Assembly: GCA_964429815.1 (NCBI GenBank)
Contig: CAYSCM010000004.1
Span: 1 to 24,071 of the forward strand
Source: an uncultured Candidatus Saccharibacteria bacterium
GTDB lineage: Bacteria > Patescibacteriota > Minisyncoccia > Phycocordibacterales > CAYSCM01
DNA length: 24,071 nucleotides
Direction of reading: 5' to 3'
In this document: piece by piece, positions 1 to 24,071 of the stretch
Position numbering within the stretch: the stretch's first letter is position 1
Layout of the letters: the number at the start of each line of letters is the position of its first letter
Translations under genes and position numbers: made by a program
The notes under the pieces: model-generated
The model's database searches: none
Told to the model about the DNA's origin: nothing
The model's input: only the letters and a program-made list of their open reading frames with translations

Positions 1-61
1 GACTCGAACCGAGGACCCACGCTTTACAAAAGCGTTGCTCTACCAACTGAGCTAAGGCGGC
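1..61 (-). tRNA. tRNA-Thr (anticodon TGT), 3' part truncated by window edge
   Basis: Reverse complement of 1-61 reads GCCGCCT-TA-GCTC-AGTTGGTA-GAGC-A-ACGCT-TTTGTAA-AGCGT-GGGTC-CTCGG-TTCGAGTC. This gives an acceptor 5' arm, D-arm, anticodon stem ACGCT/AGCGT with a 7-nt loop (U33 then TGT at 34-36), variable loop and T-arm GGTTCGAGTC. The 3' T-stem and acceptor lie outside the window. Confidence 0.8.
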
Positions 62-118
62 AGTAATGAACAAGGACCGGCGTCCCGGTCCTCATTGTAT
101 CGAGAGCCGAGGATTAGT

Positions 119-541
119 CTAAATCGTGCGTGTAGGACGCGGATTCGTTGCGGTCGCGAGAGAGCGCTTGTGTTCTGCAACCTCGCGCAGATAAAACGAA
201 GCGACGCCGCGGCGCTTGAGGTCCACCTTTCCATCGATGCGTTCCGCTAGCGCATGGAGGTCCCGCCGCACGGCGTTGCCAAAGTGCATAAGGGCCACCG
301 AGGTTCCCCGCAGCGTGTGCTCCAGCGCCGTGCGTATGGCGACCCGCACCCGCACCGGCACGTCGCGCCGCAGGTAGACAGAAAGATTCATCGCGCCCTC
401 ATCGAGACGCGCTCGTAACCCCGGCAGGAATATCATGCCGCGTTGCTCCTCCCATGCCTTAAATCCAATAAACGAAGCGATAGACGCCAGGGAAATCCCG
501 AAAAAGATGATTGAAGTCATAGAATTTAGTGAAAACGCCAC
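119..541 (-). CDS. hypothetical protein with N-terminal hydrophobic (membrane anchor/signal) segment. Track start at 541 is GTG; an ATG at 520 (MTSIIFFGISLASIASFIGF...) is more likely
   Basis: Minus-strand ORF with a hydrophobic N-terminus (IIFFGISLASIASFIGF). No recognisable family motif; codon usage matches the neighbours. Confidence 0.5.
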   Translation of the reverse strand: MAFSLNSMTSIIFFGISLASIASFIGFKAWEEQRGMIFLPGLRARLDEGAMNLSVYLRRDVPVRVRVAIRTALEHTLRGTSVALMHFGNAVRRDLHALAERIDGKVDLKRRGVASFYLREVAEHKRSLATATNPRPTRTI

Positions 542-639
542 ACAACCTCGCTGTAGGCGCCCCCATAGTGTAGCGCGGATGAAGCTTCGGCGCCACTACT
601 CACGATACTGGACCACGGACCCATAGGGGGGTCCTGAAG

Positions 640-1224
640 TTAGCCGCGTGTGGAAAATCGAGCCATTTTGACGACCTCGATACGCTCACCAAACTTCTGG
701 ACCGCGGCTTCAACGAGAGCCTTTATGGTCATACTTGAGTCGCGGATATAGTCCTGCTCGAGGAGAACCTGCTCCTTGAAGTAGGAGGCGAGCTTTCCTT
801 CCATGATTTTTTCGTGCATTGCTTCCGGTTTTCCTTTGAGTTCAGGGAGGAATGTCTCTCGCGCCTTTGCCCTTGAGGACTCATCGATATCCTCAACGCG
901 AATGAAGGTCGGATTGGTCGCGGCAACTTGCTGAGCTATCTGATAGGCAAGCGCAACGAACGCTTCGTTTTTAGCGACGAAATCGGTCTCGGAGGAAAGG
1001 AGCACCATCGCGCCCACCTGGCCGCCGTGAATGTAGGAGGATACGACCCCGGCACCGAGTGCACGGTCGGCTTTTTTGGCGACAGCCTCAGCACCGCGTT
1101 TCTTGAGCAAGATAATAGCCTTTTCCATATCACCGCCAGCCTCTTCGAGGGCTTTGCGGCACTGCATAATGGAAACGCCAGTCTTGTCGCGAAGTTCTTT
1201 GACTTGCTCAGTTGTGATAGCCAT
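640..1224 (-). CDS. tsf: elongation factor Ts (short ~194 aa form)
   Basis: N-terminal UBA-like EF-Ts signature (ITTEQVKELRDKTGVSIMQCRKALEEAGGDMEKAI) followed by the dimerisation core. Sits directly downstream of rpsB in the classic rpsB-tsf pair. Confidence 0.95.
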   Translation of the reverse strand: MAITTEQVKELRDKTGVSIMQCRKALEEAGGDMEKAIILLKKRGAEAVAKKADRALGAGVVSSYIHGGQVGAMVLLSSETDFVAKNEAFVALAYQIAQQVAATNPTFIRVEDIDESSRAKARETFLPELKGKPEAMHEKIMEGKLASYFKEQVLLEQDYIRDSSMTIKALVEAAVQKFGERIEVVKMARFSTRG

Positions 1225-1254
1225 ATGAAAAATTACTCTACCACGAGCAGGAGT

Positions 1255-1971
1255 TTACGCCTTGTGGGTTTTTTGTCCCTCTTTGTATGCAGCGACGATC
1301 TCCTCAACGAAGAATTTAATGGAGAGTGCCGTAGCATCATTGGCGACGATCGGGTAGTCGATGTCGCTCGCATCGCAATCGGAGTTCATGAGCGCAATGA
1401 TCGGAATGCGGGCATCACGTGCTTCTTTTACCGCAATGTGCTCTTTCTTAGGGTCTATGACGAAGAGCGCGGCAGGAAGCTCTGCGAGAGAGACGAGGCC
1501 CGCGAAGTTTGCCTCGAGGCGCTCTATCTCGCGGTCTATCATAAGAAGCTCCTTCTTGATGTACTTTTTGGCGAGCGCACCGCTTGCGCGGTCTGCCTTG
1601 AGCTCTTCAAGTCGGTTCATGCGCTTGCGCATTTGCGGGAAATTACTGATGGTGCCGCCGATCCAACGTGCCGAAGCGTAGGGCATGCCGATGGCCTTGG
1701 CTCCCGAGACGACAGCGTCATGGGCCTCATTTTTGCCGCCAACAAAAAGGACCTTGCGGCCAGTCGTGGCAAGCGTCGAAACATATTCCTTGGCGAGGAG
1801 GAGGAGGTCGCTGGTCTTTTCGAGGTCGAAGATTTCAACCTTGTTTTTAGCCCCAAAAATGTAGGGTTTCGTGGAGGGGTGGCGGCGGCTCTTACTATAG
1901 CCAAAATGAGCGCCGATCGTGAACATGCGCTCAATGAGTTTTTCTTTATTTGGCGACGTAGCGGTCGTCAT
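1255..1971 (-). CDS. rpsB: 30S ribosomal protein S2. True start is the internal ATG at 1969-1971 (MTTATSPNKEK...); the longer 388-aa track ORF is an upstream Arg-rich artefact
   Basis: Typical S2 core (ERMFTIGAHFGYSKSRRHPSTKPYIFGAKNKVEIFDLEKT ... VIDPKKEHIAVKEARDARIPIIALMNSDCD). The upstream part of the track ORF overlaps a terminator hairpin and another gene. Confidence 0.95.
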   Translation of the reverse strand: MTTATSPNKEKLIERMFTIGAHFGYSKSRRHPSTKPYIFGAKNKVEIFDLEKTSDLLLLAKEYVSTLATTGRKVLFVGGKNEAHDAVVSGAKAIGMPYASARWIGGTISNFPQMRKRMNRLEELKADRASGALAKKYIKKELLMIDREIERLEANFAGLVSLAELPAALFVIDPKKEHIAVKEARDARIPIIALMNSDCDASDIDYPIVANDATALSIKFFVEEIVAAYKEGQKTHKA

Positions 1972-1979
1972 GAGGACAC

Positions 1980-2008
1980 ACTGTACCAGAGGAAATGCTG
2001 CTCTGCAA
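1980..2008 (-). promoter_or_regulatory. candidate sigma70-type promoter for rpsB-tsf (-35 TTGCAG at 2003-2008, 17-nt spacer, -10 TACAGT at 1980-1985). The TSS would fall about 2 nt before the ATG (leaderless-like)
   Basis: Read directly from the minus strand: TTGCAGAGCAGCATTTCCTCTGGTACAGTGTGTCCTCATG. No Shine-Dalgarno is present. Confidence 0.3.
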
Positions 2009-2045
2009 CAAAAGAGAAGCCCCGTCCGCGCATGCGCGGACGGGG
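2005..2045 (-). terminator. rho-independent terminator of the 2064-2681 gene (perfect 26-nt palindrome CCCCGTCCGCGCATGCGCGGACGGGG followed by CTTCTCTTTTGTT on the minus strand)
   Basis: Perfect GC-rich inverted repeat 2020-2045 with a T-rich tract immediately 3' on the minus strand. Confidence 0.75.
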
Positions 2046-2063
2046 TACATAAGATAGAAAGAG

Positions 2064-2681
2064 CTACTTGCGGACCGCGGCGAAGCGGTGGTAGACGTAC
2101 CAGCCGTACTCGATCCAGTCGAGGTACGCGAACCGCTTGTCGCCGTTCTCGTAGAGGCAGACCACGTCGTCGTAGCCGACGCGGCGGCGCCATTGCTGGC
2201 CGAGCGCGACAATGGGGAATCTGCGCTGCATCTGCGGATACTTGGCCCCGAAGGCGAGGAGTTCGGCCGCGTTCGCAGGGCGCATCCCCTGCTTGTCGAG
2301 CTTCGCGAGCGCCTTCTTGGTCGAGAGGTTGCGGTTGAGGTGGACGAGTTCGATGTTCATGGATTCGTCTCCCTCCCGCTCCTGCGGGAAGTGCGCGTCC
2401 GTGATGTCGTCGTTCGTCCAATCGTACTTGCCCGCCGCGAGCAACTCCTTGATCGTCGCATTGCCCTTGTAAGGCACGGCGACGGGGTAGGAGTCAGTGG
2501 CGGGGGCGGCCGGCGGCCGAAGCGCATTGAGAAACGTCTTCTGCAATGTCTCTCCGTTGTGTGTCCAATTCTTGCACAGCTCCGCTCCGAGCTCGTCAGC
2601 GATGAGCCCGAGGGCTTTAACTCCAGCGGCGAGGAAATTCGCCCGCTGGCCTGCGGATAGGGTGGTTCCATGGTTTGACAT
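2064..2681 (-). CDS. hypothetical protein (205 aa, no recognised domain), monocistronic between a consensus promoter and its own terminator
   Basis: Clean ORF with ATG at 2679-2681 preceded by AAGGGAA (SD-like). C-terminal aromatic-rich segment (YDDVVCLYENGDKRFAYLDWIEYGWYVYHRF). I could not assign a family. Confidence 0.7.
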   Translation of the reverse strand: MSNHGTTLSAGQRANFLAAGVKALGLIADELGAELCKNWTHNGETLQKTFLNALRPPAAPATDSYPVAVPYKGNATIKELLAAGKYDWTNDDITDAHFPQEREGDESMNIELVHLNRNLSTKKALAKLDKQGMRPANAAELLAFGAKYPQMQRRFPIVALGQQWRRRVGYDDVVCLYENGDKRFAYLDWIEYGWYVYHRFAAVRK

Positions 2682-2735
2682 GGGGGTTCCCTTTCGACGC
2701 TCGAGAATGGCGCAGTGCCACTCTTTCTGGGGAAA

Positions 2736-2764
2736 ATTATACTCTTAAAATAAGAATAAGTCAA
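2736..2764 (-). promoter_or_regulatory. consensus sigma70 promoter (-35 TTGACT at 2759-2764, 17-nt spacer, -10 TATAAT at 2736-2741) driving the 2064-2681 gene
   Basis: Minus strand reads TTGACTTATTCTTATTTTAAGAGTATAATTTTCC. The -35 abuts/overlaps the 42-bp palindrome. Confidence 0.7.
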
Positions 2765-2805
2765 TATACCCCTTCTTAATCCTATAGGATTAAGAAGGGG
2801 TATAT
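2764..2805. repeat. perfect 42-bp AT-rich palindrome (ATATACCCCTTCTTAATCCTATAGGATTAAGAAGGGGTATAT): likely prfA terminator and/or operator overlapping the -35
   Basis: Checked base by base: 2764-2784 is the exact reverse complement of 2785-2805. It lies 60 nt after the prfA stop and directly upstream of the consensus promoter. Confidence 0.8.
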
Positions 2806-2865
2806 GCTGTCTGTGTCTAGGCCGCTCTCTGCGCCCACTGGATACAGCGTTTAGAATTTTTTGTT

Positions 2866-3834
2866 TTATTCTACGGCTGACGCGGGCAAAACTTCCCTAT
2901 TCTCAAAGGAGGTCAGTATCCGGTCTAAATCTCCCGCTAAAATACCGGGGAGGTTGTGCCAACTTTCCTTAATGCGGTGGTCGGTAACGCGGTCTTGGAG
3001 CACGTTGTAGGTGCGGATTTTTTCGGAGCGGTCGCCGGTACCGATCTGCTCCGCGCGAGCGCCGTGGAACTTCTTCATTTCCTCCTCTTCGGCGCGCGCT
3101 TCAAGCTGCGCGTAGAGCATTTGCATCGCCTTTTCGCGATTTTGCGCCTGGCTTCGTTCGCTCGTGCAACGCACCGCAATGCCGGAGGGCTTGTGTATGA
3201 GGCGCACCGCGGTTTCCACCTTGTTGACGTTCTGCCCTCCTGCTCCGCCCGAGCGGCTAAATTCCATTTCAATGTCTGCGGGGTTGATTTCAACCTTGTG
3301 CTTCTTGCGGATAGGCAAAATCGCAACCGAAGCGGTCGAGGTGTGTACGCGGCCGCTCTTTTCTGTCTCAGGAATACGCTGTATGCGATGCACCCCAGTT
3401 TCAAAACGCAACTTTTTGTAAACATTCTTCCCTTTTATTTCAAATGATGCCTCCTTGTAGCCTTTAAGATCGGAAGCAGATTCATCGAGCACGCGCACGC
3501 TCCAATTTTGCGCCTTGGCATACGCGCGATACATGTCGGCAAGCTCATGGGCAAAAATGGACGCCTCTTCTCCCCCCACCCCAGCGCGCACTTCGAGAAG
3601 AATTTCGTTTGGAAATTGCTCTTCTTGCTTTTCGGCCGCAAGAATTTCATCCATTTGCGCCTTCACTCCCGAAAGCTGCTCATCAAGACCGCGTACCTCT
3701 TCCTCAGCAAGCGTTTTAAGCGTCGCATCTTTATGAGCCATGCGGAAAACCTCCTCCTTTTGTTCGAGAAGCCCTTCATACTGAGACGCTAAAAAGGCCG
3801 TCTTTTGATTTTCTTTGTAGGGTGTGAGGTCCAT
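2866..3834 (-). CDS. prfA: peptide chain release factor 1 (short 322-aa form)
   Basis: GGQ motif ([26 protein letters not shown]) and an RF1-type PxT anticodon motif ([22 protein letters not shown]). Confidence 0.93.
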
Positions 3835-3884
3835 AAAAGTAGCACGAAGCGCCCGCAGGAACTGCGGGCGCTTCCGGAGCGTCG

Positions 3885-4124
3885 TTATTCACCCTTGCCG
3901 GCCTTCTTTTCCTTGTGAGCCTTGGCAGCGGCAGTGCGAGCCTTAAAGCGCTCAACGCGACCGGCGGTGTCGATGATTTTCTCGGCGCCAGTATAGAACG
4001 GGTGGCACGCGCGACAGACTTCGACGTGGAGCTTCTCCCTCGTCGAACCAACAGTGTAGGTAGCGCCACACGCGCAGGTGATAGTGGCGTTATCGAAATA
4101 TTTTGGGTGAATGTCTGCCTTCAT
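3885..4124 (-). CDS. rpmE: 50S ribosomal protein L31 (zinc-ribbon type A)
   Basis: MKADIHPKY...CACG...[10 protein letters not shown]: canonical L31 with a CxxC...CxxC zinc ribbon. Confidence 0.93.
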
Positions 4125-4168
4125 AGCGATGAGACGATAGCAGGAAAATCGGGATTTGTAAAGAAAGG

Positions 4169-4194
4169 CGCCGTCGCCTCAAGGCGACGGCGCG
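4169..4194 (-). terminator. rho-independent terminator overlapping the 3' end of the 4179-4838 gene (stem GCGCCGTCGCC/GGCGACGGCGC, loop TCAA, then CTTTCTTT on the minus strand)
   Basis: 11-bp GC stem plus T tract read on the minus strand. It separates the hypothetical gene from rpmE. Confidence 0.65.
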
Positions 4195-4838
4195 GGCGTC
4201 CTTCTCACCAAGGAGATCTCGAGCTCCTGTCGGGAAAGCACCGACCTCCTATTTTTACGTCCAAAGATCTGCCCGAGAGTGGGCACGACAACTGCCCTCT
4301 CTTGCCGGGTTTCTAGGAACCGCCGTCCATACGTGCGCTCGTACTCGCCAATCCATCGACGTGCGAATTTCCAGCGCTCAAGGACCAGGTCGCGCAACGA
4401 TTCGTGCACTGAAGGAACGAGTTCGCCGAGCGGTCGTCCGGACGCTGCAACGAATACCTCGATGTAGCGTGCTAACACCGCCCATTCGTACTGACGGATT
4501 TCTTCCTCGTCATCCTCTTCGAAAAAAGTACAACCCTCGGGAAGCAAGAAACCGCCAAGAATTCCAACGCCATCGAGCATATTGGCCCATGCCACGATAA
4601 AACCGGGGTTCCCGAGCGATTGGTTGAGGAATTGCCGCAACGCGTACGAGAGCGGCTCTTCGACACCTCGAGACATAAGCAAAAACATATCTATTTCGAA
4701 ATATTCTTTGCTTTCCTTGAGCAGATTAAAGCGCTCGCGATAACTGAGGCACTCGATGTGACGCTCGCAGAAGCATGCCGCGATAAACGCCTCGAATACC
4801 TCATGAAAGCGTCGTTTTAGCTCCTCGTTCTCGGCCAT
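4179..4838 (-). CDS. hypothetical cytoplasmic protein. Likely start is the ATG at 4836-4838 (MAENEELKRR...) preceded by GGGAG; the track start at 4871 is 11 codons upstream
   Basis: ORF with an SD (GGGAGTTTGAAATGG). The 5' half is noticeably AT-richer than the surrounding genes. No recognised motif. Confidence 0.6.
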   Translation of the reverse strand: MAENEELKRRFHEVFEAFIAACFCERHIECLSYRERFNLLKESKEYFEIDMFLLMSRGVEEPLSYALRQFLNQSLGNPGFIVAWANMLDGVGILGGFLLPEGCTFFEEDDEEEIRQYEWAVLARYIEVFVAASGRPLGELVPSVHESLRDLVLERWKFARRWIGEYERTYGRRFLETRQERAVVVPTLGQIFGRKNRRSVLSRQELEISLVRRTPAPSP

Positions 4839-4939
4839 TTCAAACTCCCATGATGGGTTCTCTAAAAGCAAAACTGCTAAAAATGCGATAGGTTACTGCA
4901 GATGTCATTTGTCGTGAGGACTTCTTTGGAAAATTAAAA

Positions 4940-4964
4940 GGCCGGCTTCTGCAGAAAGCCGGCC
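4940..4964 (-). terminator. rho-independent terminator of the lytic transglycosylase gene (GGCCGGCTT-ctgcag-AAGCCGGCC, then TTTTAATTTTCC on the minus strand)
   Basis: 9-bp GC-rich stem followed by a T tract, about 140 nt downstream of the stop at 5104. Confidence 0.7.
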
Positions 4965-5103
4965 CTGTCCTCGTCTTACTCTGATACTTCACACGTTTCG
5001 ATTCGCGGTTTCGGCGACTCAGATACACACCGGCTCAAGGCCTTGGAGGCCCATTAATAACGCCGGGTTCTGTTTAAGAATAAAGCAAATTTGAAAGGGT
5101 TTG

Positions 5104-6489
5104 TCAATTCCTTGCCAAGACATCGATTTGGCTTTGGAAGTTGCTCGCGAGCTCCATCACTTCGTTGCCGTAAAAGGCGTACGCGGACTTCCCTGCGTTA
5201 GCCCACCCCGCAAGGTAGCGAAGTGCCGCGAGACGCTCCGCTTGTGGTGTTCCCGCAGAGGCTCCGTTATCCGAGAGAAGTGCCGCGGCTGCCATAAACG
5301 CATCCTCGTTGTCCCAGGGATTACTAGCCCCGCTGCCGCCGGTTAATTTTCTGATGCGATCACGACCCGCGTCATAAGCCCAGGGGCCGACCCACGTCTT
5401 ATTTGGATTGGGGCCGCACACGCCGGTCGTCGTATTGTAAAAACCGCCGAAACACGCCCAGGTGGAGGGGATAAACTGCGCCGGGCCCATGGCTCCGCCC
5501 CAGCCGTACCACGCACGCTTAGAAACCGGCATCTGATTTGGATCAAGGCCAAGCTGCGCCGTTATGGCGAGGAAGAGCGGCTTATCGCGGGTCGGGTTCA
5601 TATCGACGCTCCAGCTTCCCGTGCCGATGTTCTCGCCGAGATTGGTCTCTTCCGCCAAGACGCCCAGGAGAAACGCGGGGCGGACGCCGGTCTTCTGGTA
5701 GGCGAGATTCGCGAGGTCGAGCGCTTTGCCGAAGGGTATCGCCGCCGAATCGCGCAGCGTAAAGAGCTCGGAGCGTATTTGGGCGGCGCTTTTTTGGCTG
5801 CTTGTGAGAAGCGCTTGGTAGGCCGCCTCCTGACCTTTGGTTTGCGAGAGTATTTGCTTGCGCTCCTGCTCTTGCGCGACGATTTTCTGCTGTTCGAGCA
5901 CTTGGATCTGACGCAATTCCAGTTGCTCGGCTTTTTTATCCTCGAGCGCGGCTTTCTGGGTCTCGGTGAGATTCTTCGTGTCAGCGATATCCGAAAAAGA
6001 GGTATGGAGCGCTCCCTTGATGGAGTCGAAGCGGTCTATGTCGGTGAAAATATCGGAGAGCGTCCCGCTTCCCAAGAGAAGCTCCGCGAGTGAGTAGTCG
6101 TCTATCTGGCTTTGCTGCCGCACGAGCTGCGCGAGAGACTCTTTTTCGCGCCCGAGCTTATCGTTGAGACCGCCTATCGTCGCCTGCTTGCTTTCGATAT
6201 CGCCCTGAAGCTCTTCGATCGTAAGGTCGCGTGCTTTGATGGCGAGTTTTGCAGAGTCTATTTTGGCATCGAGAATGGCGACGTCGCGCTCGAGCGAAAC
6301 GCGCTCCTGCGATTTTGCGTCGAGAAGTTTTTGCTGATCGGCTATCTGCCCCTCAAGCTGCGCGAGCTGCTGCTCGAGCTGTGCGCGACGATTCTGTACA
6401 TCCACGCTTCCCGTTTCCTGCGCGAAGAGATGCGGCGGGAGGGCGAGAGCGCCCGCGAGCACCGCCACAGCAAGGAGCCGCTTGTGCAT
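5104..6489 (-). CDS. secreted lytic murein transglycosylase (MltB/SLT family 3-like C-terminal domain) with a long N-terminal coiled-coil region. Likely start is the ATG at 6487-6489 (MHKRLLAVAVLAGALA...); the track used a GTG two codons upstream
   Basis: Signal peptide, then about 250 aa rich in Q/E/L/K heptad-like repeats. C-terminal motifs AWYGWGGAMGPAQFIPSTW and YAFYGNE are typical of MltB-like transglycosylases. A TATACT box lies 7 nt upstream of the ATG. Confidence 0.75.
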   Translation of the reverse strand: MHKRLLAVAVLAGALALPPHLFAQETGSVDVQNRRAQLEQQLAQLEGQIADQQKLLDAKSQERVSLERDVAILDAKIDSAKLAIKARDLTIEELQGDIESKQATIGGLNDKLGREKESLAQLVRQQSQIDDYSLAELLLGSGTLSDIFTDIDRFDSIKGALHTSFSDIADTKNLTETQKAALEDKKAEQLELRQIQVLEQQKIVAQEQERKQILSQTKGQEAAYQALLTSSQKSAAQIRSELFTLRDSAAIPFGKALDLANLAYQKTGVRPAFLLGVLAEETNLGENIGTGSWSVDMNPTRDKPLFLAITAQLGLDPNQMPVSKRAWYGWGGAMGPAQFIPSTWACFGGFYNTTTGVCGPNPNKTWVGPWAYDAGRDRIRKLTGGSGASNPWDNEDAFMAAAALLSDNGASAGTPQAERLAALRYLAGWANAGKSAYAFYGNEVMELASNFQSQIDVLARN

Positions 6490-6537
6490 GTCCACAAGTA
6501 TAGCAGACGTGCTCGCGGGCTTTCGCTTCCCGTGCGC

Positions 6538-6563
6538 AAAAATCCGCCTTTCGGCGGATTTTT
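6538..6563 (-). terminator. rho-independent terminator of rplY (AAAAATCCGCC-tttc-GGCGGATTTTT), overlapping the TAA stop
   Basis: Perfect 11-bp inverted repeat with a TTTC loop and flanking A/T runs. Could act in both directions. Confidence 0.8.
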
Positions 6564-7233
6564 ATTTCTTCTGTTCTTTTGTCGGAGCTTCGGCGGCAGC
6601 TCCCTCTTCTCCTTCTTTGACTTCTTTTCCTTTTTTCTCCACTTCGATGGCAGATAGGTCAATGGGCTGCGGCTCCTCCTCCACTTCCTCTTTCACCTCG
6701 GCGGCAAGCACCACGACGTCGTCAGGATTACCGACGGCCTCGACACCCGCGGGAAGTTTAAGGTCTTTGATGTGGATTTTCGCGTCAAAGGTCGCGAGTG
6801 CAGAGATGTCGACCTCGATAACGTGCGGGAGATTTTGCGGCAGAGCGGAGATCTCAAGCTCATGGAGCACTTTCACAAGCGTGCCACCGAGGTCTTTCAC
6901 CGCACCGGCAACGCCCACGAACTCAAGCGGCACTTTGACCTCGAGCTTCTTTCCCTTCTCGATGACATAAAAATCGGCGTGCCTCGGCTCTCCCGTAAGG
7001 GTATCGAACTGCACGTCGTAAATGAGGGCGTCCTTGCTATCGCCGATGCCGGAGAGTGTGATGATGGTGGACTCACCCGCGCTTTTAAGCACCTTCTTGA
7101 AATCGCGGCGATTGACCGCGATCGGTGTCGAAGCATCCTGGTGACCATAGAAAACGGCCGGCATATCGCCTCCCGTGAGGGCGTTCGCCTTTTTGCCAAG
7201 CTCAGTGCGGGTTTTGACCTTTAGCTCAACCAT
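6562..7233 (-). CDS. rplY: 50S ribosomal protein L25 / general stress protein Ctc form with an acidic-lysine-rich C-terminal tail. Likely start is the ATG at 7231-7233 (MVELKVKTRTELGK...); the track start is a TTG at 7260
   Basis: L25/Ctc N-terminal domain (ELKVKTRTELGKKANALTGGDMPAVFYG) and beta-barrel C-domain. A TATACT box lies 8 nt upstream of ATG 7233. Confidence 0.88.
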   Translation of the reverse strand: MVELKVKTRTELGKKANALTGGDMPAVFYGHQDASTPIAVNRRDFKKVLKSAGESTIITLSGIGDSKDALIYDVQFDTLTGEPRHADFYVIEKGKKLEVKVPLEFVGVAGAVKDLGGTLVKVLHELEISALPQNLPHVIEVDISALATFDAKIHIKDLKLPAGVEAVGNPDDVVVLAAEVKEEVEEEPQPIDLSAIEVEKKGKEVKEGEEGAAAEAPTKEQKK

Positions 7234-7277
7234 GGGCTCGTAGTATACCCTGGAGGACAAAAAAGTCTAGGGTTCTT

Positions 7278-8144
7278 CTAGAGGCCGTTGAAGAGTTTGA
7301 GGCGCTCGGAGACGACTTTGGAGACGGCCTGGACTGCACCCTTCATAAATTTATAGGGAGCTATCTCTTCCGGGTCCTCAGAGAGTGAAAGTTGGATGCC
7401 TTTGCGGTATGCGATGCGGATTTCGGTGTTGATATGAACGACGGAAATGCCAGCCCTAATTGAAGCGACGAAGTCTTCGTTGCTCGTGCCGGAGCCGCCA
7501 TGGAGCACGAGCGGCACGCCTGCGGCGTCGCGTATCTCTTTAACGCGCTTGATGTTGAGCGCAGGTTCTTTCCCTGACTTAAGCATCCCGTGGAGATTCC
7601 CCACCGCGGGAGCAAGAAGATCAATGCCAGTTTCTTTGACGAACCGCGCAGCTTCCTCCGGCTTGGTGAGCGTCTCTTCGGTTATCTGCGCGCCTTCTGG
7701 TATGGCGTCGAGCAGTTTACTACTCGTGCCGATGAAGCCCAACTCCCCTTCAATGAGCATGCCAGGGCGATTTTTTCTTGCGTACTCAACGACCCTTCTG
7801 GTCATCGCGACGTTGCCGTCGAAGCTTTCTTTCGTGCCGTCGATGATTACGGCGTCGTAACCCGCATCAATGGCCTCAAAGGAGCGCTCTGCCGAGTAGG
7901 TATGGTCGGCATTTATGAAAATGGGGTAGTCGTGCTCCTCCCGCAGGCTCCGTACCATCGCGACGGCCTGCCGCGCCCCTATGAAGTCGCGCTCACCCTC
8001 GGAGGTGCCGACGATGACCGGGAGCTTAAGAGAGCGTGCGGCGTTAAAGATGGCGCAAAGCTGCTCGGAGTCGGAGATGTTGAAATGCCCCACCGCTATC
8101 TTATTTTTTTCGGCGTCCGCGATGAGCGTGCGCAAATCTTTCAT
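7278..8144 (-). CDS. fba: fructose-1,6-bisphosphate aldolase, class II
   Basis: Class II FBA motifs (VGHFNISDSEQL, PVIVGTSEG, HGGSGTSNEDF, LHGMLKSG). An extended -10 (TGTTATACT) sits 7 nt upstream of the ATG. Confidence 0.93.
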   Translation of the reverse strand: MKDLRTLIADAEKNKIAVGHFNISDSEQLCAIFNAARSLKLPVIVGTSEGERDFIGARQAVAMVRSLREEHDYPIFINADHTYSAERSFEAIDAGYDAVIIDGTKESFDGNVAMTRRVVEYARKNRPGMLIEGELGFIGTSSKLLDAIPEGAQITEETLTKPEEAARFVKETGIDLLAPAVGNLHGMLKSGKEPALNIKRVKEIRDAAGVPLVLHGGSGTSNEDFVASIRAGISVVHINTEIRIAYRKGIQLSLSEDPEEIAPYKFMKGAVQAVSKVVSERLKLFNGL

Positions 8145-8168
8145 GAGATTCAGTATAACAAGACTAAA

Positions 8169-8192
8169 ACCCGTTCGCTTCGGCGAACGGGT
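8169..8192. other. hairpin 1 (10-bp stem ACCCGTTCGC/GCGAACGGGT, UUCG loop), followed on the minus strand by TTTTAG and then the fba extended -10
   Basis: Perfect inverted repeat read directly from the sequence. Confidence 0.6.
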
Positions 8193-8234
8193 TCGTCCGA
8201 GCGCCAGAGGTGCTGTAGGGAAAAATGACCTCCA

Positions 8235-8254
8235 CCCCGCACTAGCGTGCGGGG
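8235..8254. other. hairpin 2 (8-bp stem CCCCGCAC/GTGCGGGG, loop TAGC)
   Basis: Perfect inverted repeat read directly from the sequence. Confidence 0.55.
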
Positions 8255-8267
8255 TTTCCCGCTAAAG

Positions 8268-8297
8268 GAAAAACCGCCGACCGTTCGGTCGGCGGTT
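8268..8297 (-). terminator. hairpin 3 plus T tract: rho-independent terminator of the 8307-8612 gene (AACCGCCGACC-gttc-GGTCGGCGGTT then TTTTCCTTT on the minus strand)
   Basis: 11-bp perfect stem followed by TTTTTCCTTT on the minus strand, 10 nt after the stop codon. Confidence 0.75.
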
Positions 8298-8306
8298 CCT
8301 CAAACC

Positions 8307-8612
8307 CTAGTCGAGTTCAAGGACTTTCTCGCGTCGGAGCCGCTTTTCCTCGCCGGTGATACTGAGACCGGCAAAACCATCGACGGGCTTCACCGCTAGG
8401 AGCCTGTCACGCTCGAGTACGAACACGTTCGTCCCAAGCGGCCACAGCAAGGGCTCCCCGGCACTCTCGAGACAAGGAAGCTTCTCGCCCGTCGCGCTCG
8501 AAAGTTTGAGGGGCTCGCACCGGCCTTCGCCAAGATAGCGCCAGAATTGTGGGTGCCAGTTGGCGATGGTCATGACGATGCTTCCGGCCAACACTTCCCG
8601 TAGCTCTCTCAT
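8307..8612 (-). CDS. hypothetical small protein (about 101 aa), own strong SD
   Basis: ORF with GGGAGGGA 4-5 nt upstream of the ATG at 8610-8612 (the track's TTG at 8615 is one codon upstream). No family recognised. Confidence 0.6.
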   Translation of the reverse strand: MRELREVLAGSIVMTIANWHPQFWRYLGEGRCEPLKLSSATGEKLPCLESAGEPLLWPLGTNVFVLERDRLLAVKPVDGFAGLSITGEEKRLRREKVLELD

Positions 8613-8707
8613 CAATCCCTCCCAGGTATGAGGAAACTCTTGTGAAGGGTAGCAAAATCGCCTGGTGGGGACAAGCAGCTATGCGAGCTGCTATATACTT
8701 ATCTGAA

Positions 8708-9697
8708 ATGAGCAAGGTCGATTTTCTCTCCATCGGCGACATCACCACCGACGCATTCATTCGCATCAAGGACGCCTCGGTGCACTGCGACCTCAACCGA
8801 GAAAACTGCGAGCTCTGCCTTCGCTTCGGCGATAAAGTCCCCTACGAGGAGGTATACGTCGTTCCCGCCGTCGGCAACTCACCTAACGCCGCTGTCTCTG
8901 CCTCGCGACTCGGCCTTTCCTCTGGGCTCGTTACCAACATCGGCGACGACCAAAATGGCAAGGACTGCATGGCCCAGCTCCATAAGGATAGCGTCGACAC
9001 GTCTCTTGTCGCCGTTCACCCCGGGATGAAGACGAACTATCACTACGTACTGTGGTATGAAGAAGAGCGCACCATCCTCGTAAAGCACCAAGCGTATCCT
9101 TACATGCTTCCAAACCTTGGCTCTCCGAAATGGCTGTACGTGAGCTCGCTTGGTGGCAATTCTCTTGCGTACCAGCGTGAGATAGCGGCGTACGTCAAAG
9201 AGCACCCGGGCATTTCGCTCGCATTTCAACCTGGCACCTTCCAAATACAGGCCGGCTACGAAGCTCTGAAAGAGGTGTACGAGGTTTCAAAAATCTTTTT
9301 CTGCAACAAGGAGGAAGCGTGTCGCATACTTTCCGCCCAATCGAATGACATTAAGGAGCTACTCGAAGGAGTGCGGCGCTTAGGCCCCTCGGTGGTGTGC
9401 ATTACCGATGGCCCGAACGGCGCGTATGCCTACGACGGAGAGCAGTTTCTCTTTACGCCAATGTTCCCTGATCCGAAGCCGCCGCTCAATCGCACCGGCG
9501 CGGGAGACGCATTCGCCTCTACTTTTACAGTCGCCCTTGCCTTGGGCGAGCCTTTGGAAAAGGCTTTAGCCTGGGGGCCCGTGAATTCCGCCTACGTCGT
9601 CCAGGGCATCGGCGCGCAGGCAGGCCTCCTCACGCGAGCTGAGCTTGAAAAGCATCTCGCCGAAGCTCCGGAGGGTTACAAGGTAAAAAAAATATAG
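8708..9697 (+). CDS. PfkB-family carbohydrate/nucleoside kinase (ribokinase/adenosine kinase-like). Likely start is the ATG at 8708 (MSKVDFLSIGDITTD...); the track ORF begins at 8642
   Basis: N-terminal GD box (LSIGDITTDAF) and C-terminal PfkB signature (NRTGAGDAFASTF). A TATACT box at 8694-8699 lies 8 nt upstream of ATG 8708. Confidence 0.85.
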   Translation: MSKVDFLSIGDITTDAFIRIKDASVHCDLNRENCELCLRFGDKVPYEEVYVVPAVGNSPNAAVSASRLGLSSGLVTNIGDDQNGKDCMAQLHKDSVDTSLVAVHPGMKTNYHYVLWYEEERTILVKHQAYPYMLPNLGSPKWLYVSSLGGNSLAYQREIAAYVKEHPGISLAFQPGTFQIQAGYEALKEVYEVSKIFFCNKEEACRILSAQSNDIKELLEGVRRLGPSVVCITDGPNGAYAYDGEQFLFTPMFPDPKPPLNRTGAGDAFASTFTVALALGEPLEKALAWGPVNSAYVVQGIGAQAGLLTRAELEKHLAEAPEGYKVKKI

Positions 9698-9712
9698 GCA
9701 CCTATCGGTGCC
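9696..9712. terminator. bidirectional hairpin terminator (AGGCACC-tatc-GGTGCCT), T8 tract on the minus-strand side and TTAT on the plus side
   Basis: 7-bp stem immediately after the kinase TAG stop. The minus-strand read gives GGCACCGATAGGTGCCTATATTTTTTTT. Confidence 0.55.
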
Positions 9713-9727
9713 TTATAACGTAAGAAC

Positions 9728-10030
9728 TTACCTGCTTTTCTTTTTTCGCCTTCGAGGCTTCGTCTGTCGCAATTCGTGAAATTTGCGCTCAAAGTCTCCA
9801 TGCACGCTCGCGAAACCGGGCGAGCGCAACTGGAGGCTTTCAAATATCATTCTCCACGGAAATTGTTGCTGCAGACGATGCCTGTAGGGATTTTTCTTCG
9901 CTGCGATTTCTATAACGCGATAGCAGTAGCGAATATCTTTCCAGTACCGCCTTGATTTGGCTAAACCCGAAGGGGTTTTAAAACAGCGTTTTTGGGCTTC
10001 AGTGCGCAAATCATAAAGTGTCTGGCACAT
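9728..10030 (-). CDS. hypothetical very basic 100-aa protein (C-terminal RRRKKKSR tail). Uncertain; could instead be a noncoding transcript
   Basis: ORF bracketed by two terminators. AGGAG lies 8 nt upstream of the ATG at 10028-10030. Lower GC than its flanks and no homology recognisable. Confidence 0.35.
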   Translation of the reverse strand: MCQTLYDLRTEAQKRCFKTPSGLAKSRRYWKDIRYCYRVIEIAAKKNPYRHRLQQQFPWRMIFESLQLRSPGFASVHGDFERKFHELRQTKPRRRKKKSR

Positions 10031-10082
10031 GGCACAGTCTCCTCTTCCGGTAGCATTCTAAATAGACGGTGGAAAAAGAAAA

Positions 10083-10106
10083 GCCCGAAGTCGTACGACT
10101 TCGGGC
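10083..10106 (-). terminator. rho-independent terminator of the cell-wall hydrolase gene (perfect 24-nt palindrome GCCCGAAGTCGTACGACTTCGGGC then TTTTCTTTTT on the minus strand)
   Basis: Perfect palindrome with a strong T tract on the minus strand and TTAGGGTTTT on the plus strand. Confidence 0.8.
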
Positions 10107-10124
10107 TTAGGGTTTTGCTCGCGC

Positions 10125-10997
10125 TCACTTTTCGTTCGCGCGAGCGAGGAATTTCTGGTATTCCGCGGATTGCCGGACGAGTTTCATCGACGGCGGCCGC
10201 AGGGTGCCGGTTGAAGCTGAGGGCGGCACTGTTTTCTTTTCCGGAGTCGTCGAGAGAGGCTTCGCCGCAGGCTTCTTTGCCTGTACACCCCCCTTTGGGT
10301 CGCAGTAGAACGTGTGCGGCCCGATCTCGCTCTGTCTGGTGAGCTTTTCGAAGAAAGCTCTCCCTGCAGACGTGGTACCCACGTCGTCCGTGCGCTTGTA
10401 GTAGCGCGCGCAGGACAGACTCCCCGTCAGGAGGACGGCGTATTTTCCGGCAAGCACATCGCGAGCGATGCGCTCGCTGTCCGCCCACAACCACGCCGGA
10501 ATAGTCCATCGATTGAGGAACATTCCGGTGAATTGCCCTTGCTGCCAGACGACCCCGCAGATGGAATCTGCAAAGCCGGCCCTGGAACCGTCCATTTTCC
10601 GCTGGCGGGCAATTTCTCCGACGGATGCGCGAACATACGGCGGGTCGCGGAAGTTGCTCTCCCGCGAAATGAGCTCCGTCATGCAGGACAGGTCGTCCTG
10701 TTTGATGAAGGTTTCGGCTTTGTCCGGCACGACGACCGTGTCGGCTGCCATCACGACCCAGAGAGCGATGATGACCCCGACGCCGAGAACATTGAAGAGC
10801 TCCCGACGCAGGACATAGGAGAAGACGGGTGTAAACACGAACCGCACGAAGCTGCTCGCGAGCACCGTCACTCCCCAACCCAACCAGAATAGAAAGAACT
10901 CGATGAAGAGGACCACCGCATGGGCGGCCACTTCGTAGGCACCGACGGCGTACCCTGCGGCACGCTGAAGATGCCTCTTCGACCCACGCTTTCGCAT
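10125..10997 (-). CDS. membrane-anchored cell wall hydrolase, SleB/CwlJ (Hydrolase_2) family. True start is probably the internal ATG (MRKRGSKRHL...) preceded by GAGGAGG; the track's TTG start at 11054 lies inside the promoter -35. Start coordinate is +/-1
   Basis: One TM helix, then the motif SNFRDPPYVRASVGEIARQRKMDGSRAGFADSICGVVWQQGQFTGMF, which matches the Hydrolase_2 signature (...NRV...FP.TIC.VV.Q..QFS). Confidence 0.7.
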   Translation of the reverse strand: MRKRGSKRHLQRAAGYAVGAYEVAAHAVVLFIEFFLFWLGWGVTVLASSFVRFVFTPVFSYVLRRELFNVLGVGVIIALWVVMAADTVVVPDKAETFIKQDDLSCMTELISRESNFRDPPYVRASVGEIARQRKMDGSRAGFADSICGVVWQQGQFTGMFLNRWTIPAWLWADSERIARDVLAGKYAVLLTGSLSCARYYKRTDDVGTTSAGRAFFEKLTRQSEIGPHTFYCDPKGGVQAKKPAAKPLSTTPEKKTVPPSASTGTLRPPSMKLVRQSAEYQKFLARANEK

Positions 10998-10999
10998 GG

Positions 11000-11054
11000 A
11001 AGCCTCCTCAGGTTTTCGGGGGTAATTATATAACACAAAAAGCCATCTTGTCAA
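11000..11054 (-). promoter_or_regulatory. near-consensus sigma70 promoter for the hydrolase gene (TTGACA - 18 nt - TATAAT, then about 25-nt leader with GAGGAGG)
   Basis: Minus strand reads TTGACAAGATGGCTTTTTGTGTTATATAATTACCCCCGAAAACCTGAGGAGGCTTCCATG. Confidence 0.6.
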
Positions 11055-11074
11055 TCGTACAAAACGGCTTGGTC

Positions 11075-11302
11075 TCAGGATATTTTTCGAAACCGCGGGT
11101 GAAAAGTCCCGTCCGGGCTCTTAGCCTCGCCGAGAAACTCCTCAAGCGGCCGTATCCAAATCTTGCTTACCGGATTTTCATAAAGCGCCTCGTAGACGAC
11201 GAACTCTTTGAGGTCGTCTGCGTGCTTCCCCACCCCGATGAGCCGGTAGCGTCCGCCGGTTTTGACATGTTCGTATAGCTCTCCGGGTATGAGGGGCATC
11301 AT
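11075..11302 (-). CDS. DUF1653-family small protein. Start is the ATGATG at 11297-11302, overlapping the stop of the upstream micro-ORF
   Basis: Matches the DUF1653 pattern (GELYEHVKTGGRYRLIGVGKHADDLKEFVVYEALYENPVSKIWIRPLEEFL...PRF). The longer track ORF (start 11353) begins in the overlapping micro-ORF. Confidence 0.75.
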   Translation of the reverse strand: MMPLIPGELYEHVKTGGRYRLIGVGKHADDLKEFVVYEALYENPVSKIWIRPLEEFLGEAKSPDGTFHPRFRKIS

Positions 11303-11457
11303 TGTGAAAGCTCGTAGGTAAGCGTATCGACAGAGGTCCGTACCGCGCTCCATGAGGATTGCTGGGCAATGAGCGCCTTCCCTGAGAAATACAGTATGCC
11401 GACAAGCACTGAAACGAGAAGGAGCGTGCCGAGGCCGGAATTGACGTTGTGACGCAT
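11298..11457 (-). CDS. unannotated 52-aa single-TM micro-protein (MRHNVNSGLGTLLLVSVLVGILYFSGKALIAQQSSWSAVRTSVDTLTYELSQ), paralog of the adjacent peptide
   Basis: Found by manual translation (below the track's 60-aa cutoff). The ATG lies 3 nt after the stop of peptide 1, and its TGA overlaps the DUF1653 ATG (CAATGATG). It shares VGILYF..K.L.AQ..S.S....VD..L..L.S with peptide 1, with identical length. Confidence 0.55.
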
Positions 11458-11460
11458 ACG

Positions 11461-11619
11461 CTAATGAGAAAGTTTCTGGAGCATCGAATCGACGATAGAT
11501 GCCATGCGGCTAAATGATTCATCCTGCGCCCAGAGTTTATCGGAGACAAAATATAGGATACCGACAAAAACCGCCATCAGGAAGAGAAATATGAATAGCG
11601 GCGCGTGGTCGTGGTCCAT
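11461..11619 (-). CDS. unannotated 52-aa single-TM micro-protein (MDHDHAPLFIFLFLMAVFVGILYFVSDKLWAQDESFSRMASIVDSMLQKLSH)
   Basis: ATG at 11617-11619 overlaps the TAA stop of the transketolase C-terminal gene (TAATG). About 38% identical, ungapped, to the downstream 52-aa peptide. Confidence 0.55.
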   Translation of the reverse strand: MDHDHAPLFIFLFLMAVFVGILYFVSDKLWAQDESFSRMASIVDSMLQKLSH

Positions 11620-12608
11620 TATGGTTTTCGCTCACGTACCTTTTTTATTGCGGCTACGATGTGCGAGATGCCCATGCCGTAATGCTCGATAAGCTCCCTT
11701 GGTGTGCCGGACTGACCGAATCGGTCGCGGACCCCGATAAATTCAATGGGCACCGGAGTGTGCTGTGCGAGCAGTTCAGCGACCGCGCTTCCCATGCCGC
11801 CCGCGATCTGGTGCTCTTCGACGGTCACGACTGCGCCGGCTTCTTCCGCGACAGCACGAAGGAGTTCCCTGTCGAGGGGTTTTATCGTATGAAGGTTAAG
11901 AACGCTTGCTGAAATTTCCCCGTCGAGCTCCCTGGCGGCCATGAGCGCATTGTAGAGGAGCGGCCCTGAAGCGACGACGGCGACCTCCGGCTTCTTCCCT
12001 TTCCATACAAGCGAGGCTCTCCCGATCTCAAACGGGGATTCTTTCGTCGTCATGACGGGCGTTTTCTCGCGGGCAAAGCGCAGGTAGACCGGCCCGGGGT
12101 GCGCGGCTGCAGCGAGAGTCGCCTTCCTTCCCTCCTCTGCGTCGGCAGGGTAGATGACGGTCATGTTTGGCTGGACGCGCATGAGCGCGAGGTCCTCGAG
12201 CGCCTGGTGCGTCGCGCCGTCCGGGCCAACCGAGACGCCCGCGTGCATGCCGCCGATCTTCACGGGAACATTGTTGAGCGAGATGGTGGTGCGTATCTGC
12301 TCGTTGTTGCGTCCGGGAGAAAAGGTCGCGTAGGAGGTGATGAAGGGGATTTTACCGTAATTGGCGAGACCCGAGGCGATCGTCGCGAGGTTTTGCTCGG
12401 CGACGCCTATTTCGATGTAGCGTTTCGGGTACTTCTTTTGAAACTCAAGGGTGCGGGTCGACTCGACCAGGTCCGCGCACAGCGCCACCACACGCTCATC
12501 CTTCTCGGCCGCCTCGAGGAGACCCCTGCCGAAACCCTCCCGCGTCGCGGCCTGCTCGACGTCTTGGTCGAAGAGCTTTGGATTAAGTTTGGCGTCTCTG
12601 ATCATCAT
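11619..12608 (-). CDS. transketolase, C-terminal subunit (pyrimidine-binding and C-terminal domains) of a split transketolase
   Basis: Tkt Pyr domain motifs (IASGLANYGKIPFITSYATFSPGR, GVSVGPDGATHQALEDLALMR). Its start lies 1 nt after the tkt-N stop. Confidence 0.93.
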   Translation of the reverse strand: MMIRDAKLNPKLFDQDVEQAATREGFGRGLLEAAEKDERVVALCADLVESTRTLEFQKKYPKRYIEIGVAEQNLATIASGLANYGKIPFITSYATFSPGRNNEQIRTTISLNNVPVKIGGMHAGVSVGPDGATHQALEDLALMRVQPNMTVIYPADAEEGRKATLAAAAHPGPVYLRFAREKTPVMTTKESPFEIGRASLVWKGKKPEVAVVASGPLLYNALMAARELDGEISASVLNLHTIKPLDRELLRAVAEEAGAVVTVEEHQIAGGMGSAVAELLAQHTPVPIEFIGVRDRFGQSGTPRELIEHYGMGISHIVAAIKKVRERKP

Positions 12609-12609
12609 G

Positions 12610-13467
12610 TCATTGGTGCTCGCTTGTGAGTTTGCCGTTCAAGGTCCGAATGGCATCAATGAAGCGCTTCCCTTCCTCCGGCTTCGGGGGTTTTCCATGC
12701 CATTCGTAATTGAATTCGATCTCGGCCACACCCTTTCCGGGGATGGTGTGCGCGATGATGACGGTCGGCTTTTCATAAATAGCCTTCGCCTCTTCGGTAG
12801 CATCGACAAAGGCGCGTATATTGTGCCCGTCGATCTCAAGAACGTGCCAATTGAACGCTCGGTATTTGTCTGCGAGCGGCTCAAGCGGCATGACGTTCTC
12901 GGTCATGCCATCGATCTGGATATTGTTGCGGTCGATGACGGCCGTGAGGTTGTGAAGCTTGTTGTTGCCGGCGAACATGGCGCCCTCCCAGGTGTTGCCC
13001 GCATCGTGCTCGCCGTCGCTTAGAAGACAGTAGACGCGGAATTTCTCTCCGTCCATGCGCGCTCCGTAGGCGTAGCCGGCGGCTTGAGAGAGCCCGGAGC
13101 CCAAGGGCCCCGAGGTCGTCTCGATCGCCGGAAACCGCATGCGCTCGGGGTGTCCCTGGAGGCGCGAGCCGAATTTCCGGAGCGTCATGGCCTCATCGAG
13201 GGAGAGGTAGCCGGCGTGCGCCATGGTGGCGTAGCGTATCGGCGTTATGTGGCCGTTGCTTAATATGAGCCGGTCGCGCTCCGGCCAGTCGGGACGCTTC
13301 GGGTCGTGGTTGAGGATGTGGAAATAGAGAGCGGTGAATATGTCCGCCATACCCAAGGGCCCCGCGGTGTGGCCAGAACCGGACGCGACGAGCATGGAAA
13401 TGAGCGTCTCGCGGATCTCATTGGCCTTTTTTTGTAGCTCCTGTGCTTTTTCTTCGGTGATGGACAT
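12610..13467 (-). CDS. transketolase, N-terminal (TPP-binding) subunit
   Basis: TPP-binding motifs (SGHTAGPLGMADIFTALY, LLSDGEHDAGNTWEGAMFAG, GHPE). ATG lies 1 nt after the rpe TAG stop. Confidence 0.93.
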   Translation of the reverse strand: MSITEEKAQELQKKANEIRETLISMLVASGSGHTAGPLGMADIFTALYFHILNHDPKRPDWPERDRLILSNGHITPIRYATMAHAGYLSLDEAMTLRKFGSRLQGHPERMRFPAIETTSGPLGSGLSQAAGYAYGARMDGEKFRVYCLLSDGEHDAGNTWEGAMFAGNNKLHNLTAVIDRNNIQIDGMTENVMPLEPLADKYRAFNWHVLEIDGHNIRAFVDATEEAKAIYEKPTVIIAHTIPGKGVAEIEFNYEWHGKPPKPEEGKRFIDAIRTLNGKLTSEHQ

Positions 13468-13468
13468 G

Positions 13469-14116
13469 CTAAGCCGCCGTGAGGGTCGTTATCGCGTGCG
13501 CGATATCGGGGTCTTCAAAAATGTAACTGCCGGACACGAGGCGATTCGCGCCGGCCTCGACAAGGCGGTGCGCCGTTTTTGCATTCACCGCCCCGTCAAC
13601 GCTTATTGTAGCTTCCGGATGTGTCGCTCTCCAAGCGGCGACTTTTCGGAGTACGCGCTCGTCGAACGGCTCTCCTTGGTAGCCGATATGGGCGATGCCC
13701 ATGAATTGCACAACATCGATGAGCGGGAGGTACGGCTCGAGCGTGGCGCTTTCGGTATCGTTGAGGATAGCAAGCCCGAGCTCAAGCTTCGGGTAGGTAG
13801 CCCGCACGTACGCAAGGGTATTTTTAAGCTCTCTGGTCCTCTCGATGTGAAAGATGAGGCGCCGTGCGCCCGCCGCTATCCAATCGTGCGCTGCCCTCCC
13901 AGGATCGGCGACCATGAGGTCGACCTCGAATGGCATGTCAAGCGCGATGGCAGGAAAATCCCCATGAGCGCCCCGAAAGGGCCAGCTCTTCGGGGCGACG
14001 TAGAGCCCGTCCATGATATCGAGCTGGACGAAGCTAACGTAGCGCCTGACGCGCGCGATTTTCTCGCGAAGATCCGCGAGGCTCTTGGGCATGATGGCGG
14101 GAACAACTTCCGCCAT
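13469..14116 (-). CDS. rpe: ribulose-phosphate 3-epimerase. Likely start is the ATG at 14114-16 (MAEVVPAIMPKS...), 2 nt after the pilin stop; the track start at 14146 would overlap the pilin gene by 28 nt
   Basis: RPE motifs (VQLDIMDGLYVAP, DLMVADP, HIERT, VQFMGIAHIGYQGEPF, ISVDGAVN). Confidence 0.9.
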   Translation of the reverse strand: MAEVVPAIMPKSLADLREKIARVRRYVSFVQLDIMDGLYVAPKSWPFRGAHGDFPAIALDMPFEVDLMVADPGRAAHDWIAAGARRLIFHIERTRELKNTLAYVRATYPKLELGLAILNDTESATLEPYLPLIDVVQFMGIAHIGYQGEPFDERVLRKVAAWRATHPEATISVDGAVNAKTAHRLVEAGANRLVSGSYIFEDPDIAHAITTLTAA

Positions 14117-14118
14117 GG

Positions 14119-14658
14119 CTACCAACAGTTTGGATAACTTGACCACGCCGCCGGGAAGGCCGTATCCGCCCCGACCCTACAGATGGTGGAAGCTGACCCT
14201 ATCGGGGTAAAAACTTCAAACTGTATCTTGATGCCGTAGCCTTTTACGTTGCCGTTGGAGTCGAGCTCGTAGGCGTACTGGTAGTCGGCCTGACCTGGCT
14301 GGCACGTGCCTGCTGTACATAGCGGGTCGTGCGGCGCGGCGGCCGACGTGTAGTAGGTGGATAAACCTGCACCCGAGCAGGTAACGAGGTTCGAAAGGGT
14401 ATCCGGCGCGAGAGAACCCTTAAGCGACGAGCACGAGACGTTCCGTATGGTCGGGTAGGCATGGTTTGCCGTGAAGTAGTCTTCAAGCGCATTTTGCACC
14501 GAGTGTATCTCTTGGGCACGTCTCGCGTCCCTCGCCTTCTGACGAGATGACGCGAGCGACGTGAGCACGATGCTCCCCAGGAGCCCAATGATGGCGACGA
14601 CCACTAAAAGCTCTATAAGGGTGAACCCTCTGCCTGCGACAAGACGAGGAAACGTCAT
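14119..14658 (-). CDS. type IV pilin/pseudopilin-like protein (class III prepilin signal)
   Basis: N-terminus MTFPRLVAGRG|FTLIELLVVVAIIGLLGSIVL: a G/F cleavage-methylation motif plus a hydrophobic helix with E5. Cys-containing C-terminal domain. Confidence 0.85.
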   Translation of the reverse strand: MTFPRLVAGRGFTLIELLVVVAIIGLLGSIVLTSLASSRQKARDARRAQEIHSVQNALEDYFTANHAYPTIRNVSCSSLKGSLAPDTLSNLVTCSGAGLSTYYTSAAAPHDPLCTAGTCQPGQADYQYAYELDSNGNVKGYGIKIQFEVFTPIGSASTICRVGADTAFPAAWSSYPNCW

Positions 14659-14660
14659 AC

Positions 14661-14849
14661 TCAGCCCCAGAGGGTGTACGCGGTCGCAAGGAGCACGAGG
14701 ATGAGGACGACGATAAGGACCGTCTGCGCTCCCTTCGCGTCCTTGGCAAGACCAAGTTTAATGACGAGCTTGCTTACCCAGCCCAACCGCTCACCCGATT
14801 GCGCCATGCGGTGGCGGAAATCGTTCTCTTCGTAAAATTCTACGGCCAT
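14661..14849 (-). CDS. small membrane protein (62 aa, C-terminal TM helix) encoded between rpiB and the pilin
   Basis: Its TGA stop is 2 nt before the pilin ATG. C-terminal VLIVVLILVLLATAYTLWG is a clear TM segment. Confidence 0.5.
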   Translation of the reverse strand: MAVEFYEENDFRHRMAQSGERLGWVSKLVIKLGLAKDAKGAQTVLIVVLILVLLATAYTLWG

Positions 14850-14878
14850 ATTTCTATTGTATGCCCTCTGAGAAGCCC

Positions 14879-15364
14879 TCAGGAGAGGTTTTCCCCATCC
14901 AGCTTTTCGATGCGACGCAGGTGCCGCGCGTCGCCGGAGAAGCTGTGCTCAAGCCAGAGCCGCAACGCCCTCTTGGCTTCGCTTTCCGTAAGGAAGCGCG
15001 CCCCGAGCGCGAGCACGTTGGCGTCATTATGCTCGCGGGACGACTCTATCATAGAGAGAGCTCTTCCGGACGCATCCGTCTGCTGAGCGCCGGTGTCTGC
15101 GTAAAAAACCGCGGCTCGCACTCCCCGGAGGCGGTTGGCCGCCATGGCCTCCCCCTGCCCTGAGCCGCCGATGATGACCCCGCGAGAGTCGGGGGTGCTC
15201 GAAACGGAGCGGGCCACCTTGAACGCATAGTCAGGGTAGTCATCGCCCAGCACCTTCTCGAACGGCCCCTCGTCATGGACGCTAAACCCTAGGCCTTCGA
15301 CGAAGGAGATGAGCTCCTGCTTGAGGTCGAACCCGGCGTGATCGGAACCGAAGAACACCTTCAT
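14879..15364 (-). CDS. rpiB: ribose-5-phosphate isomerase B (RpiB/LacAB family). True start is the ATG at 15362-64 (MKVFFGSDHAGFDLK...), 1 nt after the gap stop; the longer track ORF is an artefact
   Basis: RpiB signature (GSDHAGFDLK, GVIIGGSGQGEAMAANR, with a Cys-less active-site variant). Confidence 0.9.
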   Translation of the reverse strand: MKVFFGSDHAGFDLKQELISFVEGLGFSVHDEGPFEKVLGDDYPDYAFKVARSVSSTPDSRGVIIGGSGQGEAMAANRLRGVRAAVFYADTGAQQTDASGRALSMIESSREHNDANVLALGARFLTESEAKRALRLWLEHSFSGDARHLRRIEKLDGENLS

Positions 15365-15365
15365 G

Positions 15366-16397
15366 TTAGGGAAGATGTGAGCCGGTCTCAAGGACGTGCA
15401 TGAGCAGGGTATGGGTGTATCCCATTTCGTTGTCGTACCAGGCGAGGACTTTGACAAGATTCCCTCCGACGACCCGGGTGAATGAAAGGTCGGCAAGCGA
15501 GGCGAACGGGCTTCCGACAATGTCAGAGGAGACGATGGGTTCCTCGGTGGTCGCAAAAATACCCTGCCAACGCTTCTCCGCCGCCGCGTCGCGAAGTATC
15601 TGGTTCACTTCTTGTGCTGAAGTATCCCGTTTCGCGACGAACGTTACGTCGACGAGAGAGCCGCAGGGCACCGGCACGCGTATCGCGATGCCGTCGAATT
15701 TTCCAGAGAGCCCCGTGAGCGCTTTGGTGGTCGCTATCGCCGCACCCGTCGAGGAGGGTGTGATGTTTGCCGCTCCCGCTCTGCCGCGCCGCAGGTCGCC
15801 CTTGGCAGGGCTGTCGACGATCGACTGGGTCGCTGTATACGCGTGGACGGTGTTGAGAAGAGCCTTTTCGATACCGAGCGTCTCGTCGAGAACGGCCATA
15901 AGCGGGCTTCCGGCGTTGGTGGTGCAGGAGGCGTTGCTCGTGATATCGCAGGTTTTGAGCTTGTCGGCGTTTATGCCCATGAGGACCGTGGCGGCGGAAA
16001 TTCCCGCCGGTGCATCGTCCTTGACCGGCGCGGAAATGACGACGCGCTTGGCCCCCGCCGTGAGGTGCAGCGCGGATTTTTCGAAGCTGTCGAAAACGCC
16101 GGTCGATTCGACGACGACGTCGACGCTCATTTCGCTCCAGGGAAGCTTTGCCGGATCTTTCTCGGAAAGGTAGCTTATCTCCTTGCCGTCGATGAGCAGC
16201 GCGCCGTTTTTCACCTCGATGGGAAAGGCGCTCTTTCCGTACACGCTGTCGTAGCGCAGGAGGTAGGCCGCATTATGGATATCGCCGAGGTCGTTTATGG
16301 CGACCAGTTCCATCTCCTTTTTCTCGCGGGAGAGTTTTACGAACGCCCTACCGATGCGGCCGAATCCATTGACCGCGACGCGTACTTTTTTTGCCAT
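15366..16397 (-). CDS. gap: glyceraldehyde-3-phosphate dehydrogenase (type I)
   Basis: NAD-binding VAVNGFGRIGR and catalytic ASCTTN motifs. A TATACT box lies 6 nt upstream of the ATG. Confidence 0.95.
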   Translation of the reverse strand: MAKKVRVAVNGFGRIGRAFVKLSREKKEMELVAINDLGDIHNAAYLLRYDSVYGKSAFPIEVKNGALLIDGKEISYLSEKDPAKLPWSEMSVDVVVESTGVFDSFEKSALHLTAGAKRVVISAPVKDDAPAGISAATVLMGINADKLKTCDITSNASCTTNAGSPLMAVLDETLGIEKALLNTVHAYTATQSIVDSPAKGDLRRGRAGAANITPSSTGAAIATTKALTGLSGKFDGIAIRVPVPCGSLVDVTFVAKRDTSAQEVNQILRDAAAEKRWQGIFATTEEPIVSSDIVGSPFASLADLSFTRVVGGNLVKVLAWYDNEMGYTHTLLMHVLETGSHLP

Positions 16398-16579
16398 GCA
16401 TTAAGTATACCTCTCTGCCGAAAGACTTTTGTGCACAGCGGAATGTCCAGAGGGTCGTCGGCGCTAGCACCCAACCGAAAAATATTCTGCCGCCGAGCAG
16501 TCCCGCAGGGGCGAACAAGGCGATGAAGCTGAGAGTAGGCTAAACGCTGCGAGCGCTGCGCGCAGGGATATGTTCTTGC

Positions 16580-17812
16580 TCATGACGACTTTTGCTTGGC
16601 GAGACACTCTTCTTTGTACGATGACGGGAGTTCATCGCAGAGGTTGAGAGCCTCGGGGGAGCCGGGATGGAAATTGTACGTCGAGTACGTTATGAGCTCC
16701 TGGTAGCACGTTTCCCCCACTCCCGCCGCCGCCGCGACGGAGCAGAGCGCGACGGAGCGGCCGATGTTGCGCCAGTCGGTCTCGATGAAGCGGGATGCAG
16801 AATTCGCGTAGCACTGCCCTTTCTGTGCGGCGGGAAGTCCTCCGCAGAGCGCTGCGATTCGCTCGGCATCGAAATTGAGCATTGCCGCATTGACGTAAAA
16901 AATGCCGTTGAAGCAGCGACTATATTCTGCCTTGTCGCCGGAAAGCGGTTTACAGAAATCCAGGAGGCCGGAGGGCGTTTGAACGGCAAGGCGGTAGAGC
17001 GGCCAGCTCTCCGTGATGCAGGAAGCATGCTCCTGTCCCGAAAAACGGCTGCAGAAACTCTCGCGCGTCTTGAGCGTCACTTCTTTGCCGCGAATGAGGT
17101 CGAAATCTTCCGGCTCGAGCGGCTGGTAGATCTGCATGAACGCGCCGTCATAGCAGAGGTGCCGAAAATCTCTGCCATCGGAGGAGAGCGCCACGCTACC
17201 GCACAGCGCGAGCGAGCGGTTTATGTTGGCGCTCGTTATGTACATCGTAAGGTGGCCAAGTGCGTGCTCGCAGGTCGCCCGCTCCATTGATGTGGGGTGC
17301 CAATCGGCGGTCGGCTCGCACGCACCGCGAAGCATCGGTTCGAGTTCAGTTATCTTCGCCTCGGGCATGGCATCGGTACGAAAACGCTCCTGGAATGCTC
17401 CGTGAATGCCCCCGTTGCTGCAGATGCCCGAGGGAACGCGATGCACGACCTCGAGCCACTTGCTCGGGTCTTTTGCCGTTTCTTTTTCTGCAAGCTCGTG
17501 ACCCAACACATGACAATACACGAAAGAAGGATCTTCCCGCTGTACGAGCGCACTTACGGCAAAGGCATCCTCCATGGAGAGTCCCTGATCCATGAGCTTC
17601 GGTATTTCCTTGTTGTAGCAGGTCGGGTGGTCCGACGCGGAAGCGCACAACTTCACGACCGCGTCTGCCTTCGACACAAGCACAGAAGATTGCTCAAGGC
17701 CGTAATACCAAAGTGCCGCACCTACAGCGACGACGAGGATGCCGAGCAGGAGTTCGCGACGGCGCGTTTTGGGAAGCGCTAGCGTAGTGCGCATGGCATC
17801 AGTGTAGCGCAT
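16580..17812 (-). CDS. Cys/His-rich membrane-anchored protein, paralog A of a three-gene tandem family (unknown function)
   Basis: N-terminal TM anchor, about 20 Cys, and two copies of a C-x-H-x-x-G-H module (YCHVLGHELAEKE; CEHALGHLTMY...C...C). Its start overlaps the stop of paralog B (TTGATG). The track's TTG start is at 17815. Confidence 0.7.
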   Translation of the reverse strand: MRYTDAMRTTLALPKTRRRELLLGILVVAVGAALWYYGLEQSSVLVSKADAVVKLCASASDHPTCYNKEIPKLMDQGLSMEDAFAVSALVQREDPSFVYCHVLGHELAEKETAKDPSKWLEVVHRVPSGICSNGGIHGAFQERFRTDAMPEAKITELEPMLRGACEPTADWHPTSMERATCEHALGHLTMYITSANINRSLALCGSVALSSDGRDFRHLCYDGAFMQIYQPLEPEDFDLIRGKEVTLKTRESFCSRFSGQEHASCITESWPLYRLAVQTPSGLLDFCKPLSGDKAEYSRCFNGIFYVNAAMLNFDAERIAALCGGLPAAQKGQCYANSASRFIETDWRNIGRSVALCSVAAAAGVGETCYQELITYSTYNFHPGSPEALNLCDELPSSYKEECLAKQKSS

Positions 17813-18858
17813 CAAGGCAGAAGTTTCGGCACGGCGACGTTTGCGGTATTGCGCGCGTACGAGAGGCAGTATGCCTCCTGTTCCCCGCGATACCCGCTAC
17901 AAAGCGTCAGTGCAAGGGGCTTGGTCTCGTCGTTAGTGACAAAAAACGAGTTGGCCGCCATCGAGCGACAGTAGAGCTCGTCGGTGTCGCTCCGGGCAAC
18001 CGCCTGACAAAGTTTTGTCGTCTGCGCGGGATCGAAATGCGACGACTCGGGAGCGACCTCTCCCGCTCCCTCGAAGCAGGCTCGTCGCTCCTCGGCCGCC
18101 TGTCCGGTGCGACAGAAATCCCCGATACGGGAGAAACTTTCGACTCCCGGGCCCCAGAGAGCCGAGAGCCACTGCGGCTGCCAGAAATAGCAGGCCTTCC
18201 CGTATTCGCCGGGCAGGTCATCGCAGGGATATCTATAGTCACCGCCTTCTGGCCGGCGTAGTCGCGCCTGGTCGAGGAGCATGGTCTGAAAGTTGTACTC
18301 CATAAACACCCCGCCGTAGCACCCGCCTATGGGGTCTTTGCGCGGAAGCGATGAACACTCCGCAAGCGCCTTGTCGAGGTCGGCCCGGCTATAGCCGAGC
18401 GATGCCAGGATGCCGTGACCGATACCGTGCTGACAAGAGAGGAAGGTCGTGGGAAGCGCTTCAATGCAACTTTCATTGAGCTTGCCGATGGCGGACGGAC
18501 CTTCGGCAGCTATCGCCTCTCCCAAAAATTCGTGGAAACAGCCGAAGCTGAAGCGCGAATCACACACGGAGAGTGCCGAGTCACCTTGCGTTCGAAATAG
18601 TGCGCCGCCAAAGAGGTGCGCCGACTGGTGCATGGCATCATAGGAGCGGCCTCGATTGTAAGAAACGAGCTCCGCATACGCCTTTTCTCCTCCTGCGGCC
18701 TTGATTCGGCTCTCCCAGTACGCGCTTTCCTCTTTTGTACCGGAAAAAGAGGGCTTCCCGGGCTCTCCTGTGTAGAGCGGCACAAGGTAGTGCTGCGCCG
18801 CCGCTCCAAAGACGACCGCAGCGACAAGACCAGCACCCACGCGAAAAAACGTCCGCAT
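17812..18858 (-). CDS. Cys/His-rich secreted/membrane-anchored protein, paralog B
   Basis: Signal-like N-terminus. Modules HQSAHLFGGALF...C...C and CQHGIGHGILASLGY...C...C align with A and C. ATG lies 1 nt after the stop of paralog C. Confidence 0.7.
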   Translation of the reverse strand: MRTFFRVGAGLVAAVVFGAAAQHYLVPLYTGEPGKPSFSGTKEESAYWESRIKAAGGEKAYAELVSYNRGRSYDAMHQSAHLFGGALFRTQGDSALSVCDSRFSFGCFHEFLGEAIAAEGPSAIGKLNESCIEALPTTFLSCQHGIGHGILASLGYSRADLDKALAECSSLPRKDPIGGCYGGVFMEYNFQTMLLDQARLRRPEGGDYRYPCDDLPGEYGKACYFWQPQWLSALWGPGVESFSRIGDFCRTGQAAEERRACFEGAGEVAPESSHFDPAQTTKLCQAVARSDTDELYCRSMAANSFFVTNDETKPLALTLCSGYRGEQEAYCLSYARNTANVAVPKLLP

Positions 18859-18859
18859 G

Positions 18860-20071
18860 CTATCTCATACTAAAGAGCGCCGCGCTGCAGGAGCGCCGGT
18901 CGTCTCCTTGAAGCGTGCCGCAGATGCGGTCGCGCTTCTTATCGGCAGGAATCAGGAAGTAGGTGGCCGCCTGAAAAAGCTCGCCCGTGCACACGTCGTG
19001 GATAGCCCCCGCTGGTATGCCGGCACAAAAGAGCGCCGCCCCTTTGGGGTCGTTCTCGCCGCCCCAGAAGAGCGACTCGACGACTTGCCGCACGCACCCA
19101 CCCGTCGCCTCATTGGTCTTGCCGAGCGCGCACCAACTATAGACAAGAGCGAGCTTCTCCGGGGGTATCTGGTCGATGACGCGAATATCCCGCGCCATGG
19201 CGAGCGTCGGCAACTCTTTGCCGATGCCGCCGAAGCAGGAGGAGCGGTTTTGGATTTCTTGCGCCGGAATGCTGCTGCAGTAGGAGAACGCCTGGGTGAA
19301 TTCCCTGCCGCCGGGATGGAACAAACTTCCTCCGTTCATTTCAAAAAAGTGCGGGGTGAGGTACACGTAGCACATCGGCTTTACTTCCTCCGGCATGTAG
19401 CTCCGGTCGCACGGCGCAAGCGGGTCGGTCGCGGAGAGATATTTCATGCGCTCCACGGCCCAGAGCGCCTTGTCGTGGTCCCCGCCGCCCGTGAGCTCCA
19501 TGATGGTCCCCGAGACGCACTGCTTGTACTCCTCGTTGAAGCGCTCCGGTGTTCCTACTTTTTTACACAGCGCTATCGCTTTTTTCTCGTCATAGGAGAC
19601 GGAGGCAAGCACGCCGTGCCCGAGCCCGTGGAAGCACATGCCGTATGCTCCGGGGCCTCCGGGCGCCTGCTGGCAAGCCTGCGCGATGAGCGGGAGCGCC
19701 GCTTCCCCATTGTCATAAAAAGCACCGACCACGATGGCGTGTGAGCAGGCATTGCGAAATTCCTGCGTGCATATTTTGATACCGTCCACTCCTTGTTGCT
19801 TGTACAAAACGTCCCCGACGACGTGACCAAGGAGATGCAGGTCCGTGTCTGGCGGGAGAGCGGCTCGTCGCAGTATCTCGTAGGCGTACGGGGCCCCCTT
19901 CGCCTGCGCCAGTTTCGTGAAGTAGTCCTGGAGAGTGTGGAAAGAACCTTTGAAGTGCGAAAGGCTCTTGACTTCGGGGTACGCGAATACCGGAAGCGCC
20001 TTGGTGACGAGAATCGCGCCCGCGACCAGAAGGATTCCGAGGAGCATAGTGAGCCTTGAGGAGCGGTTCAT
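18860..20071 (-). CDS. Cys/His-rich membrane-anchored protein, paralog C. Start is probably the ATG at 20069-71 (MNRSSRLTMLLGILLVAGAILV...); the track start at 20263 would overlap the divergent plus-strand gene
   Basis: TM anchor plus modules LHLLGHVVGDVLY...C...C and CFHGLGHGVLASVSY...C...C. Confidence 0.7.
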   Translation of the reverse strand: MNRSSRLTMLLGILLVAGAILVTKALPVFAYPEVKSLSHFKGSFHTLQDYFTKLAQAKGAPYAYEILRRAALPPDTDLHLLGHVVGDVLYKQQGVDGIKICTQEFRNACSHAIVVGAFYDNGEAALPLIAQACQQAPGGPGAYGMCFHGLGHGVLASVSYDEKKAIALCKKVGTPERFNEEYKQCVSGTIMELTGGGDHDKALWAVERMKYLSATDPLAPCDRSYMPEEVKPMCYVYLTPHFFEMNGGSLFHPGGREFTQAFSYCSSIPAQEIQNRSSCFGGIGKELPTLAMARDIRVIDQIPPEKLALVYSWCALGKTNEATGGCVRQVVESLFWGGENDPKGAALFCAGIPAGAIHDVCTGELFQAATYFLIPADKKRDRICGTLQGDDRRSCSAALFSMR

Positions 20072-20141
20072 GCGCCTATTGTAGCGGAAATAGTGCTGGA
20101 ATTCCCTGGACAAAGGTGCGGCGGCGGGAGAATATCTTGTC

Positions 20142-21134
20142 ATGCCAGGGCGCAGCAGCTTCGTCACTATTCTCCTCCTTGCGGCAGGGCTCGCGATCGG
20201 TGCGACCATCGAACACGCATACGCGAACAAAAAAGGCCCGCTCTCTTCAACGGCGGCGATCAATTGCCAGACCCACTACCGCTTTATAAATCCCTACCCC
20301 GATTGCGAGATCTTTGAGGAAAAAGCCGGGAAGCTCGACAAGCTCGATGGCATCATTACGACGCAGGTGGCACAGCTTCAAAATAGGAGCGGCATTGGTC
20401 ACATTTCGGTATGGGTGCGCGATCTTACTACACTACGATTCGCGGCAGTGAATGAAAACGAGCTGTATACTCCCGCAAGCCTTCTCAAGCTCCCTCTCAT
20501 GATCGCGGTTTACAAGTACGCCGAGCTCTATCCCGACGTCCTCGACAAAAAAGTCCTCTACGCCTCCGTCTTTGATAAAGACCAGAGCGGTTATTTCATA
20601 CCTCCTTCGGTCAGCATCGAGCTTGGACAAAGTTACACCGTTAACGAACTCCTTGAGCATATGATCAGGTATTCAGACAATGAAGCGGCGAATCTCCTTG
20701 CAAGCGTCATCGATCCTTCCTTTGGCGAAGCAGTGTATCTCGATCTTGGGATCAAGGTGCCCAATGACGACGGCAAAACGAGCCTTTTTATGACCGCAAA
20801 ATCCTATGCGGCCATTCTGCGCACCCTATACAACAGCTCGTACCTATCTCGAAAATACTCGGACAAAGCCCTTTCCCTTCTTTCGCAAACCGAATACAGC
20901 GGCGGGCTTGTCGCCGGAGTACCAAAGGGTACCGTGGTGGCCCATAAGTTCGGCGAACGAGGGGATAAAAACATGCTTGGCATTACCACGAGCATATTCC
21001 TCAACGATTGCGGCATCGTATACGCAAAGCAGCAACCCTACTCGGCTTGCATTATGACCGAAGGGATCGACTTTGACGCACTCCAAAAAGCGATCGGTGA
21101 AATCTCCAAGACCGTCTACGAGAATATCTATTAA
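20142..21134 (+). CDS. membrane-anchored class A beta-lactamase-like serine hydrolase (Beta-lactamase2 / PBP-fold)
   Basis: SxxK (ASLLK) and SDN (YSDNEAANLL) motifs in the correct order and spacing. The third box reads HKFG instead of KTG. N-terminal TM segment. Transcribed divergently from paralog C. Confidence 0.75.
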   Translation: MPGRSSFVTILLLAAGLAIGATIEHAYANKKGPLSSTAAINCQTHYRFINPYPDCEIFEEKAGKLDKLDGIITTQVAQLQNRSGIGHISVWVRDLTTLRFAAVNENELYTPASLLKLPLMIAVYKYAELYPDVLDKKVLYASVFDKDQSGYFIPPSVSIELGQSYTVNELLEHMIRYSDNEAANLLASVIDPSFGEAVYLDLGIKVPNDDGKTSLFMTAKSYAAILRTLYNSSYLSRKYSDKALSLLSQTEYSGGLVAGVPKGTVVAHKFGERGDKNMLGITTSIFLNDCGIVYAKQQPYSACIMTEGIDFDALQKAIGEISKTVYENIY

Positions 21135-21156
21135 GGGTTCCCTTCCCTTTTCTGGA

Positions 21157-24071
21157 TTAGGGGGTTGTCGTGGCGGTTGAGCTTGCGGTGCTCGTTGTTG
21201 CTGGCGTGCTCGACGCGTGCGGGTCGAGGACGTTCACGGTTCGGGTCGCAGTCCCTACATTACCCGCTTGGTCGGTCGCACTGTAGAGGATGGTGTGGGT
21301 TGCGGCGACGGAAGTATCCAGGGTGAGCTGGCTTTGATCCATGAGAGCTCCTCCGTCGAGCGAGACTTTATAGCCGAGATTTACGCTCACGTTGTCGGTC
21401 ACGGTGGCGCCCAAGTCAGAGTAGACGTCACCGATGTTGACGTTCGCTGGATTGTTGCCGTTTATGGTGACGGTCGGGGCGATGGTGTCGGTCGAGGTCG
21501 AGGTGGTCGTGGTCGTTGATGCAGTTGTTGATGTGGTTGTTGATGTGGTTGTAGTCGATGTCGCGGCCGGCGTGCTCGTCGAACCGCTCGGCACACTCGT
21601 GCTTCCTGTGCCGCTCGTGCTTCCTGTGCCGCTCGAAGAGTGTCCAGCACCGGCGAGGAGCGAGTCGAGCTGACTCTTAGTGATGCAGGTCTCTCCAGAG
21701 CTATCCGAAACACAGAGCTTGTCCGTGTGAACTTCCTTGGCGAAGACCTTGTTGAAGGCGCCGATTGCGGCGTAGACCCCTTCGCTAAAGGCTCGGTAGA
21801 CGGCAACTCCTGCGGCGTTGATAGCGTCCTTGAGCGCTTGCGAGGCGTCGGCGAACGCGGCGACCCATGGTGTTGAAGTGGATGTGCTCGAGCTTGCAGC
21901 CGTGAGTTCGATCGGTGTCGTCGTGCCGAAGAACGGCTTAATGCTGTGGTAAATATCCTGAACACCCTCAATGAGATACGGCGTGAAGCCTGCGTAGTTG
22001 AGAGAAAGAGTGCCCCAGTCGCTCGTGTAGACGAGGTCAGGCAAAATTTGCTGAACATCTTGGGCGAGGAAGCCGGTGTGGGTCGGAGAGCCTGGGTCTT
22101 CCGCTTTCCAGTTGTAGGTCACTGGCTTGAGGGCCAAGAGTGCATTGAGCGAAGATGAGAGGCTATTGATATTGGTCTTGAGGCGTGCGTCAGACTGACA
22201 TGAGATAGAGCCAGCCGCCGGGGTGATGAAGCACACGCCGGAGGCGTTGCCGAAGGCTGCCACCGCTTTGTTGGTAGAGATGGAACTGTTGCCGACCACG
22301 AAGATGGTTGACGAGGAGGTTGTCGTACCAACACCGACGCTACCTTGGGCGCCGCCGACGATGAAGTTTGGCGTCGAGCTGCCGCGGCGAGCTACGACGA
22401 AGCCCGGGTCATTATTGCCTATCTCAACGCTGAGCGTGCCCCATGGAGTAGAGGAGGCGATTCCCACAAAGCCAGCGTTTCCGGTGGAGACAAGCGAGAG
22501 GGTCGAAGAAGCGGCGGTTGTCGTCGCATAGGTGCTGTCTGAGCTCGTGGCGAAGTAGAGGTTGCCGCCGGCGGAGCGCACTGCCCAGTGCTTGAGGTTC
22601 ACCCCTCCCAAGGGGTCGGTGAGGATGAGTTGCGGATAATTTGAGACAAGCTGGAGGCGGGCTGCATTGGCGGATGTGGTGGCGGTCGAGGTGCCGATGA
22701 CGACGTTGCCCGCGGCATTGATGGAAAGGGCGGTCGAAGTGGCATTGAGAGAGTCCGAGGAAGTGCCGACGGTGAAGATGCCGTTTTGGGCGCCAATGAG
22801 CCAGTGTTTGTTGTTGGCGGCGGCGTTCGTCTTAGTGATGACGATGAAGGGCGTAGCCGAGGCGACTTGGAGGGTCCAGTTTGCCGTGGTCGTGCCGATG
22901 CCCACATTGCCGCCGGTTGAGATGGTGAGGAGGTTGCCACCCGAGGTATTGCGGTAGATCGTGAATGAGCTATCTGAAATTCCCACGTTCTTGCCGATCA
23001 TCCAGGCGTTGTTGTCCGAGTCCTCGGCAGACTTGAAATGGAGCGCTGCTTCACCGTTCACGGCATTGCTGGTGATGTGAAGCTGGCCCCAAAACGATGT
23101 TCCCTTGATCGAAAGCCTGGTCTCCGGTGCGCCTGTACCGATTCCCACGTTCCCGGTTGAATCTACCGCGAGAACTGACTGCGTATTCGTCGCGAATGTC
23201 GAGTCCGAGCTCGTGGCGATATAGAAGCCACCACCCACCGAGCGGAAACTCCAATGCTTGAGGTTTGCTCCCGCAGTGTTGTCCGTGAGCGTGAGCTGGG
23301 GACCGGTTGAGGAGGCGACCTGGAGGGCCCACTGGGGAGAGGTGGTGCCGATGCCGACCTTGAGGGCGGTGTTGGGTGAGATGGCGAGGGTGTCGGTCGT
23401 CGACGTGGCCCATTTTGAGTTGCTAGTGCCCGAGCCTGCACCGCAGGCACTCCCCGTCCCCGAGACCGCACCGGCCCCCGAGATCTGGAGACACTGCGTT
23501 GAGCCGGAGCCGAGACCGGAGATGGTGAGTGCGGTGGTAGAGGCGCGGCCGGTGGTATCTATTTGAAAGAGAGTCGAGGTGCTGTTGAGCGAATCCGAGC
23601 TCGTACCGATGCGGAAGGTGCCATCGATATTGGAAAGAAGCCAGTGCTTGTTCCCTGCTGATGCCGCGGTATCCGTAATAGCAATGTAGGGCGTGGCGGA
23701 GGCTACCTGGAGTGACCAGTTGGGGGTCGTGGTGCCGATGCCGAGACTTCTCGTTGAGTTGAAGTATAGTGAGTTCCCGATATTGAGAAGTGAACCGTAA
23801 ATATTGGTTGAGGAGGCGGTGGTGGAGAAGAGGTTGGTGGTTGTCGCGGAGGTGCCGGTGGCGTTCACGAAGGTGACGTTCTGCAGGGTGGTGGAGCCGT
23901 AGGCGATGACGTTTCCGGCAGAGGCGGTGTTGGTCACAAAGAGCGAATTGAGGGTCGAGGAGGCGGCGACCTGGAGGTAGGTGAGGGCGACGGTGCCGGT
24001 GGCGTCGATGGAGAGTGCGGAGACGGAGCTGGTGGCGAAGGTGCCCGCCGAGCTCGTGGCGAGGTAGAGGT
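21157..24071 (-). CDS. very large Thr/Ser-rich fibre/surface protein (partial; N-terminus beyond the window) with repeated about 65-aa modules, an internal Peptidase_S74 intramolecular-chaperone (self-cleaving) domain, a Thr-rich linker and a C-terminal DUF5011/Ig-like domain
   Basis: The frame stays open upstream of the track's GTG at 23937, to 24071. Repeats of the form GN(V)GIGTTTP.W.LQVAS...KHW........SSDS. S74 motif SDARLKTNI...LKPVTYNWK...GFLAQDVQQILPDLV. C-terminal TINGNNPANVNIGDVYSDLGATVTDNVSV...YSATDQAGNVGTATRTVNV matches DUF5011. Confidence 0.7.
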   Translation of the reverse strand, partial: LYLATSSAGTFATSSVSALSIDATGTVALTYLQVAASSTLNSLFVTNTASAGNVIAYGSTTLQNVTFVNATGTSATTTNLFSTTASSTNIYGSLLNIGNSLYFNSTRSLGIGTTTPNWSLQVASATPYIAITDTAASAGNKHWLLSNIDGTFRIGTSSDSLNSTSTLFQIDTTGRASTTALTISGLGSGSTQCLQISGAGAVSGTGSACGAGSGTSNSKWATSTTDTLAISPNTALKVGIGTTSPQWALQVASSTGPQLTLTDNTAGANLKHWSFRSVGGGFYIATSSDSTFATNTQSVLAVDSTGNVGIGTGAPETRLSIKGTSFWGQLHITSNAVNGEAALHFKSAEDSDNNAWMIGKNVGISDSSFTIYRNTSGGNLLTISTGGNVGIGTTTANWTLQVASATPFIVITKTNAAANNKHWLIGAQNGIFTVGTSSDSLNATSTALSINAAGNVVIGTSTATTSANAARLQLVSNYPQLILTDPLGGVNLKHWAVRSAGGNLYFATSSDSTYATTTAASSTLSLVSTGNAGFVGIASSTPWGTLSVEIGNNDPGFVVARRGSSTPNFIVGGAQGSVGVGTTTSSSTIFVVGNSSISTNKAVAAFGNASGVCFITPAAGSISCQSDARLKTNINSLSSSLNALLALKPVTYNWKAEDPGSPTHTGFLAQDVQQILPDLVYTSDWGTLSLNYAGFTPYLIEGVQDIYHSIKPFFGTTTPIELTAASSSTSTSTPWVAAFADASQALKDAINAAGVAVYRAFSEGVYAAIGAFNKVFAKEVHTDKLCVSDSSGETCITKSQLDSLLAGAGHSSSGTGSTSGTGSTSVPSGSTSTPAATSTTTTSTTTSTTASTTTTTSTSTDTIAPTVTINGNNPANVNIGDVYSDLGATVTDNVSVNLGYKVSLDGGALMDQSQLTLDTSVAATHTILYSATDQAGNVGTATRTVNVLDPHASSTPATTSTASSTATTTP
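21515..21631. repeat. in-frame tandem DNA repeats inside the fibre gene: 12-nt units (GTTGATGTGGTT-like x4, 21515-21562) and an 18-nt unit CTCGTGCTTCCTGTGCCG x2 (21596-21631), encoding TSTTT and SGTGST repeats
   Basis: Direct tandem copies are visible in the sequence. They encode the low-complexity Thr/Ser/Gly linker. Confidence 0.7.

Follow-up and report, generated by a model that had tools for sequence, protein, structure and literature searches.

A perfect 42-bp palindrome and the near-consensus promoter fused to it would together head a self-contained gene cassette, inserted between prfA and rpsB on the minus strand of the 24,071-nt stretch of DNA analysed here (the window). We have high confidence in the insertion of about 846 bp, and in the identity of the inserted gene as one encoding a variable protein of the type found in diversity-generating retroelements (DGRs). 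The palindrome is most likely an unusual (long, AT-rich, weak-U-tract) terminator or insulator hairpin, that is, an element with an ordinary job and of known kinds. The chances of this function, by which read-through from prfA would be stopped just before the strong promoter of the inserted gene, are about even.

An insertion between prfA and rpsB

The local genes all lie on the minus strand, in the order rpmE (3885-4124), prfA (2866..3834, encoding the 322-aa RF1), an ORF of 205 aa (2064..2681), a GC hairpin, rpsB (1255..1971, encoding the 238-aa S2) and tsf (640-1224). Homologs of RF1 put the organism among the Paceibacterota/Parcubacteria. The closest relatives whose loci were fetched have RF1 identities of 76% (L013/L014), 71% (L015) and 69% (L016), and keep the string rpmE-prfA-rpsB-tsf. 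In these loci, the called prfA and rpsB genes either overlap (L013/L014), or are separated by a gap of 22 nt (L016) or 44 nt (L015).

The C-terminus of the window RF1 is collinear with that of L013. On the other side, the 48 nt next to rpsB (1972..2019) resemble the spacers of L015 and L013. An extended -10-like sequence, TGGTACAGT, is present at 1988..1980, 8 nt before the rpsB ATG (1971), and a block with the extended -10-like pattern CCTCTGGTA(C/G)A(G/C)T is common to the window, L015 and L013 spacers, 8 nt before the ATG. The adjacency of prfA and rpsB in the relatives, the collinear RF1 end and the kept spacer at 1972-2019 together indicate that the segment of about 846 bp at ~2020..2865 was inserted directly after the prfA stop, into the ancestral rpmE-prfA-rpsB-tsf string.

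In the direction of transcription, the insertion begins with 60 nt of unrelated sequence. The palindrome and the promoter follow, then a leader of ~47 nt, the 205-aa ORF, 18 nt, and the GC hairpin. The 60-nt left segment (2806..2865) shows no homology with the spacer that separates prfA and rpsB in the relatives, and is counted with the insertion. No homology of this segment, of the promoter and leader, or of the 3' flank was found to other cassettes or elsewhere in the window. A MAFFT alignment of the upstream regions paired the palindrome with the -10 region of L007 (~63% over 35 nt), which we regard as an artefact of aligning AT-rich sequence. At its other end, the insertion stops with the GC hairpin (2020-2045), the T-rich tail of which belongs to the ancestral spacer. 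The inserted gene has a GC content of 62.8%, compared with 52-54% in the neighboring genes. The preliminary description had treated the ORF as a hypothetical gene; that it encodes a DGR-type variable protein, and that the prfA-rpsB spacer including the palindrome is an insertion, had both been missed.

The inserted gene and its relatives

The 205-aa protein gave no match in Pfam, NCBIfam, PHROGs, PADLOC or the PDB sequences. Its AF2 model (pLDDT 89) contains an N-terminal three-helix segment and a C-type-lectin-fold domain, with a C-type-lectin/FGE fold that matches the DGR protein TvpA. A word-indexed search returned 177 family matches, and a profile search of 1.84 billion representatives returned 7,889 clusters, defined at 50% identity, at E<=0.001, and 1,742 at E<=1e-30. 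The named family members come from Patescibacteria MAGs. In the family alignment, a variable N-terminal segment precedes a conserved core, and the last ~45 residues, which end in RFAAVRK, are hypervariable. The protein thus combines a C-type-lectin-type fold with variable C-terminal residues, as is required of a DGR target protein.

Several homologs (P0008, P0015 and P0046) adjoin genes for RVT_1 and bAvd, both of which are carried by L017, L019 and L021. Adenine-specific TR/VR pairs, with AAC-to-N differences, are present in L019, L017, L021, L007 and L023. The 3' segment of the window gene (2067..2204) is VR-like, as it aligns with the VR/TR pairs of the homologous DGRs and has varied codons at positions where the homologous TRs have AAC. 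The 3' end of the gene is a VR-type GTCCGCAAGTAG, followed by a GC-rich inverted repeat. In the manner of an IMH, the gene end GCGGTCCGCAAGTAG matches the VRs of the homologs, unlike the TR-type GTCCGAAAC. [quoted passage not shown] The corresponding position in the window, 18 nt after the gene stop, is occupied by a perfect 26-bp GC hairpin (2020..2045, minus strand), CCCCGTCCGCGCATGCGCGGACGGGG, followed by CTTCTCTTTT, which also looks like a terminator.

A search of the window and the 7.9 kb beyond its start (32 kb in total) revealed no RT or Avd, and no TR matching 2067..2204 was found in the window or L001. The homologs have a VR paired with a TR beside the RT, whereas the window copy has no such pair within the 32 kb. 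The absence of RT, Avd and TR from this region suggests that the window copy is a remote or orphan target, or a relic. The copy in L020 is like that in the window in this respect.

The "hypothetical" gene is thus, with high confidence, a member of the DGR C-type-lectin-fold variable-protein family. A function class is gained for a very large unannotated family (~7,900 clusters at 50% identity, no Pfam model), consisting of DGR-diversified lectin-fold proteins of Patescibacteria, and the cassettes that carry them land within ribosomal and translation-factor operons.

The palindrome, the promoter and possible read-through from prfA

The letters at 2764-2805 are ATATACCCCTTCTTAATCCTATAGGATTAAGAAGGGGTATAT, a 42-bp inverted repeat with 21 of 21 positions paired, zero spacer, a GC content of 33% and the centre CCTATAGG. 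The exact repeat reported in the preliminary description was therefore recovered in full, together with its distance of 60 nt from the prfA stop codon (2868..2866), which corresponds exactly to 2806-2865; the distance of about 50 nt to the hypothetical gene agrees with the 54 nt that separate the ATG at 2681 from the -10 hexamer. As RNA of the sense (minus) strand, the palindrome forms a 19-bp stem with a UAUA loop. It is by far the longest palindrome in the window and the adjoining 7.9 kb of the contig, where the runners-up have arms of 14 and 13 nt. In mononucleotide shuffles of the window (n=30), no arm exceeded 9 nt, compared with 21 nt here, and 0.00 matches to the half-site are expected in the window, even when 3 mismatches are allowed. 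The element had been said to stand out by its length, perfection and AT-richness, and these comparisons, with the GC content of 33% against 57.2% for the window, agree. The accompanying phrase "GC-rich genome" was a mild overstatement for a window of 57.2% GC; the AT-richness of the palindrome and promoter stood, and the 42-mer at 2733-2774, which covers the promoter and the edge of the palindrome, has the lowest GC content (21%) of any in the 24-kb window.

In Logan contigs (k=31) from three sequencing runs (SRR12313479, SRR12313480 and SRR12313482), the gene side stops at 2793 and the prfA side begins at 2776. These break points are the last 31-mers not wholly within a perfect 42-bp palindrome. 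Since the breaks fall at exactly the predicted 31-mers, the palindrome must be present in the reads and is not the product of one assembler; the exact breaks in three runs, together with the synteny with relatives, rule out an assembly artefact. Perfect palindromes longer than k break k-mer assemblies predictably in this way, and may fragment such loci in metagenomes.

Searches for known elements gave little. In Rfam (at the gathering threshold and also at E<=1), the palindrome region matched no known RNA family, with only sub-threshold matches to generic hairpins of the miRNA type. A derivation of the AT-rich promoter region from a vector, a phage or a plasmid was rejected by blastn, which gave nothing relevant against plasmids, and only 21-29-nt chance matches against phages. 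Also rejected, by comparison with the general features of these elements, were an integron attC site, a dif/Xer site and a protelomerase target: neither an integrase nor a telomere resolvase is present, the locus lies in the interior of a chromosome, and its position relative to the ORF does not fit such sites.

The promoter lies on the minus strand and consists of the -35 hexamer TTGACT (2759..2764), the first T of which (2764) is the last base of the palindrome, and the -10 hexamer TATAAT (2736..2741), at a distance of 17 nt. This arrangement, including the shared base, had been described correctly. The two hexamers match the sigma-70 consensus at 11 of 12 positions; two sites with at least 11/12 matches were observed in the window, compared with 0.045 expected. 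Within the 17-nt spacer (2742-2758), a small imperfect inverted repeat, TATTCTTA-TTT-TAAGAGTA, is present and extends into the -10 hexamer. With a putative start site downstream of it, the 5' leader would comprise ~47 nt (2682..2728, minus strand), with a hairpin, GAGTGGC-ACTGC-GCCATTC, at ~2722-2704 and an RBS-like AAAGGGAA. Leaders with a hairpin and the RBS GGAGGAACAGC are also present in the homologous cassettes.

Near-consensus promoters were found in 5 of the 6 other cassettes read: TTGACA-16-TATAAT in L017, TTGACA-17-TATTAT in L007 and L008, TTGACA-17-TATAGT in L021, and TTGACA-17-TACGCT in L019. The sixth, L020, has no clear one. The L007 and L008 cassettes have ~215 nt upstream of the ATG in common, despite having different upstream neighbors (the truB side and pirin, respectively), which suggests that the promoter travels with the gene. 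The occurrence of near-consensus promoters on the homologous cassettes would account for that in the window, and supports its original assignment as a sigma70 promoter. The second site with at least 11/12 matches in the window (11054..11025) overlaps a terminator-like hairpin with a T-tract, and the gene behind it is missing from the syntenic locus of L016; a compact terminator-promoter junction before an accessory gene recurs in this genome.

Between the prfA stop and the promoter, the only strong structure is the palindrome hairpin, a stem-loop that follows the stop after 60 nt on the coding strand, as expected for an intrinsic terminator. A terminator for prfA had been proposed in the preliminary description, with a fold energy calculation as one check. 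The predicted RNA fold energy is -29.8 kcal/mol (z = -7.7), as stable as the local terminators, which are GC-rich hairpins with T-tracts in the window at -21.3, -25.0 and -27.4 kcal/mol. The position and the fold energy thus support that proposal, and the U-tract does not, as it is short by one T. Terminators were called where an 8-nt window beginning 0-2 nt past the stem contained at least 5 T; the palindrome tail, TTGACTTATTCTTATTTT, has 4 T in each eligible 8-nt window, and the palindrome is uncalled by this rule. Over its first 10 nt, the tail contains 5 T, where the called terminators have 6-7. The extra length of the stem compensates for the AT-richness of the hairpin.

A counterpart was found in L019, where rpsH and rplF are separated by an inserted, complete DGR cassette. 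Its palindrome, TTGTATCATAATTTCCCTATAGGAAAGTTATGATACAA, is 38 bp long and AT-rich, with 17 of 19 positions paired and one of the two mismatches being G.U on the sense strand. On its upstream side, 47 nt separate it from the rpsH stop, and on its downstream side, 32 nt separate it from the -35 hexamer; its hairpin has no U-rich tail (flank UAGAGUCAACAG). In both operon-internal insertions, that in the window and that in L019, the host gene and the cassette promoter are therefore separated by a long AT-rich hairpin, which we take as the best support for a terminator or insulator against read-through. RNase III-type processing of the ~20-bp duplex may take place as a sub-variant of the same function, not separable from termination. 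No such palindrome was found within the conserved upstream regions of L007, L008, L020 and L021, which suggests that the element is not obligatory for the cassette.

If the palindrome is a terminator or insulator hairpin, the cassette would work as follows. It comprises, in order, the hairpin, a strong sigma-70-type promoter, a short structured leader, the DGR-type lectin-fold gene and the GC hairpin, and landed directly after the prfA stop codon, splitting the ancestral prfA-rpsB junction. RNA polymerase arriving from rpmE-prfA would transcribe the palindrome into a 19-21-bp hairpin (-29.8 kcal/mol), the 3' flank of which is AT-rich promoter DNA, UAUAUUGACUUAUUCUUAUUUU. The hairpin would terminate the host transcript, or at least pause the polymerase or allow processing of the RNA, so that prfA gains a 3' end. 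The promoter would drive the variable-protein gene independently of the operon, and expression of rpsB-tsf would continue from the retained extended -10 promoter near the rpsB start. The locus would then be a clean natural example of a horizontally acquired gene wired harmlessly into an essential operon, in which the host transcript stops at a hairpin in front of the newcomer, the newcomer is transcribed from a consensus promoter as far as a second hairpin downstream, and the next host gene keeps its promoter.

Other explanations and comparison with known systems

Two properties of the palindrome bear on other explanations. The central octamer CCTATAGG is common to the window and L019 palindromes, the arms of which are otherwise unrelated (6/17 positions). 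Chance predicts 0.12 occurrences of the octamer per 24 kb; across the ~117 kb scanned for palindromes, no more than 3 distinct sites have it, with the octamer search covering all fetched loci. The probability of a shared centre by chance is roughly 1 in 50 to 1 in 256, which for two cases is suggestive only. Plain terminators would not be expected to have the same centre when the rest of their sequence is unrelated, and this counts against such a reading. The other property is the perfect symmetry, which fits a role at the DNA level and a very recent inverted duplication equally well.

A palindrome with perfect dyad symmetry that has one base in common with the -35 hexamer might be the site of a dimeric regulator, an operator or activator of the cassette promoter that occludes the -35 or contacts RNA polymerase from upstream. 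The L019 palindrome, with the same central CCTATAGG, likewise lies upstream of its promoter, and the distances from the centre to the -35 hexamer (20.5 and 51.5 nt) differ by ~3 helical turns, a post hoc observation from two cases only. We nevertheless consider an operator unlikely. With a span of about -36 to -77, the element does not cover the core promoter, and touches only the first base of the -35. Known dimer operators are far shorter than 42 fully symmetric bp, and dimeric HTH proteins usually read the outer half-sites, whereas the arms of the window and L019 palindromes are unrelated outside the central 8-9 bp. There is no second site or half-site in the 32 kb, no regulator gene within or beside the insertion, and no palindrome in 4 of the 6 other cassettes read (L007, L008, L020 and L021). 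The operator suggested in the preliminary description thus gained no positive evidence. The suggestion made alongside it, of a dispersed repeat, which would be of a REP- or MITE-like kind, is highly improbable. With up to 3 mismatches allowed, neither the palindrome nor its half-site was found anywhere else in the window or L001 (32 kb), and blastn against plasmids and phages gave nothing relevant. The exact 19-mer half-site gave only four single, non-palindromic chance matches in GTDB species genomes and JGI metagenomes, among them two Bacteroidota genomes (Saprospiraceae and Mesonia) and a Hainich groundwater contig, in which the match falls within a coding region, and none in IMG/VR viral contigs.

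The stability of the palindrome as DNA, with a fold energy of -17.9 kcal/mol, an AT-rich centre and zero spacer, features that are favorable to cruciform extrusion, raises the alternative that it acts as a DNA hairpin or cruciform with the sequence-specific apex CCTATAGG, which is recognised in integration or mobilisation of the DGR cassette, or is the scar of a hairpin-ended insertion intermediate. It is located near the left edge of the insertion, the exact right edge of which is a second perfect hairpin, and two independent operon-internal cassettes have long AT-rich zero-spacer palindromes with the same centre and different arms. In the DGR target hairpin or cruciform, both the stem structure and the loop sequence matter (PMC3240598). 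We regard this role as improbable, because the shared centre rests on two examples only, and because the palindrome is ~560 bp upstream of the VR and not immediately downstream of the VR and IMH as in the DGR target hairpin; upstream sequences are dispensable in the DGR model system (PMC3240598). Moreover, no recombinase, transposase or RT was found in the 32 kb, 60 nt of non-ancestral sequence separate the palindrome from the junction, such that it is not the true end of the insertion, and the L007/L008 cassette has a clean left boundary without a palindrome in two contexts. It is quite unlikely that long, AT-rich palindromes without a spacer, with the CCTATAGG apex conserved and the arms free to vary, accompany Paceibacteria DGR variable-protein cassettes as a structure-specific hairpin or cruciform in the DNA and aid the placement or insulation of these cassettes in core translation operons (prfA-rpsB and rpsH-rplF). 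If they did, they would be a cis-element not described before in DGR-associated cassettes, and different from the known IMH-proximal hairpin. A further explanation is that the palindrome is functionless, a recent inverted duplication of ~21 bp of DNA upstream of the promoter (by snap-back or template-switch replication) that is perfect because it is young. The 21/21 symmetry without a spacer, the uniqueness in the 32 kb and the absence from most homologous cassettes would all fit. Long perfect palindromes are, however, usually unstable unless tolerated or selected, and the same sequence was recovered in three separate sequencing runs. An analogous element with the same centre lies at the equivalent place in L019, and the fold energy is tuned to the range of the local terminators. 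We think such a neutral origin rather doubtful.

The elements considered above can be compared with known systems. With the operators of dimeric repressors and activators, the palindrome has in common its dyad symmetry and its contact with the -35 hexamer. Unlike typical operators, it is 2-3 times longer, lies upstream of the core promoter, and has neither repeated sites nor a cognate regulator nearby. The DGR target hairpin or cruciform (Guo et al. 2011, PMC3240598) is likewise an inverted repeat tied to a DGR target gene, and a variable stem with a conserved apex is hinted at by the window and L019 palindromes. The known DGR target element is a short GC-rich repeat directly 3' of the VR, a description that fits the hairpin at 2020-2045 and not the palindrome.

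Intrinsic terminators, including weak-U-tract or "I-shaped" ones, resemble the palindrome in having a stable stem-loop soon after a stop on the sense strand, an energy in the range of the local terminators and a moderately U-rich 3' flank. The palindrome differs in that its U-tract is short by one T and its 3' flank doubles as a promoter, and its stem is 19-21 bp with 33% GC, whereas the intrinsic terminators in the window have stems of 11-13 bp with 57-85% GC.

The cassette as a whole resembles morons, which are autonomous promoter-gene-terminator units of deviant composition between conserved genes, known from phage genomes. Like these, it combines a near-consensus promoter of its own with a hairpin terminator downstream and a deviant gene GC content (62.8% compared with 52-54%), and lies between genes that are adjacent in relatives. 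Unlike morons, it is hosted by an operon of a Paceibacteria chromosome and not by a prophage, its cargo is a DGR variable protein, and it has an extra hairpin upstream.

Gene-end hairpins and a second promoter

Ordinary gene-end hairpins in the window genome are also perfect palindromes, GC-rich and with arms of 11-14 nt (2020-2045, 3846-3874, 4168-4193, 8168-8193, 8272-8297 and 10081-10108). One of them falls between rpmE and prfA, a gap of only 0-54 nt in L013, L015 and L016, three relatives in which prfA and rpsB are directly adjacent. Very long hairpins occur at L017, another locus with a homologous variable-protein cassette: one has 22/22 paired arms and a 6-nt loop (110-159), the other 21-nt arms with one mismatch (275-320), and both lack a U-tail. 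They lie 460-670 nt upstream of another diversity-generating retroelement (DGR) variable-protein gene, where gene calling places a 172-aa ORF without any family match.

The window contains a second textbook promoter, TTGACA-18-TATAAT (12/12; 11025-11070, minus strand), located inside a hairpin (-16.6 kcal/mol) that resembles a terminator and has a T-tract. This promoter is predicted to drive the gene for a 290-aa Hydrolase_2-like protein, which is missing from the syntenic region of L016, together with its small neighbours (a DUF1653 ORF and two 52-aa ORFs). At the window edge, a truncated tRNA (1-61, minus strand) was detected with Rfam (44 bits) and missed by ARAGORN.

An extended -10-like motif, TGnTAnAnT, is conserved in the window (1980-1990, minus strand) and in two relatives (L013, ~5976-5990; L015, ~5993-6005). 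Because it lies only ~8 nt 5' of the rpsB start codon, it suggests that rpsB mRNA is leaderless or near-leaderless, transcribed from an internal promoter located where prfA ends.

Leaders and boundaries of the variable-protein cassettes

A stem-loop is present in the 5' leader of all six variable-protein genes compared, namely those of L007 (3890-3945), L008 (3910-3965), L019 (2363-2415), L020 (2422-2472), L021 (~9880-9920) and the window (~2704-2722). Pairing is retained while the sequence varies by lineage (GAGTGCGGC/GCCGCACTC versus GGTTACAGC/GCTGTAACC), and the stem-loop may be a conserved leader structure.

The common sequence of the L007 and L008 cassettes begins at a sharp left boundary (position 3786 in both, GAGGAACTCC...), ~215 nt 5' of the ATG, and their upstream neighbours differ. 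The Logan contig L010 begins a few nt from this boundary. The pattern fits a single cassette present in several different genomic settings.

Assemblies at k=31 stop inside the window palindrome at exactly predictable positions (2776 and 2793, and the ends of contigs L001-L004), and very short contigs carry the genes for many proteins closely homologous to the variable protein. Similar structures or multi-context cassettes may thus fragment variable-protein loci generally.

The variable protein and its DGR context

The 205-aa gene (2064-2681, minus strand), hypothetical in the preliminary description, combines a C-type-lectin fold with a DGR-type variable repeat (VR). Its very large Patescibacteria family comprises 7,889 clusters at 50% identity (E<=0.001), and has no model in Pfam, NCBIfam or PHROG. 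A complete DGR, consisting of variable protein, template repeat (TR), accessory protein (Avd) and reverse transcriptase (RT), is present in another Patescibacteria genome (L019, 2171-5040), inserted in a ribosomal-protein operon between rpsH and rplF; its VR (~2976-3100) and TR (~3462-3596) differ at AAC codons. For the window copy, 32 kb of sequence contain none of the RT, Avd and TR components; a published survey, by contrast, reports one neighbouring target as the usual arrangement of CPR DGRs (PMC5758913).

Follow-up and report, generated by a model that had tools for sequence, protein, structure and literature searches.

TATACT boxes 6-8 nt before ATG starts as probable -10 elements of leaderless mRNAs in Paceibacteria

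Five genes in a 24,071-nt stretch of DNA from an uncultivated, ultra-small member of the Paceibacteria (CPR/Patescibacteria), called the window here and analysed over its full length, carry an exact TATACT 6-8 nt before the ATG, and these hexamers are very probably sigma-70-type -10 elements that give leaderless mRNAs. With a -10 box at this distance the mRNA most likely starts at the start codon, without a ribosome-binding leader; we place the transcription start site (TSS) from the usual -10-to-TSS distance and infer the mode of ribosome recruitment likewise from sequence. The boxes occur at a characteristic position, exceed chance statistically, have promoter-like anatomy, depend on gene context, and are conserved. 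An earlier note on this DNA had located the boxes before the lytic transglycosylase (LT), rplY, fba, pfkB, and gap genes with coordinates that are all exact, and its leaderless reading is supported by the offset, the TGn extension, the adjacent terminators, and the absence of the box before operon-internal genes.

The LT gene (5104-6489, minus strand) has the extended -10 TGcTATACT at 6497-6505, with TATACT proper at 6497-6502 and a 7-nt spacer to the ATG at 6489-6487. The rplY gene (L25/Ctc; 6562-7233, minus strand) has a TAGACT-16-TATACT promoter at 7242-7269, its TATACT (7242-7247) lying 8 nt before the ATG at 7233-7231, and fba (7278-8144, minus strand) has the extended -10 TGtTATACT at 8152-8160, its TATACT (8152-8157) lying 7 nt before the ATG at 8144-8142. 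The PfkB-family kinase gene (pfkB; 8708-9697, plus strand), from which orf102 diverges, has its box at 8694-8699 with a spacer of 8 to the ATG at 8708-8710, and neither TGn nor a recognisable -35 was seen in its upstream region. The gap box, at 16404-16409 (minus strand), has a spacer of 6 to the ATG at 16397-16395 (gene 15366-16397). That none of the five has a Shine-Dalgarno (SD) sequence, as the earlier note held, needs amending for gap, where a GAGGT overlaps the 5' edge of the box, 11 nt from the ATG; on a longer transcript it could function as a poor SD. For fba, LT, rplY, and pfkB, the spacers of 7-8 leave room for a leader of 1-2 nt instead of a strict 5' AUG. Orthologues carry the box, in the two locus sets of relatives described below, in 8/13 and 38/53 (LT, spacer 5-9), 21/24 and 45/54 (rplY), 19/22 and 23/28 (fba, TGn in most), 32/43 and 35/41 (pfkB), and 57/72 and 10/10 (gap) cases, respectively. 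The proposal that the pattern fixes ambiguous start codons agrees with Pfam and orthologue N-termini: the L25 domain begins 3 residues past ATG 7233, the Gp_dh_N domain of gap runs from residue 5, and pfkB orthologue alignments begin around ATG 8708, not GTG 8642 or ATG 8681.

The list of five is correct in its entries and incomplete, as rpsB, rpmE, tsf, and a putative 403-aa ORF carry variant boxes. The candidate rpsB box, TGgTACAGT at 1980-1988 (minus strand), lies 8 nt before ATG 1971 (gene 1255-1971; Pfam S2 profile beginning at residue 18). The rpmE (L31) promoter, TTTACA-17-TGcTATCGT at 4134-4162 (minus strand), has a spacer of 9 to ATG 4124 (gene 3885-4124), which implies a leader of ~0-2 nt, and residue 1 aligns to position 1 of the Pfam L31 profile. 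The tsf box, TGgTAGAGT at 1235-1243 (minus strand), has a spacer of 10 to ATG 1224 and thus a leader of ~3 nt, borderline leaderless; only 3/8 and 13/29 tsf orthologues in the two sets have the box. A TACAAT at 20078-20083 (minus strand) lies 6 nt before ATG 20071 of the 403-aa ORF (18860-20071), which is divergent from a beta-lactamase-like gene and had no match in a Pfam search. Two further boxes on the minus strand are ambiguous: TAGTAT at 18867-18872 is 8 nt before ATG 18858 of orf348, which also follows an upstream stop as TAGcATG, so the hexamer could be an internal promoter or chance, and TACACT at 17801-17806 is 6 nt before an alternative ATG (17794) of orf411, whose rival start is the coupled ATG 17812 (TGATG). 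An upstream TGn is present at the fba, LT, rpsB, rpmE, and tsf boxes.

TATACT occurs nine times on both strands of the window, vs 2.09 expected, and none of 100 dinucleotide shuffles reached nine. Only 63 ATGs in the window open at least 200 codons, and 5/9 hexamers have one of these ATGs at spacer 6-8 (P ~1.2e-10 for five or more when nine hexamers are placed at random). The others are a coding F-Y-T within the L31 motif CHPFYTG (3990-3995), an overlap with the opposite-strand TATAAT of the orf205 promoter (2738-2743, plus strand), and two copies inside ORFs with no ATG nearby (20466 and 23763).

Related sequences comprised 158 Paceibacteria loci, made up of 78 loci (1077 gene starts) and 80 independent metagenome loci; both sets are syntenic neighbourhoods rather than whole genomes, with genes called by a crude first-ATG ORF caller. 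Across these neighbourhoods, an offset scan gave a sharp TAnnnT peak at spacer 6-9 before the ATG. TAnnnT stands at spacer 6 in 20.1% of the 1077 starts vs 3-5% at other offsets, and before internal ATGs of the 78 loci in 1-2%. ATGs opening at least 100 codons after the hexamer number 140, 68, 68, and 45 at spacers 6, 7, 8, and 9 (background ~15), and 72, 53, 51, and 23 in the 80 metagenome loci (background ~6). GTG and TTG starts behind the box show a faint rise at most and no clear peak in either set. The pattern is present in relatives spanning 32% to 60% GC. The closest relative, L081, is syntenic (75-82% amino acid identity) and has an exact TATACT before LT, rplY, pfkB, and fba within diverged flanks; its fba orthologue has a GTG start after the same box. 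GTG is weak as a leaderless start in E. coli and is accepted in mycobacteria. As a control, E. coli analysed with the identical pipeline yielded an SD peak of 12-14% and TAnnnT at spacer 6-9 in only 3.7% of genes.

Chance or A+T-rich intergenic composition has a negligible probability of explaining the boxes. TAnnnT is frequent in A+T-rich spacers, with a background of 3-7% per offset in the relatives, but the shuffles and the positional P value oppose such an origin, and the offset peak recurs in both locus sets, which are independent, and is missing in E. coli. The specificity of offset and context refutes this reading.

Aligned on the hexamer, the relatives have T in 52% at -3 and G in 52% at -2, the TGn of an extended -10, and, roughly 17 nt further away, weak traces of a -35 (T 40/37/35% at -23 to -21 vs 29% background), with G in that region at only 24% vs 20%. 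The box precedes 54% of divergent genes and 41% of genes lying 41-300 nt downstream of a same-strand gene; operon-internal genes have it in 19%, the same as the control (19%), and two internal genes, tktC (7/56) and rpe (13/66), stay at background level. Operon-internal genes of the window are joined stop-to-start (TAGcATG, TGAcATG, TAAcATG, TGATG). Being missing before operon-internal genes, the box does not behave as a ribosome-binding signal.

Terminators adjoin several boxes. An intrinsic terminator with a 12-bp stem and U-tract (8167-8194, minus strand), the third and last hairpin of a tandem series after orf102, adjoins the fba -10 region, its stem ending at 8167, 22 nt from the ATG and 9 nt from the box. 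A bidirectional-looking terminator (6538-6563) separates the LT promoter from the rplY stop, its end 35 nt from the LT box, and a terminator at 2045-2020 ends 34 nt before the rpsB box. With only 9-35 nt separating these three boxes from a terminator, a promoter is required within each short gap.

It is quite unlikely that TATACT/TAnnnT is a non-SD translation signal on leadered mRNAs from promoters further upstream, be it an A/U-rich ribosome or S1 site or a sequence pairing with an altered 16S 3' end, similar to the Bacteroidota motif (GeneMarkS-2 group B). No SD enrichment was seen in the related loci, in keeping with the anti-SD loss reported for many Parcubacteria (motif detected in only 48%; PMC9297842), so that another initiation signal is needed. 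However, the motif is a sigma-70 -10 consensus with TGn and a -35 trace, it is absent from operon-internal genes, where a translation signal is most needed, and neither the terminators just described nor divergent pairs with 31-43 nt between ATGs, which leave no room for upstream promoters, agree with such a signal. It is also highly improbable that the hexamer forms part of an operator common to the central carbon genes gap, fba, and pfkB and recognised by a regulator of these genes. Glycolytic or sugar-kinase genes make up three of the five, but the box also precedes rplY, LT, rpsB, and rpmE, and 41-54% of all first genes in relatives regardless of function; the five upstream regions share nothing beyond the hexamer and TGn, and no longer conserved palindrome was seen around the boxes of the metabolic genes.

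There is a small but appreciable chance that the promoters are real and either start transcription 1-3 nt before the ATG or are joined by upstream read-through, giving very short or mixed leaders. Four of the five spacers are 7-8, those of rpmE and tsf are 9 and 10, and the relatives' peak at spacer 6 has a shoulder at 7-9. The fba-rplY interval contains no terminator, so a bicistronic, leadered form of rplY is also likely. Against this, with the sharp modal spacer of 6 the ATG begins on the seventh base past the -10, the canonical position, and very short leaders are a refinement more than a rival of the leaderless reading, as leaders of up to 5 nt are conventionally classed as leaderless.

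A second class of start is present in the window. The hydrolase has a TTGACA-18-TATAAT promoter (11054-11025) and SD within 11003-11054 (minus strand), with a leader of ~20 nt, SD GAGGAGG at 11009-11003, and ATG 10997; its L081 orthologue is likewise SD-led (GAGGAG). On the same strand, orf102 (8307-8612) has the SD GGGAGGG at 8617-8623 before ATG 8612, and its slot in L081 holds a small, unrelated SD-led ORF. For orf100, a -10 TAGAAT (10060-10055), a leader, and the SD GAGGAG (10044-10039) precede ATG 10030 (10039-10060, minus strand), with a terminator at 10108-10081 upstream. The orf205 promoter, TTGACT-17-TATAAT at 2736-2764 (minus strand), implies a leader of ~48 nt to ATG 2681. The promoters with leaders that the earlier note described for the hydrolase and orf205 were thus found, and the strong SDs it claimed in four genes exist in the hydrolase, orf102, and orf100; in the 4179 gene no more than a GGAG 4-mer precedes ATG 4838. 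Three SD 5-mers at window starts are marginally above the ~0.84 expected, an estimate from 230 five-mers (both strands), 7 offsets, and ~25 gene starts; all three are 6-7-mers, and that of the hydrolase is kept in L081. The division into two classes of start holds for the sublineage, with the hydrolase SD-led in both the window and L081.

The transcripts of lambda cI (from PRM) and Tn1721 tetR, classical leaderless cases from E. coli elements, have the A of the AUG as their first base and rely on this 5'-terminal AUG for translation; similarly, only ATG peaks clearly behind the box in the relatives, but cI and tetR are rare exceptions in the SD-dominated E. coli genome, whereas here the architecture is the commonest for core genes. 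The architecture itself is already known: it corresponds to GeneMarkS-2 group C, the leaderless type of Mycobacterium and Deinococcus, which is defined by a Pribnow box located 6-8 nt from the start codon and has roughly 25-50% of transcripts predicted leaderless (PMC6028130). In the Paceibacteria relatives, the box precedes 41-54% of the genes that are first or divergent. As in Mycobacterium tuberculosis, Streptomyces, Corynebacterium, and Deinococcus deserti, TAnnnT lies 6-8 nt before operon-first genes and other genes of the same genome use an RBS. Unlike those lineages (Actinobacteria, Deinococcus-Thermus), the non-leaderless genes of most Paceibacteria relatives lack any SD, the TSS is predicted from the DNA, and the pattern holds at 32% to 60% GC, whereas group C genomes with code 11 are described as nearly all high-GC (bioRxiv 10.1101/2022.07.25.500264). 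Low-GC Mycoplasma (genetic code 4), also assigned to group C and with small, reduced genomes, likewise have a -10 box adjoining the start, with 30-60% predicted leaderless (bioRxiv 10.1101/2022.07.25.500264), but belong to a different phylum, and the window organism is 57% GC. These Paceibacteria, unlike Mycoplasma, use TGA as a stop codon: tktN terminates with a TGA that immediately precedes the ATG of tktC, and table 11 was the code used to list and translate the window ORFs. Bacteroidota (group B) share little or no SD use lineage-wide, but their motif also precedes internal genes (PMC6028130) and so cannot be a promoter, unlike the Paceibacteria motif, which is missing there. Archaeal leaderless genes (group D) also start transcripts at the start codon, but from a TATA box ~22-26 nt upstream (PMC6028130) instead of a bacterial -10 box 6-8 nt upstream.

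No published description of leaderless architecture in the Paceibacteria/CPR lineage was found in the literature. In the proposed mechanism, TATACT would act as a -10, often extended (TGnTAnnnT) and with little or no -35, and RNA polymerase would initiate on the first base of the ATG or 1-2 nt upstream (1-3 nt allowed). The LT, rplY, fba, pfkB, and gap mRNAs would be leaderless, those of rpsB, rpmE, and the 403-aa ORF probably so, and that of tsf nearly so, and they would be translated from a 5'-terminal AUG without SD pairing. Starts would then be of three types: leaderless first genes of transcription units, mainly core housekeeping genes; operon-internal genes joined stop-to-start and presumably translationally coupled; and a handful of accessory genes that combine a consensus promoter with a short leader and strong SD.

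Pfam profiles annotated the 24,071-bp window (57.2% GC) with tsf, rpsB, a release factor gene (prf), rpmE, an SLT-like lytic transglycosylase (LT), rplY (L25/Ctc), a class-II fba, a PfkB kinase (pfkB), a Hydrolase_2 cell-wall hydrolase, DUF1653, transketolase, rpe, a type-IV pilin, rpiB, gap and a beta-lactamase-like gene; several ORFs have no family. Two genes, tktN and tktC, encode the N-terminal and C-terminal parts of transketolase within an rpe-tktN-tktC cluster (11619-13467, minus strand), and the split recurs in related loci, where tktN was found in 61 and tktC in 56. A 926-aa ORF (21157-23937, minus strand) carries Peptidase_S74, the intramolecular chaperone domain of endosialidase and tail-fibre proteins, together with a bacterial Ig-like domain, and may encode a phage-derived or surface-fibre protein. 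The only RNA gene found in the window by an Rfam scan at gathering scores is a tRNA cut by the window edge (1-61, minus strand; RF00005, 44 bits); ARAGORN returned none, because this tRNA is truncated.

Five genes have an exact TATACT box and ATG precisely where the earlier note had placed them, separated by spacers of 6 nt (gap), 7 nt (fba and LT) and 8 nt (rplY and pfkB). Counting both strands, the window contains nine TATACT hexamers against 2.09 expected, a number reached by none of 100 dinucleotide shuffles. ATGs that open at least 200 codons number only 63 in the window; if nine hexamers are placed at random, the probability that at least five fall 6-8 nt ahead of one of these ATGs is about 1.2e-10. 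As for the other four hexamers, one codes for Phe-Tyr-Thr of the L31 CHPFYTG motif, one mirror-overlaps the opposite-strand TATAAT of the promoter of another window gene, orf205, and two are intragenic with no ATG near. The upstream regions have only TGn and the hexamer in common, and a shared operator was therefore rejected.

The five genes had also been described as lacking a Shine-Dalgarno (SD) sequence. This is so for LT, rplY, fba and pfkB, which have no match of at least 4 nt to the anti-SD complement at 3-14 nt, but gap has a GAGGT; that motif overlaps the box 11 nt from the ATG and would fall outside a leaderless transcript. The list of five is itself incomplete, as relaxing the hexamer to TAnnnT yields further candidates. 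rpsB has TGgTACAGT at spacer 8 from ATG 1971, directly after a terminator (2045-2020), and rpmE has the promoter TTTACA-17-TGcTATCGT at spacer 9 from ATG 4124, with position 1 of the Pfam L31 profile falling on residue 1. This rpmE (L31, 79 aa; 3885-4124, minus strand) had been listed as a 97-aa GTG ORF. Boxes also stand before tsf (TGgTAGAGT, spacer 10) and a 403-aa ORF (TACAAT, spacer 6, ATG 20071). Two window genes, orf348 (TAGTAT, spacer 8) and orf411 (TACACT, spacer 6), were weighed as additional leaderless genes and left ambiguous because both are also joined stop-to-start to an upstream gene. For prf (2866-3834, minus strand), which starts directly after the rpmE terminator hairpin, neither a -10 box at the usual offset nor an SD was found, only TACTTT at spacer 1; a box precedes 9 of 14 prf orthologues in the first and 17 of 50 in the second of the two sets of related loci described below.

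Related loci stood in for a scan of the same genome. A scan with the gap protein, keeping one genome per species, returned 78 Paceibacteria/Parcubacteria (CPR/Patescibacteria) loci (set 1) and two from Bacteroidota, with a best match of 67% amino-acid identity, which assigns the window to a so far unsampled Paceibacteria species; retrieval with the LT protein gave 80 independent metagenome contigs totalling 833 kb (set 2). These loci are neighbourhoods of two marker genes, not whole genomes. Orthologues with a box at spacer 5-9 numbered 57 of 72 in set 1 and 10 of 10 in set 2 for gap, 21/24 and 45/54 for rplY, 19/22 and 23/28 for fba, 32/43 and 35/41 for pfkB, and 8/13 and 38/53 for LT, respectively. 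The operon-internal genes tktC (7/56 and 4/27) and rpe (13/66 and 6/22) have the box at background level. The closest relative of the window organism, L081 (Ga0207952_1000194), is syntenic, with 75-82% amino-acid identity and 50% GC, and has exact TATACT before LT (spacer 6), rplY (spacer 8), pfkB (TGg, spacer 6) and fba (TGa, spacer 6). Retention of the exact hexamer while flanks and spacers have diverged is the footprint expected of a functional hexamer. In L081 the fba start reads TGaTATACT, 6 nt and GTG in place of ATG (6468-6484), aligned to the same first codon, and would be a leaderless GUG start.

The claim that the pattern fixes ambiguous start codons agrees with both Pfam profiles and orthologue alignments. 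For gap, fba and rplY the profile match opens 2-5 residues past the ATG, and for rplY, pfkB, fba and rpsB the tblastn alignments to orthologues begin near the proposed codon. The boxes set the starts of pfkB (8708), rplY (7233), LT (6489), rpsB (1971) and rpmE (4124), and also bound transcription units.

Across the relatives the box peaks at spacer 6-9, with a modal spacer of 6. As a control, 200 kb of E. coli K-12 was passed through the same crude first-ATG pipeline and gave an SD peak of 12-14% at spacers 5-8, an SD 5-mer in 33% of genes, and TAnnnT at spacer 6-9 in only 3.7% of genes; the pipeline can therefore detect SD sequences and does not create a -10 peak. Together, the shuffles, the positional probability and this control rule out chance or base composition as the cause of the boxes. 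TATACT is the commonest hexamer in high-GC relatives (8/33), so the TATACT of the window is a local form of a general TAtaaT box.

A hexamer this close to the start codon could be a promoter element or a non-SD ribosome site. Its anatomy, its context in the window and in relatives, divergent gene pairs and start-codon specificity support the reading of the TATACT/TAnnnT boxes as promoter elements. A TGn extension accompanies the boxes of fba, LT, rpsB, rpmE and tsf, and rplY has TAGACT at 16 nt; pfkB has neither TGn nor a -35. When 412 starts with TAnnnT at spacer 6-9 from the 78 related loci were aligned on the hexamer, the consensus was TAtaaT (commonest forms TATAAT and TATACT), with T in 52% at -3 and G in 52% at -2. 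T is also raised at -23 to -21 (40, 37 and 35%, respectively, vs a background of 29%), where G reaches only 24% vs 20%; this T-rich stretch is a weak trace of a -35 element at roughly 17-nt spacing. Three boxes of the window have a strong intrinsic terminator close upstream, ending 9 nt (fba), 35 nt (LT) and 34 nt (rpsB) away, and therefore a promoter must sit in the short space between. Three tandem near-perfect hairpins 3' of the small gene orf102 (8167-8300, minus strand) reach into the fba promoter and fold with an MFE of -82 kcal/mol (z-score -6.9). They match no Rfam family at gathering score, the best being HgcC at 32 bits, below gathering, and as they are not conserved in L081 they are probably stacked terminators. 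Transcription from fba may also continue into rplY.

Occurrence before first vs internal genes is the GeneMarkS-2 criterion that separates promoters from non-SD ribosome sites (PMC6028130). In the relatives the box precedes 54% of divergent genes and 41% of genes lying 41-300 nt downstream of a same-strand gene; among genes at most 15 nt downstream of a same-strand gene it precedes 19%, equal to the 19% at control offsets. The same motif before first and internal genes is the trait of group B, the non-SD ribosome-site class, and no enrichment was found before internal genes of the relatives. This argues against a translation signal, which should precede internal genes too. Divergent pairs with back-to-back outward boxes and 31-43 nt between ATGs occur in three relatives (L044, fba/pfkB; L051, 14873-15880; L064, 7896-7928), a distance that could not accommodate upstream promoters with leaders; as judged from their layout, they would be extremely compact bidirectional leaderless promoters. 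Anchoring on seven strong hexamers and counting start codons that open at least 100 codons, we found ATG 140, 68, 68 and 45 times at spacers 6, 7, 8 and 9 in set 1 vs about 15 elsewhere, replicated in set 2 with 72, 53, 51 and 23 vs about 6, whereas GTG and TTG behind boxes show at most a faint rise in the relatives. The start codon is ATG in all box cases of the window.

With a modal spacer of 6, the A of the ATG falls seven bases beyond the -10 hexamer, where sigma-70 holoenzyme canonically starts. Extended -10 promoters would transcribe these genes, the 5' end of the mRNA would be the AUG itself or lie 1-3 nt upstream of it, and ribosomes would presumably load onto and translate these mRNAs without SD/anti-SD pairing. 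Based on anatomy, context, statistics and conservation, leaderless transcription from such predicted start sites is the best-supported reading of the boxed genes.

The earlier note had proposed two classes of gene start, and both hold here. The SleB-like hydrolase has a TTGACA-18-TATAAT promoter and the SD GAGGAGG, orf100 (a basic 100-aa ORF) has TAGAAT and GAGGAG, and orf102 (8307-8612) has GGGAGGG; in all three, a promoter and a leader of about 20 nt accompany a strong 6-7-nt SD. For a fourth gene assigned a strong SD, the 4179 gene, the match is no more than a weak GGAG. The three SD 5-mers seen before gene starts of the window vs about 0.84 expected (estimated from 5-mer density at 7 offsets before about 25 gene starts) are only marginally above chance, yet all three are 6-7-mers, and the hydrolase of L081 also has an SD leader. 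The three SD-led genes are all accessory, and the 158 loci contain an orthologue of the hydrolase alone (in L081, 40% identity), a hint that SD leaders go with genes that are variable or acquired. Between pfkB and fba, both the window (8307-8612) and L081 (6147-6434) have a small SD-led ORF, and the two proteins are unrelated.

Internal genes follow their upstream neighbors almost without a gap. The window junctions at 12608-12610, 13467-13469, 15364-15366, 17812-17814 and 18858-18860 are almost all stop + C + ATG, or TGATG, and have no SD; examples are rpe to tktN (TAGcATG), tktN to tktC (TGAcATG), gap to rpiB (TAAcATG) and orf348 to orf411 (TGATG). Same-strand gaps in the relatives likewise peak at -4 and at +1 to +4 nt, and this arrangement suggests translational (termination-reinitiation) coupling. 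No SD enrichment was found in the 78 related Paceibacteria loci, where an SD 5-mer occurs in 2-4% of genes with no positional peak. A 16S 3' end, sought for its anti-SD in these loci and the window, was not found. The absence of SD enrichment fits a published survey in which just 48% of Parcubacteria 16S rRNAs had a detectable anti-SD motif; that study considered SD helices probably not formed in Parcubacteria and never mentioned leaderless mRNAs (Tsurumaki et al., 2022; PMC9297842).

The architecture is the known pattern of group C, the leaderless class of GeneMarkS-2, and not a new mechanism; the new element would be its occurrence in Paceibacteria. In group C genomes the first genes of operons carry a Pribnow box 6-8 nt before their start and other genes a ribosome binding site (RBS), with 25-50% of transcripts leaderless, and leaderless starts were confirmed by TSS mapping in M. 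tuberculosis and Deinococcus deserti (PMC6028130). The window shares the box 6-8 nt upstream, the ATG starts and the coexistence of RBS-led genes, and the related loci share the placement of the box before first and not internal genes. The Paceibacteria loci differ in composition: code-11 group C genomes are almost all high-GC (MetaGeneMark-2 preprint), whereas the Paceibacteria signal spans 32% to 60% GC. Our literature search on leaderless genes in CPR, Patescibacteria, Saccharibacteria and Parcubacteria found no paper making the link.

From the neighborhoods of two marker genes, we lean slightly toward the view that leaderless initiation and stop-start coupling are the core-gene default across the class Paceibacteria (32% to 60% GC), having largely replaced SD initiation and so explaining the absence of the anti-SD in about half of Parcubacteria 16S rRNAs, with SD leaders kept only on variable accessory genes in sublineages like that of the window. 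If so, Paceibacteria would join the group C bacteria as a large contingent of low to mid GC, and standard SD-trained gene callers would misplace many CPR start codons, which matters for how genes are called in thousands of metagenome-assembled CPR genomes. A minimal promoter suggested for the genetic systems now emerging in Patescibacteria is TGnTATACT followed by 6 nt and ATG. Recurring in 158 Paceibacteria loci with no SD signal, the architecture would tie the loss of the anti-SD in Parcubacteria to a concrete initiation mechanism.

Follow-up and report, generated by a model that had tools for sequence, protein, structure and literature searches.

Bacterial membrane proteins of the AcrZ, MgtS and KdpF-like type are about 50 amino acids long, contain a single transmembrane (TM) helix, and are often encoded in or beside operons and missed by annotation. 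Those that have been studied regulate larger transport, signalling and stress-response proteins, according to three reviews (PMC12648545, PMC10723866, PMC11539335). Conserved families of small proteins have also been defined by comparative genomics of human microbiomes (Sberro et al., bioRxiv 10.1101/494179), and the same logic of a small open reading frame (ORF), metagenomic conservation and a predicted TM helix is applied here to environmental Patescibacteria. Two adjacent small genes, pep1 and pep2, were examined in a window of 24,071 nucleotides (the whole stretch of DNA analysed). Their products resemble the AcrZ/MgtS/KdpF type in size and in the single TM helix but are unrelated to it in sequence (neither Pfam nor NCBIfam gave a match); their neighbours encode soluble sugar-phosphate enzymes and a DUF1653 protein, and no membrane-protein partner is encoded alongside. 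YneF of Bacillus subtilis (UPF0154, PF03672), a small protein with an N-terminal TM helix and a gene near tkt, was considered as a relative and rejected, since none of the 22 sequences scanned gave a Pfam match. The genes at the centre of the analysis are as follows.

11461 to 11619, minus strand: pep1 gene, 52 amino acids, stop codon included in the coordinates (ORF MDHDHAPLFIFLFLMAVFVGILYFVSDKLWAQDESFSRMASIVDSMLQKLSH)
11299 to 11457, minus strand: pep2 gene, paralog of pep1, 52 amino acids, stop codon included in the coordinates (ORF MRHNVNSGLGTLLLVSVLVGILYFSGKALIAQQSSWSAVRTSVDTLTYELSQ)
11619 to 12608, minus strand: tktC, C-terminal half of a split transketolase (Pfam Transket_pyr 5e-42, Transketolase_C 3e-25)
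11075 to 11302, minus strand: DUF1653 gene, 75 amino acids, last of the putatively coupled string (Pfam PF07866 5.9e-13)

A sequence-only reading of the window had described two back-to-back ORFs of 52 amino acids on the minus strand between tktC and the DUF1653 gene; their coordinates and lengths were verified, and the Pfam matches agree with its naming of the flanking genes. The three junctions it described were likewise verified in the sequence: the tktC TAA and the pep1 ATG have one base in common (TAATG), the pep1 TAG is followed after 3 nt (CGT) by the pep2 ATG, and the TGA of pep2 and the first DUF1653 ATG overlap (ATGA). The ungapped peptide identity it gave as about 38% was reproduced by BLASTP (20/52 identities, E 1e-10). 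At the DNA level the two genes are identical in register at 77 of 159 positions (48%), compared with 19-33% in registers shifted by 1-6 nt. The description of the pair as unannotated did not hold, as both exact sequences are already predicted, nameless proteins in NCBI and Logan records, and the gene calls of two identical Logan contigs contain both.

An exhaustive HMMER profile search of 1.84 billion representatives yielded three further proteins of 52 amino acids from two other organisms. Together with pep1 and pep2 these form the alignment of a 52-amino-acid post-tktC family (A4: pep1, pep2, P0027, P0029 and P0030), with profile E-values of 2e-13 to 3.5e-10 against the 1.84 billion proteins and pairwise identities of 25-60%. 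P0029, from locus L163, is the ortholog of pep1, while P0027 (60% identity) and P0030 (48% identity) are orthologs of pep2. The gene order in L163 is the end of tktC, a pep1-like gene, a pep2-like gene and DUF1653, and in L164 it is tktC, one pep2-like gene, DUF1653, Hydrolase_2, PfkB and FBA. The slot, from the tktC stop to the DUF1653 start with its ATGA overlap, is the same in the window, L163 and L164, and the exact peptide length and frame are kept across the three lineages although their tktC genes are only 74-78% identical.

Other searches returned nothing beyond this set. A word-index search of 5.8 billion clusters gave self matches alone with a two-peptide profile and, with a five-sequence profile, the family's own five sequences and nothing else. 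Hidden Markov models built from pep1 and pep2, or from all five members, found nothing significant when 160 related loci were searched as six-frame ORFs. With tktC as the anchor, scans of genomes and metagenomes for closer relatives reached a best identity of 73% and yielded no close relative, and the only identical DNA elsewhere (L001 and L002) offered no polymorphism to use. Scans of the peptides and their relatives against Pfam-A (22 sequences), NCBIfam and PHROGs, including UPF0154/YneF and holins, gave no family match, with just scattered single-member noise far under the cut-offs at E <= 0.01. The 52-amino-acid family is so far known from three related Patescibacteria (Paceibacteria) lineages only.

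Coding status was assessed from codon usage and from substitutions. Among the six frames, the peptide frame ranked best for both pep1 (0.21) and pep2 (0.33), against references of 0.33 +/- 0.21 for in-frame windows of known genes and -0.42 +/- 0.34 for out-of-frame windows; 2.4% and 0.7% of out-of-frame windows outscored pep1 and pep2, respectively. Between the paralogs, identity at codon positions 1, 2 and 3 was 22, 36 and 18 of 52, with position 2 far above position 3, and 8 of the 20 identical residues are encoded by different codons. The window's pep1 and its L163 ortholog share 28 of 50 residues, 14 of these 28 encoded by different codons, with codon-position identities of 32/39/19 and saturated dS. 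For pep2 and its L163 ortholog the corresponding values were 31 of 52 residues (60%) and 34/43/23. Position 2 identity far exceeded position 3 identity in every ortholog pair. The sequence-only reading had proposed a comparison of synonymous and non-synonymous variation, and for pep2 against L163 this gave dN 0.31, dS 1.71 and omega 0.18. As only three lineages carry the family, the selection estimates come from two or three sequence pairs, and dS is saturated in them. It had also pointed to orthologous regions as the place where broken ORFs or frame-blind substitutions might appear; intact 52-amino-acid ORFs were found there, in the same slot of two other organisms. Substitutions in pep1 and pep2 follow the pattern of coding DNA subject to purifying selection, and the earlier view of the two as real small single-TM paralogs, their membrane insertion being a prediction, is supported by the orthologs and by this selection. 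No conservation was detected for reading frames other than those of the peptides, and an Rfam scan of the pep1/pep2 region for structured RNA gave no family match. A 129-amino-acid ORF on the same strand (11178 to 11567) was rejected as the real gene because of its codon usage and its non-conservation.

The predicted architecture of the two proteins is similar, with a short N-terminal tail, a TM helix and a C-terminal amphipathic helix.

11545 to 11595, minus strand: pep1 predicted TM helix, residues 9-25 (mean Kyte-Doolittle hydropathy 2.88 over 17 residues; A16xxxG20 and the shared VGILYF)
11467 to 11541, minus strand: pep1 predicted C-terminal amphipathic heptad helix, residues 27-51 (hydrophobic moment 0.37)
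11386 to 11436, minus strand: pep2 predicted TM helix, residues 8-24 (mean Kyte-Doolittle hydropathy 2.28; S16xxxG20)
11305 to 11379, minus strand: pep2 predicted C-terminal amphipathic heptad helix, residues 27-51 (heptad pattern and continuous helix in the AF2 model)

These 17-residue segments correspond to the one hydrophobic helix per peptide noted in the sequence-only reading, and hydropathy maxima lie between 2.2 and 2.9. The a/d heptad residues are L29, Q32, F36, M39, V43, M46 and L50 in pep1 and L29, Q32, W36, V39, V43, L46 and L50 in pep2; these positions (29/32/36/39/43/46/50) are kept in all five A4 sequences, and the small-xxx-G motif in four of the five. A single-chain AF2 model of pep2 is an unbroken helix over residues 5-51 (pLDDT 81). 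Given the small-xxx-Gly motif in the TM segment and the conserved heptad tail, homo- or hetero-oligomerisation of the predicted helices is likely. The N-tail of pep1 is acidic and contains no K or R. For the pep2 type the topology signal is ambiguous; its orientation may be the reverse of the one in pep1, which would argue against a parallel coiled-coil heterodimer of pep1 and pep2.

A different family of single-TM proteins of 39-65 amino acids, A2, was found in the rpe-tkt operon at 17 of about 160 related loci (about 10%) and among database matches. Members that were found by sequence alone always lie in this operon too, at varying positions, the usual slot of the family being directly after tktC as the last gene ahead of a convergent PfkB; the examples aligned (P0003-P0026) are annotated just as 'hypothetical protein'. 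The two families are alike in small size, in one TM helix after a short N-tail, in genomic slot and in host clade, and a tree of tktC places the lineages with A4 and every lineage with A2 in one major clade. They differ in that A2 has a 'G.NPI' turn after the TM helix where the heptad helix of the 52-amino-acid family runs on unbroken (all five A4 sequences lack NP), and in that A2 is single-copy whereas in the window the 52-amino-acid gene forms a tandem pair ahead of DUF1653. A2 peptides occur nearly always at loci without DUF1653. Alignment of the two profiles with hhalign gave a probability of 51% (P 1.5e-4, 47 columns), a score that TM composition can inflate; none of 200 block-wise permutations of the columns reached it, and the reversed alignment also scored lower. 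An A2 model searched against 32,605 ORFs left pep1 unmatched and scored pep2 at a non-significant E of 1.6. The motif directly N-terminal of the pep2 TM helix, NVN, matches the 'kVN' signature of A2 in the HMM alignment, and 'k(V/I)N' precedes the TM helix in the pep2 type (NVNSG, HVNSG, SVNSS) and not in the pep1 type (DHDHAP). Profile comparison suggests, short of proof, remote homology between A4 and A2. A second candidate relationship, with the post-tktC peptides of the L029/L043/L120 type, was rejected at an hhalign probability of 0.2%.

The two genes belong to a tightly packed operon with the order rpiB, a 62-amino-acid ORF, a pilin-like gene, rpe, tktN, tktC, pep1, pep2 and DUF1653. The starts of pep1, pep2 and DUF1653 lack a Shine-Dalgarno (SD) motif throughout the three lineages, and AGGAGG-type SD motifs are present ahead of the hydrolase and other unit-initial genes. 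From the spacing and the absent SD motifs we infer that pep1 and pep2 may be translationally coupled. Such coupling would not be specific to the peptides, because tight packing and missing SD motifs run operon-wide, and several genes look leaderless. DUF1653 follows the peptide with the ATGA overlap in 3/3 lineages, with the nucleotide junction CTTTCACAATGATGCC conserved, and its dN/dS against L163 is 0.044. In L073, L119, L124 and L141, DUF1653 lies directly after tktC and the peptide is absent. A PDB sequence search with DUF1653 gave no match, literature on it yielded one incidental mention, and literature combining small membrane protein, transketolase and Patescibacteria yielded nothing relevant. 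A consensus scan of both strands found no promoter-like site within or flanking 11299-11619. Downstream of DUF1653 the following features were identified.

11070 to 11040, minus strand: terminator-like hairpin, overlapping the promoter at 11054 to 11025
11054 to 11025, minus strand: predicted sigma-70-type promoter, TTGACA-18-TATAAT (consensus scan, 12/12 match)
10125 to 10997, minus strand: Hydrolase_2, SleB-like cell-wall hydrolase, 290 amino acids (Pfam PF07486 2.3e-6)

TTGACA...TATAAT is also present in L163 and L164, and the hydrolase has its own GAGGAGG SD motif upstream of the ATG at 10997. Judged from these signals, the hairpin and promoter at 11025 to 11070 are predicted to close the tkt-peptide-DUF1653 unit and to open that of the hydrolase, and Hydrolase_2 is probably a neighbour outside the transcription unit of the peptides.

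Several other explanations of the locus were weighed. The ORFs could be chance products of a non-coding stretch that separates tktC from DUF1653, such as a regulatory or structural RNA element that was duplicated, with the peptide similarity a by-product of a DNA repeat. Their shortness, the word-index protein search that gave self matches alone and the 48% DNA identity of the two copies would fit such an origin, but in paralogs and orthologs alike conservation is far higher at codon position 2 than at position 3, pep2 has an omega of about 0.18, and length and frame are exact in three lineages whose tktC genes have diverged. The best codon usage of six frames, the lack of an Rfam match and the non-conservation of other frames also count against it, and this explanation is exceedingly improbable and effectively refuted already. 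Equally little credit is given to pep1 and pep2 as toxic hydrophobic peptides, of type I toxin-like or bacteriocin/leader-less peptide-like character, instead of structural membrane proteins. Type I toxins are typically of this size with a single hydrophobic helix, yet the peptides lie inside a housekeeping operon to which they appear translationally chained, lack both a promoter and an SD motif of their own, and keep, under purifying selection, a syntenic slot that the lineages share; an antisense unit bounded by terminators was not seen, and the sequences carry neither a secretion leader nor a double-glycine motif.

The remaining alternatives concern a downstream partner. As holin/antiholin-like proteins, pep1 and pep2 would gate export or activation of the SleB-like hydrolase. 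Holin/antiholin pairs are two similar small TM proteins, a likeness that pep1 and pep2 share; Hydrolase_2 follows peptide and DUF1653 in the window and L164, and probably in L163; L006 has an A2-type peptide followed by a Hydrolase_2 homolog; and among the PHROGs an endolysin family gives a weak match to the hydrolase (E 6.6e-4). This proposal is down-weighted by the perfect sigma-70-type promoter and strong SD motif ahead of the hydrolase. Furthermore, DUF1653 and the hairpin stand between peptides and hydrolase in an arrangement that L163 and L164 share, neither PHROGs nor Pfam gave a holin match, most A2 loci are hydrolase-free and end at the convergent PfkB, the L166 hydrolase is on the opposite strand, and it is the rpe-tkt operon rather than the hydrolase that stays with the peptides, leaving the holin role very unlikely. 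Somewhat less remote, though still unlikely, is a role in which the peptides anchor the soluble 75-amino-acid DUF1653 protein at the membrane and share only transcription with transketolase. The ATGA overlap and conserved junction in all three lineages, the strong purifying selection on DUF1653 and a heptad tail suited to partner binding are in its favour; set against these are the four peptide-free loci with DUF1653 directly after tktC, the A2 peptides without DUF1653 at nearly all loci, and the PDB sequence search that gave no structure.

The best explanation, to which we assign a probability of roughly 80%, is that pep1 and pep2 are genuine tandem-paralog genes for bitopic membrane proteins of a tiny unnamed family, probably a divergent, duplicated branch of the wider Paceibacteria family of the rpe-tktN-tktC operon. 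They sit at the 3' end of the packed operon, and with SD motifs absent and stop codons abutting or overlapping, their translation may proceed by termination-reinitiation, which would tie their output to that of transketolase. Since 52 residues are too short for co-translational targeting, insertion would probably be post-release and YidC-style, and the acidic N-tail of pep1 would favour an N-out/C-in orientation. Each peptide is predicted to form one long helix, with a TM part at about residues 9-25 carrying the small-xxx-Gly face and an amphipathic tail at about 27-51. The working form would most likely be homo-oligomers or pep1-pep2 hetero-oligomers, which might, speculatively, serve as a small accessory or tethering subunit of a larger partner, in the manner of small membrane proteins characterised in bacteria; among candidate partners, the co-translated DUF1653 protein may be the most plausible.

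Insertion of pep1 and pep2 into the membrane is predicted, and any link to pentose-phosphate metabolism is putative. Operon membership is a weak sign of a functional link in CPR genomes. It is decidedly unlikely that the Paceibacteria clade with these genes employs small membrane proteins of a dedicated family, made in fixed proportion with Rpe and transketolase, to hold or regulate the non-oxidative pentose-phosphate enzymes (or DUF1653) at the membrane. If it did, a membrane-tethered sugar-phosphate metabolon would exist in ultra-small episymbiotic bacteria, and the duplicated pep1 and pep2 of the window's lineage, with their opposite charge bias, would possibly be an antiparallel or heteromeric pair.

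The evidence for the existence of pep1 and pep2 is solid, and as small proteins they are rather ordinary. Two genes of fewer than 60 amino acids from an uncultivated CPR/Patescibacteria genome were validated by computation alone, and the exhaustive profile search recovered orthologs that a word-indexed search missed. A tiny new family is thereby defined by five sequences from three lineages, with a tentative tie to the wider unnamed family A2, which only one Paceibacteria clade carries, in every case within the rpe-transketolase operon. Co-transcription alone would leave two more conserved hypothetical small membrane proteins, useful for annotation and unsurprising, because many small hydrophobic proteins without assigned function are known, as PMC12648545, PMC10723866 and PMC11539335 describe. 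A functional operon linkage would suggest that, in organisms of minimal metabolism, pentose-phosphate enzymes are regulated or associated with the membrane.

Two 52-codon open reading frames (ORFs), pep1 and pep2, were present on the minus strand in both the strand reading and the ORF listing, as the sequence-only reading had reported, between the C-terminal half of a split transketolase (tktC) and a DUF1653 gene. Features of the window are as follows, assigned by Pfam unless otherwise stated:

1..61, minus: partial tRNA gene, truncated at the edge of the window (Rfam RF00005, 44 bits)
7278..8144, minus: class II aldolase (FBA)
8642..9697, plus: PfkB kinase, convergent
10125..10997, minus: Hydrolase_2 gene (SleB-like cell-wall hydrolase)
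11075..11302, minus: DUF1653 gene
11299..11457, minus: pep2, 52 codons, stop included (ORF listing)
11461..11619, minus: pep1, 52 codons, stop included (ORF listing)
11619..12608, minus: Transket_pyr + Transketolase_C (tktC)
12610..13467, minus: Transketolase_N (tktN)
13469..14146, minus: ribulose-phosphate 3-epimerase (rpe)
14119..14658, minus: pilin-like gene (N_methyl, PF07963), methylation motif GFTLIELLVVVAIIG at the N-terminus
14661..14849, minus: 62-aa ORF, flanked by rpiB and the pilin-like gene (ORF)

The tktC TAA and the pep1 ATG have the A in common (CCATAATGG), 3 nt (CGT) separate the pep1 TAG from the pep2 start, and the DUF1653 gene begins with an ATG that overlaps the TGA of pep2 (CAATGATG). 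The 62-aa ORF, with no Pfam hit on record and called as a gene on the Logan contigs L001 and L002, is a third small membrane-protein gene of the operon; judging from its C-terminal hydrophobic helix (…AQTVLIVVLILVLLATAYTLWG), its product looks tail-anchored. A type IV pilin-like gene also lies inside this sugar-phosphate operon, with rpiB on one side and rpe on the other, and has tblastn matches (E <= 1e-5; for some loci to the N-terminal part only) at 27 loci out of 162 fetched, a count that includes two contigs from the same organism.

The paralogy of pep1 and pep2 was borne out by an ungapped alignment with 20/52 identities (E 1e-10), and their DNA is 48% identical in register versus 19-33% in shifted registers. 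Their description as unannotated did not hold, since both exact sequences are already predicted proteins, without a name, in NCBI and Logan data; gene calls on L001 and L002, which are identical to the window, include both. A codon-usage log-odds score, with 14 long window genes as the training set, gave 0.21 for pep1 and 0.33 for pep2 in the peptide frame, the top of six frames in each region, with control values of 0.33 +/- 0.21 for in-frame windows of known genes and -0.42 +/- 0.34 for out-of-frame windows, only 2.4% (pep1) and 0.7% (pep2) of which outscored the peptides. Identity between the paralogs per codon position is 22/36/18 of 52, and different codons are used at 8 of the 20 identical residues, as would be expected from an old duplication kept by protein-level selection. 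An Rfam scan of the peptide region returned no match. A same-strand ORF of 129 aa in a different frame (11178..11567) was rejected: its codon usage is poor, and neither ortholog locus (L163 and L164) has a counterpart.

A word-indexed protein search with the peptides returned self hits only; an exhaustive HMMER search of 1.84 billion representatives yielded three further proteins (P0027, P0029 and P0030), each exactly 52 aa. At L163, P0029 (pep1-like) adjoins P0027 (pep2-like) on one contig between the tktC end and DUF1653, with ATGA overlaps at the tktC/P0029 and P0027/DUF1653 junctions and direct abutment of P0029 and P0027. At L164, P0030 (pep2-like) alone separates tktC from DUF1653, and the genes beyond match those of the window: Hydrolase_2, a convergent PfkB gene and FBA. 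The three organisms represent distinct lineages, since their tktC is only 74-78% identical. Pep2 and its L163 ortholog share 31/52 residues (codon-position identity 34/43/23; dN 0.31, dS 1.71, omega 0.18), while pep1 and its ortholog, aligned with a one-residue shift, share 28/50 (32/39/19), with different codons at 14 of the 28 identical residues and saturated dS. In the same pair of organisms, the tktC C-terminus has an omega of 0.12 and DUF1653 one of 0.044. Broken orthologous frames or frame-blind substitutions, which would speak against coding, were looked for; the frames are intact and position 2 is the best conserved. Composition, paralog divergence and orthologs, three independent lines of sequence evidence, together indicate that pep1 and pep2 are genes. 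The original observation is confirmed, and its interpretation as real, co-translated small membrane proteins is supported.

No Shine-Dalgarno (SD)-like motif precedes pep1, pep2 or DUF1653 in the window, L163 or L164; such a motif is present before Hydrolase_2 (GAGGAGG/AGGAGG) and some other unit-initial genes. Given this and the stop/start overlaps of +1, -3 and +4 nt, termination-reinitiation would be the simplest route for translation of the three genes. Since rpe, tktN and tktC are packed likewise, the tight packing is a property of the operon. Directly after DUF1653 lie a hairpin with a 12-bp stem and, overlapping it, a promoter that matches the sigma-70 consensus perfectly (TTGACA-18-TATAAT; 11070..11025, minus), and TTGACA…TATAAT is visibly kept at the same place in L163 (~790-830) and L164 (~1115-1150); the strong GAGGAGG of the Hydrolase_2 gene comes after these elements. 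The cell-wall hydrolase therefore belongs to a unit of its own, and a holin-type reading of the peptides is weakened. SD-like motifs are absent from many window genes. For several genes without an SD, a TATACT box ends just 6-8 nt before the start codon, at ~8150 (FBA, start 8144, minus), ~7240 (L25, start 7233, minus), ~6495 (461-aa gene, start 6489, minus) and L164 ~3310, which suggests that leaderless mRNAs are common in this organism.

With tktC as the anchor, scans of species genomes in GTDB and of JGI metagenomes brought up 160 related loci (tktC identity 60-73%). Every one belongs to Patescibacteria (Paceibacteria: Adlerbacteria, Kaiserbacteria and relatives). No homolog of the 52-aa family was detectable among them, and many carry one small single-TM ORF in the peptide slot. 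Seventeen loci encode a well-defined family, A2, of 39-65 aa, with the signature 'k(V/I)N..(G/S)..F.a.F', a TM helix and 'G.NPI' (E 1e-12 to 1e-22 against the iterated HMM). In the large database A2 comprises 24 clusters, none with a Pfam domain and the few named ones being 'hypothetical protein'. Members fetched by sequence alone were again in the rpe-tkt operon: P0012 directly after tktC, P0016 between rpe and tktN, and P0010 after an extra 415-aa gene that follows tktC. A weaker match, P0024, lies near FBA on a cut contig. Unrelated-looking small TM ORFs follow tktC elsewhere, at L033 and in two groups listed here:

L029 type: L029 6993-7154, L043 6990-7145, L120 4990-5148
L047/L121 group: L047 6990-7172, L121 2687-2869

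These two groups, mutually unrelated-looking, encode single-TM products of 51-60 aa overlapping or abutting the tktC stop (e.g. MMKFFKNKLFII…DVIDTLE). At L083 (4992..5447), the tktC-nearest genome locus, and L008 (6998..7447), the gene after tktC encodes a multi-TM protein of ~150 aa, another membrane protein in the slot, directly followed at L083 by an ABC-transporter ATPase-like gene. The post-tktC slot seems prone to gaining or keeping genes for small membrane proteins. At four loci (L073 ~1827, L119 ~4990, L124 ~5110, L141 ~5092) DUF1653 directly follows tktC without a small TM ORF, so DUF1653, too, is repeatedly found joined to the transketolase operon within this group.

Common ancestry of the 52-aa family and A2 is rated as probable rather than established, at roughly 60-65%. 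Pep2 matched the A2 HMM weakly (E 1.6 among 32,605 ORFs), with the alignment running across the 'VN' motif. Raising the number of 52-aa family sequences from two to five lifted the hhalign probability from 10.5% to 51% (P 1.5e-4 over 47 aligned columns); the score was 22.6, against 10.2 for the reversed alignment and a mean of 10.7 (sd 2.6, max 22.1) for 200 permutations preserving the N-tail/TM/C-tail block architecture. Counting against homology, 'G.NPI' is present in A2 but absent from the 52-aa family. Kinship with the L029 type was rejected, no relation being detected. In a rough tktC neighbor-joining tree, all loci with A2 fall into one major clade together with the window, L164 and the L029 group. 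The 52-aa family is probably a duplicated offshoot of A2, a Paceibacteria family without a name that is bound to the rpe-tkt operon.

All five 52-aa members have a short N-tail. That of the pep1 type lacks K/R and is acidic and rich in His (HDH); that of the pep2 type has a VN motif and 0-1 K/R. A 17-residue hydrophobic core (mean KD 2.2-2.9) ends in an invariant G20..Y23-F24 in 5/5, and four show small-xxx-Gly spacing (S/A/T16...G20), a classic TM helix-packing motif. In the polar tail of all five, hydrophobic residues recur at 29, 32 (Q/E), 36, 39, 43, 46 and 50, an a/d heptad, and AlphaFold2 with the five-sequence alignment gave one continuous helix (residues 5-51, mean pLDDT 81). A bitopic protein would result, its TM helix running on into an amphipathic or coiled-coil-capable helix. 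Such architectures usually function as oligomers, and pep1-pep2 hetero-oligomers after duplication are plausible. By the positive-inside rule, pep1 would be oriented N-out/C-in; the pep2 type gives an ambiguous prediction, even the opposite one in L164. Both duplicated peptides have His-rich N-tails. Pep1 N-tails read DHDH or EHDH (window 11602..11616, residues 2-6; L163 235-255), with 'HDH(A/G)P' kept between lineages, and pep2 N-tails RHN or HQH. These could form a small metal-binding or pH-sensing tail, which would lie on the outer face if pep1 is N-out.

Pep1 and pep2 matched nothing in Pfam, NCBIfam or PHROGs, and no literature was found on such peptides or on DUF1653 function. Characterised small membrane proteins are described as regulators in three papers (PMC12648545, PMC10723866, PMC11539335). 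By analogy and speculatively, the peptides would most likely be accessory or tethering subunits, the candidate partners being, in rank order, the translationally chained DUF1653, the operon's pentose-phosphate enzymes and an unlinked membrane complex. Pep1 and pep2 represent a family that is new and very small, though conserved hypothetical small membrane proteins are a kind of object already well known; the one feature worth pursuing is that, within a single CPR clade, small membrane proteins are linked time and again to the transketolase operon.

Follow-up and report, generated by a model that had tools for sequence, protein, structure and literature searches.

A membrane microprotein–pilin cassette with a putative promoter box of its own in a conserved Paceibacterota carbon-metabolism cluster

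A type IV pilin gene and a small membrane-protein gene lie among enzymes of carbon metabolism in the DNA analyzed here (a stretch of 24,071 nucleotides, hereafter the window). We consider that this region is probably a conserved Paceibacterota carbon cluster which holds, between rpiB and rpe, a self-contained pilin cassette with a box of its own, and that its genes are expressed unit by unit with the location of the cassette set by expression. Ten minus-strand genes span 16397 to 11075 in the order gap, rpiB, a 62-aa transmembrane (TM) protein, pilin, rpe, tktN, tktC, peptide 1, peptide 2, and DUF1653, and the nine junctions measure, in gene order, 1, 29, 2, 2, 1, 1, −1, 3, and −4 nt. When we re-derived the gene identities, the strand, and all nine junctions from the sequence, they agreed with the first-pass annotation, and Pfam and NCBIfam supported the families. 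The features are as follows.

16404 to 16409, minus strand: −10 box TATACT, read from the sequence, predicted leaderless-type promoter P_gap, ending 6 nt ahead of the gap ATG
15366 to 16397, minus strand: gap, type I glyceraldehyde-3-phosphate dehydrogenase, 343 aa (Pfam Gp_dh_N 117 bits, Gp_dh_C 170 bits)
14879 to 15364, minus strand: rpiB, ribose-5-phosphate isomerase B, 161 aa (PF02502 131 bits)
14856 to 14861, minus strand: −10-like box TACAAT, predicted internal cassette promoter, ending 6 nt ahead of the ATG of the 62-aa gene
14661 to 14849, minus strand: 62-aa tail-anchored membrane microprotein, most likely the pilin partner, a divergent member of the 'MADIQFEEEQ...GIVSTDKQAEYVLL-TM' family
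14119 to 14658, minus strand: type IV pilin/pseudopilin precursor, 179 aa (leader MTFPRLVAGRG/FTLIE, Glu+5, six Cys)
13469 to 14116, minus strand: rpe, ribulose-phosphate 3-epimerase family, 215 aa (PF00834 93.8 bits)
12610 to 13467, minus strand: tktN, transketolase N-terminal (TPP-binding) subunit, 285 aa (PF00456 189 bits)
11619 to 12608, minus strand: tktC, transketolase pyrimidine-binding and C-terminal subunit, 329 aa (PF02779 144 bits, PF02780 89 bits)
11461 to 11619, minus strand: peptide 1, 52-aa single-TM microprotein, copy 1 of the post-tktC family
11299 to 11457, minus strand: peptide 2, 52-aa single-TM microprotein, tandem paralogue of peptide 1
11075 to 11302, minus strand: DUF1653 protein, 75 aa (PF07866 49.5 bits, cutoff 23.5, residues 9–72)
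11030 to 11070, minus strand: predicted intrinsic terminator (scan and RNA fold), 12-bp stem and U-run, 3′ end of the unit

The matches of the cluster enzymes to PF02502, PF00834, PF00456, PF02779, PF02780, PF00044, and PF02800 are all far over cutoff. RpiB also exceeds the cutoff of NF004051 (145.6 versus 135), and the gap product scores slightly below that of the equivalog TIGR01534 (364.6 versus 367.2 bits) and Rpe below that of TIGR01163 (101 versus 212.6); because both equivalog models score below cutoff, the exact substrate specificity of Rpe and GAPDH is putative and assigned at the family level. The longest ORFs of rpiB (TTG at 15556) and rpe (GTG at 14146) run into their upstream genes, and the starts re-picked in the first-pass annotation, 15364 (1 nt past the gap stop) and 14116 (2 nt past the pilin stop), are upheld both by homology and by independent gene calls on the identical public contig. 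The annotated CPR-like origin is likewise supported, with homologues in Patescibacteria/Paceibacterota; tktN is 68 to 81% identical to 80 Paceibacterota loci. DUF1653 starts before peptide 2 has ended, its ATG and the peptide 2 stop overlapping by 4 nt, and a DUF1653 gene also lies downstream of tktC in five related loci (L007, L022, L026, L030, and L033).

To place the locus among its relatives, we compared it with ∼100 related Paceibacterota loci. Some 80 species-level genomes (∼80) keep the core order, and their junctions are short, with medians of 5–34 nt; in this comparison the gap-rpiB-rpe-tktN-tktC core is ancestral and widespread. The small gene and the pilin gene recur in exactly this order between rpiB and rpe in many related genomes, so that synteny is conserved.

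The pilin reads MTFPRLVAGRG/FTLIELLVVVAIIGLLGSIVL and carries a complete prepilin motif, with a basic leader, Gly, Phe+1, Glu+5, and a hydrophobic stretch. It matches PF07963 (27.5 bits, cutoff 21.2) and TIGR02532 (30.4 bits, cutoff 16.3), and its homologues are Patescibacteria pilins. An AF2 model (pLDDT 73) has a long N-terminal helix (residues 14–65) and a β-sheet of four strands; a Foldseek search of this model against the PDB gave no match at E ≤ 0.001, and the top-ranked matches, with E values of only 0.09 to 0.7, include gonococcal, TCP, and C. difficile pilins. None of the functional equivalogs was matched above cutoff: GspG (TIGR01710) scored 48.6 bits versus 88.85, with the alignment confined to residues 10 to 71, and ComGC (NF040999) scored 25.6 bits versus 75. 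No ComEC or PilB/C/D uptake or assembly genes were found among the window ORFs scanned.

The three small ORFs (the 62-aa gene and peptides 1 and 2) have no Pfam or NCBIfam family match, and the 62-aa protein has none in the PDB either; its AF2 model consists of two helices (5–31 and 38–61). A profile of the MADIQFEEEQ family comprises 173 clusters, with 288 representatives at E ≤ 1e-10, and the family is undescribed, being without a Pfam model and annotated only as hypothetical. A pilin gene begins within −4 to +15 nt after the small gene in 22 of 24 distinct family copies (2 nt in the window). From this adjacency, together with the predicted coupling and co-duplication of the two genes, we infer that the pilin most likely has, in the small protein, a membrane partner dedicated to it.

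The positions of these gene pairs point to a discrete two-gene cassette that is also found at other junctions. Seven blind family look-ups placed it five times between rpiB and rpe, once between rpsI and grpE, and once alone, with pilin as the next gene in all seven; the rpiB-rpe junction accounts for ∼70% of the copies sampled blind, and others lie at rpe-tktN, at tktN-tktC, or in ribosomal/chaperone clusters. A metagenome scan put 9 of 13 informative loci at the rpiB-rpe junction and found pilin directly past the small-protein match everywhere except on one truncated contig (L099). Among the GTDB loci, cassettes occur between rpiB and rpe in L037, L040, L048, L061, L068, and L072 and between rpe and tktN in L037, L072, and L078, and pilins occur between tktN and tktC in L006, L055, and L068. 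Outside the pentose phosphate cluster, cassettes follow dnaJ, lie between ribosomal genes and grpE, or stand alone (L106), although such examples are few (L095, L098/L104). The pilin and microprotein are not loose parts of a metabolic operon, a correction to the first-pass annotation. A neighbor-joining tree fits both one old insertion with losses and repeated insertions. We rejected an integron attC-like or repeat-flanked mobile cassette: the borders have no conserved repeats, only short imperfect ones as chance would give, and the rpe side has no room for a recombination site because its junction is 2 nt.

The other small membrane proteins of the first-pass annotation are also present, and they belong to a different family from the pilin partner. 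The peptide 1 ATG and the tktC stop have one base in common, and an ungapped 52-aa alignment of the two peptides shows 38% identity (E 1e-10); the N-terminal NVNSxLGTL motif of peptide 2 agrees with relatives. An HMM of this post-tktC family matches ∼38 loci, almost always 5 to 45 nt past tktC; the family has 85 clusters in a large database, and three of three blind context look-ups fell after tktC. By sequence and position, peptides 1 and 2 are two tandem copies of a membrane microprotein of ∼55 aa that is conserved downstream of tktC.

We then considered how these genes might be expressed. The TACAAT box sits within the 29-nt spacer, which is the sole real intergenic gap of the cluster, and TATACT followed by 6 to 8 nt and ATG also occurs in the window at PfkB, FBA, L25, and a 461-aa gene (7–8 nt). 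These four genes, gap, and the 62-aa gene all have a −10 hexamer 6 to 8 nt before the start and no Shine-Dalgarno (SD) site; the published signature of leaderless genes is TANNNT ∼10 bp before the start codon (PMC3160421). The leaderless starts at gap and the cassette are predictions from the position of the −10 box. In the same window scan, both a box and a GGAG-type SD were absent before rpiB, pilin, rpe, tktN, tktC, peptide 1, peptide 2, and DUF1653. In relatives, such a box precedes 59% of gap starts, and a −10 box lies a few nucleotides before the ATG in 42% of rpe and 51% of tktN genes. Small-gene starts carry one in 19 of 24 distinct relatives versus 15 of 149 rpiB/tktC starts (10% background; Fisher p 5e-12), leaving five family copies without a box. 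The box-to-ATG distance across the family ranges from 6 to 14 nt, and some transcripts would therefore carry short leaders rather than none. The cassette box in the window is a 5/6 match only, with neither a recognizable −35 nor a TGn extension; a generic sigma-70 scan, which found no promoter of 9/12 or better ahead of the 62-aa gene, did not pick it up, and the chance of such a box at 6 to 8 nt is a few percent for any single gene.

The minus strand from 16397 to 11075 yielded no terminator-like sites, all such sites falling outside, and no hairpin with a T-run was found after pilins in relatives. The predicted terminator after DUF1653 folds with a dG of −16.6 kcal/mol (z −4.65), a stability that none of 200 shuffles matched, and its loop and tail hold the perfect TTGACA-18-TATAAT promoter of the next gene (11054–11025).

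In our proposed explanation, the region would be a gap-rpiB-rpe-tktN-tktC-microprotein cluster in which a cassette made up of a −10 box, the tail-anchored protein, and the pilin has been inserted between rpiB and rpe, with the small protein and pilin produced jointly across their 2-nt junction. Many genes would begin at, or a few nucleotides past, the 5′ end of the transcript (TATACT, 6–8 nt, ATG), and for this reason would carry no SD site. Because rpe and tktN often keep their own boxes in relatives, the cluster there would be a chain of short overlapping units without terminators. Of the ten genes here, only gap and the 62-aa gene that opens the cassette carry a box, and so the cassette promoter, supplemented by read-through from P_gap, would drive all eight genes that begin with the 62-aa ORF and end with DUF1653. 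Downstream genes would be translated by termination-reinitiation over the 1- to 4-nt junctions, which would explain the extreme packing, and the downstream pentose phosphate genes probably depend on both read-through and translational coupling. A pilin that needs strong constitutive expression would ride in constitutively transcribed neighborhoods, in keeping with the recurrence of the cassette in this and other housekeeping clusters (rpoA/ribosomal, grpE-dnaK-dnaJ); its location would then follow from expression and not from a biochemical tie to pentose metabolism. In cultured Paceibacteria, pilin genes rank with the most highly expressed of those encoding signal peptides (PMC10936435).

The first-pass annotation had described one tightly coupled operon and tentatively attributed its mix of functions to genome compaction. 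On that reading P_gap drives all ten genes, TACAAT is a chance match, and the mix is a by-product of compaction, which we regard as unlikely. The shared strand, the 1- to 4-nt junctions, and the absence of any internal terminator-like site fit such an operon, as do the negative sigma-70 scan and the imperfect box with no −35. However, TATACT-type boxes occupy the homologous position in most relatives, including out-of-cluster cassettes that need a promoter of their own, and the sole long spacer coincides with the position of the box. Compaction alone also fails to predict, or account for, the repeated presence of the cassette at this one junction in many species. The operon therefore retains its strand, short junctions, and freedom from terminators, but given the box before the 62-aa gene and the rpe and tktN boxes of relatives, it is probably not driven by a single promoter. 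That the adjacency is due to chance and has no biological meaning, the pilin being one of many CPR pilin genes, is very improbable. Pilin paralogues are indeed numerous in Patescibacteria (4604 homologues at E ≤ 0.001 among 8000 candidates scored), but the position is kept across species-level genomes and independent metagenomes, and pilins are enriched in the cluster relative to its flanks: in 80 species-level relatives, 13 pilin ORFs lie in the cluster versus 2 in the flanks (∼12-fold denser; binomial p 6e-5, uncorrected for phylogeny, with locus counts that are not phylogenetically independent).

A functional coupling, in which the pilin belongs to a competence-like pilus scavenging DNA or nucleosides, is a further alternative, which we think unlikely. 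The preference of the cassette for the rpiB-rpe junction speaks for it, and so do the pilin ORFs present in 944 kb of relatives, all 15 of which are inside the cluster or directly next to it. [quoted passage not shown] Yet the cassette also occurs in unrelated housekeeping contexts and alone, no pilin lies in the cluster in roughly half, or more, of the relatives whose genomes carry the post-tktC family, the pilin is not assignable to ComGC or any functional subtype, and ComEC and PilB/C/D are absent from the window ORFs scanned. Moreover, competence is dispensable for growth in the sole genetically tested Saccharibacterium (PMC11665869). We favor location by expression over a link between the pilus and pentose metabolism.

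A bolder scheme, which we offer as speculation with little chance of being right in full, would make the MADIQFEEEQ microprotein a hitherto unrecognized, obligatory partner of a CPR type IV pilin class, for example, a cytoplasmic-face chaperone or gatekeeper. Its rpiB-rpe home would be a regulatory link of a scavenging or attachment pilus to pentose/glycolytic flux in host-dependent Paceibacteria, leaderless promoters and stop-start coupling would form a minimal regulatory logic, and the post-tktC microprotein would be a further membrane part.

Type IV pili play a central part in how CPR bacteria live as epibionts (attachment, motility, and possibly DNA uptake), and what is known of them comes nearly all from Saccharibacteria; this locus defines a widespread, discrete pilin cassette in Paceibacteria and adds another conserved membrane microprotein, this one linked to transketolase. 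It also offers a testable picture of how expression may work in reduced genomes, with chained short leaderless units and coupling in place of lost promoters. If true, a pilin-metabolism link would tie host or DNA scavenging to energy metabolism; if there is only hitch-hiking on expression, the locus still shows which sites in a minimal genome come to house highly expressed surface genes. For annotators, small ORFs of 52 to 90 aa here are genuine conserved genes.

The central glycolytic gap operon of Firmicutes is cggR-gapA-pgk-tpi-pgm-eno. The locus resembles such operons as a gap-led, same-strand cluster of carbon enzymes and differs in that gap is followed by non-oxidative pentose phosphate enzymes with a split transketolase, no regulator gene is present, there are probably several internal leaderless-type promoters, pilin and microprotein genes are embedded, and a convergent PfkB-FBA block lies downstream. 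In translational coupling, termination is followed by reinitiation at ATGA or TAATG overlaps; the junctions of −4, −1, 1, 1, 2, 2, and 3 nt without an SD before the downstream genes are alike, whereas here coupling would join unrelated products, pilin to rpe, and appears to replace promoters that relatives retain before rpe and tktN. Leaderless units of Actinobacteria and Deinococcus (PMC3160421) share the −10 hexamer 6 to 8 nt before ATG and the lack of an SD; the consensus here differs (TATACT, often GGTATACT), and the boxes of the locus and its relatives lie inside a gene cluster at 10- to 50-nt spacers with no terminators between, an arrangement for which we found no reports for Patescibacteria in the literature searched. 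Type IV pilins of the PilA, GspG, and ComGC class share the class III signal peptide, Gly, Phe+1, Glu+5, and hydrophobic helix, and the locus pilin has a Cys-rich C terminus and, in its AF2 model, a predicted long helix and β-sheet head. It differs in scoring below equivalog cutoffs and having no significant structural neighbor (best Foldseek E 0.09), and in its setting, a metabolic cluster away from assembly genes, where it is strictly paired with the upstream microprotein.

The cluster consists of ten genes on the minus strand, from gap to DUF1653. Re-reading the sequence gave exactly the nine junctions claimed in the first-pass annotation (1, 29, 2, 2, 1, 1, -1, 3, and -4 nt), and its shorter, re-picked starts for rpiB and rpe, whose mechanical ORFs are longer and run into the upstream genes, match the beginnings of the Pfam alignments as well as the independent gene calls on an identical public contig. 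With their Pfam/NCBIfam assignments, the genes are:

16397-15366, minus strand: gap, GAPDH
15364-14879, minus strand: rpiB, RpiB
14849-14661, minus strand: 62-aa ORF, no match
14658-14119, minus strand: pilin, prepilin N-methylation motif
14116-13469, minus strand: rpe, Rpe family
13467-12610, minus strand: tktN, split transketolase
12608-11619, minus strand: tktC, split transketolase
11619-11461, minus strand: peptide 1, no match
11457-11299, minus strand: peptide 2, no match
11302-11075, minus strand: DUF1653, DUF1653

All homologues of the pilin, like all 80 top-ranked tktN loci taken from species-level genomes, belong to Patescibacteria, mostly to Paceibacterota/Parcubacteria (e.g., Kaiser-, Adler-, Azam-, Yanofsky-, and Lloydbacteria). 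When the window proteins were compared with the 80 loci by tblastn, gap-rpiB-rpe-tktN-tktC was colinear in nearly all sufficiently long loci, with approximate median junctions of 5-34 nt and insertions of >150 nt at 14%-26% of junctions; this core cluster is ancestral. Synteny with the relatives extends upstream to a surface protein with Peptidase_S74 and Ig-like domains and downstream to a convergent PfkB gene, followed by FBA, L25, an SLT-like protein, L31, and RF1. The window's surface protein is large (21157-23937, minus strand), combining Peptidase_S74, an intramolecular chaperone, with bacterial Ig-like domains; such a protein also lies upstream of the cluster in related loci L084-L087 and L107, and one relative's copy matches an intein-splicing domain. 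Upstream of gap (16580-20263, minus strand) lie genes of 411, 348, and 467 aa in succession, none with a Pfam match. L007, L016-L018, and L074 each have a homologue of the 411-aa protein (32-53% identity) in the equivalent place; in L084-L087 and L103, gap is adjoined upstream, at ~100-700 nt, by a Y1_Tnp gene (PF01797, IS200/RAYT-like), whose strand varies among cassette-bearing relatives and in whose place the window has the unannotated 411-aa gene. A tRNA gene at 1-61 (minus strand; Rfam, 44 bits) is truncated by the window edge and for that reason received no ARAGORN call.

The 62-aa ORF and the pilin form a cassette, which we recognized by listing the contents of cluster insertions and then with an HMM of the small protein. 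Its layout is a 61-100 aa protein gene with a pilin gene immediately downstream. The small protein carries the N-terminal motif M-A-D-I-Q-F-E-E-E-Q, a conserved segment, (F/L)xRLVLATGIVSTDKQAEYVLL, and a C-terminal transmembrane helix; the window copy is a short, divergent member, similar to the copies in L048 and L061. In its predicted structure (pLDDT 69), helices span residues 5-31 and 38-61, the latter being the membrane anchor, which fits a tail-anchored protein whose conserved acidic N terminus would be cytoplasmic. The pilin model (pLDDT 73) combines a helix over residues 14-65 with a sheet of four strands; Foldseek against the PDB gave no match at E<=0.001, with known type IV pilins among the weak top matches, and the GspG and ComGC equivalog models were not reached.

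Within the GTDB set, the cassette occupies the rpiB|rpe junction in L037 (two tandem copies), L040, L048, L061, L068, and L072, and L057 keeps a remnant there without the pilin. At rpe|tktN it is found in L037 and L072, and L078 has a pilin with a small-gene remnant; at tktN|tktC, L055 and L068 have a pilin without a detected partner. At the same junction, four Adlerbacteria-like loci (L006, L018, L107, and L108) have a gene for a protein of 150-186 aa, which in L006 and L018 shares, over its final ~40 residues, the 'GLVKTEQQANIVL + TM' module typical of the 62-aa family. The gene after it encodes a pilin in L006 and L108, and L018 has none. We read this protein as a longer variant of the partner at another junction. 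These longer proteins, the 62-aa protein, and peptides 1 and 2 had no significant Pfam, NCBIfam, or PDB-sequence match.

A profile search with the small-protein family returned 173 clusters at 90% identity, all from Paceibacterota, labeled "hypothetical," and with zero Pfam domains. An exhaustive HMM search yielded 288 representatives at E<=1e-10 and, with a looser cutoff of E<=1e-3, 2448, some of which may match through the transmembrane helix alone. We then looked up the neighborhoods of seven members picked solely by the length of their contigs: five were at gap-rpiB-[small + pilin]-rpe-tktN-tktC, one was between rpsI and grpE-dnaK, and one stood alone, and a pilin adjoined the small gene in all seven. 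Metagenome DNA was scanned with a narrower family alignment (A2), since the complete one (A1) was too divergent, and this choice skews the sample to one subclade; among its 15 loci, nine were demonstrably at rpiB|rpe, two were too short for judgment, and four lay elsewhere (one after dnaK-dnaJ, one between the rpoA block and grpE, and two in other contexts). A pilin directly followed the small-protein match everywhere except on one truncated contig (L099). The commonest site of the cassette is that of the window, rpiB|rpe. Stringent pilin ORFs numbered 13 inside the cluster (331 kb) versus 2 in the flanks (613 kb; binomial p 6e-5), in a test where the events are not phylogenetically independent and both flank ORFs adjoin the cluster.

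Since 22 of the 24 distinct small-gene copies have a pilin downstream (the exceptions are the remnant in L057 and the second of the L082 copies), at junctions of -4 to +15 nt, we regard small gene and pilin as one unit, which has undergone tandem duplication in L037, L088, and L097 and sits at varied junctions. Related genomes carry the same cassette at opposite ends of grpE-dnaK-dnaJ, after dnaJ or before grpE (L095 versus L098/L104), which indicates that the cassette moved recently. An integron-like or transposon-like mechanism was dropped, the search for flanking repeats having given chance-level matches only. Most of the window's cassette lies between the arms of a 15-nt imperfect inverted repeat (14101-14115 and 14812-14826, 87% complementary), one at the rpe start and the other within the 62-aa gene; since several similar pairs occur within the same 1.2 kb, chance is the probable cause.

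Peptides 1 and 2 belong to a second family, of ~55-aa single-pass membrane proteins. They share 38% identity across all 52 residues (E 1e-10) and represent a tandem duplicate. Members lie 5-45 nt beyond the tktC stop in ~38 loci, with a single exception at +1129 nt; three of three blind look-ups placed them between tktC and the convergent PfkB, and the 85 clusters in a large database are every one hypothetical. We rejected the idea that they are Flp-type or other pilins, for lack of a G/xxxxE(Y) processing motif and of any Pfam match. DUF1653 lies downstream of tktC in five further loci.

The first-pass annotation had read all ten genes as one operon. The short junctions stood, and a scan of the coding strand found no terminator-like site within the unit; the reading as one transcription unit probably needs correcting for predicted internal promoter boxes. 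In the 70-nt sequences preceding the small gene at all distinct loci, 19 of 24 copies (12 perfect) have a -10-like hexamer (TATACT/TATAAT/TACAAT) whose end is 6-14 nt from the ATG, versus 15 of 149 rpiB and tktC starts by the same test (Fisher p 5e-12). Other starts in the relatives also bear the box (gap 59%, rpe 42%, and tktN 51%, 35 perfect), frequently as GGTATACT at 6-8 nt. Spacers downstream of the pilin in relatives (10-55 nt) often hold the next gene's box, and no hairpin with a T-run was seen in them. Published work gives TANNNT ~10 bp before the start codon as a mark of leaderless genes (PMC3160421). TATACT could alternatively be a translation signal, which we judged less likely than a promoter because it fits the -10 consensus, often as GGTATACT or TGnTATACT, and because the same hexamer lies ~30 nt upstream in relatives' leadered gap genes.

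The window has boxes at six starts: TATACT at 6 nt before gap (16404-16409) and at 7-8 nt before PfkB (8708, plus), FBA (8144, minus), L25 (7233, minus), and a 461-aa SLT-like gene (6489, minus), and TACAAT at 6 nt before the 62-aa gene. The TATACT starts have no Shine-Dalgarno site, and GGAG(G) replaces the box at a hydrolase gene (10997), a 101-aa gene (8612), and a 219-aa gene (4838), which suggests two initiation modes, TATACT-ATG and GGAG(G), in a single CPR genome. Neither a box nor a GGAG-type Shine-Dalgarno site precedes rpiB, the pilin, rpe, tktN, tktC, either peptide, or DUF1653 in the window. We infer that in the clade short leaderless-type units would follow one another along the cluster, with no terminators between them. 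Because just two boxes are left in the window's cluster, everything between the 62-aa ORF and DUF1653 inclusive, eight genes in all, would rely on the cassette promoter, read-through from gap, and stop-start coupling.

At the 3′ end, a 12-bp hairpin with a U-run directly follows the DUF1653 stop (-16.6 kcal/mol, z -4.65 by RNA folding). A perfect TTGACA-18-TATAAT promoter sits in the loop and tail of this hairpin, so that the terminator and the promoter of the following gene, a cell-wall hydrolase whose start is led by GGAGG, have the same 46 nt (11025-11070, minus strand) in common. The spacer upstream of gap is 182 nt; a terminator-like site within it, at 16500-16487, was dropped as the 5′ boundary, its fold being no better than that of shuffled sequence (z 0.02). 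Rfam detected no regulatory RNAs in the cluster.

A neighbor-joining tree of tktN and tktC disperses the cassette-bearing genomes inside one large Kaiserbacteria-like clade, with cassettes at other junctions in the Adlerbacteria-like clade and L078 and the window as a separate branch (low resolution). The cassette may be either an old insertion repeatedly lost or one inserted repeatedly. [quoted passage not shown] We consider this link improbable and favor an expression-driven or historical cause, since the cassette is also found in ribosomal-protein and chaperone clusters. Of the signal-peptide genes of cultured Paceibacteria, those for pilins are in the group with the highest expression (PMC10936435).

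Full-text searches of the literature turned up no account of pilin cassettes within the pentose-phosphate cluster, none of the two microprotein families, and none of leaderless expression by Patescibacteria. The novelty appears to lie in the conserved cassette, together with the partner family and the position that the cassette prefers; the pilin, the central-metabolism enzymes, the -10 boxes, and the coupled ORFs are of known kinds.

Follow-up and report, generated by a model that had tools for sequence, protein, structure and literature searches.

Three tandem genes of a Saccharibacteria genome belong to a cysteine-paired, penta-histidine solenoid family of Patescibacteria

Three consecutive minus-strand genes rich in cysteine and histidine lie in a 24,071-nucleotide stretch of DNA (the window) from an uncultured Candidatus Saccharibacteria bacterium, and they raise the question of what kind of protein they encode and what such proteins might do at the cell surface. 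The ORFs of 403, 348 and 410 aa described in the first-pass annotation are present, and the junctions it reported, a 1-nt gap and a 1-nt overlap, can be read in the sequence. The genes and their surroundings are as follows.

18860..20071, minus strand: gA, first gene of the operon, 403-aa family member (ORF from ATG)
17812..18858, minus strand: gB, 348-aa family member (ORF)
16580..17812, minus strand: gC, 410-aa family member (ORF, its ATG at 17812 sharing one nucleotide with the gB stop codon)
18856..18862, minus strand: junction of the gA stop and the gB start, TAG-c-ATG, 1-nt spacer
17810..17814, minus strand: junction of the gB stop and the gC start, TGATG, 1-nt overlap
16487..16500, minus strand: terminator-like hairpin and T-run about 80 nt past the gC stop (weak consensus match)
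20072..20141, unstranded: divergent intergenic region of 70 bp between gA and a beta-lactamase-family gene

An independent gene caller, in a second assembly of the same DNA, gave 348 and 410 aa for gB and gC and 395 aa for gA, the length obtained from an alternative ATG at 20047. The hairpin and T-run possibly mark the end of the operon, and the promoter presumably lies in the 70-bp region, where a promoter scan found no sigma-70 consensus, though in this phylum such a scan says little. In other frames of this region (GC 58-60%), the three genes are overlapped by several long ORFs that are spurious.

Judged by BLASTP, the three proteins are distant paralogs whose likeness lies far above chance (gA-gB, E 1e-20; gB-gC, E 6e-9; gA-gC, E 2e-6) at a mutual identity of 22-27%. 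Each has its own large set of homologs: more than 1,130 for gA at 44-62% identity, 304 for gB at 41-52%, and 746 for gC at 45-64%. The orthologs all come from Patescibacteria, and every one is named "hypothetical"; viral contigs, scanned for gA, gave no match. gB is the shortest and least conserved of the three, and gC has an additional Cys pair at its N-terminus. A family profile search returned 6,697 clusters at 50% identity. The envelope-directed paralog expansion that had been suggested for this locus is borne out by 408 family ORFs in 80 related loci, or about five family genes per locus, and there are chains with two to seven family domains.

The order A, B, C, as read in the sequences of related loci, is conserved. 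Among the 72 loci with enough flank, A is followed directly by B in 45, the three are contiguous in 23, and in 58 a C lies on the strand of A and downstream of it; one 704-aa chain (P0038) is an A-B fusion. These observations bear on whether the ORFs function at all. That they arose by chance where GC is high, or are pseudogenes in decay, would be suggested by nothing beyond the spurious ORFs in other frames and the base composition, and is contradicted by full-length orthologs in hundreds for each gene, by confident AF2 models of gA and gC, by the conserved gene order and by concordant independent gene calls. As coding sequences, the ORFs are kept in hundreds of genomes. We regard this explanation, of negligible probability, as already refuted by sequence conservation.

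The proposal that the proteins match no characterized family has held. Scans of gA, gB and gC against Pfam, NCBIfam and PADLOC, the last with its models of known anti-phage defence proteins, gave no family, and neither did a Pfam scan of 42 family members; the few matches in these scans (DUF3185, SOR and RuvA_C; E>0.02) were rejected as chance. Sequence-profile searches of the PDB with a gA profile and a family-wide profile gave chance matches only (E 0.08 and 0.4), and fold searches gave generic solenoids, with no metalloprotein, cytochrome or enzyme among the matches. The Sel1 repeat profile PF08238 matched neither the three proteins nor the 42 members at E<=1; HEAT/ARM repeats gave neither a profile match nor a strong structural superposition. 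The proteins match neither the LANC_like profile nor the toroid fold of LanC-like cyclases (alpha/alpha toroid, Zn with Cys-Cys-His, CHG motif). As stated earlier, the motif is neither HExxH nor CxxCH: the zincin motif with its catalytic Glu and the haem-attachment motif of c-type cytochromes are both absent from the three proteins. Also absent is the CxxC of thiol-disulfide oxidoreductases, and the AF2 models of gA and gC have an all-alpha rather than a thioredoxin fold. Nor do the window proteins, which have no beta strands, show the Greek-key beta-sandwich and His-Cys-His-Met ligands of cupredoxins. A literature search on the motif strings, on CPR with cupredoxin and on Patescibacteria with cysteine-rich found no description of such a family; a paper on Lipocone proved unrelated. 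By these sequence and profile searches, the penta-His solenoid is a new family, without annotation in Pfam, NCBIfam, PADLOC or the PDB.

AF2 models of gA (pLDDT 94.3) and gC (pLDDT 93.4) are all-alpha, with no beta strands; the predicted body is an alpha-solenoid of right-handed type, with about 20 helices. What repeats is a helix-loop-helix that ends in a closing Cys pair (C-x7-16-C), with seven to nine units per protein and the pattern ...L-C-x(10-15)-C-x-x-G...; hhalign between units gives 75-86% probability (E 2.5e-5 to 4.6e-6). About 15-20 Cys had been claimed for each protein, and we count 16 in gA, 14 in gB and 18 in gC. Every Cys belongs to a consecutive pair spaced by 7-16 residues, a 30-residue gap in gC being the sole exception. 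Where a pair is variable, its two Cys come and go jointly (phi 0.97-0.99), and the Cys count is even in 78% of sequences. The pairs are thus most likely disulfide staples of successive helix-loop-helix turns. In mean-field DCA, the strongest pairs recover the registers of the hairpins, whereas the signals near the invariant His are weak and in part contradict one another (enlarged alignment, Meff lowered to 245 after gap filtering).

The earlier picture of the His motifs needs correction. The C-x-H-x-x-G-H module, thought to occur twice per protein, is found exactly once in each, and the upstream element is merely H-x3-H; hhalign of upstream residues 70-135 against the CxHxxGH segment 136-172 gives 2% probability, and we rejected the idea of a duplicated module. 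The sequence AHLFGGALF, taken as the upstream copy in gB, was mis-registered, the true motif being H77-QSA-H81. Each protein therefore has one C-x-H-x-x-G-H and two H-x3-H motifs: HLLGH and HGLGH in gA, HQSAH and HGIGH in gB, HVLGH and HALGH in gC.

19499..19837, minus strand: gA His core, H79-x3-H83, C109-S-H111, C146-F-H148-GLG-H152, G188, M191 (family-wide invariant columns)
18301..18630, minus strand: gB His core, H77-x3-H81, H109, C142-Q-H144-GIG-H148, M186
17135..17512, minus strand: gC His core, C100-H101-x3-H105, H137, C181-E-H183-ALG-H187, M226

The family-wide invariants are five His (the two H-x3-H motifs and one more), two Gly and the Cys pairs, with a Met that is mostly conserved. 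Across 334 diverse members, H79, H83, H111, H148 and H152 (gA numbering) are 98-100% conserved and M191 is 75% conserved. The five His, which account for five of the seven His in gB, are the only polar residues invariant throughout the family, and all are placed on three consecutive helices in the N-terminal third of the solenoid. The family signature, an N-terminal hydrophobic helix and then H-x3-H...C-x(0-1)...H...C-x-H-x-x-G-H...C-x2-G-x2-M followed by four to six C-x10-15-C hairpins, is complete in gA, gB and gC. Subfamilies each keep further invariant polar residues of their own, among them D77, R106, N107, E181, E192, K285, E286, D295, R297 and WGGEN336-340 in the gA subfamily, and CSNG..HG.FQE.FR and QPLEP.D in the gC subfamily.

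Each of the three proteins has a single hydrophobic segment, at its N-terminus, in keeping with the anchor or signal that had been read at the start of each.

19988..20044, minus strand: gA residues 10-28, signal anchor or signal peptide (Kyte-Doolittle window 2.25)
18796..18852, minus strand: gB residues 3-21 (in 108/120 orthologs)
17696..17752, minus strand: gC residues 21-39 (in 115/119 orthologs)

The gA segment is found in 114 of 119 orthologs with K/R before it; overall, 90-97% of orthologs have one such segment, preceded by two or three K/R. gA also has a conserved A|YPE site, a candidate for cleavage of a signal peptide. This helix probably holds each protein at the membrane, and since K/R precede it and it is the only one, we infer that the body faces the outside of the cell.

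In related loci, by far the commonest fusion or neighbour partner of the family is a Cys-less cupredoxin with HPxH and HDH motifs, fused or adjacent to the family in 56 of 80 loci and present in seven of ten long fusion proteins. These 56 loci contain 87 cupredoxin ORFs, 54 of them fused N-terminally to a family domain; 21 of the 33 stand-alone cupredoxins adjoin a family gene. The other 24 loci have no cupredoxin within 7 kb, and the window has no cupredoxin, fourth paralog or other recurrent neighbour. The cupredoxin profile matches amicyanin (E 8.8e-9), and Pfam Cupredoxin_1 matches 11 of 14 members; the T1 Cys position is occupied by Asp, and the T1 Cys, His and Met ligands for classical electron transfer have been lost. 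The match to laccase (SLAC residues 145-160) is at the level of a motif and weak, at E about 1. Other fusions join a gB relative to a PMT_2 GT-C glycosyltransferase, a gC relative to a GT2, and seven family domains to a GH3 domain and LRV/HEAT repeats. An Ig-like protein with a His at its predicted mature N-terminus adjoins family genes in 16 of 17 cases. Fibre and secreted proteins are also seen as neighbours.

What, then, might the assembly do? We tentatively favour, as a plausible reading that falls somewhat short of probable, that gA, gB and gC encode subunits, long diverged from one another, of a single Patescibacteria-specific extracytoplasmic assembly with disulfide staples and a His metal centre, possibly of copper. 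The three genes would be co-translated from one operon, and a hetero-oligomer is probable. The metal centre would consist of the five His and the nearby Met, with H-x3-H on one helix, C-x-H on the next and C-x-H-x-x-G-H on the third; in most relatives, the dedicated Cys-less cupredoxin would join the assembly. Copper is the most likely metal because the HPxH and HDH of the cupredoxin are similar to the motifs that multicopper oxidases use for their inter-domain copper cluster; the most likely activity would be redox chemistry or the handling of metal at the surface. The paired Cys, the five invariant His and the cupredoxin partner speak for the extracellular, disulfide-rich and/or metal-binding fold envisaged in the first-pass annotation; the disulfides and the metal binding are still matters of inference. 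Against a metal centre stand the fusions to glycan chemistry (PMT_2 GT-C, GT2 and GH3), fold matches that include no metalloprotein, a window and 24 related loci that show no cupredoxin, the weak laccase motif match and the weak DCA signals around the His helices. Many Patescibacteria are anaerobic fermenters, with no evident need for a copper oxidase. The invariant His could be structural, or catalytic without a metal. A more specific form of the metal-centre reading, which we consider rather unlikely, is that the helical family and the cupredoxin together form an extracellular multinuclear centre of copper or another metal, of a new kind, across a protein-protein interface. About four His would come from the cupredoxin (HPxH and HDH, arranged like the cluster ligands of multicopper oxidases) and four to five from the helical solenoid, with A, B and C as distinct subunits. 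With such a centre, the assembly would be a surface oxidoreductase peculiar to this lineage, whose tasks might include coping with O2/ROS, acquiring metal or attacking polymers of the host envelope by oxidation.

The most serious alternative to a metal centre is a non-catalytic surface scaffold or adaptor, a ligand-binding solenoid like ARM, HEAT, TPR and Sel1 domains, that organizes the assembly of the envelope (it might, for instance, offer acceptors to extracytoplasmic glycosyltransferases) or binds host-cell surface glycans or proteins; its invariant His would be structural, serving perhaps a Zn site with no other role or H-bond networks between helices. Binding scaffolds are of this fold class, and other bacteria often carry TPR domains where the gB relative is fused to PMT_2 GT-C. 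This fusion, that of gC to GT2, the chain of seven family domains with GH3 and LRV/HEAT repeats, the fibre and secreted neighbours, and a heavy paralog expansion typical of surface-recognition families all favour it. We nevertheless judge it less likely than the metal centre, given that orthologs are 41-64% identical across orders with fixed subfamily polar residues and fixed gene order, unlike fast-evolving adhesins, that the sole family-wide polar invariants are five His in three consecutive helices, and that the commonest partner is a cupredoxin and not a glycan enzyme. Metal-independent enzymes acting sequentially on an envelope or host substrate, with His as acid/base catalysts, would explain the fixed gene order and the strong, enzyme-like polar conservation within each subfamily. 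We find this improbable: there is no fold likeness to any enzyme, and conservation that spans every subfamily is confined to His, Gly and Cys, so a shared cofactor site fits better than a shared catalytic mechanism. If the cofactor were haem or another organic group, the proteins could form an extracellular electron conduit with the cupredoxin, cupredoxins being classically electron carriers, with His/His or His/Met on neighbouring helices ligating haem b as in cytochrome b562-type bundles. The all-alpha fold, the invariant His on adjacent helices and the conserved Met would suit such proteins, but CxxCH and fold matches to cytochromes are absent, the partner cupredoxin lacks the T1 Cys, His and Met ligands, and most Patescibacteria, to our knowledge, have no haem biosynthesis. 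This reading seems to us slightly more improbable again.

Much of bacterial diversity belongs to the Patescibacteria (CPR), which have genomes under 1 Mb, in which most lineage-specific genes are unexplained. Comprising 6,700 clusters or more (50% identity) and with no annotation in any library searched, the family described here is among the larger blind spots; three to seven or more copies usually lie side by side and take up as much as about 1% of a tiny genome. If its members are scaffolds, they would be candidates for the envelope-assembly or host-contact machinery of Patescibacteria cells. If they bind copper or another metal together with the cupredoxin, they would offer a first handle on the surface redox or metal chemistry of presumed strict fermenters and obligate episymbionts.

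Among known systems, HcpA, HcpB and HcpC of Helicobacter are Sel1-like secreted or extracytoplasmic alpha/alpha solenoids, expanded by paralogy, with one disulfide per repeat between close Cys. The family resembles them as a paralog-expanded solenoid with closely spaced Cys pairs, the predicted staples, in each repeat, but lacks a PF08238 match. With ARM/HEAT-like proteins (designed DHRs, AlkD2, VPS35 and importins), the family shares 4-15% identity and no profile match; they are cytoplasmic, contain few Cys and lack the conserved His cluster of the penta-His family. EfeO-type proteins, which have a role in iron handling, combine an N-terminal cupredoxin-like domain with a C-terminal all-alpha, M75/imelysin-like metal-binding domain. 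The cupredoxin-fused paralogs of related loci are similarly built, with a domain of Cupredoxin_1 type, predicted to be extracytoplasmic, ahead of an all-helical domain that has conserved metal-type ligands, and EfeO may serve as a working analogy for them. Unlike in EfeO, the helical domain has no sequence or fold match to M75/imelysin, the motif is H-x3-H rather than HxxE, and the three genes of the window have no cupredoxin domain.

In multicopper oxidases, HxH motifs supply the ligands of an inter-domain trinuclear copper cluster, and the T1 Cys is replaced in domains without a T1 site. At the loop positions where these enzymes, the two-domain laccases (SLAC type) above all, carry HxH, the partner cupredoxin has retained HPxH and W-x-(Y/F)-H-D-H, which we take to be the cluster-ligand motifs; its T1 Cys is replaced, as in those domains. 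Unlike the oxidases, it provides one cupredoxin domain per unit, and the helical family has no counterpart among them. With one cupredoxin per unit, a canonical inter-cupredoxin cluster is impossible unless the domain oligomerizes or pairs with the helical His cluster. Should the penta-His core bind copper or another metal together with the Cys-less cupredoxin, the two would represent a new metalloprotein architecture.

Ruling out that these ORFs are not genes, our analysis upholds the first-pass annotation's call of three consecutive minus-strand genes with touching stops and starts. The genes, gA, gB and gC, encode paralogs of one protein family:

18860-20071, minus strand: gA, ORF of 403 aa from its ATG
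17812-18858, minus strand: gB, ORF of 348 aa
16580-17812, minus strand: gC, ORF of 410 aa from its ATG

The gA-gB junction reads TAG-c-ATG and the gB-gC junction TGATG, and a terminator-like hairpin lies ~80 nt past gC. Independent gene calls from another assembly of this DNA put gA, gB and gC at 395, 348 and 410 aa. The gA start is ambiguous: the ATG at 20071 gives the 403-aa protein, with K/R preceding the anchor, the external call takes the ATG at 20047 (395 aa), and the reading frame continues without a stop up to a TTG at 20263 (18860-20263, minus strand), overlapping the divergent gene.

In BLASTP, A and B share 27% identity (E 1e-20), B and C 25% (E 6e-9) and A and C 22% (E 2e-6); they are true yet distant paralogs. 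Given 41-64% identity between orthologs, against 22-27% between the in-genome paralogs, the A/B/C split is old. The family is large, with more than 1,130 homologs of gA (the best 120 at 44-62% identity), 746 of gC (45-64%) and 304 of gB (41-52%). When a profile of the whole family (alignment A4) was run against 1.84 billion representatives, it collected 6,697 clusters with a cut-off of E<=1e-3, of which 4,992 reach E<=1e-10 and 1,725 reach E<=1e-30. The named homologs come from the Kaiser-, Adler-, Sung-, Giovannoni- and Paceibacteria, Parcubacteria, Microgenomates or similar groups, and no relatives of gA were found in viral contigs. All named homologs are 'hypothetical' or 'uncharacterized', and the only precomputed Pfam domain among homologs was one GT2 fusion. 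The earlier impression that no known family fits thus held: gA, gB and gC had no match in Pfam, NCBIfam or PADLOC, PDB profile searches with the gA and family-wide profiles were negative, no family recurred when 42 diverse members were scanned against Pfam, and the family is not described in the literature and libraries searched.

Each protein has a single N-terminal hydrophobic segment and many Cys (16 in gA, 14 in gB, 18 in gC), every one in consecutive pairs (8, 7 and 9, respectively). The C-x-H-x-x-G-H module, initially thought to occur twice per protein, occurs exactly once, together with two H-x3-H motifs. The supposed upstream copy is an H-x3-H helix only, with no detectable kinship to the C-x-H-x-x-G-H segment (hhalign probability 2%), and in gB it had been read out of register, the true motif being H77-QSA-H81. 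CxxCH, HExxH and CxxC were absent from all three proteins in a motif scan. The true repeat is a helix-loop-helix unit, '...L-C-x(10-15)-C-x-x-G...', whose copies match each other at hhalign probabilities of 75-86% (E 2.5e-5 to 4.6e-6).

An alignment of 334 diverse members drawn from 80 loci defines, at a conservation cut-off of >=96% (gA numbering), five invariant His (H79, H83, H111, H148, H152), two Gly (G151, G188) and Cys 101, 133, 146, 169, 185, 221, 234, 314, 326, 384 and 395. M191 is 75% conserved overall and invariant within the A/B/C set; the five His are among the seven of gB. Two subfamily-variable Cys pairs are gained or lost jointly (C265/C279, phi 0.99; C349/C361, phi 0.97), and 78% of family sequences have an even Cys count. 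Because the pairs span the whole solenoid and some are dispensable, disulfide staples across hairpin turns would fit this pattern better than a multi-Cys cluster. In addition, every subfamily fixes polar residues of its own in an enzyme-like manner: D77, R106-N107, E181, E192, H199, K285-E286, D295, R297 and W336-GGEN in gA, and CSNG..HG.FQE.FR and QPLEP.D in gC. Coevolution recovers hairpin registers, for example Y90-I113, F118-V154, E162-I190 and L155-L193; around the invariant His its signal does not suffice to define the geometry. AlphaFold2 models built with orthologue alignments are confident and all-helical for both gA (pLDDT 94.3, pTM 0.89, ~21 helices) and gC (pLDDT 93.4, pTM 0.87), and place the family among the generic alpha-solenoids, where no solved structure is a specific relative.

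As a chromosome segment, the window is typical of Patescibacteria (CPR, Parcubacteria/Paceibacteria type), carrying genes for EF-Ts, ribosomal protein S2, a release factor, L25, a class II aldolase and a PfkB kinase, along with a split transketolase, RPE, a pilin-like gene, RpiB and GAPDH, then gC, gB and gA. Two of its genes, those for the Hydrolase_2 and coiled-coil proteins, are envelope-directed:

5104-6495, minus strand: 463-aa coiled-coil protein, weak SLT_2 transglycosylase match
10125-11054, minus strand: Hydrolase_2 (SleB-like cell-wall hydrolase) domain protein
11619-13467, minus strand: transketolase as two adjacent genes, N-terminal TPP-binding half and pyrimidine-binding/C-terminal half
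14119-14658: pilin-like N_methyl gene within the pentose-phosphate gene row
20142-21134, plus strand: Beta-lactamase2-family protein (E 1.8e-32), N-terminal hydrophobic segment, divergent from gA across a 70-bp gap
21157-23937, minus strand: 926-aa Ser/Thr-rich fibre protein, Peptidase_S74 (endosialidase chaperone) and Ig-like domains

The fibre protein has several internal repeats ('GIGTTTP.W.LQVAS..P.I.ITD..A..NKHW...'), and similar genes occur in 28 related loci.

A scan for gA loci, one genome per species, found 155, of which 80 were kept, all in MAGs of Patescibacteria type; a few carry automated labels ('Gammaproteobacteria', 'Nanoarchaeia') that probably reflect mis-binning or mislabelling. 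Family ORFs in the kept loci number 408, about five in every 15 kb. Of the 72 with enough downstream sequence, 45 have B directly after A, 23 an uninterrupted A-B-C, and 58 a C downstream of A on the same strand. A and B are fused in one chain in the protein P0038, and other chains have 2-7 family domains and reach 3,580 aa. The giant relatives P0361 (3,580 aa) and P0362 (2,143 aa) concatenate 5-7 family domains, P0361 ending in a GH3 glycoside hydrolase domain and LRV/HEAT repeats. Fusions to PMT_2 GT-C, to GT2, and to GH3 with LRV/HEAT are rarer than those to the cupredoxin described below. The fixed order, tight junctions and fusions are indirect indications that A, B and C may form a hetero-oligomeric assembly.

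A recurrent partner domain was found in 87 ORFs at 56 of the 80 loci, with the signature 'GF.P....I..G..V.F...fWPAS..HP.H..Yp.FDP....W.F.F..G.W.(F/Y)HDH....G.I.V'. It is fused N-terminally to a family domain in 54 ORFs (425-549 aa) and stands alone, TM-anchored and 100-240 aa long, in 33; of the latter, 21 have a family gene within 300 nt, and 19 of these share its strand. Profile matches to amicyanin (E 8.8e-9) and to Pfam Cupredoxin_1 (11/14 members, best E 6e-9) identify it as a cupredoxin, which was also detected in seven of ten long fusion proteins scanned (four of the seven at or above the gathering threshold; PMT_2 in one of the ten). In the amicyanin alignment Asp replaces Cys92, and the positions of His95 and Met98 are unconserved, these three being T1 ligands of amicyanin. 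The 'HPxH' and 'W-x-Y/F-H-D-H' elements that remain look like the HxH motifs that provide cluster ligands in multicopper oxidases, and many two-domain laccases match exactly this HPxH/HDH stretch, a lead at E about 1 only. The Cys-less, TM-anchored form is itself an undescribed cupredoxin variant. Examples of this and other recurrent neighbours, from related loci (L-numbers), are:

L002:10486-10866, L022:7564-7971, L058:8181-8618: stand-alone Cys-less cupredoxin
L012:3274-4797: fused Cys-less cupredoxin
L017:13855-14406: 183-aa Ig-like protein
L046:6252-7007: 251-aa secreted protein, C-terminal TM helix

The 183-aa protein adjoins a family gene in 16 of 17 copies. In it, a signal peptide precedes a conserved His that is predicted to form the mature N-terminus ('A|H..G.S.E....Y..D.GY'), and an Ig-like body with weak YtkA/Big_3_5 matches and a C-terminal TM helix follow; it is a possible N-terminal-His metal binder, reminiscent of copper binders of that type such as YcnI and CopC. 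The 251-aa protein, which had no Pfam match, has 82 copies in 41 loci, 46 adjoining family genes, and some copies carry YYQS repeats. A search of the window found no cupredoxin, fourth paralog, 183-aa Ig-like protein or other recurrent neighbour, and it therefore shows the minimal A-B-C core.

The model we tentatively favor as best supported is that the three specialised paralogs are N-terminally anchored, extracytoplasmic, disulfide-stapled alpha-solenoids that would join in one assembly carrying a penta-His (plus Met) metal centre. The foremost candidate metal is copper, suggested by the partner cupredoxin, MCO-like His motifs and a ligand set of His and Met. The main alternative would make the proteins a scaffold or adaptor without catalytic activity, serving host contact or the assembly of envelope glycans or proteins; the alpha-solenoid fold class and the fusions to glycan enzymes speak for it, and we consider it rather unlikely. 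Haem binding and metal-independent catalysis by the family are less likely.

At the level of fold class, the models make the family an ordinary solenoid, and its presumed one disulfide per alpha/alpha repeat recalls the design of the Helicobacter Hcp/Sel1-like proteins, a family to which, when tested, it did not belong. At the level of family and system we regard it as new, with a function that we infer, because we found no counterpart, and know of none, for its combination of an invariant penta-His signature, a fixed A-B-C operon, an expansion of this size in minimal genomes and a dedicated Cys-less cupredoxin.

Follow-up and report, generated by a model that had tools for sequence, protein, structure and literature searches.

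The minus strand at one end of the window (the whole 24,071-nt stretch of DNA analysed here) encodes the C-terminal part of a protein that, we are confident, is a cellular fibre of the MAT (mosaic adhesive trimer) type carrying a Peptidase_S74 domain. This domain, with its catalytic dyad intact, is followed by a helix, a Cys hairpin, a Thr/Ser linker, a DUF5011 Ig-like domain and a short tail, an order that the sequences of the homologues show to be a conserved family architecture. The initial annotation had placed an internal S74 domain ahead of a Thr-rich linker and DUF5011, and Pfam bears out both the domains and their order. It had also presented this architecture as exceptional, which does not hold: S74 followed by Ig recurs in the family, and an internal S74 has a precedent in MyRF (PMC8326128).

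The protein and its family

The open reading frame comprises 970 codons and is open at the window edge; because no upstream stop precedes that edge, the visible 970 residues are a C-terminal fragment (Table 1). The description of the protein as giant therefore applies to its relatives, the longest of which have at least 3461 residues, while 970 residues are visible for the gene itself. A total of 861 homologues were found at E<=1e-5, mainly in Patescibacteria. Scans for a close full-length orthologue gave at most 44% identity in the genome contigs and at most 35% identity over the length in the JGI metagenomes. Reading frames on the opposite strand of 21157-24071 were rejected as genes, since they lie wholly within this frame and its 861 homologues argue for the latter.

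The visible 970 residues hold no TM-like segment (the 19-residue Kyte-Doolittle mean peaks at 1.26). Full-length homologues carry signal peptides or N-in TM anchors at their N-termini, which vary: some have an HTH-like domain and a TM helix, and many of those with S74 followed by Ig begin in a signal-peptide-like manner. Together with conserved Cys pairs, these N-termini point to an extracellular location for the fibre.

Table 1. Features of the fibre gene, with positions in the window
Feature	Residues	Nucleotides	Strand	Basis
Fibre protein, C-terminal part	970 aa	21157..24071	-	Stop codon 21157-21159; no upstream stop before window edge
Partial extra shaft repeat		24032-24071	-	At window edge
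Shaft, five beta-rich repeats of ~70-80 aa	~105-535	22465..23757	-	Repeat motif and PDB profile matches
Last beta segment before predicted cleavage site	536-625	22195..22464	-	Profile A1 matches MAT structures
Peptidase_S74 core (intramolecular chaperone / autocleavage)	626-681	22027..22194	-	Pfam E=8e-19
Remainder of S74/ICA fold	682-720	21910..22026	-	Beta strands and long C-terminal helix (GFTPYLIEGVQDIYHSIK)
Variable Ser/Thr-rich and helical segment	721-779	21733..21909	-	AF2 pLDDT <50
Cys-x8-Cys hairpin and helix (KLCVSDSSGETCITKSQLDSLLAG)	780-808	21646..21732	-	Cys786, Cys795
Mucin-like Thr/Ser linker (53 aa)	810-862	21484..21642	-	45% Thr, 30% Ser
DUF5011 / Bact_surface_Ig-like domain	868-947	21229..21468	-	PF16403 match
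Ser/Thr/Pro-rich C-terminal tail	948-970	21160..21228	-	Composition

Shaft repeats

The shaft is built from repeats with the motif GNVGIGTTTP-xW-LQVAS ... KHW ... G-F-I-(G/A)TSSDS ... ATST, and an insert separating the first two repeats holds a Cys193/Cys209 pair. That these units are beta-rich, as had been noted initially, is upheld, although they are longer than the 65 residues then given and number five full copies plus a partial one. The AF2 monomer model of two repeats is likewise all-beta, but its low confidence (mean pLDDT 62) made it unfit for a fold search, and a sequence profile was used against the PDB instead. Searched against the whole PDB, this repeat profile (A2) retrieved Bdellovibrio MAT fibre structures only: 8OND, which is Bd2133 (E=5.5e-20, three stretches), 8OJN (1.4e-8), 8OML (2.8e-7) and 8OL4 (1.6e-3). 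These matches, in which the GNVGIGTxxP...L capping-loop motif is shared, show at the level of sequence profiles that the repeats and the trimeric beta-helix units seen in MAT crystal structures are homologous. Because the profile matches only MAT proteins among solved structures, we regard the fibre as a CPR relative of the MAT fibres, and it is probably a very long, three-stranded surface fibre.

The last beta segment before S74 carries a GVGTTT motif and a Cys613...Cys624 pair directly upstream of Ser626. In the homologue consensus, ...CxIxPTxxSLxC is followed at once by SSDxRLK, and the predicted cleavage falls between the two; given such cleavage, residues 536-625 would be the mature fibre tip. 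Profile A1 matches MAT structures through its pre-S74 part (8OJN, E=8e-6; 8OND, E=3e-5), while a single-sequence search of the PDB with this piece gave no meaningful match.

The Peptidase_S74 domain

The match to PF13884 covers the full profile (positions 1-58) and scores 68.1 bits (cutoff 22; E=8e-19), the Pfam model itself spanning just the first 58 residues of an S74/ICA fold that is present in the protein. The Ser/Lys dyad implied by the initial annotation is intact on alignment, in the motif S626-D-A-R-L-K631 (Ser626 at 22192-22194, Lys631 at 22177-22179). Both residues are invariant in 23/23 aligned homologues, and S-x4-K is retained in 115/115 S74 domains examined. In the profile-to-PDB alignment Ser626 and Lys631 line up with MyRF S587, which is Ala in the crystallised protein, and K592, and the downstream aromatic motif TYNWK is present as well. 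The S74 profile matches the MyRF ICA (7DC3, E=1.3e-11), S16 gp37 (6F45) and GA-1 (3GUD).

The phage chaperone domains of K1F endosialidase (3GW6), the GA-1 neck appendage (3GUD), T5 pb1 (4UW8) and S16 gp37 (6F45) share with it the Pfam family, the dyad, the predicted fold and, presumably, the role of templating a trimeric beta-structure before self-excision. In phages, however, the domain is extreme C-terminal and the gene belongs to a virion structural module, whereas here the domain is internal and the gene lies among housekeeping genes. The figure of about 330 residues after S74 given initially needs qualification: the part from Ser626 to the protein end has 345 residues and 289 follow the Pfam match, so the domain is not extreme C-terminal as in the phage and MAT types, and about 40 of those 289 (residues 682-720) still belong to the S74/ICA fold. 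Among characterised proteins, only MyRF / MrfA (PMC8326128, PMC3828593) shares the internal position of S74. MyRF, however, is a eukaryotic membrane-tethered transcription factor whose ICA is cytoplasmic and followed by a TM helix, whereas the visible fibre has neither a TM segment after S74 nor a DNA-binding domain, and its S74 module is probably extracellular because of the conserved Cys pairs.

The region downstream of S74

Beyond the S74 fold, residues 721-779 are weakly conserved and in part missing from homologues. The following hairpin, of which Cys786 and Cys795 are both invariant in alignment A1, is predicted by AF2 as a beta hairpin plus helix (pLDDT 67-80) and is found too in S74 homologues lacking an Ig domain. 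The Thr/Ser linker has 17% all-pairs identity and a length that varies among homologues; all structure models are of monomers, and most of residues 721-862 is of low confidence. Profile searches placed DUF5011, like S74, above its cutoff: PF16403 (Bact_surface_Ig-like, formerly DUF5011) matches with E=2.2e-9 and 37.7 bits (cutoff 27), and an Ig-like beta-sandwich is predicted with confidence, so that profile and fold agree on membership. This beta-sandwich is matched by the structures of DUF5011 / Big_3-type modules (2KPN, SraP 4M02/4M03, BT2262), which elsewhere are spacers or accessory domains of monomeric surface proteins and glycoside hydrolases and of which none has been reported behind S74. 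No hydrophobic segment occurs in residues 626-970, so the TM helix that follows the ICA in MyRF is absent, and neither a TM segment nor a sorting motif was seen in the C-terminal tail.

The arrangement of S74 followed by Ig recurs: counting homologues and cluster representatives together, at least 70 have it (35/120 homologues and 35/142 further representatives at 50% identity), and Pfam confirmed the order in four homologues. The reverse order, Ig before S74, was found in 0 of the 120 homologues and 142 additional representatives. S-x4-K is kept in 71/71 S74 domains with Ig downstream, and some homologues have 2-4 Ig copies. The Ig domain is about as conserved as the S74 core in an aligned set that is biased, having been picked by similarity to the query's own domains; because of this conservation, the Ig domain seems to belong to a constant cassette for assembly or maturation and not to the variable receptor-binding part. 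The literature searched contains no paper that joins S74 with Patescibacteria or with DUF5011, and the DUF5011 papers searched give no function; the internal S74 with Ig is a layout that is frequent in Patescibacteria and absent from the papers searched.

Genomic context

The initial annotation left two options, a prophage remnant or a cell-surface fibre of an episymbiont, and the second is the more plausible. A phage tail fibre or tailspike from a prophage, or a part of a tailocin or contractile injection system, would explain why PHROGs tail-fibre families match the protein; S74 itself is familiar chiefly from the fibres of phages. These matches, however, lie almost entirely in the S74 region: a tblastn search with the C-terminal 351 aa against 50,697 phage records hit 80 records with at most 27% query cover, in the S74 core only. 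A search of IMG/VR gave no relative, and among solved structures the shaft has relatives only in cellular MAT fibres. In addition, the 21 kb of the window on the visible side contain housekeeping and envelope genes and no phage gene, the identifiable neighbours being all housekeeping (EF-Ts, S2, RF1, L25, FBA, split transketolase, RPE, RpiB and GAPDH) plus a pilin. Homologues too sit among ribosomal or housekeeping genes, one of them within a ribosomal-protein operon. We therefore dismiss the prophage remnant and consider a phage-derived or tailocin-like origin very improbable: the fibre gene belongs to the chromosome of a Paceibacteria (Patescibacteria/CPR) bacterium, in a context that is cellular and not viral on the visible side. 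A functional link with the neighbouring beta-lactamase-like hydrolase, which had been noted initially beside the fibre, is likewise rejected: the two genes converge, and the hydrolase gene is missing from the four homologue contexts inspected, so that their pairing lacks conservation.

Proposed maturation and function

The best explanation overall, and one that we hold to be moderately likely, is that the gene encodes a long exported surface fibre, homologous to MAT fibres and self-cleaving, that serves in host or partner adhesion. By homology with endoNF, phage T5 pb1, Bd3182 and MyRF, three chains would come together after export through S74 and its C-terminal helices, and their association would template the folding of the upstream intertwined beta-helix. 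The assembled Ser/Lys dyad would then cut the Gln625-Ser626 bond. The products would be a mature fibre ending in a disulfide-looped ...C-x10-C-Q tip and an acidic 345-aa fragment of ~35 kDa comprising the chaperone, the Cys hairpin, the mucin-like linker and Ig; the sizeable Ig fragment anticipated in the initial annotation is thus what cleavage, if it occurs, would yield. In characterised relatives, Bd3182 S782A stops processing (PMC10769870), and MyRF S587A and K592A abolish cleavage (PMC8326128). On this analogy, self-cleavage by S74 is quite likely in the fibre studied here, although in endoNF R897 of the upstream beta-helix also participates in catalysis, which tempers the comparison.

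Alternatively, S74 might be a trimerisation hub kept on the fibre, uncleaved or cleaved yet held non-covalently, with three Ig domains on flexible mucin-like tethers as a functional distal tip, acting either as a trivalent adhesin or as a temporary cap that covers the end of the beta-helix until contact is made. The strong conservation and constant C-terminal position of Ig are hard to square with mere waste, Ig-like relatives are known in adhesins such as SraP, the 2-4 copies in some homologues fit such a role, and a paper on tail fibres with properties of 'transient chaperone caps' (PMC10579305) may offer a precedent. However, the dyad that accompanies every Ig-bearing S74 domain examined argues for selected catalysis and cleaves in all characterised S74 proteins, and a diversifying receptor-binding tip would be expected to be variable, the opposite of what is seen for Ig. 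We consider such a hub unlikely, though it deserves more weight than the other alternatives.

The orientation of the mature, self-cleaved fibre is suggested by its closest characterised relatives. Bd3182 represents the S74 subgroup of Bdellovibrio bacteriovorus MAT (Caulton et al. 2024, PMC10769870), and in both cases large chromosomally encoded proteins with an SDxxxK-bearing S74 occur in cells that live on other bacteria. The N-terminal domains of MATs have been proposed to lie next to the cell (PMC10769870); by analogy, the N-terminal end of the fibre would point towards the cell, leaving the matured C-terminal tip to bind a structure on the surface of a host or partner cell. The two systems also differ: the organism here is a Gram-positive-type CPR bacterium and not a deltaproteobacterial predator, and S74 ends the MAT proteins, whereas here ~250 residues more follow it (Cys hairpin, mucin-like linker and DUF5011 Ig). 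A MAT C-terminus is either S74 or an alternative adhesive tip, and S74 and Ig in series, as found here, are undescribed for MATs. At the other end, MATs have a signal peptide and a conserved ~130-aa beta-rich domain, whereas some CPR homologues have the HTH-like domain and TM helix instead.

The opposite orientation would make the C-terminal cassette of S74, hairpin, linker and Ig a cell-proximal anchor, in which Ig or the glycosylated linker grips the cell's own wall or S-layer and autocleavage sheds the fibre, an extracellular counterpart of MyRF processing. In nine of the 120 homologues the N-terminus looks like a cleavable signal peptide and S74 is immediately followed by a TM helix and a basic tail at the C-terminus, which is the MyRF order of ICA and then TM. 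These siblings, in which the S74 end would be cell-proximal in part of the family, weaken the argument for orientation. The signal-peptide-like start of many homologues with S74 and Ig, which would leave no N-terminal anchor, and the behaviour of Ig as a constant module also speak for such an anchor. However, three homologues with S74 and Ig (P0110, P0104 and P0066) start with a cytoplasmic HTH-like domain and a single TM helix, which put the N-terminus at the membrane, MAT fibres are proposed to be N-terminally anchored, and neither a wall-binding domain nor a sortase signal was found in the visible protein. A C-terminal anchor thus appears improbable, and we retain the outward-facing tip, whose involvement in adhesion to host or partner cells has, by analogy with MAT, about an even chance of being correct.

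We further speculate, as an attractive but rather doubtful extension, that Patescibacteria widely use giant fibres of the MAT type, with which Bdellovibrio recognises its prey, for host attachment, with the internal S74 as a maturation switch that would activate a capped pro-fibre and, in the same step, produce a functional trivalent (S74-Ig)3 particle. This particle might be a removable cap or tether kept on the tip, or a binder of the cell's own envelope, and in homologues with an HTH-like domain and TM helix the fibre might link outside contact to an inside response.

To our knowledge, host recognition and attachment in the ultrasmall CPR/Patescibacteria are largely unexplained. MAT fibres are the one cellular fibre family known to have an experimentally shown role in cell-cell recognition, and tying a large, widespread and hitherto unstudied CPR protein family to those of Bdellovibrio provides concrete candidates for host attachment. 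It also places a self-cleaving chaperone of phage type in routine bacterial use, at an internal position and with a conserved passenger domain, a layout of the chaperone previously characterised in eukaryotic MyRF only.

Results

The fibre gene is a single open reading frame (see the table of features), and since no stop codon separates it from the window edge, the 970 residues visible form the C-terminal portion of a larger protein. This fragment has two significant Pfam matches, to Peptidase_S74 and to PF16403; the S74 domain starts within the sequence SDARLKTNI, which GVCFITPAAGSISCQ directly precedes and which holds the canonical Ser626/Lys631 motif. The initial annotation, which had read the protein as fibre repeats, an internal S74 domain and a downstream Ig-like domain, is thus borne out, except that the repeats measure about 70-80 aa rather than the claimed 65 or so and its residue counts needed slight correction. 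The repeat copies are merely 65-80% alike in DNA, which indicates old duplications. No TM-like segment was found in the visible 970 aa. The Cys-x10-Cys pair is kept in the subgroup with the SDxRLK motif, whose consensus ends CxIxPTxxSLxC and passes at once into SSDxRLK; given the predicted cleavage, this pair would come to lie at the extreme end of the mature fibre.

Features of the fibre protein (aa numbering of its visible part), other genes of the window and loci holding homologues
Feature	Position	Description
Fibre gene	window:21157-24071 (-)	stop codon at 21157-21159
Partial repeat copy	extreme window edge	extra copy
Five repeats	aa ~105-535	upstream of S74; GNVGIGTTTP-xW-LQVAS...KHW...G-F-I-(G/A)TSSDS
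Second Cys pair	Cys193/Cys209	in insert separating repeats 1 and 2
Cys-x10-Cys pair	window:22198-22233 (aa 613-624)	directly before predicted cleavage site
Peptidase_S74	aa 626-681	E=8e-19; 68.1 bits (cutoff 22); all 58 model positions covered
Remainder of S74 fold	aa 682-720	includes long helix
Ser/Thr-rich and helical stretch	aa 721-779	weakly conserved
Conserved element	aa 780-808	KLCVSDSSGETCITKSQLDSLLAG
Linker	aa 810-862	53 aa; 45% Thr, 30% Ser
PF16403 Bact_surface_Ig-like (formerly DUF5011)	aa 868-947	E=2.2e-9; 37.7 bits (cutoff 27)
Ser/Thr/Pro tail	C-terminal end	23 aa
S2 gene	window:1255-2421 (-)	388 aa as called mechanically; S2 domain begins at residue 168
Secreted 463-aa protein	window:5104-6495 (-)	long coiled coil (weak EnvC-like match); weak lytic-transglycosylase-like region
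Split transketolase	window:11619-13467 (-)	285-aa N-terminal TPP-binding gene; 329-aa pyrimidine-binding/C-terminal gene
Type IV pilin/pseudopilin-like gene	window:14119-14658 (-)	prepilin N-methylation motif; flanked by pentose-phosphate pathway genes
Three consecutive genes	window:16580-20047 (-)	411/410, 348 and 395 aa; N-terminal hydrophobic segments
S74-Ig gene and 302-aa gene	L003:10001-14326	Ca. Parcubacteria GCA_026004575.1
Two S74-Ig genes	L015:8001-17675	1551 and 657 aa, flanking an 863-aa gene of no assigned function
Metagenomic relative	L019:103-7311	at least 2,402 aa
Metagenomic relative	L021:56-10441	at least 3,461 aa

The setting of the gene is cellular. The window also encodes EF-Ts, S2, RF1, L25, class II FBP aldolase, a PfkB kinase, a split transketolase, ribulose-phosphate epimerase, a type IV pilin-like protein, RpiB, GAPDH and several membrane-anchored proteins without assigned function, and a Beta-lactamase2-family gene is convergent with the fibre gene; no phage or tRNA genes were found in it. 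RF1 has its nearest named relatives in Candidatus Paceibacterota, Kaiserbacteria and Parcubacteria (best identity 76%), and relatives of the fibre C-terminal part in species-representative genomes belong to Patescibacteria in nine of nine cases, so that the window comes from the chromosome of a member of the Paceibacteria (CPR). As to other genes, the three consecutive ones have no Pfam or NCBIfam match and are kept together on Logan contigs of the same organism, the secreted 463-aa protein may be a cell-wall remodelling enzyme, and the Arg/Pro-rich N-terminal part of the S2 frame is probably untranslated, its true start likely lying further downstream.

Homologues of the 970-aa fragment numbered 861 at E<=1e-5, most of them of 800-1,700 aa and from Patescibacteria, under NCBI names such as 'tail fiber domain-containing', 'DUF5011 domain-containing' and 'immunoglobulin-like domain-containing'. 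When the window protein's own domains were mapped onto the 120 homologues listed, 35 had S74 followed by one to three C-terminal Ig domains. When aa 620-970 were searched without filters against 1.84 billion 50%-identity representatives, 253 matches reached E<=1e-30; the best 150 of these contained 142 new proteins, 35 with both S74 and Ig. In every such protein of both sets the Ig lies downstream of S74, never upstream, an order verified by Pfam in four homologues. The dyad is likewise retained throughout: S-x4-K stands at the expected place in all 71 S74 domains with an Ig after them and in all 44 without, a count to be taken with some caution since it comes from looking for the motif within 22 residues of Ser-rich sequence, although the aligned positions agree with it. 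Ser626, Lys631 and the hairpin cysteines Cys786 and Cys795 are among the invariant residues of a 23-sequence alignment of the C-terminal region. The window gene is an ordinary member of an undescribed S74-Ig subfamily. The L019 and L021 frames, both cut at the contig start, finish as S74, Ig and a Ser/Thr tail; such genes can thus be giant and tend to break assemblies, and it seems to be their repeat-rich 5' parts that regularly do so.

The shaft points to a specific relative. Searched against all PDB sequences, the repeat profile matched only four, all fragments of the mosaic adhesive trimer (MAT) fibres of Bdellovibrio bacteriovorus: 8OND, labelled Bd2133 (E=5.5e-20, three stretches), and 8OJN/8ONB/8ONC (1.4e-8), 8OML (2.8e-7) and 8OL4 (1.6e-3), each labelled cell wall surface anchor family protein. 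The pre-S74 part of the C-terminal profile matches the same structures; this profile also matches a tail fibre (8JOV, 1.5e-15), phage S16 gp37 (6F45, 5e-15), the ICA domain of the eukaryotic membrane-tethered transcription factor MyRF (7DC3, 1.3e-11) and the GA-1 chaperone (3GUD, 6e-5), and its Ig part a Big_3 domain (2KPN, 1.6e-8). These matches make the window protein a CPR relative of the MAT family, whose members were described in 2024 as trimeric adhesins on the predator surface encoded by chromosomal genes; 13 of 21 terminate in an S74 domain with SDxxxK, and the regions with solved structures form intertwined trimeric beta-helices, whose conserved capping-loop motif also occurs in MyRF (PMC10769870). 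The repeat fold, which the initial annotation had posed as a question, is by this homology a trimeric beta-helix; the predicted model of two repeats, a monomer like every structure model in the analysis, is all-beta with pLDDT 62, too uncertain to use.

Discussion

It would be tempting to regard the protein as a prophage or tailocin fibre, and the initial annotation had raised a prophage remnant. We consider this highly improbable: PHROG matches are carried almost wholly by the S74 region, none of 50,697 phage records matched more than 27% of the C-terminal 351 aa, and an IMG/VR search returned nothing. Moreover, the L003 genes, the 302-aa one of no assigned function, interrupt a ribosomal-protein operon between its L5 and S8 genes, and another homologue neighbours SecA, GatB and MurG. 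The L015 genes adjoin relaxase, TrwB-like coupling-protein and primase genes and transposases, a conjugative-element-like region, which indicates that members of the family are capable of mobility, though not inside a virion module. A few S74-Ig proteins are on contigs unlike CPR (L004, with periplasmic-binding-protein and methyltransferase neighbours; P0107, labelled Methylocystis), so the architecture may extend beyond Patescibacteria.

The protein is probably extracellular, as its conserved Cys pairs and the signal peptides or N-in TM anchors of full-length homologues would fit. MyRF cleaves only as a trimer, S587A or K592A abolishing cleavage (PMC8326128), and Bd3182, a MAT fibre, self-cleaves at S782, S782A blocking processing (PMC10769870). 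By analogy with these characterised proteins, the most likely course is that three exported chains would be brought together by the S74 module with its helices, the upstream beta-helix would fold, and the Gln625-Ser626 bond would be cut. The fibre would be left with a Cys613-x10-Cys624-Gln tip, and a 345-aa fragment (35.1 kDa, pI 4.6) would be freed, presumably as a trimer with three Ig domains on mucin-like tethers. It is also conceivable, though we think it distinctly less probable, that the fibre retains the fragment, which would then serve as a trivalent Ig tip or removable cap. Mean pairwise identity in the aligned family is 50% for Ig, 46% for the S74 core, 31% for the pre-S74 shaft and 17% for the linker, a comparison biased by selection of the set for similarity to the query's own domains. 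Because the Ig is conserved like the S74 core, and more than shaft and linker, it looks like part of a constant assembly or maturation cassette rather than a diversifying receptor-binding tip.

Another possibility is that the fibre has its cell-proximal anchor in the C-terminal cassette and is shed by cleavage. Nine siblings (P0021, P0043, P0045, P0060, P0063, P0071, P0073, P0084 and P0101) would accord with this: they have an N-terminal signal peptide and an S74, presumably extracellular, directly before a C-terminal TM helix and basic tail, the domain order of MyRF, and cleavage in them would cut the fibre loose from its anchor. However, S74-Ig proteins such as P0110, P0104 and P0066 begin with a cytoplasmic HTH-like domain and a single TM helix, and MAT fibres were proposed to be anchored at the N-terminus, where their invariant domain would face the cell (PMC10769870); we thus hold shedding to be unlikely.

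Many full-length relatives (P0006, P0023, P0024, P0040, P0066, P0078, P0082, P0087, P0099, P0104-P0106, P0108, P0110 and P0119) start with an HTH_17/excisionase-like motif, GKEYISASRAAEK.GY.SDYIGQLCR..KI.G...G..WYV, then a single TM helix at about residue 100-200 and a long fibre, which would join a giant surface fibre to an intracellular domain of DNA-binding type. Others (P0009, P0038, P0094, P0095, P0097, P0098 and P0239) have two S74 domains in tandem, spaced by about 150 aa and both equipped with an S-x4-K motif, with Ig after them in P0009, P0038 and P0239; this implies two possible self-cleavage sites per chain.

Fibres terminated by S74 are known from phages and Bdellovibrio, and internal S74 from MyRF. 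The Ig-like module DUF5011 is common and is given no function in the literature searched. What is new is the fixed composite of S74, Cys hairpin, mucin-like linker and DUF5011, and the fact that Patescibacteria widely combine it with a MAT-type shaft; the literature searched describes neither, while many automatically annotated members are already in databases. Although the visible part is C-terminal and the functional steps are argued from analogy, the relationship ties CPR episymbionts to predator fibres in a way that is useful and testable.
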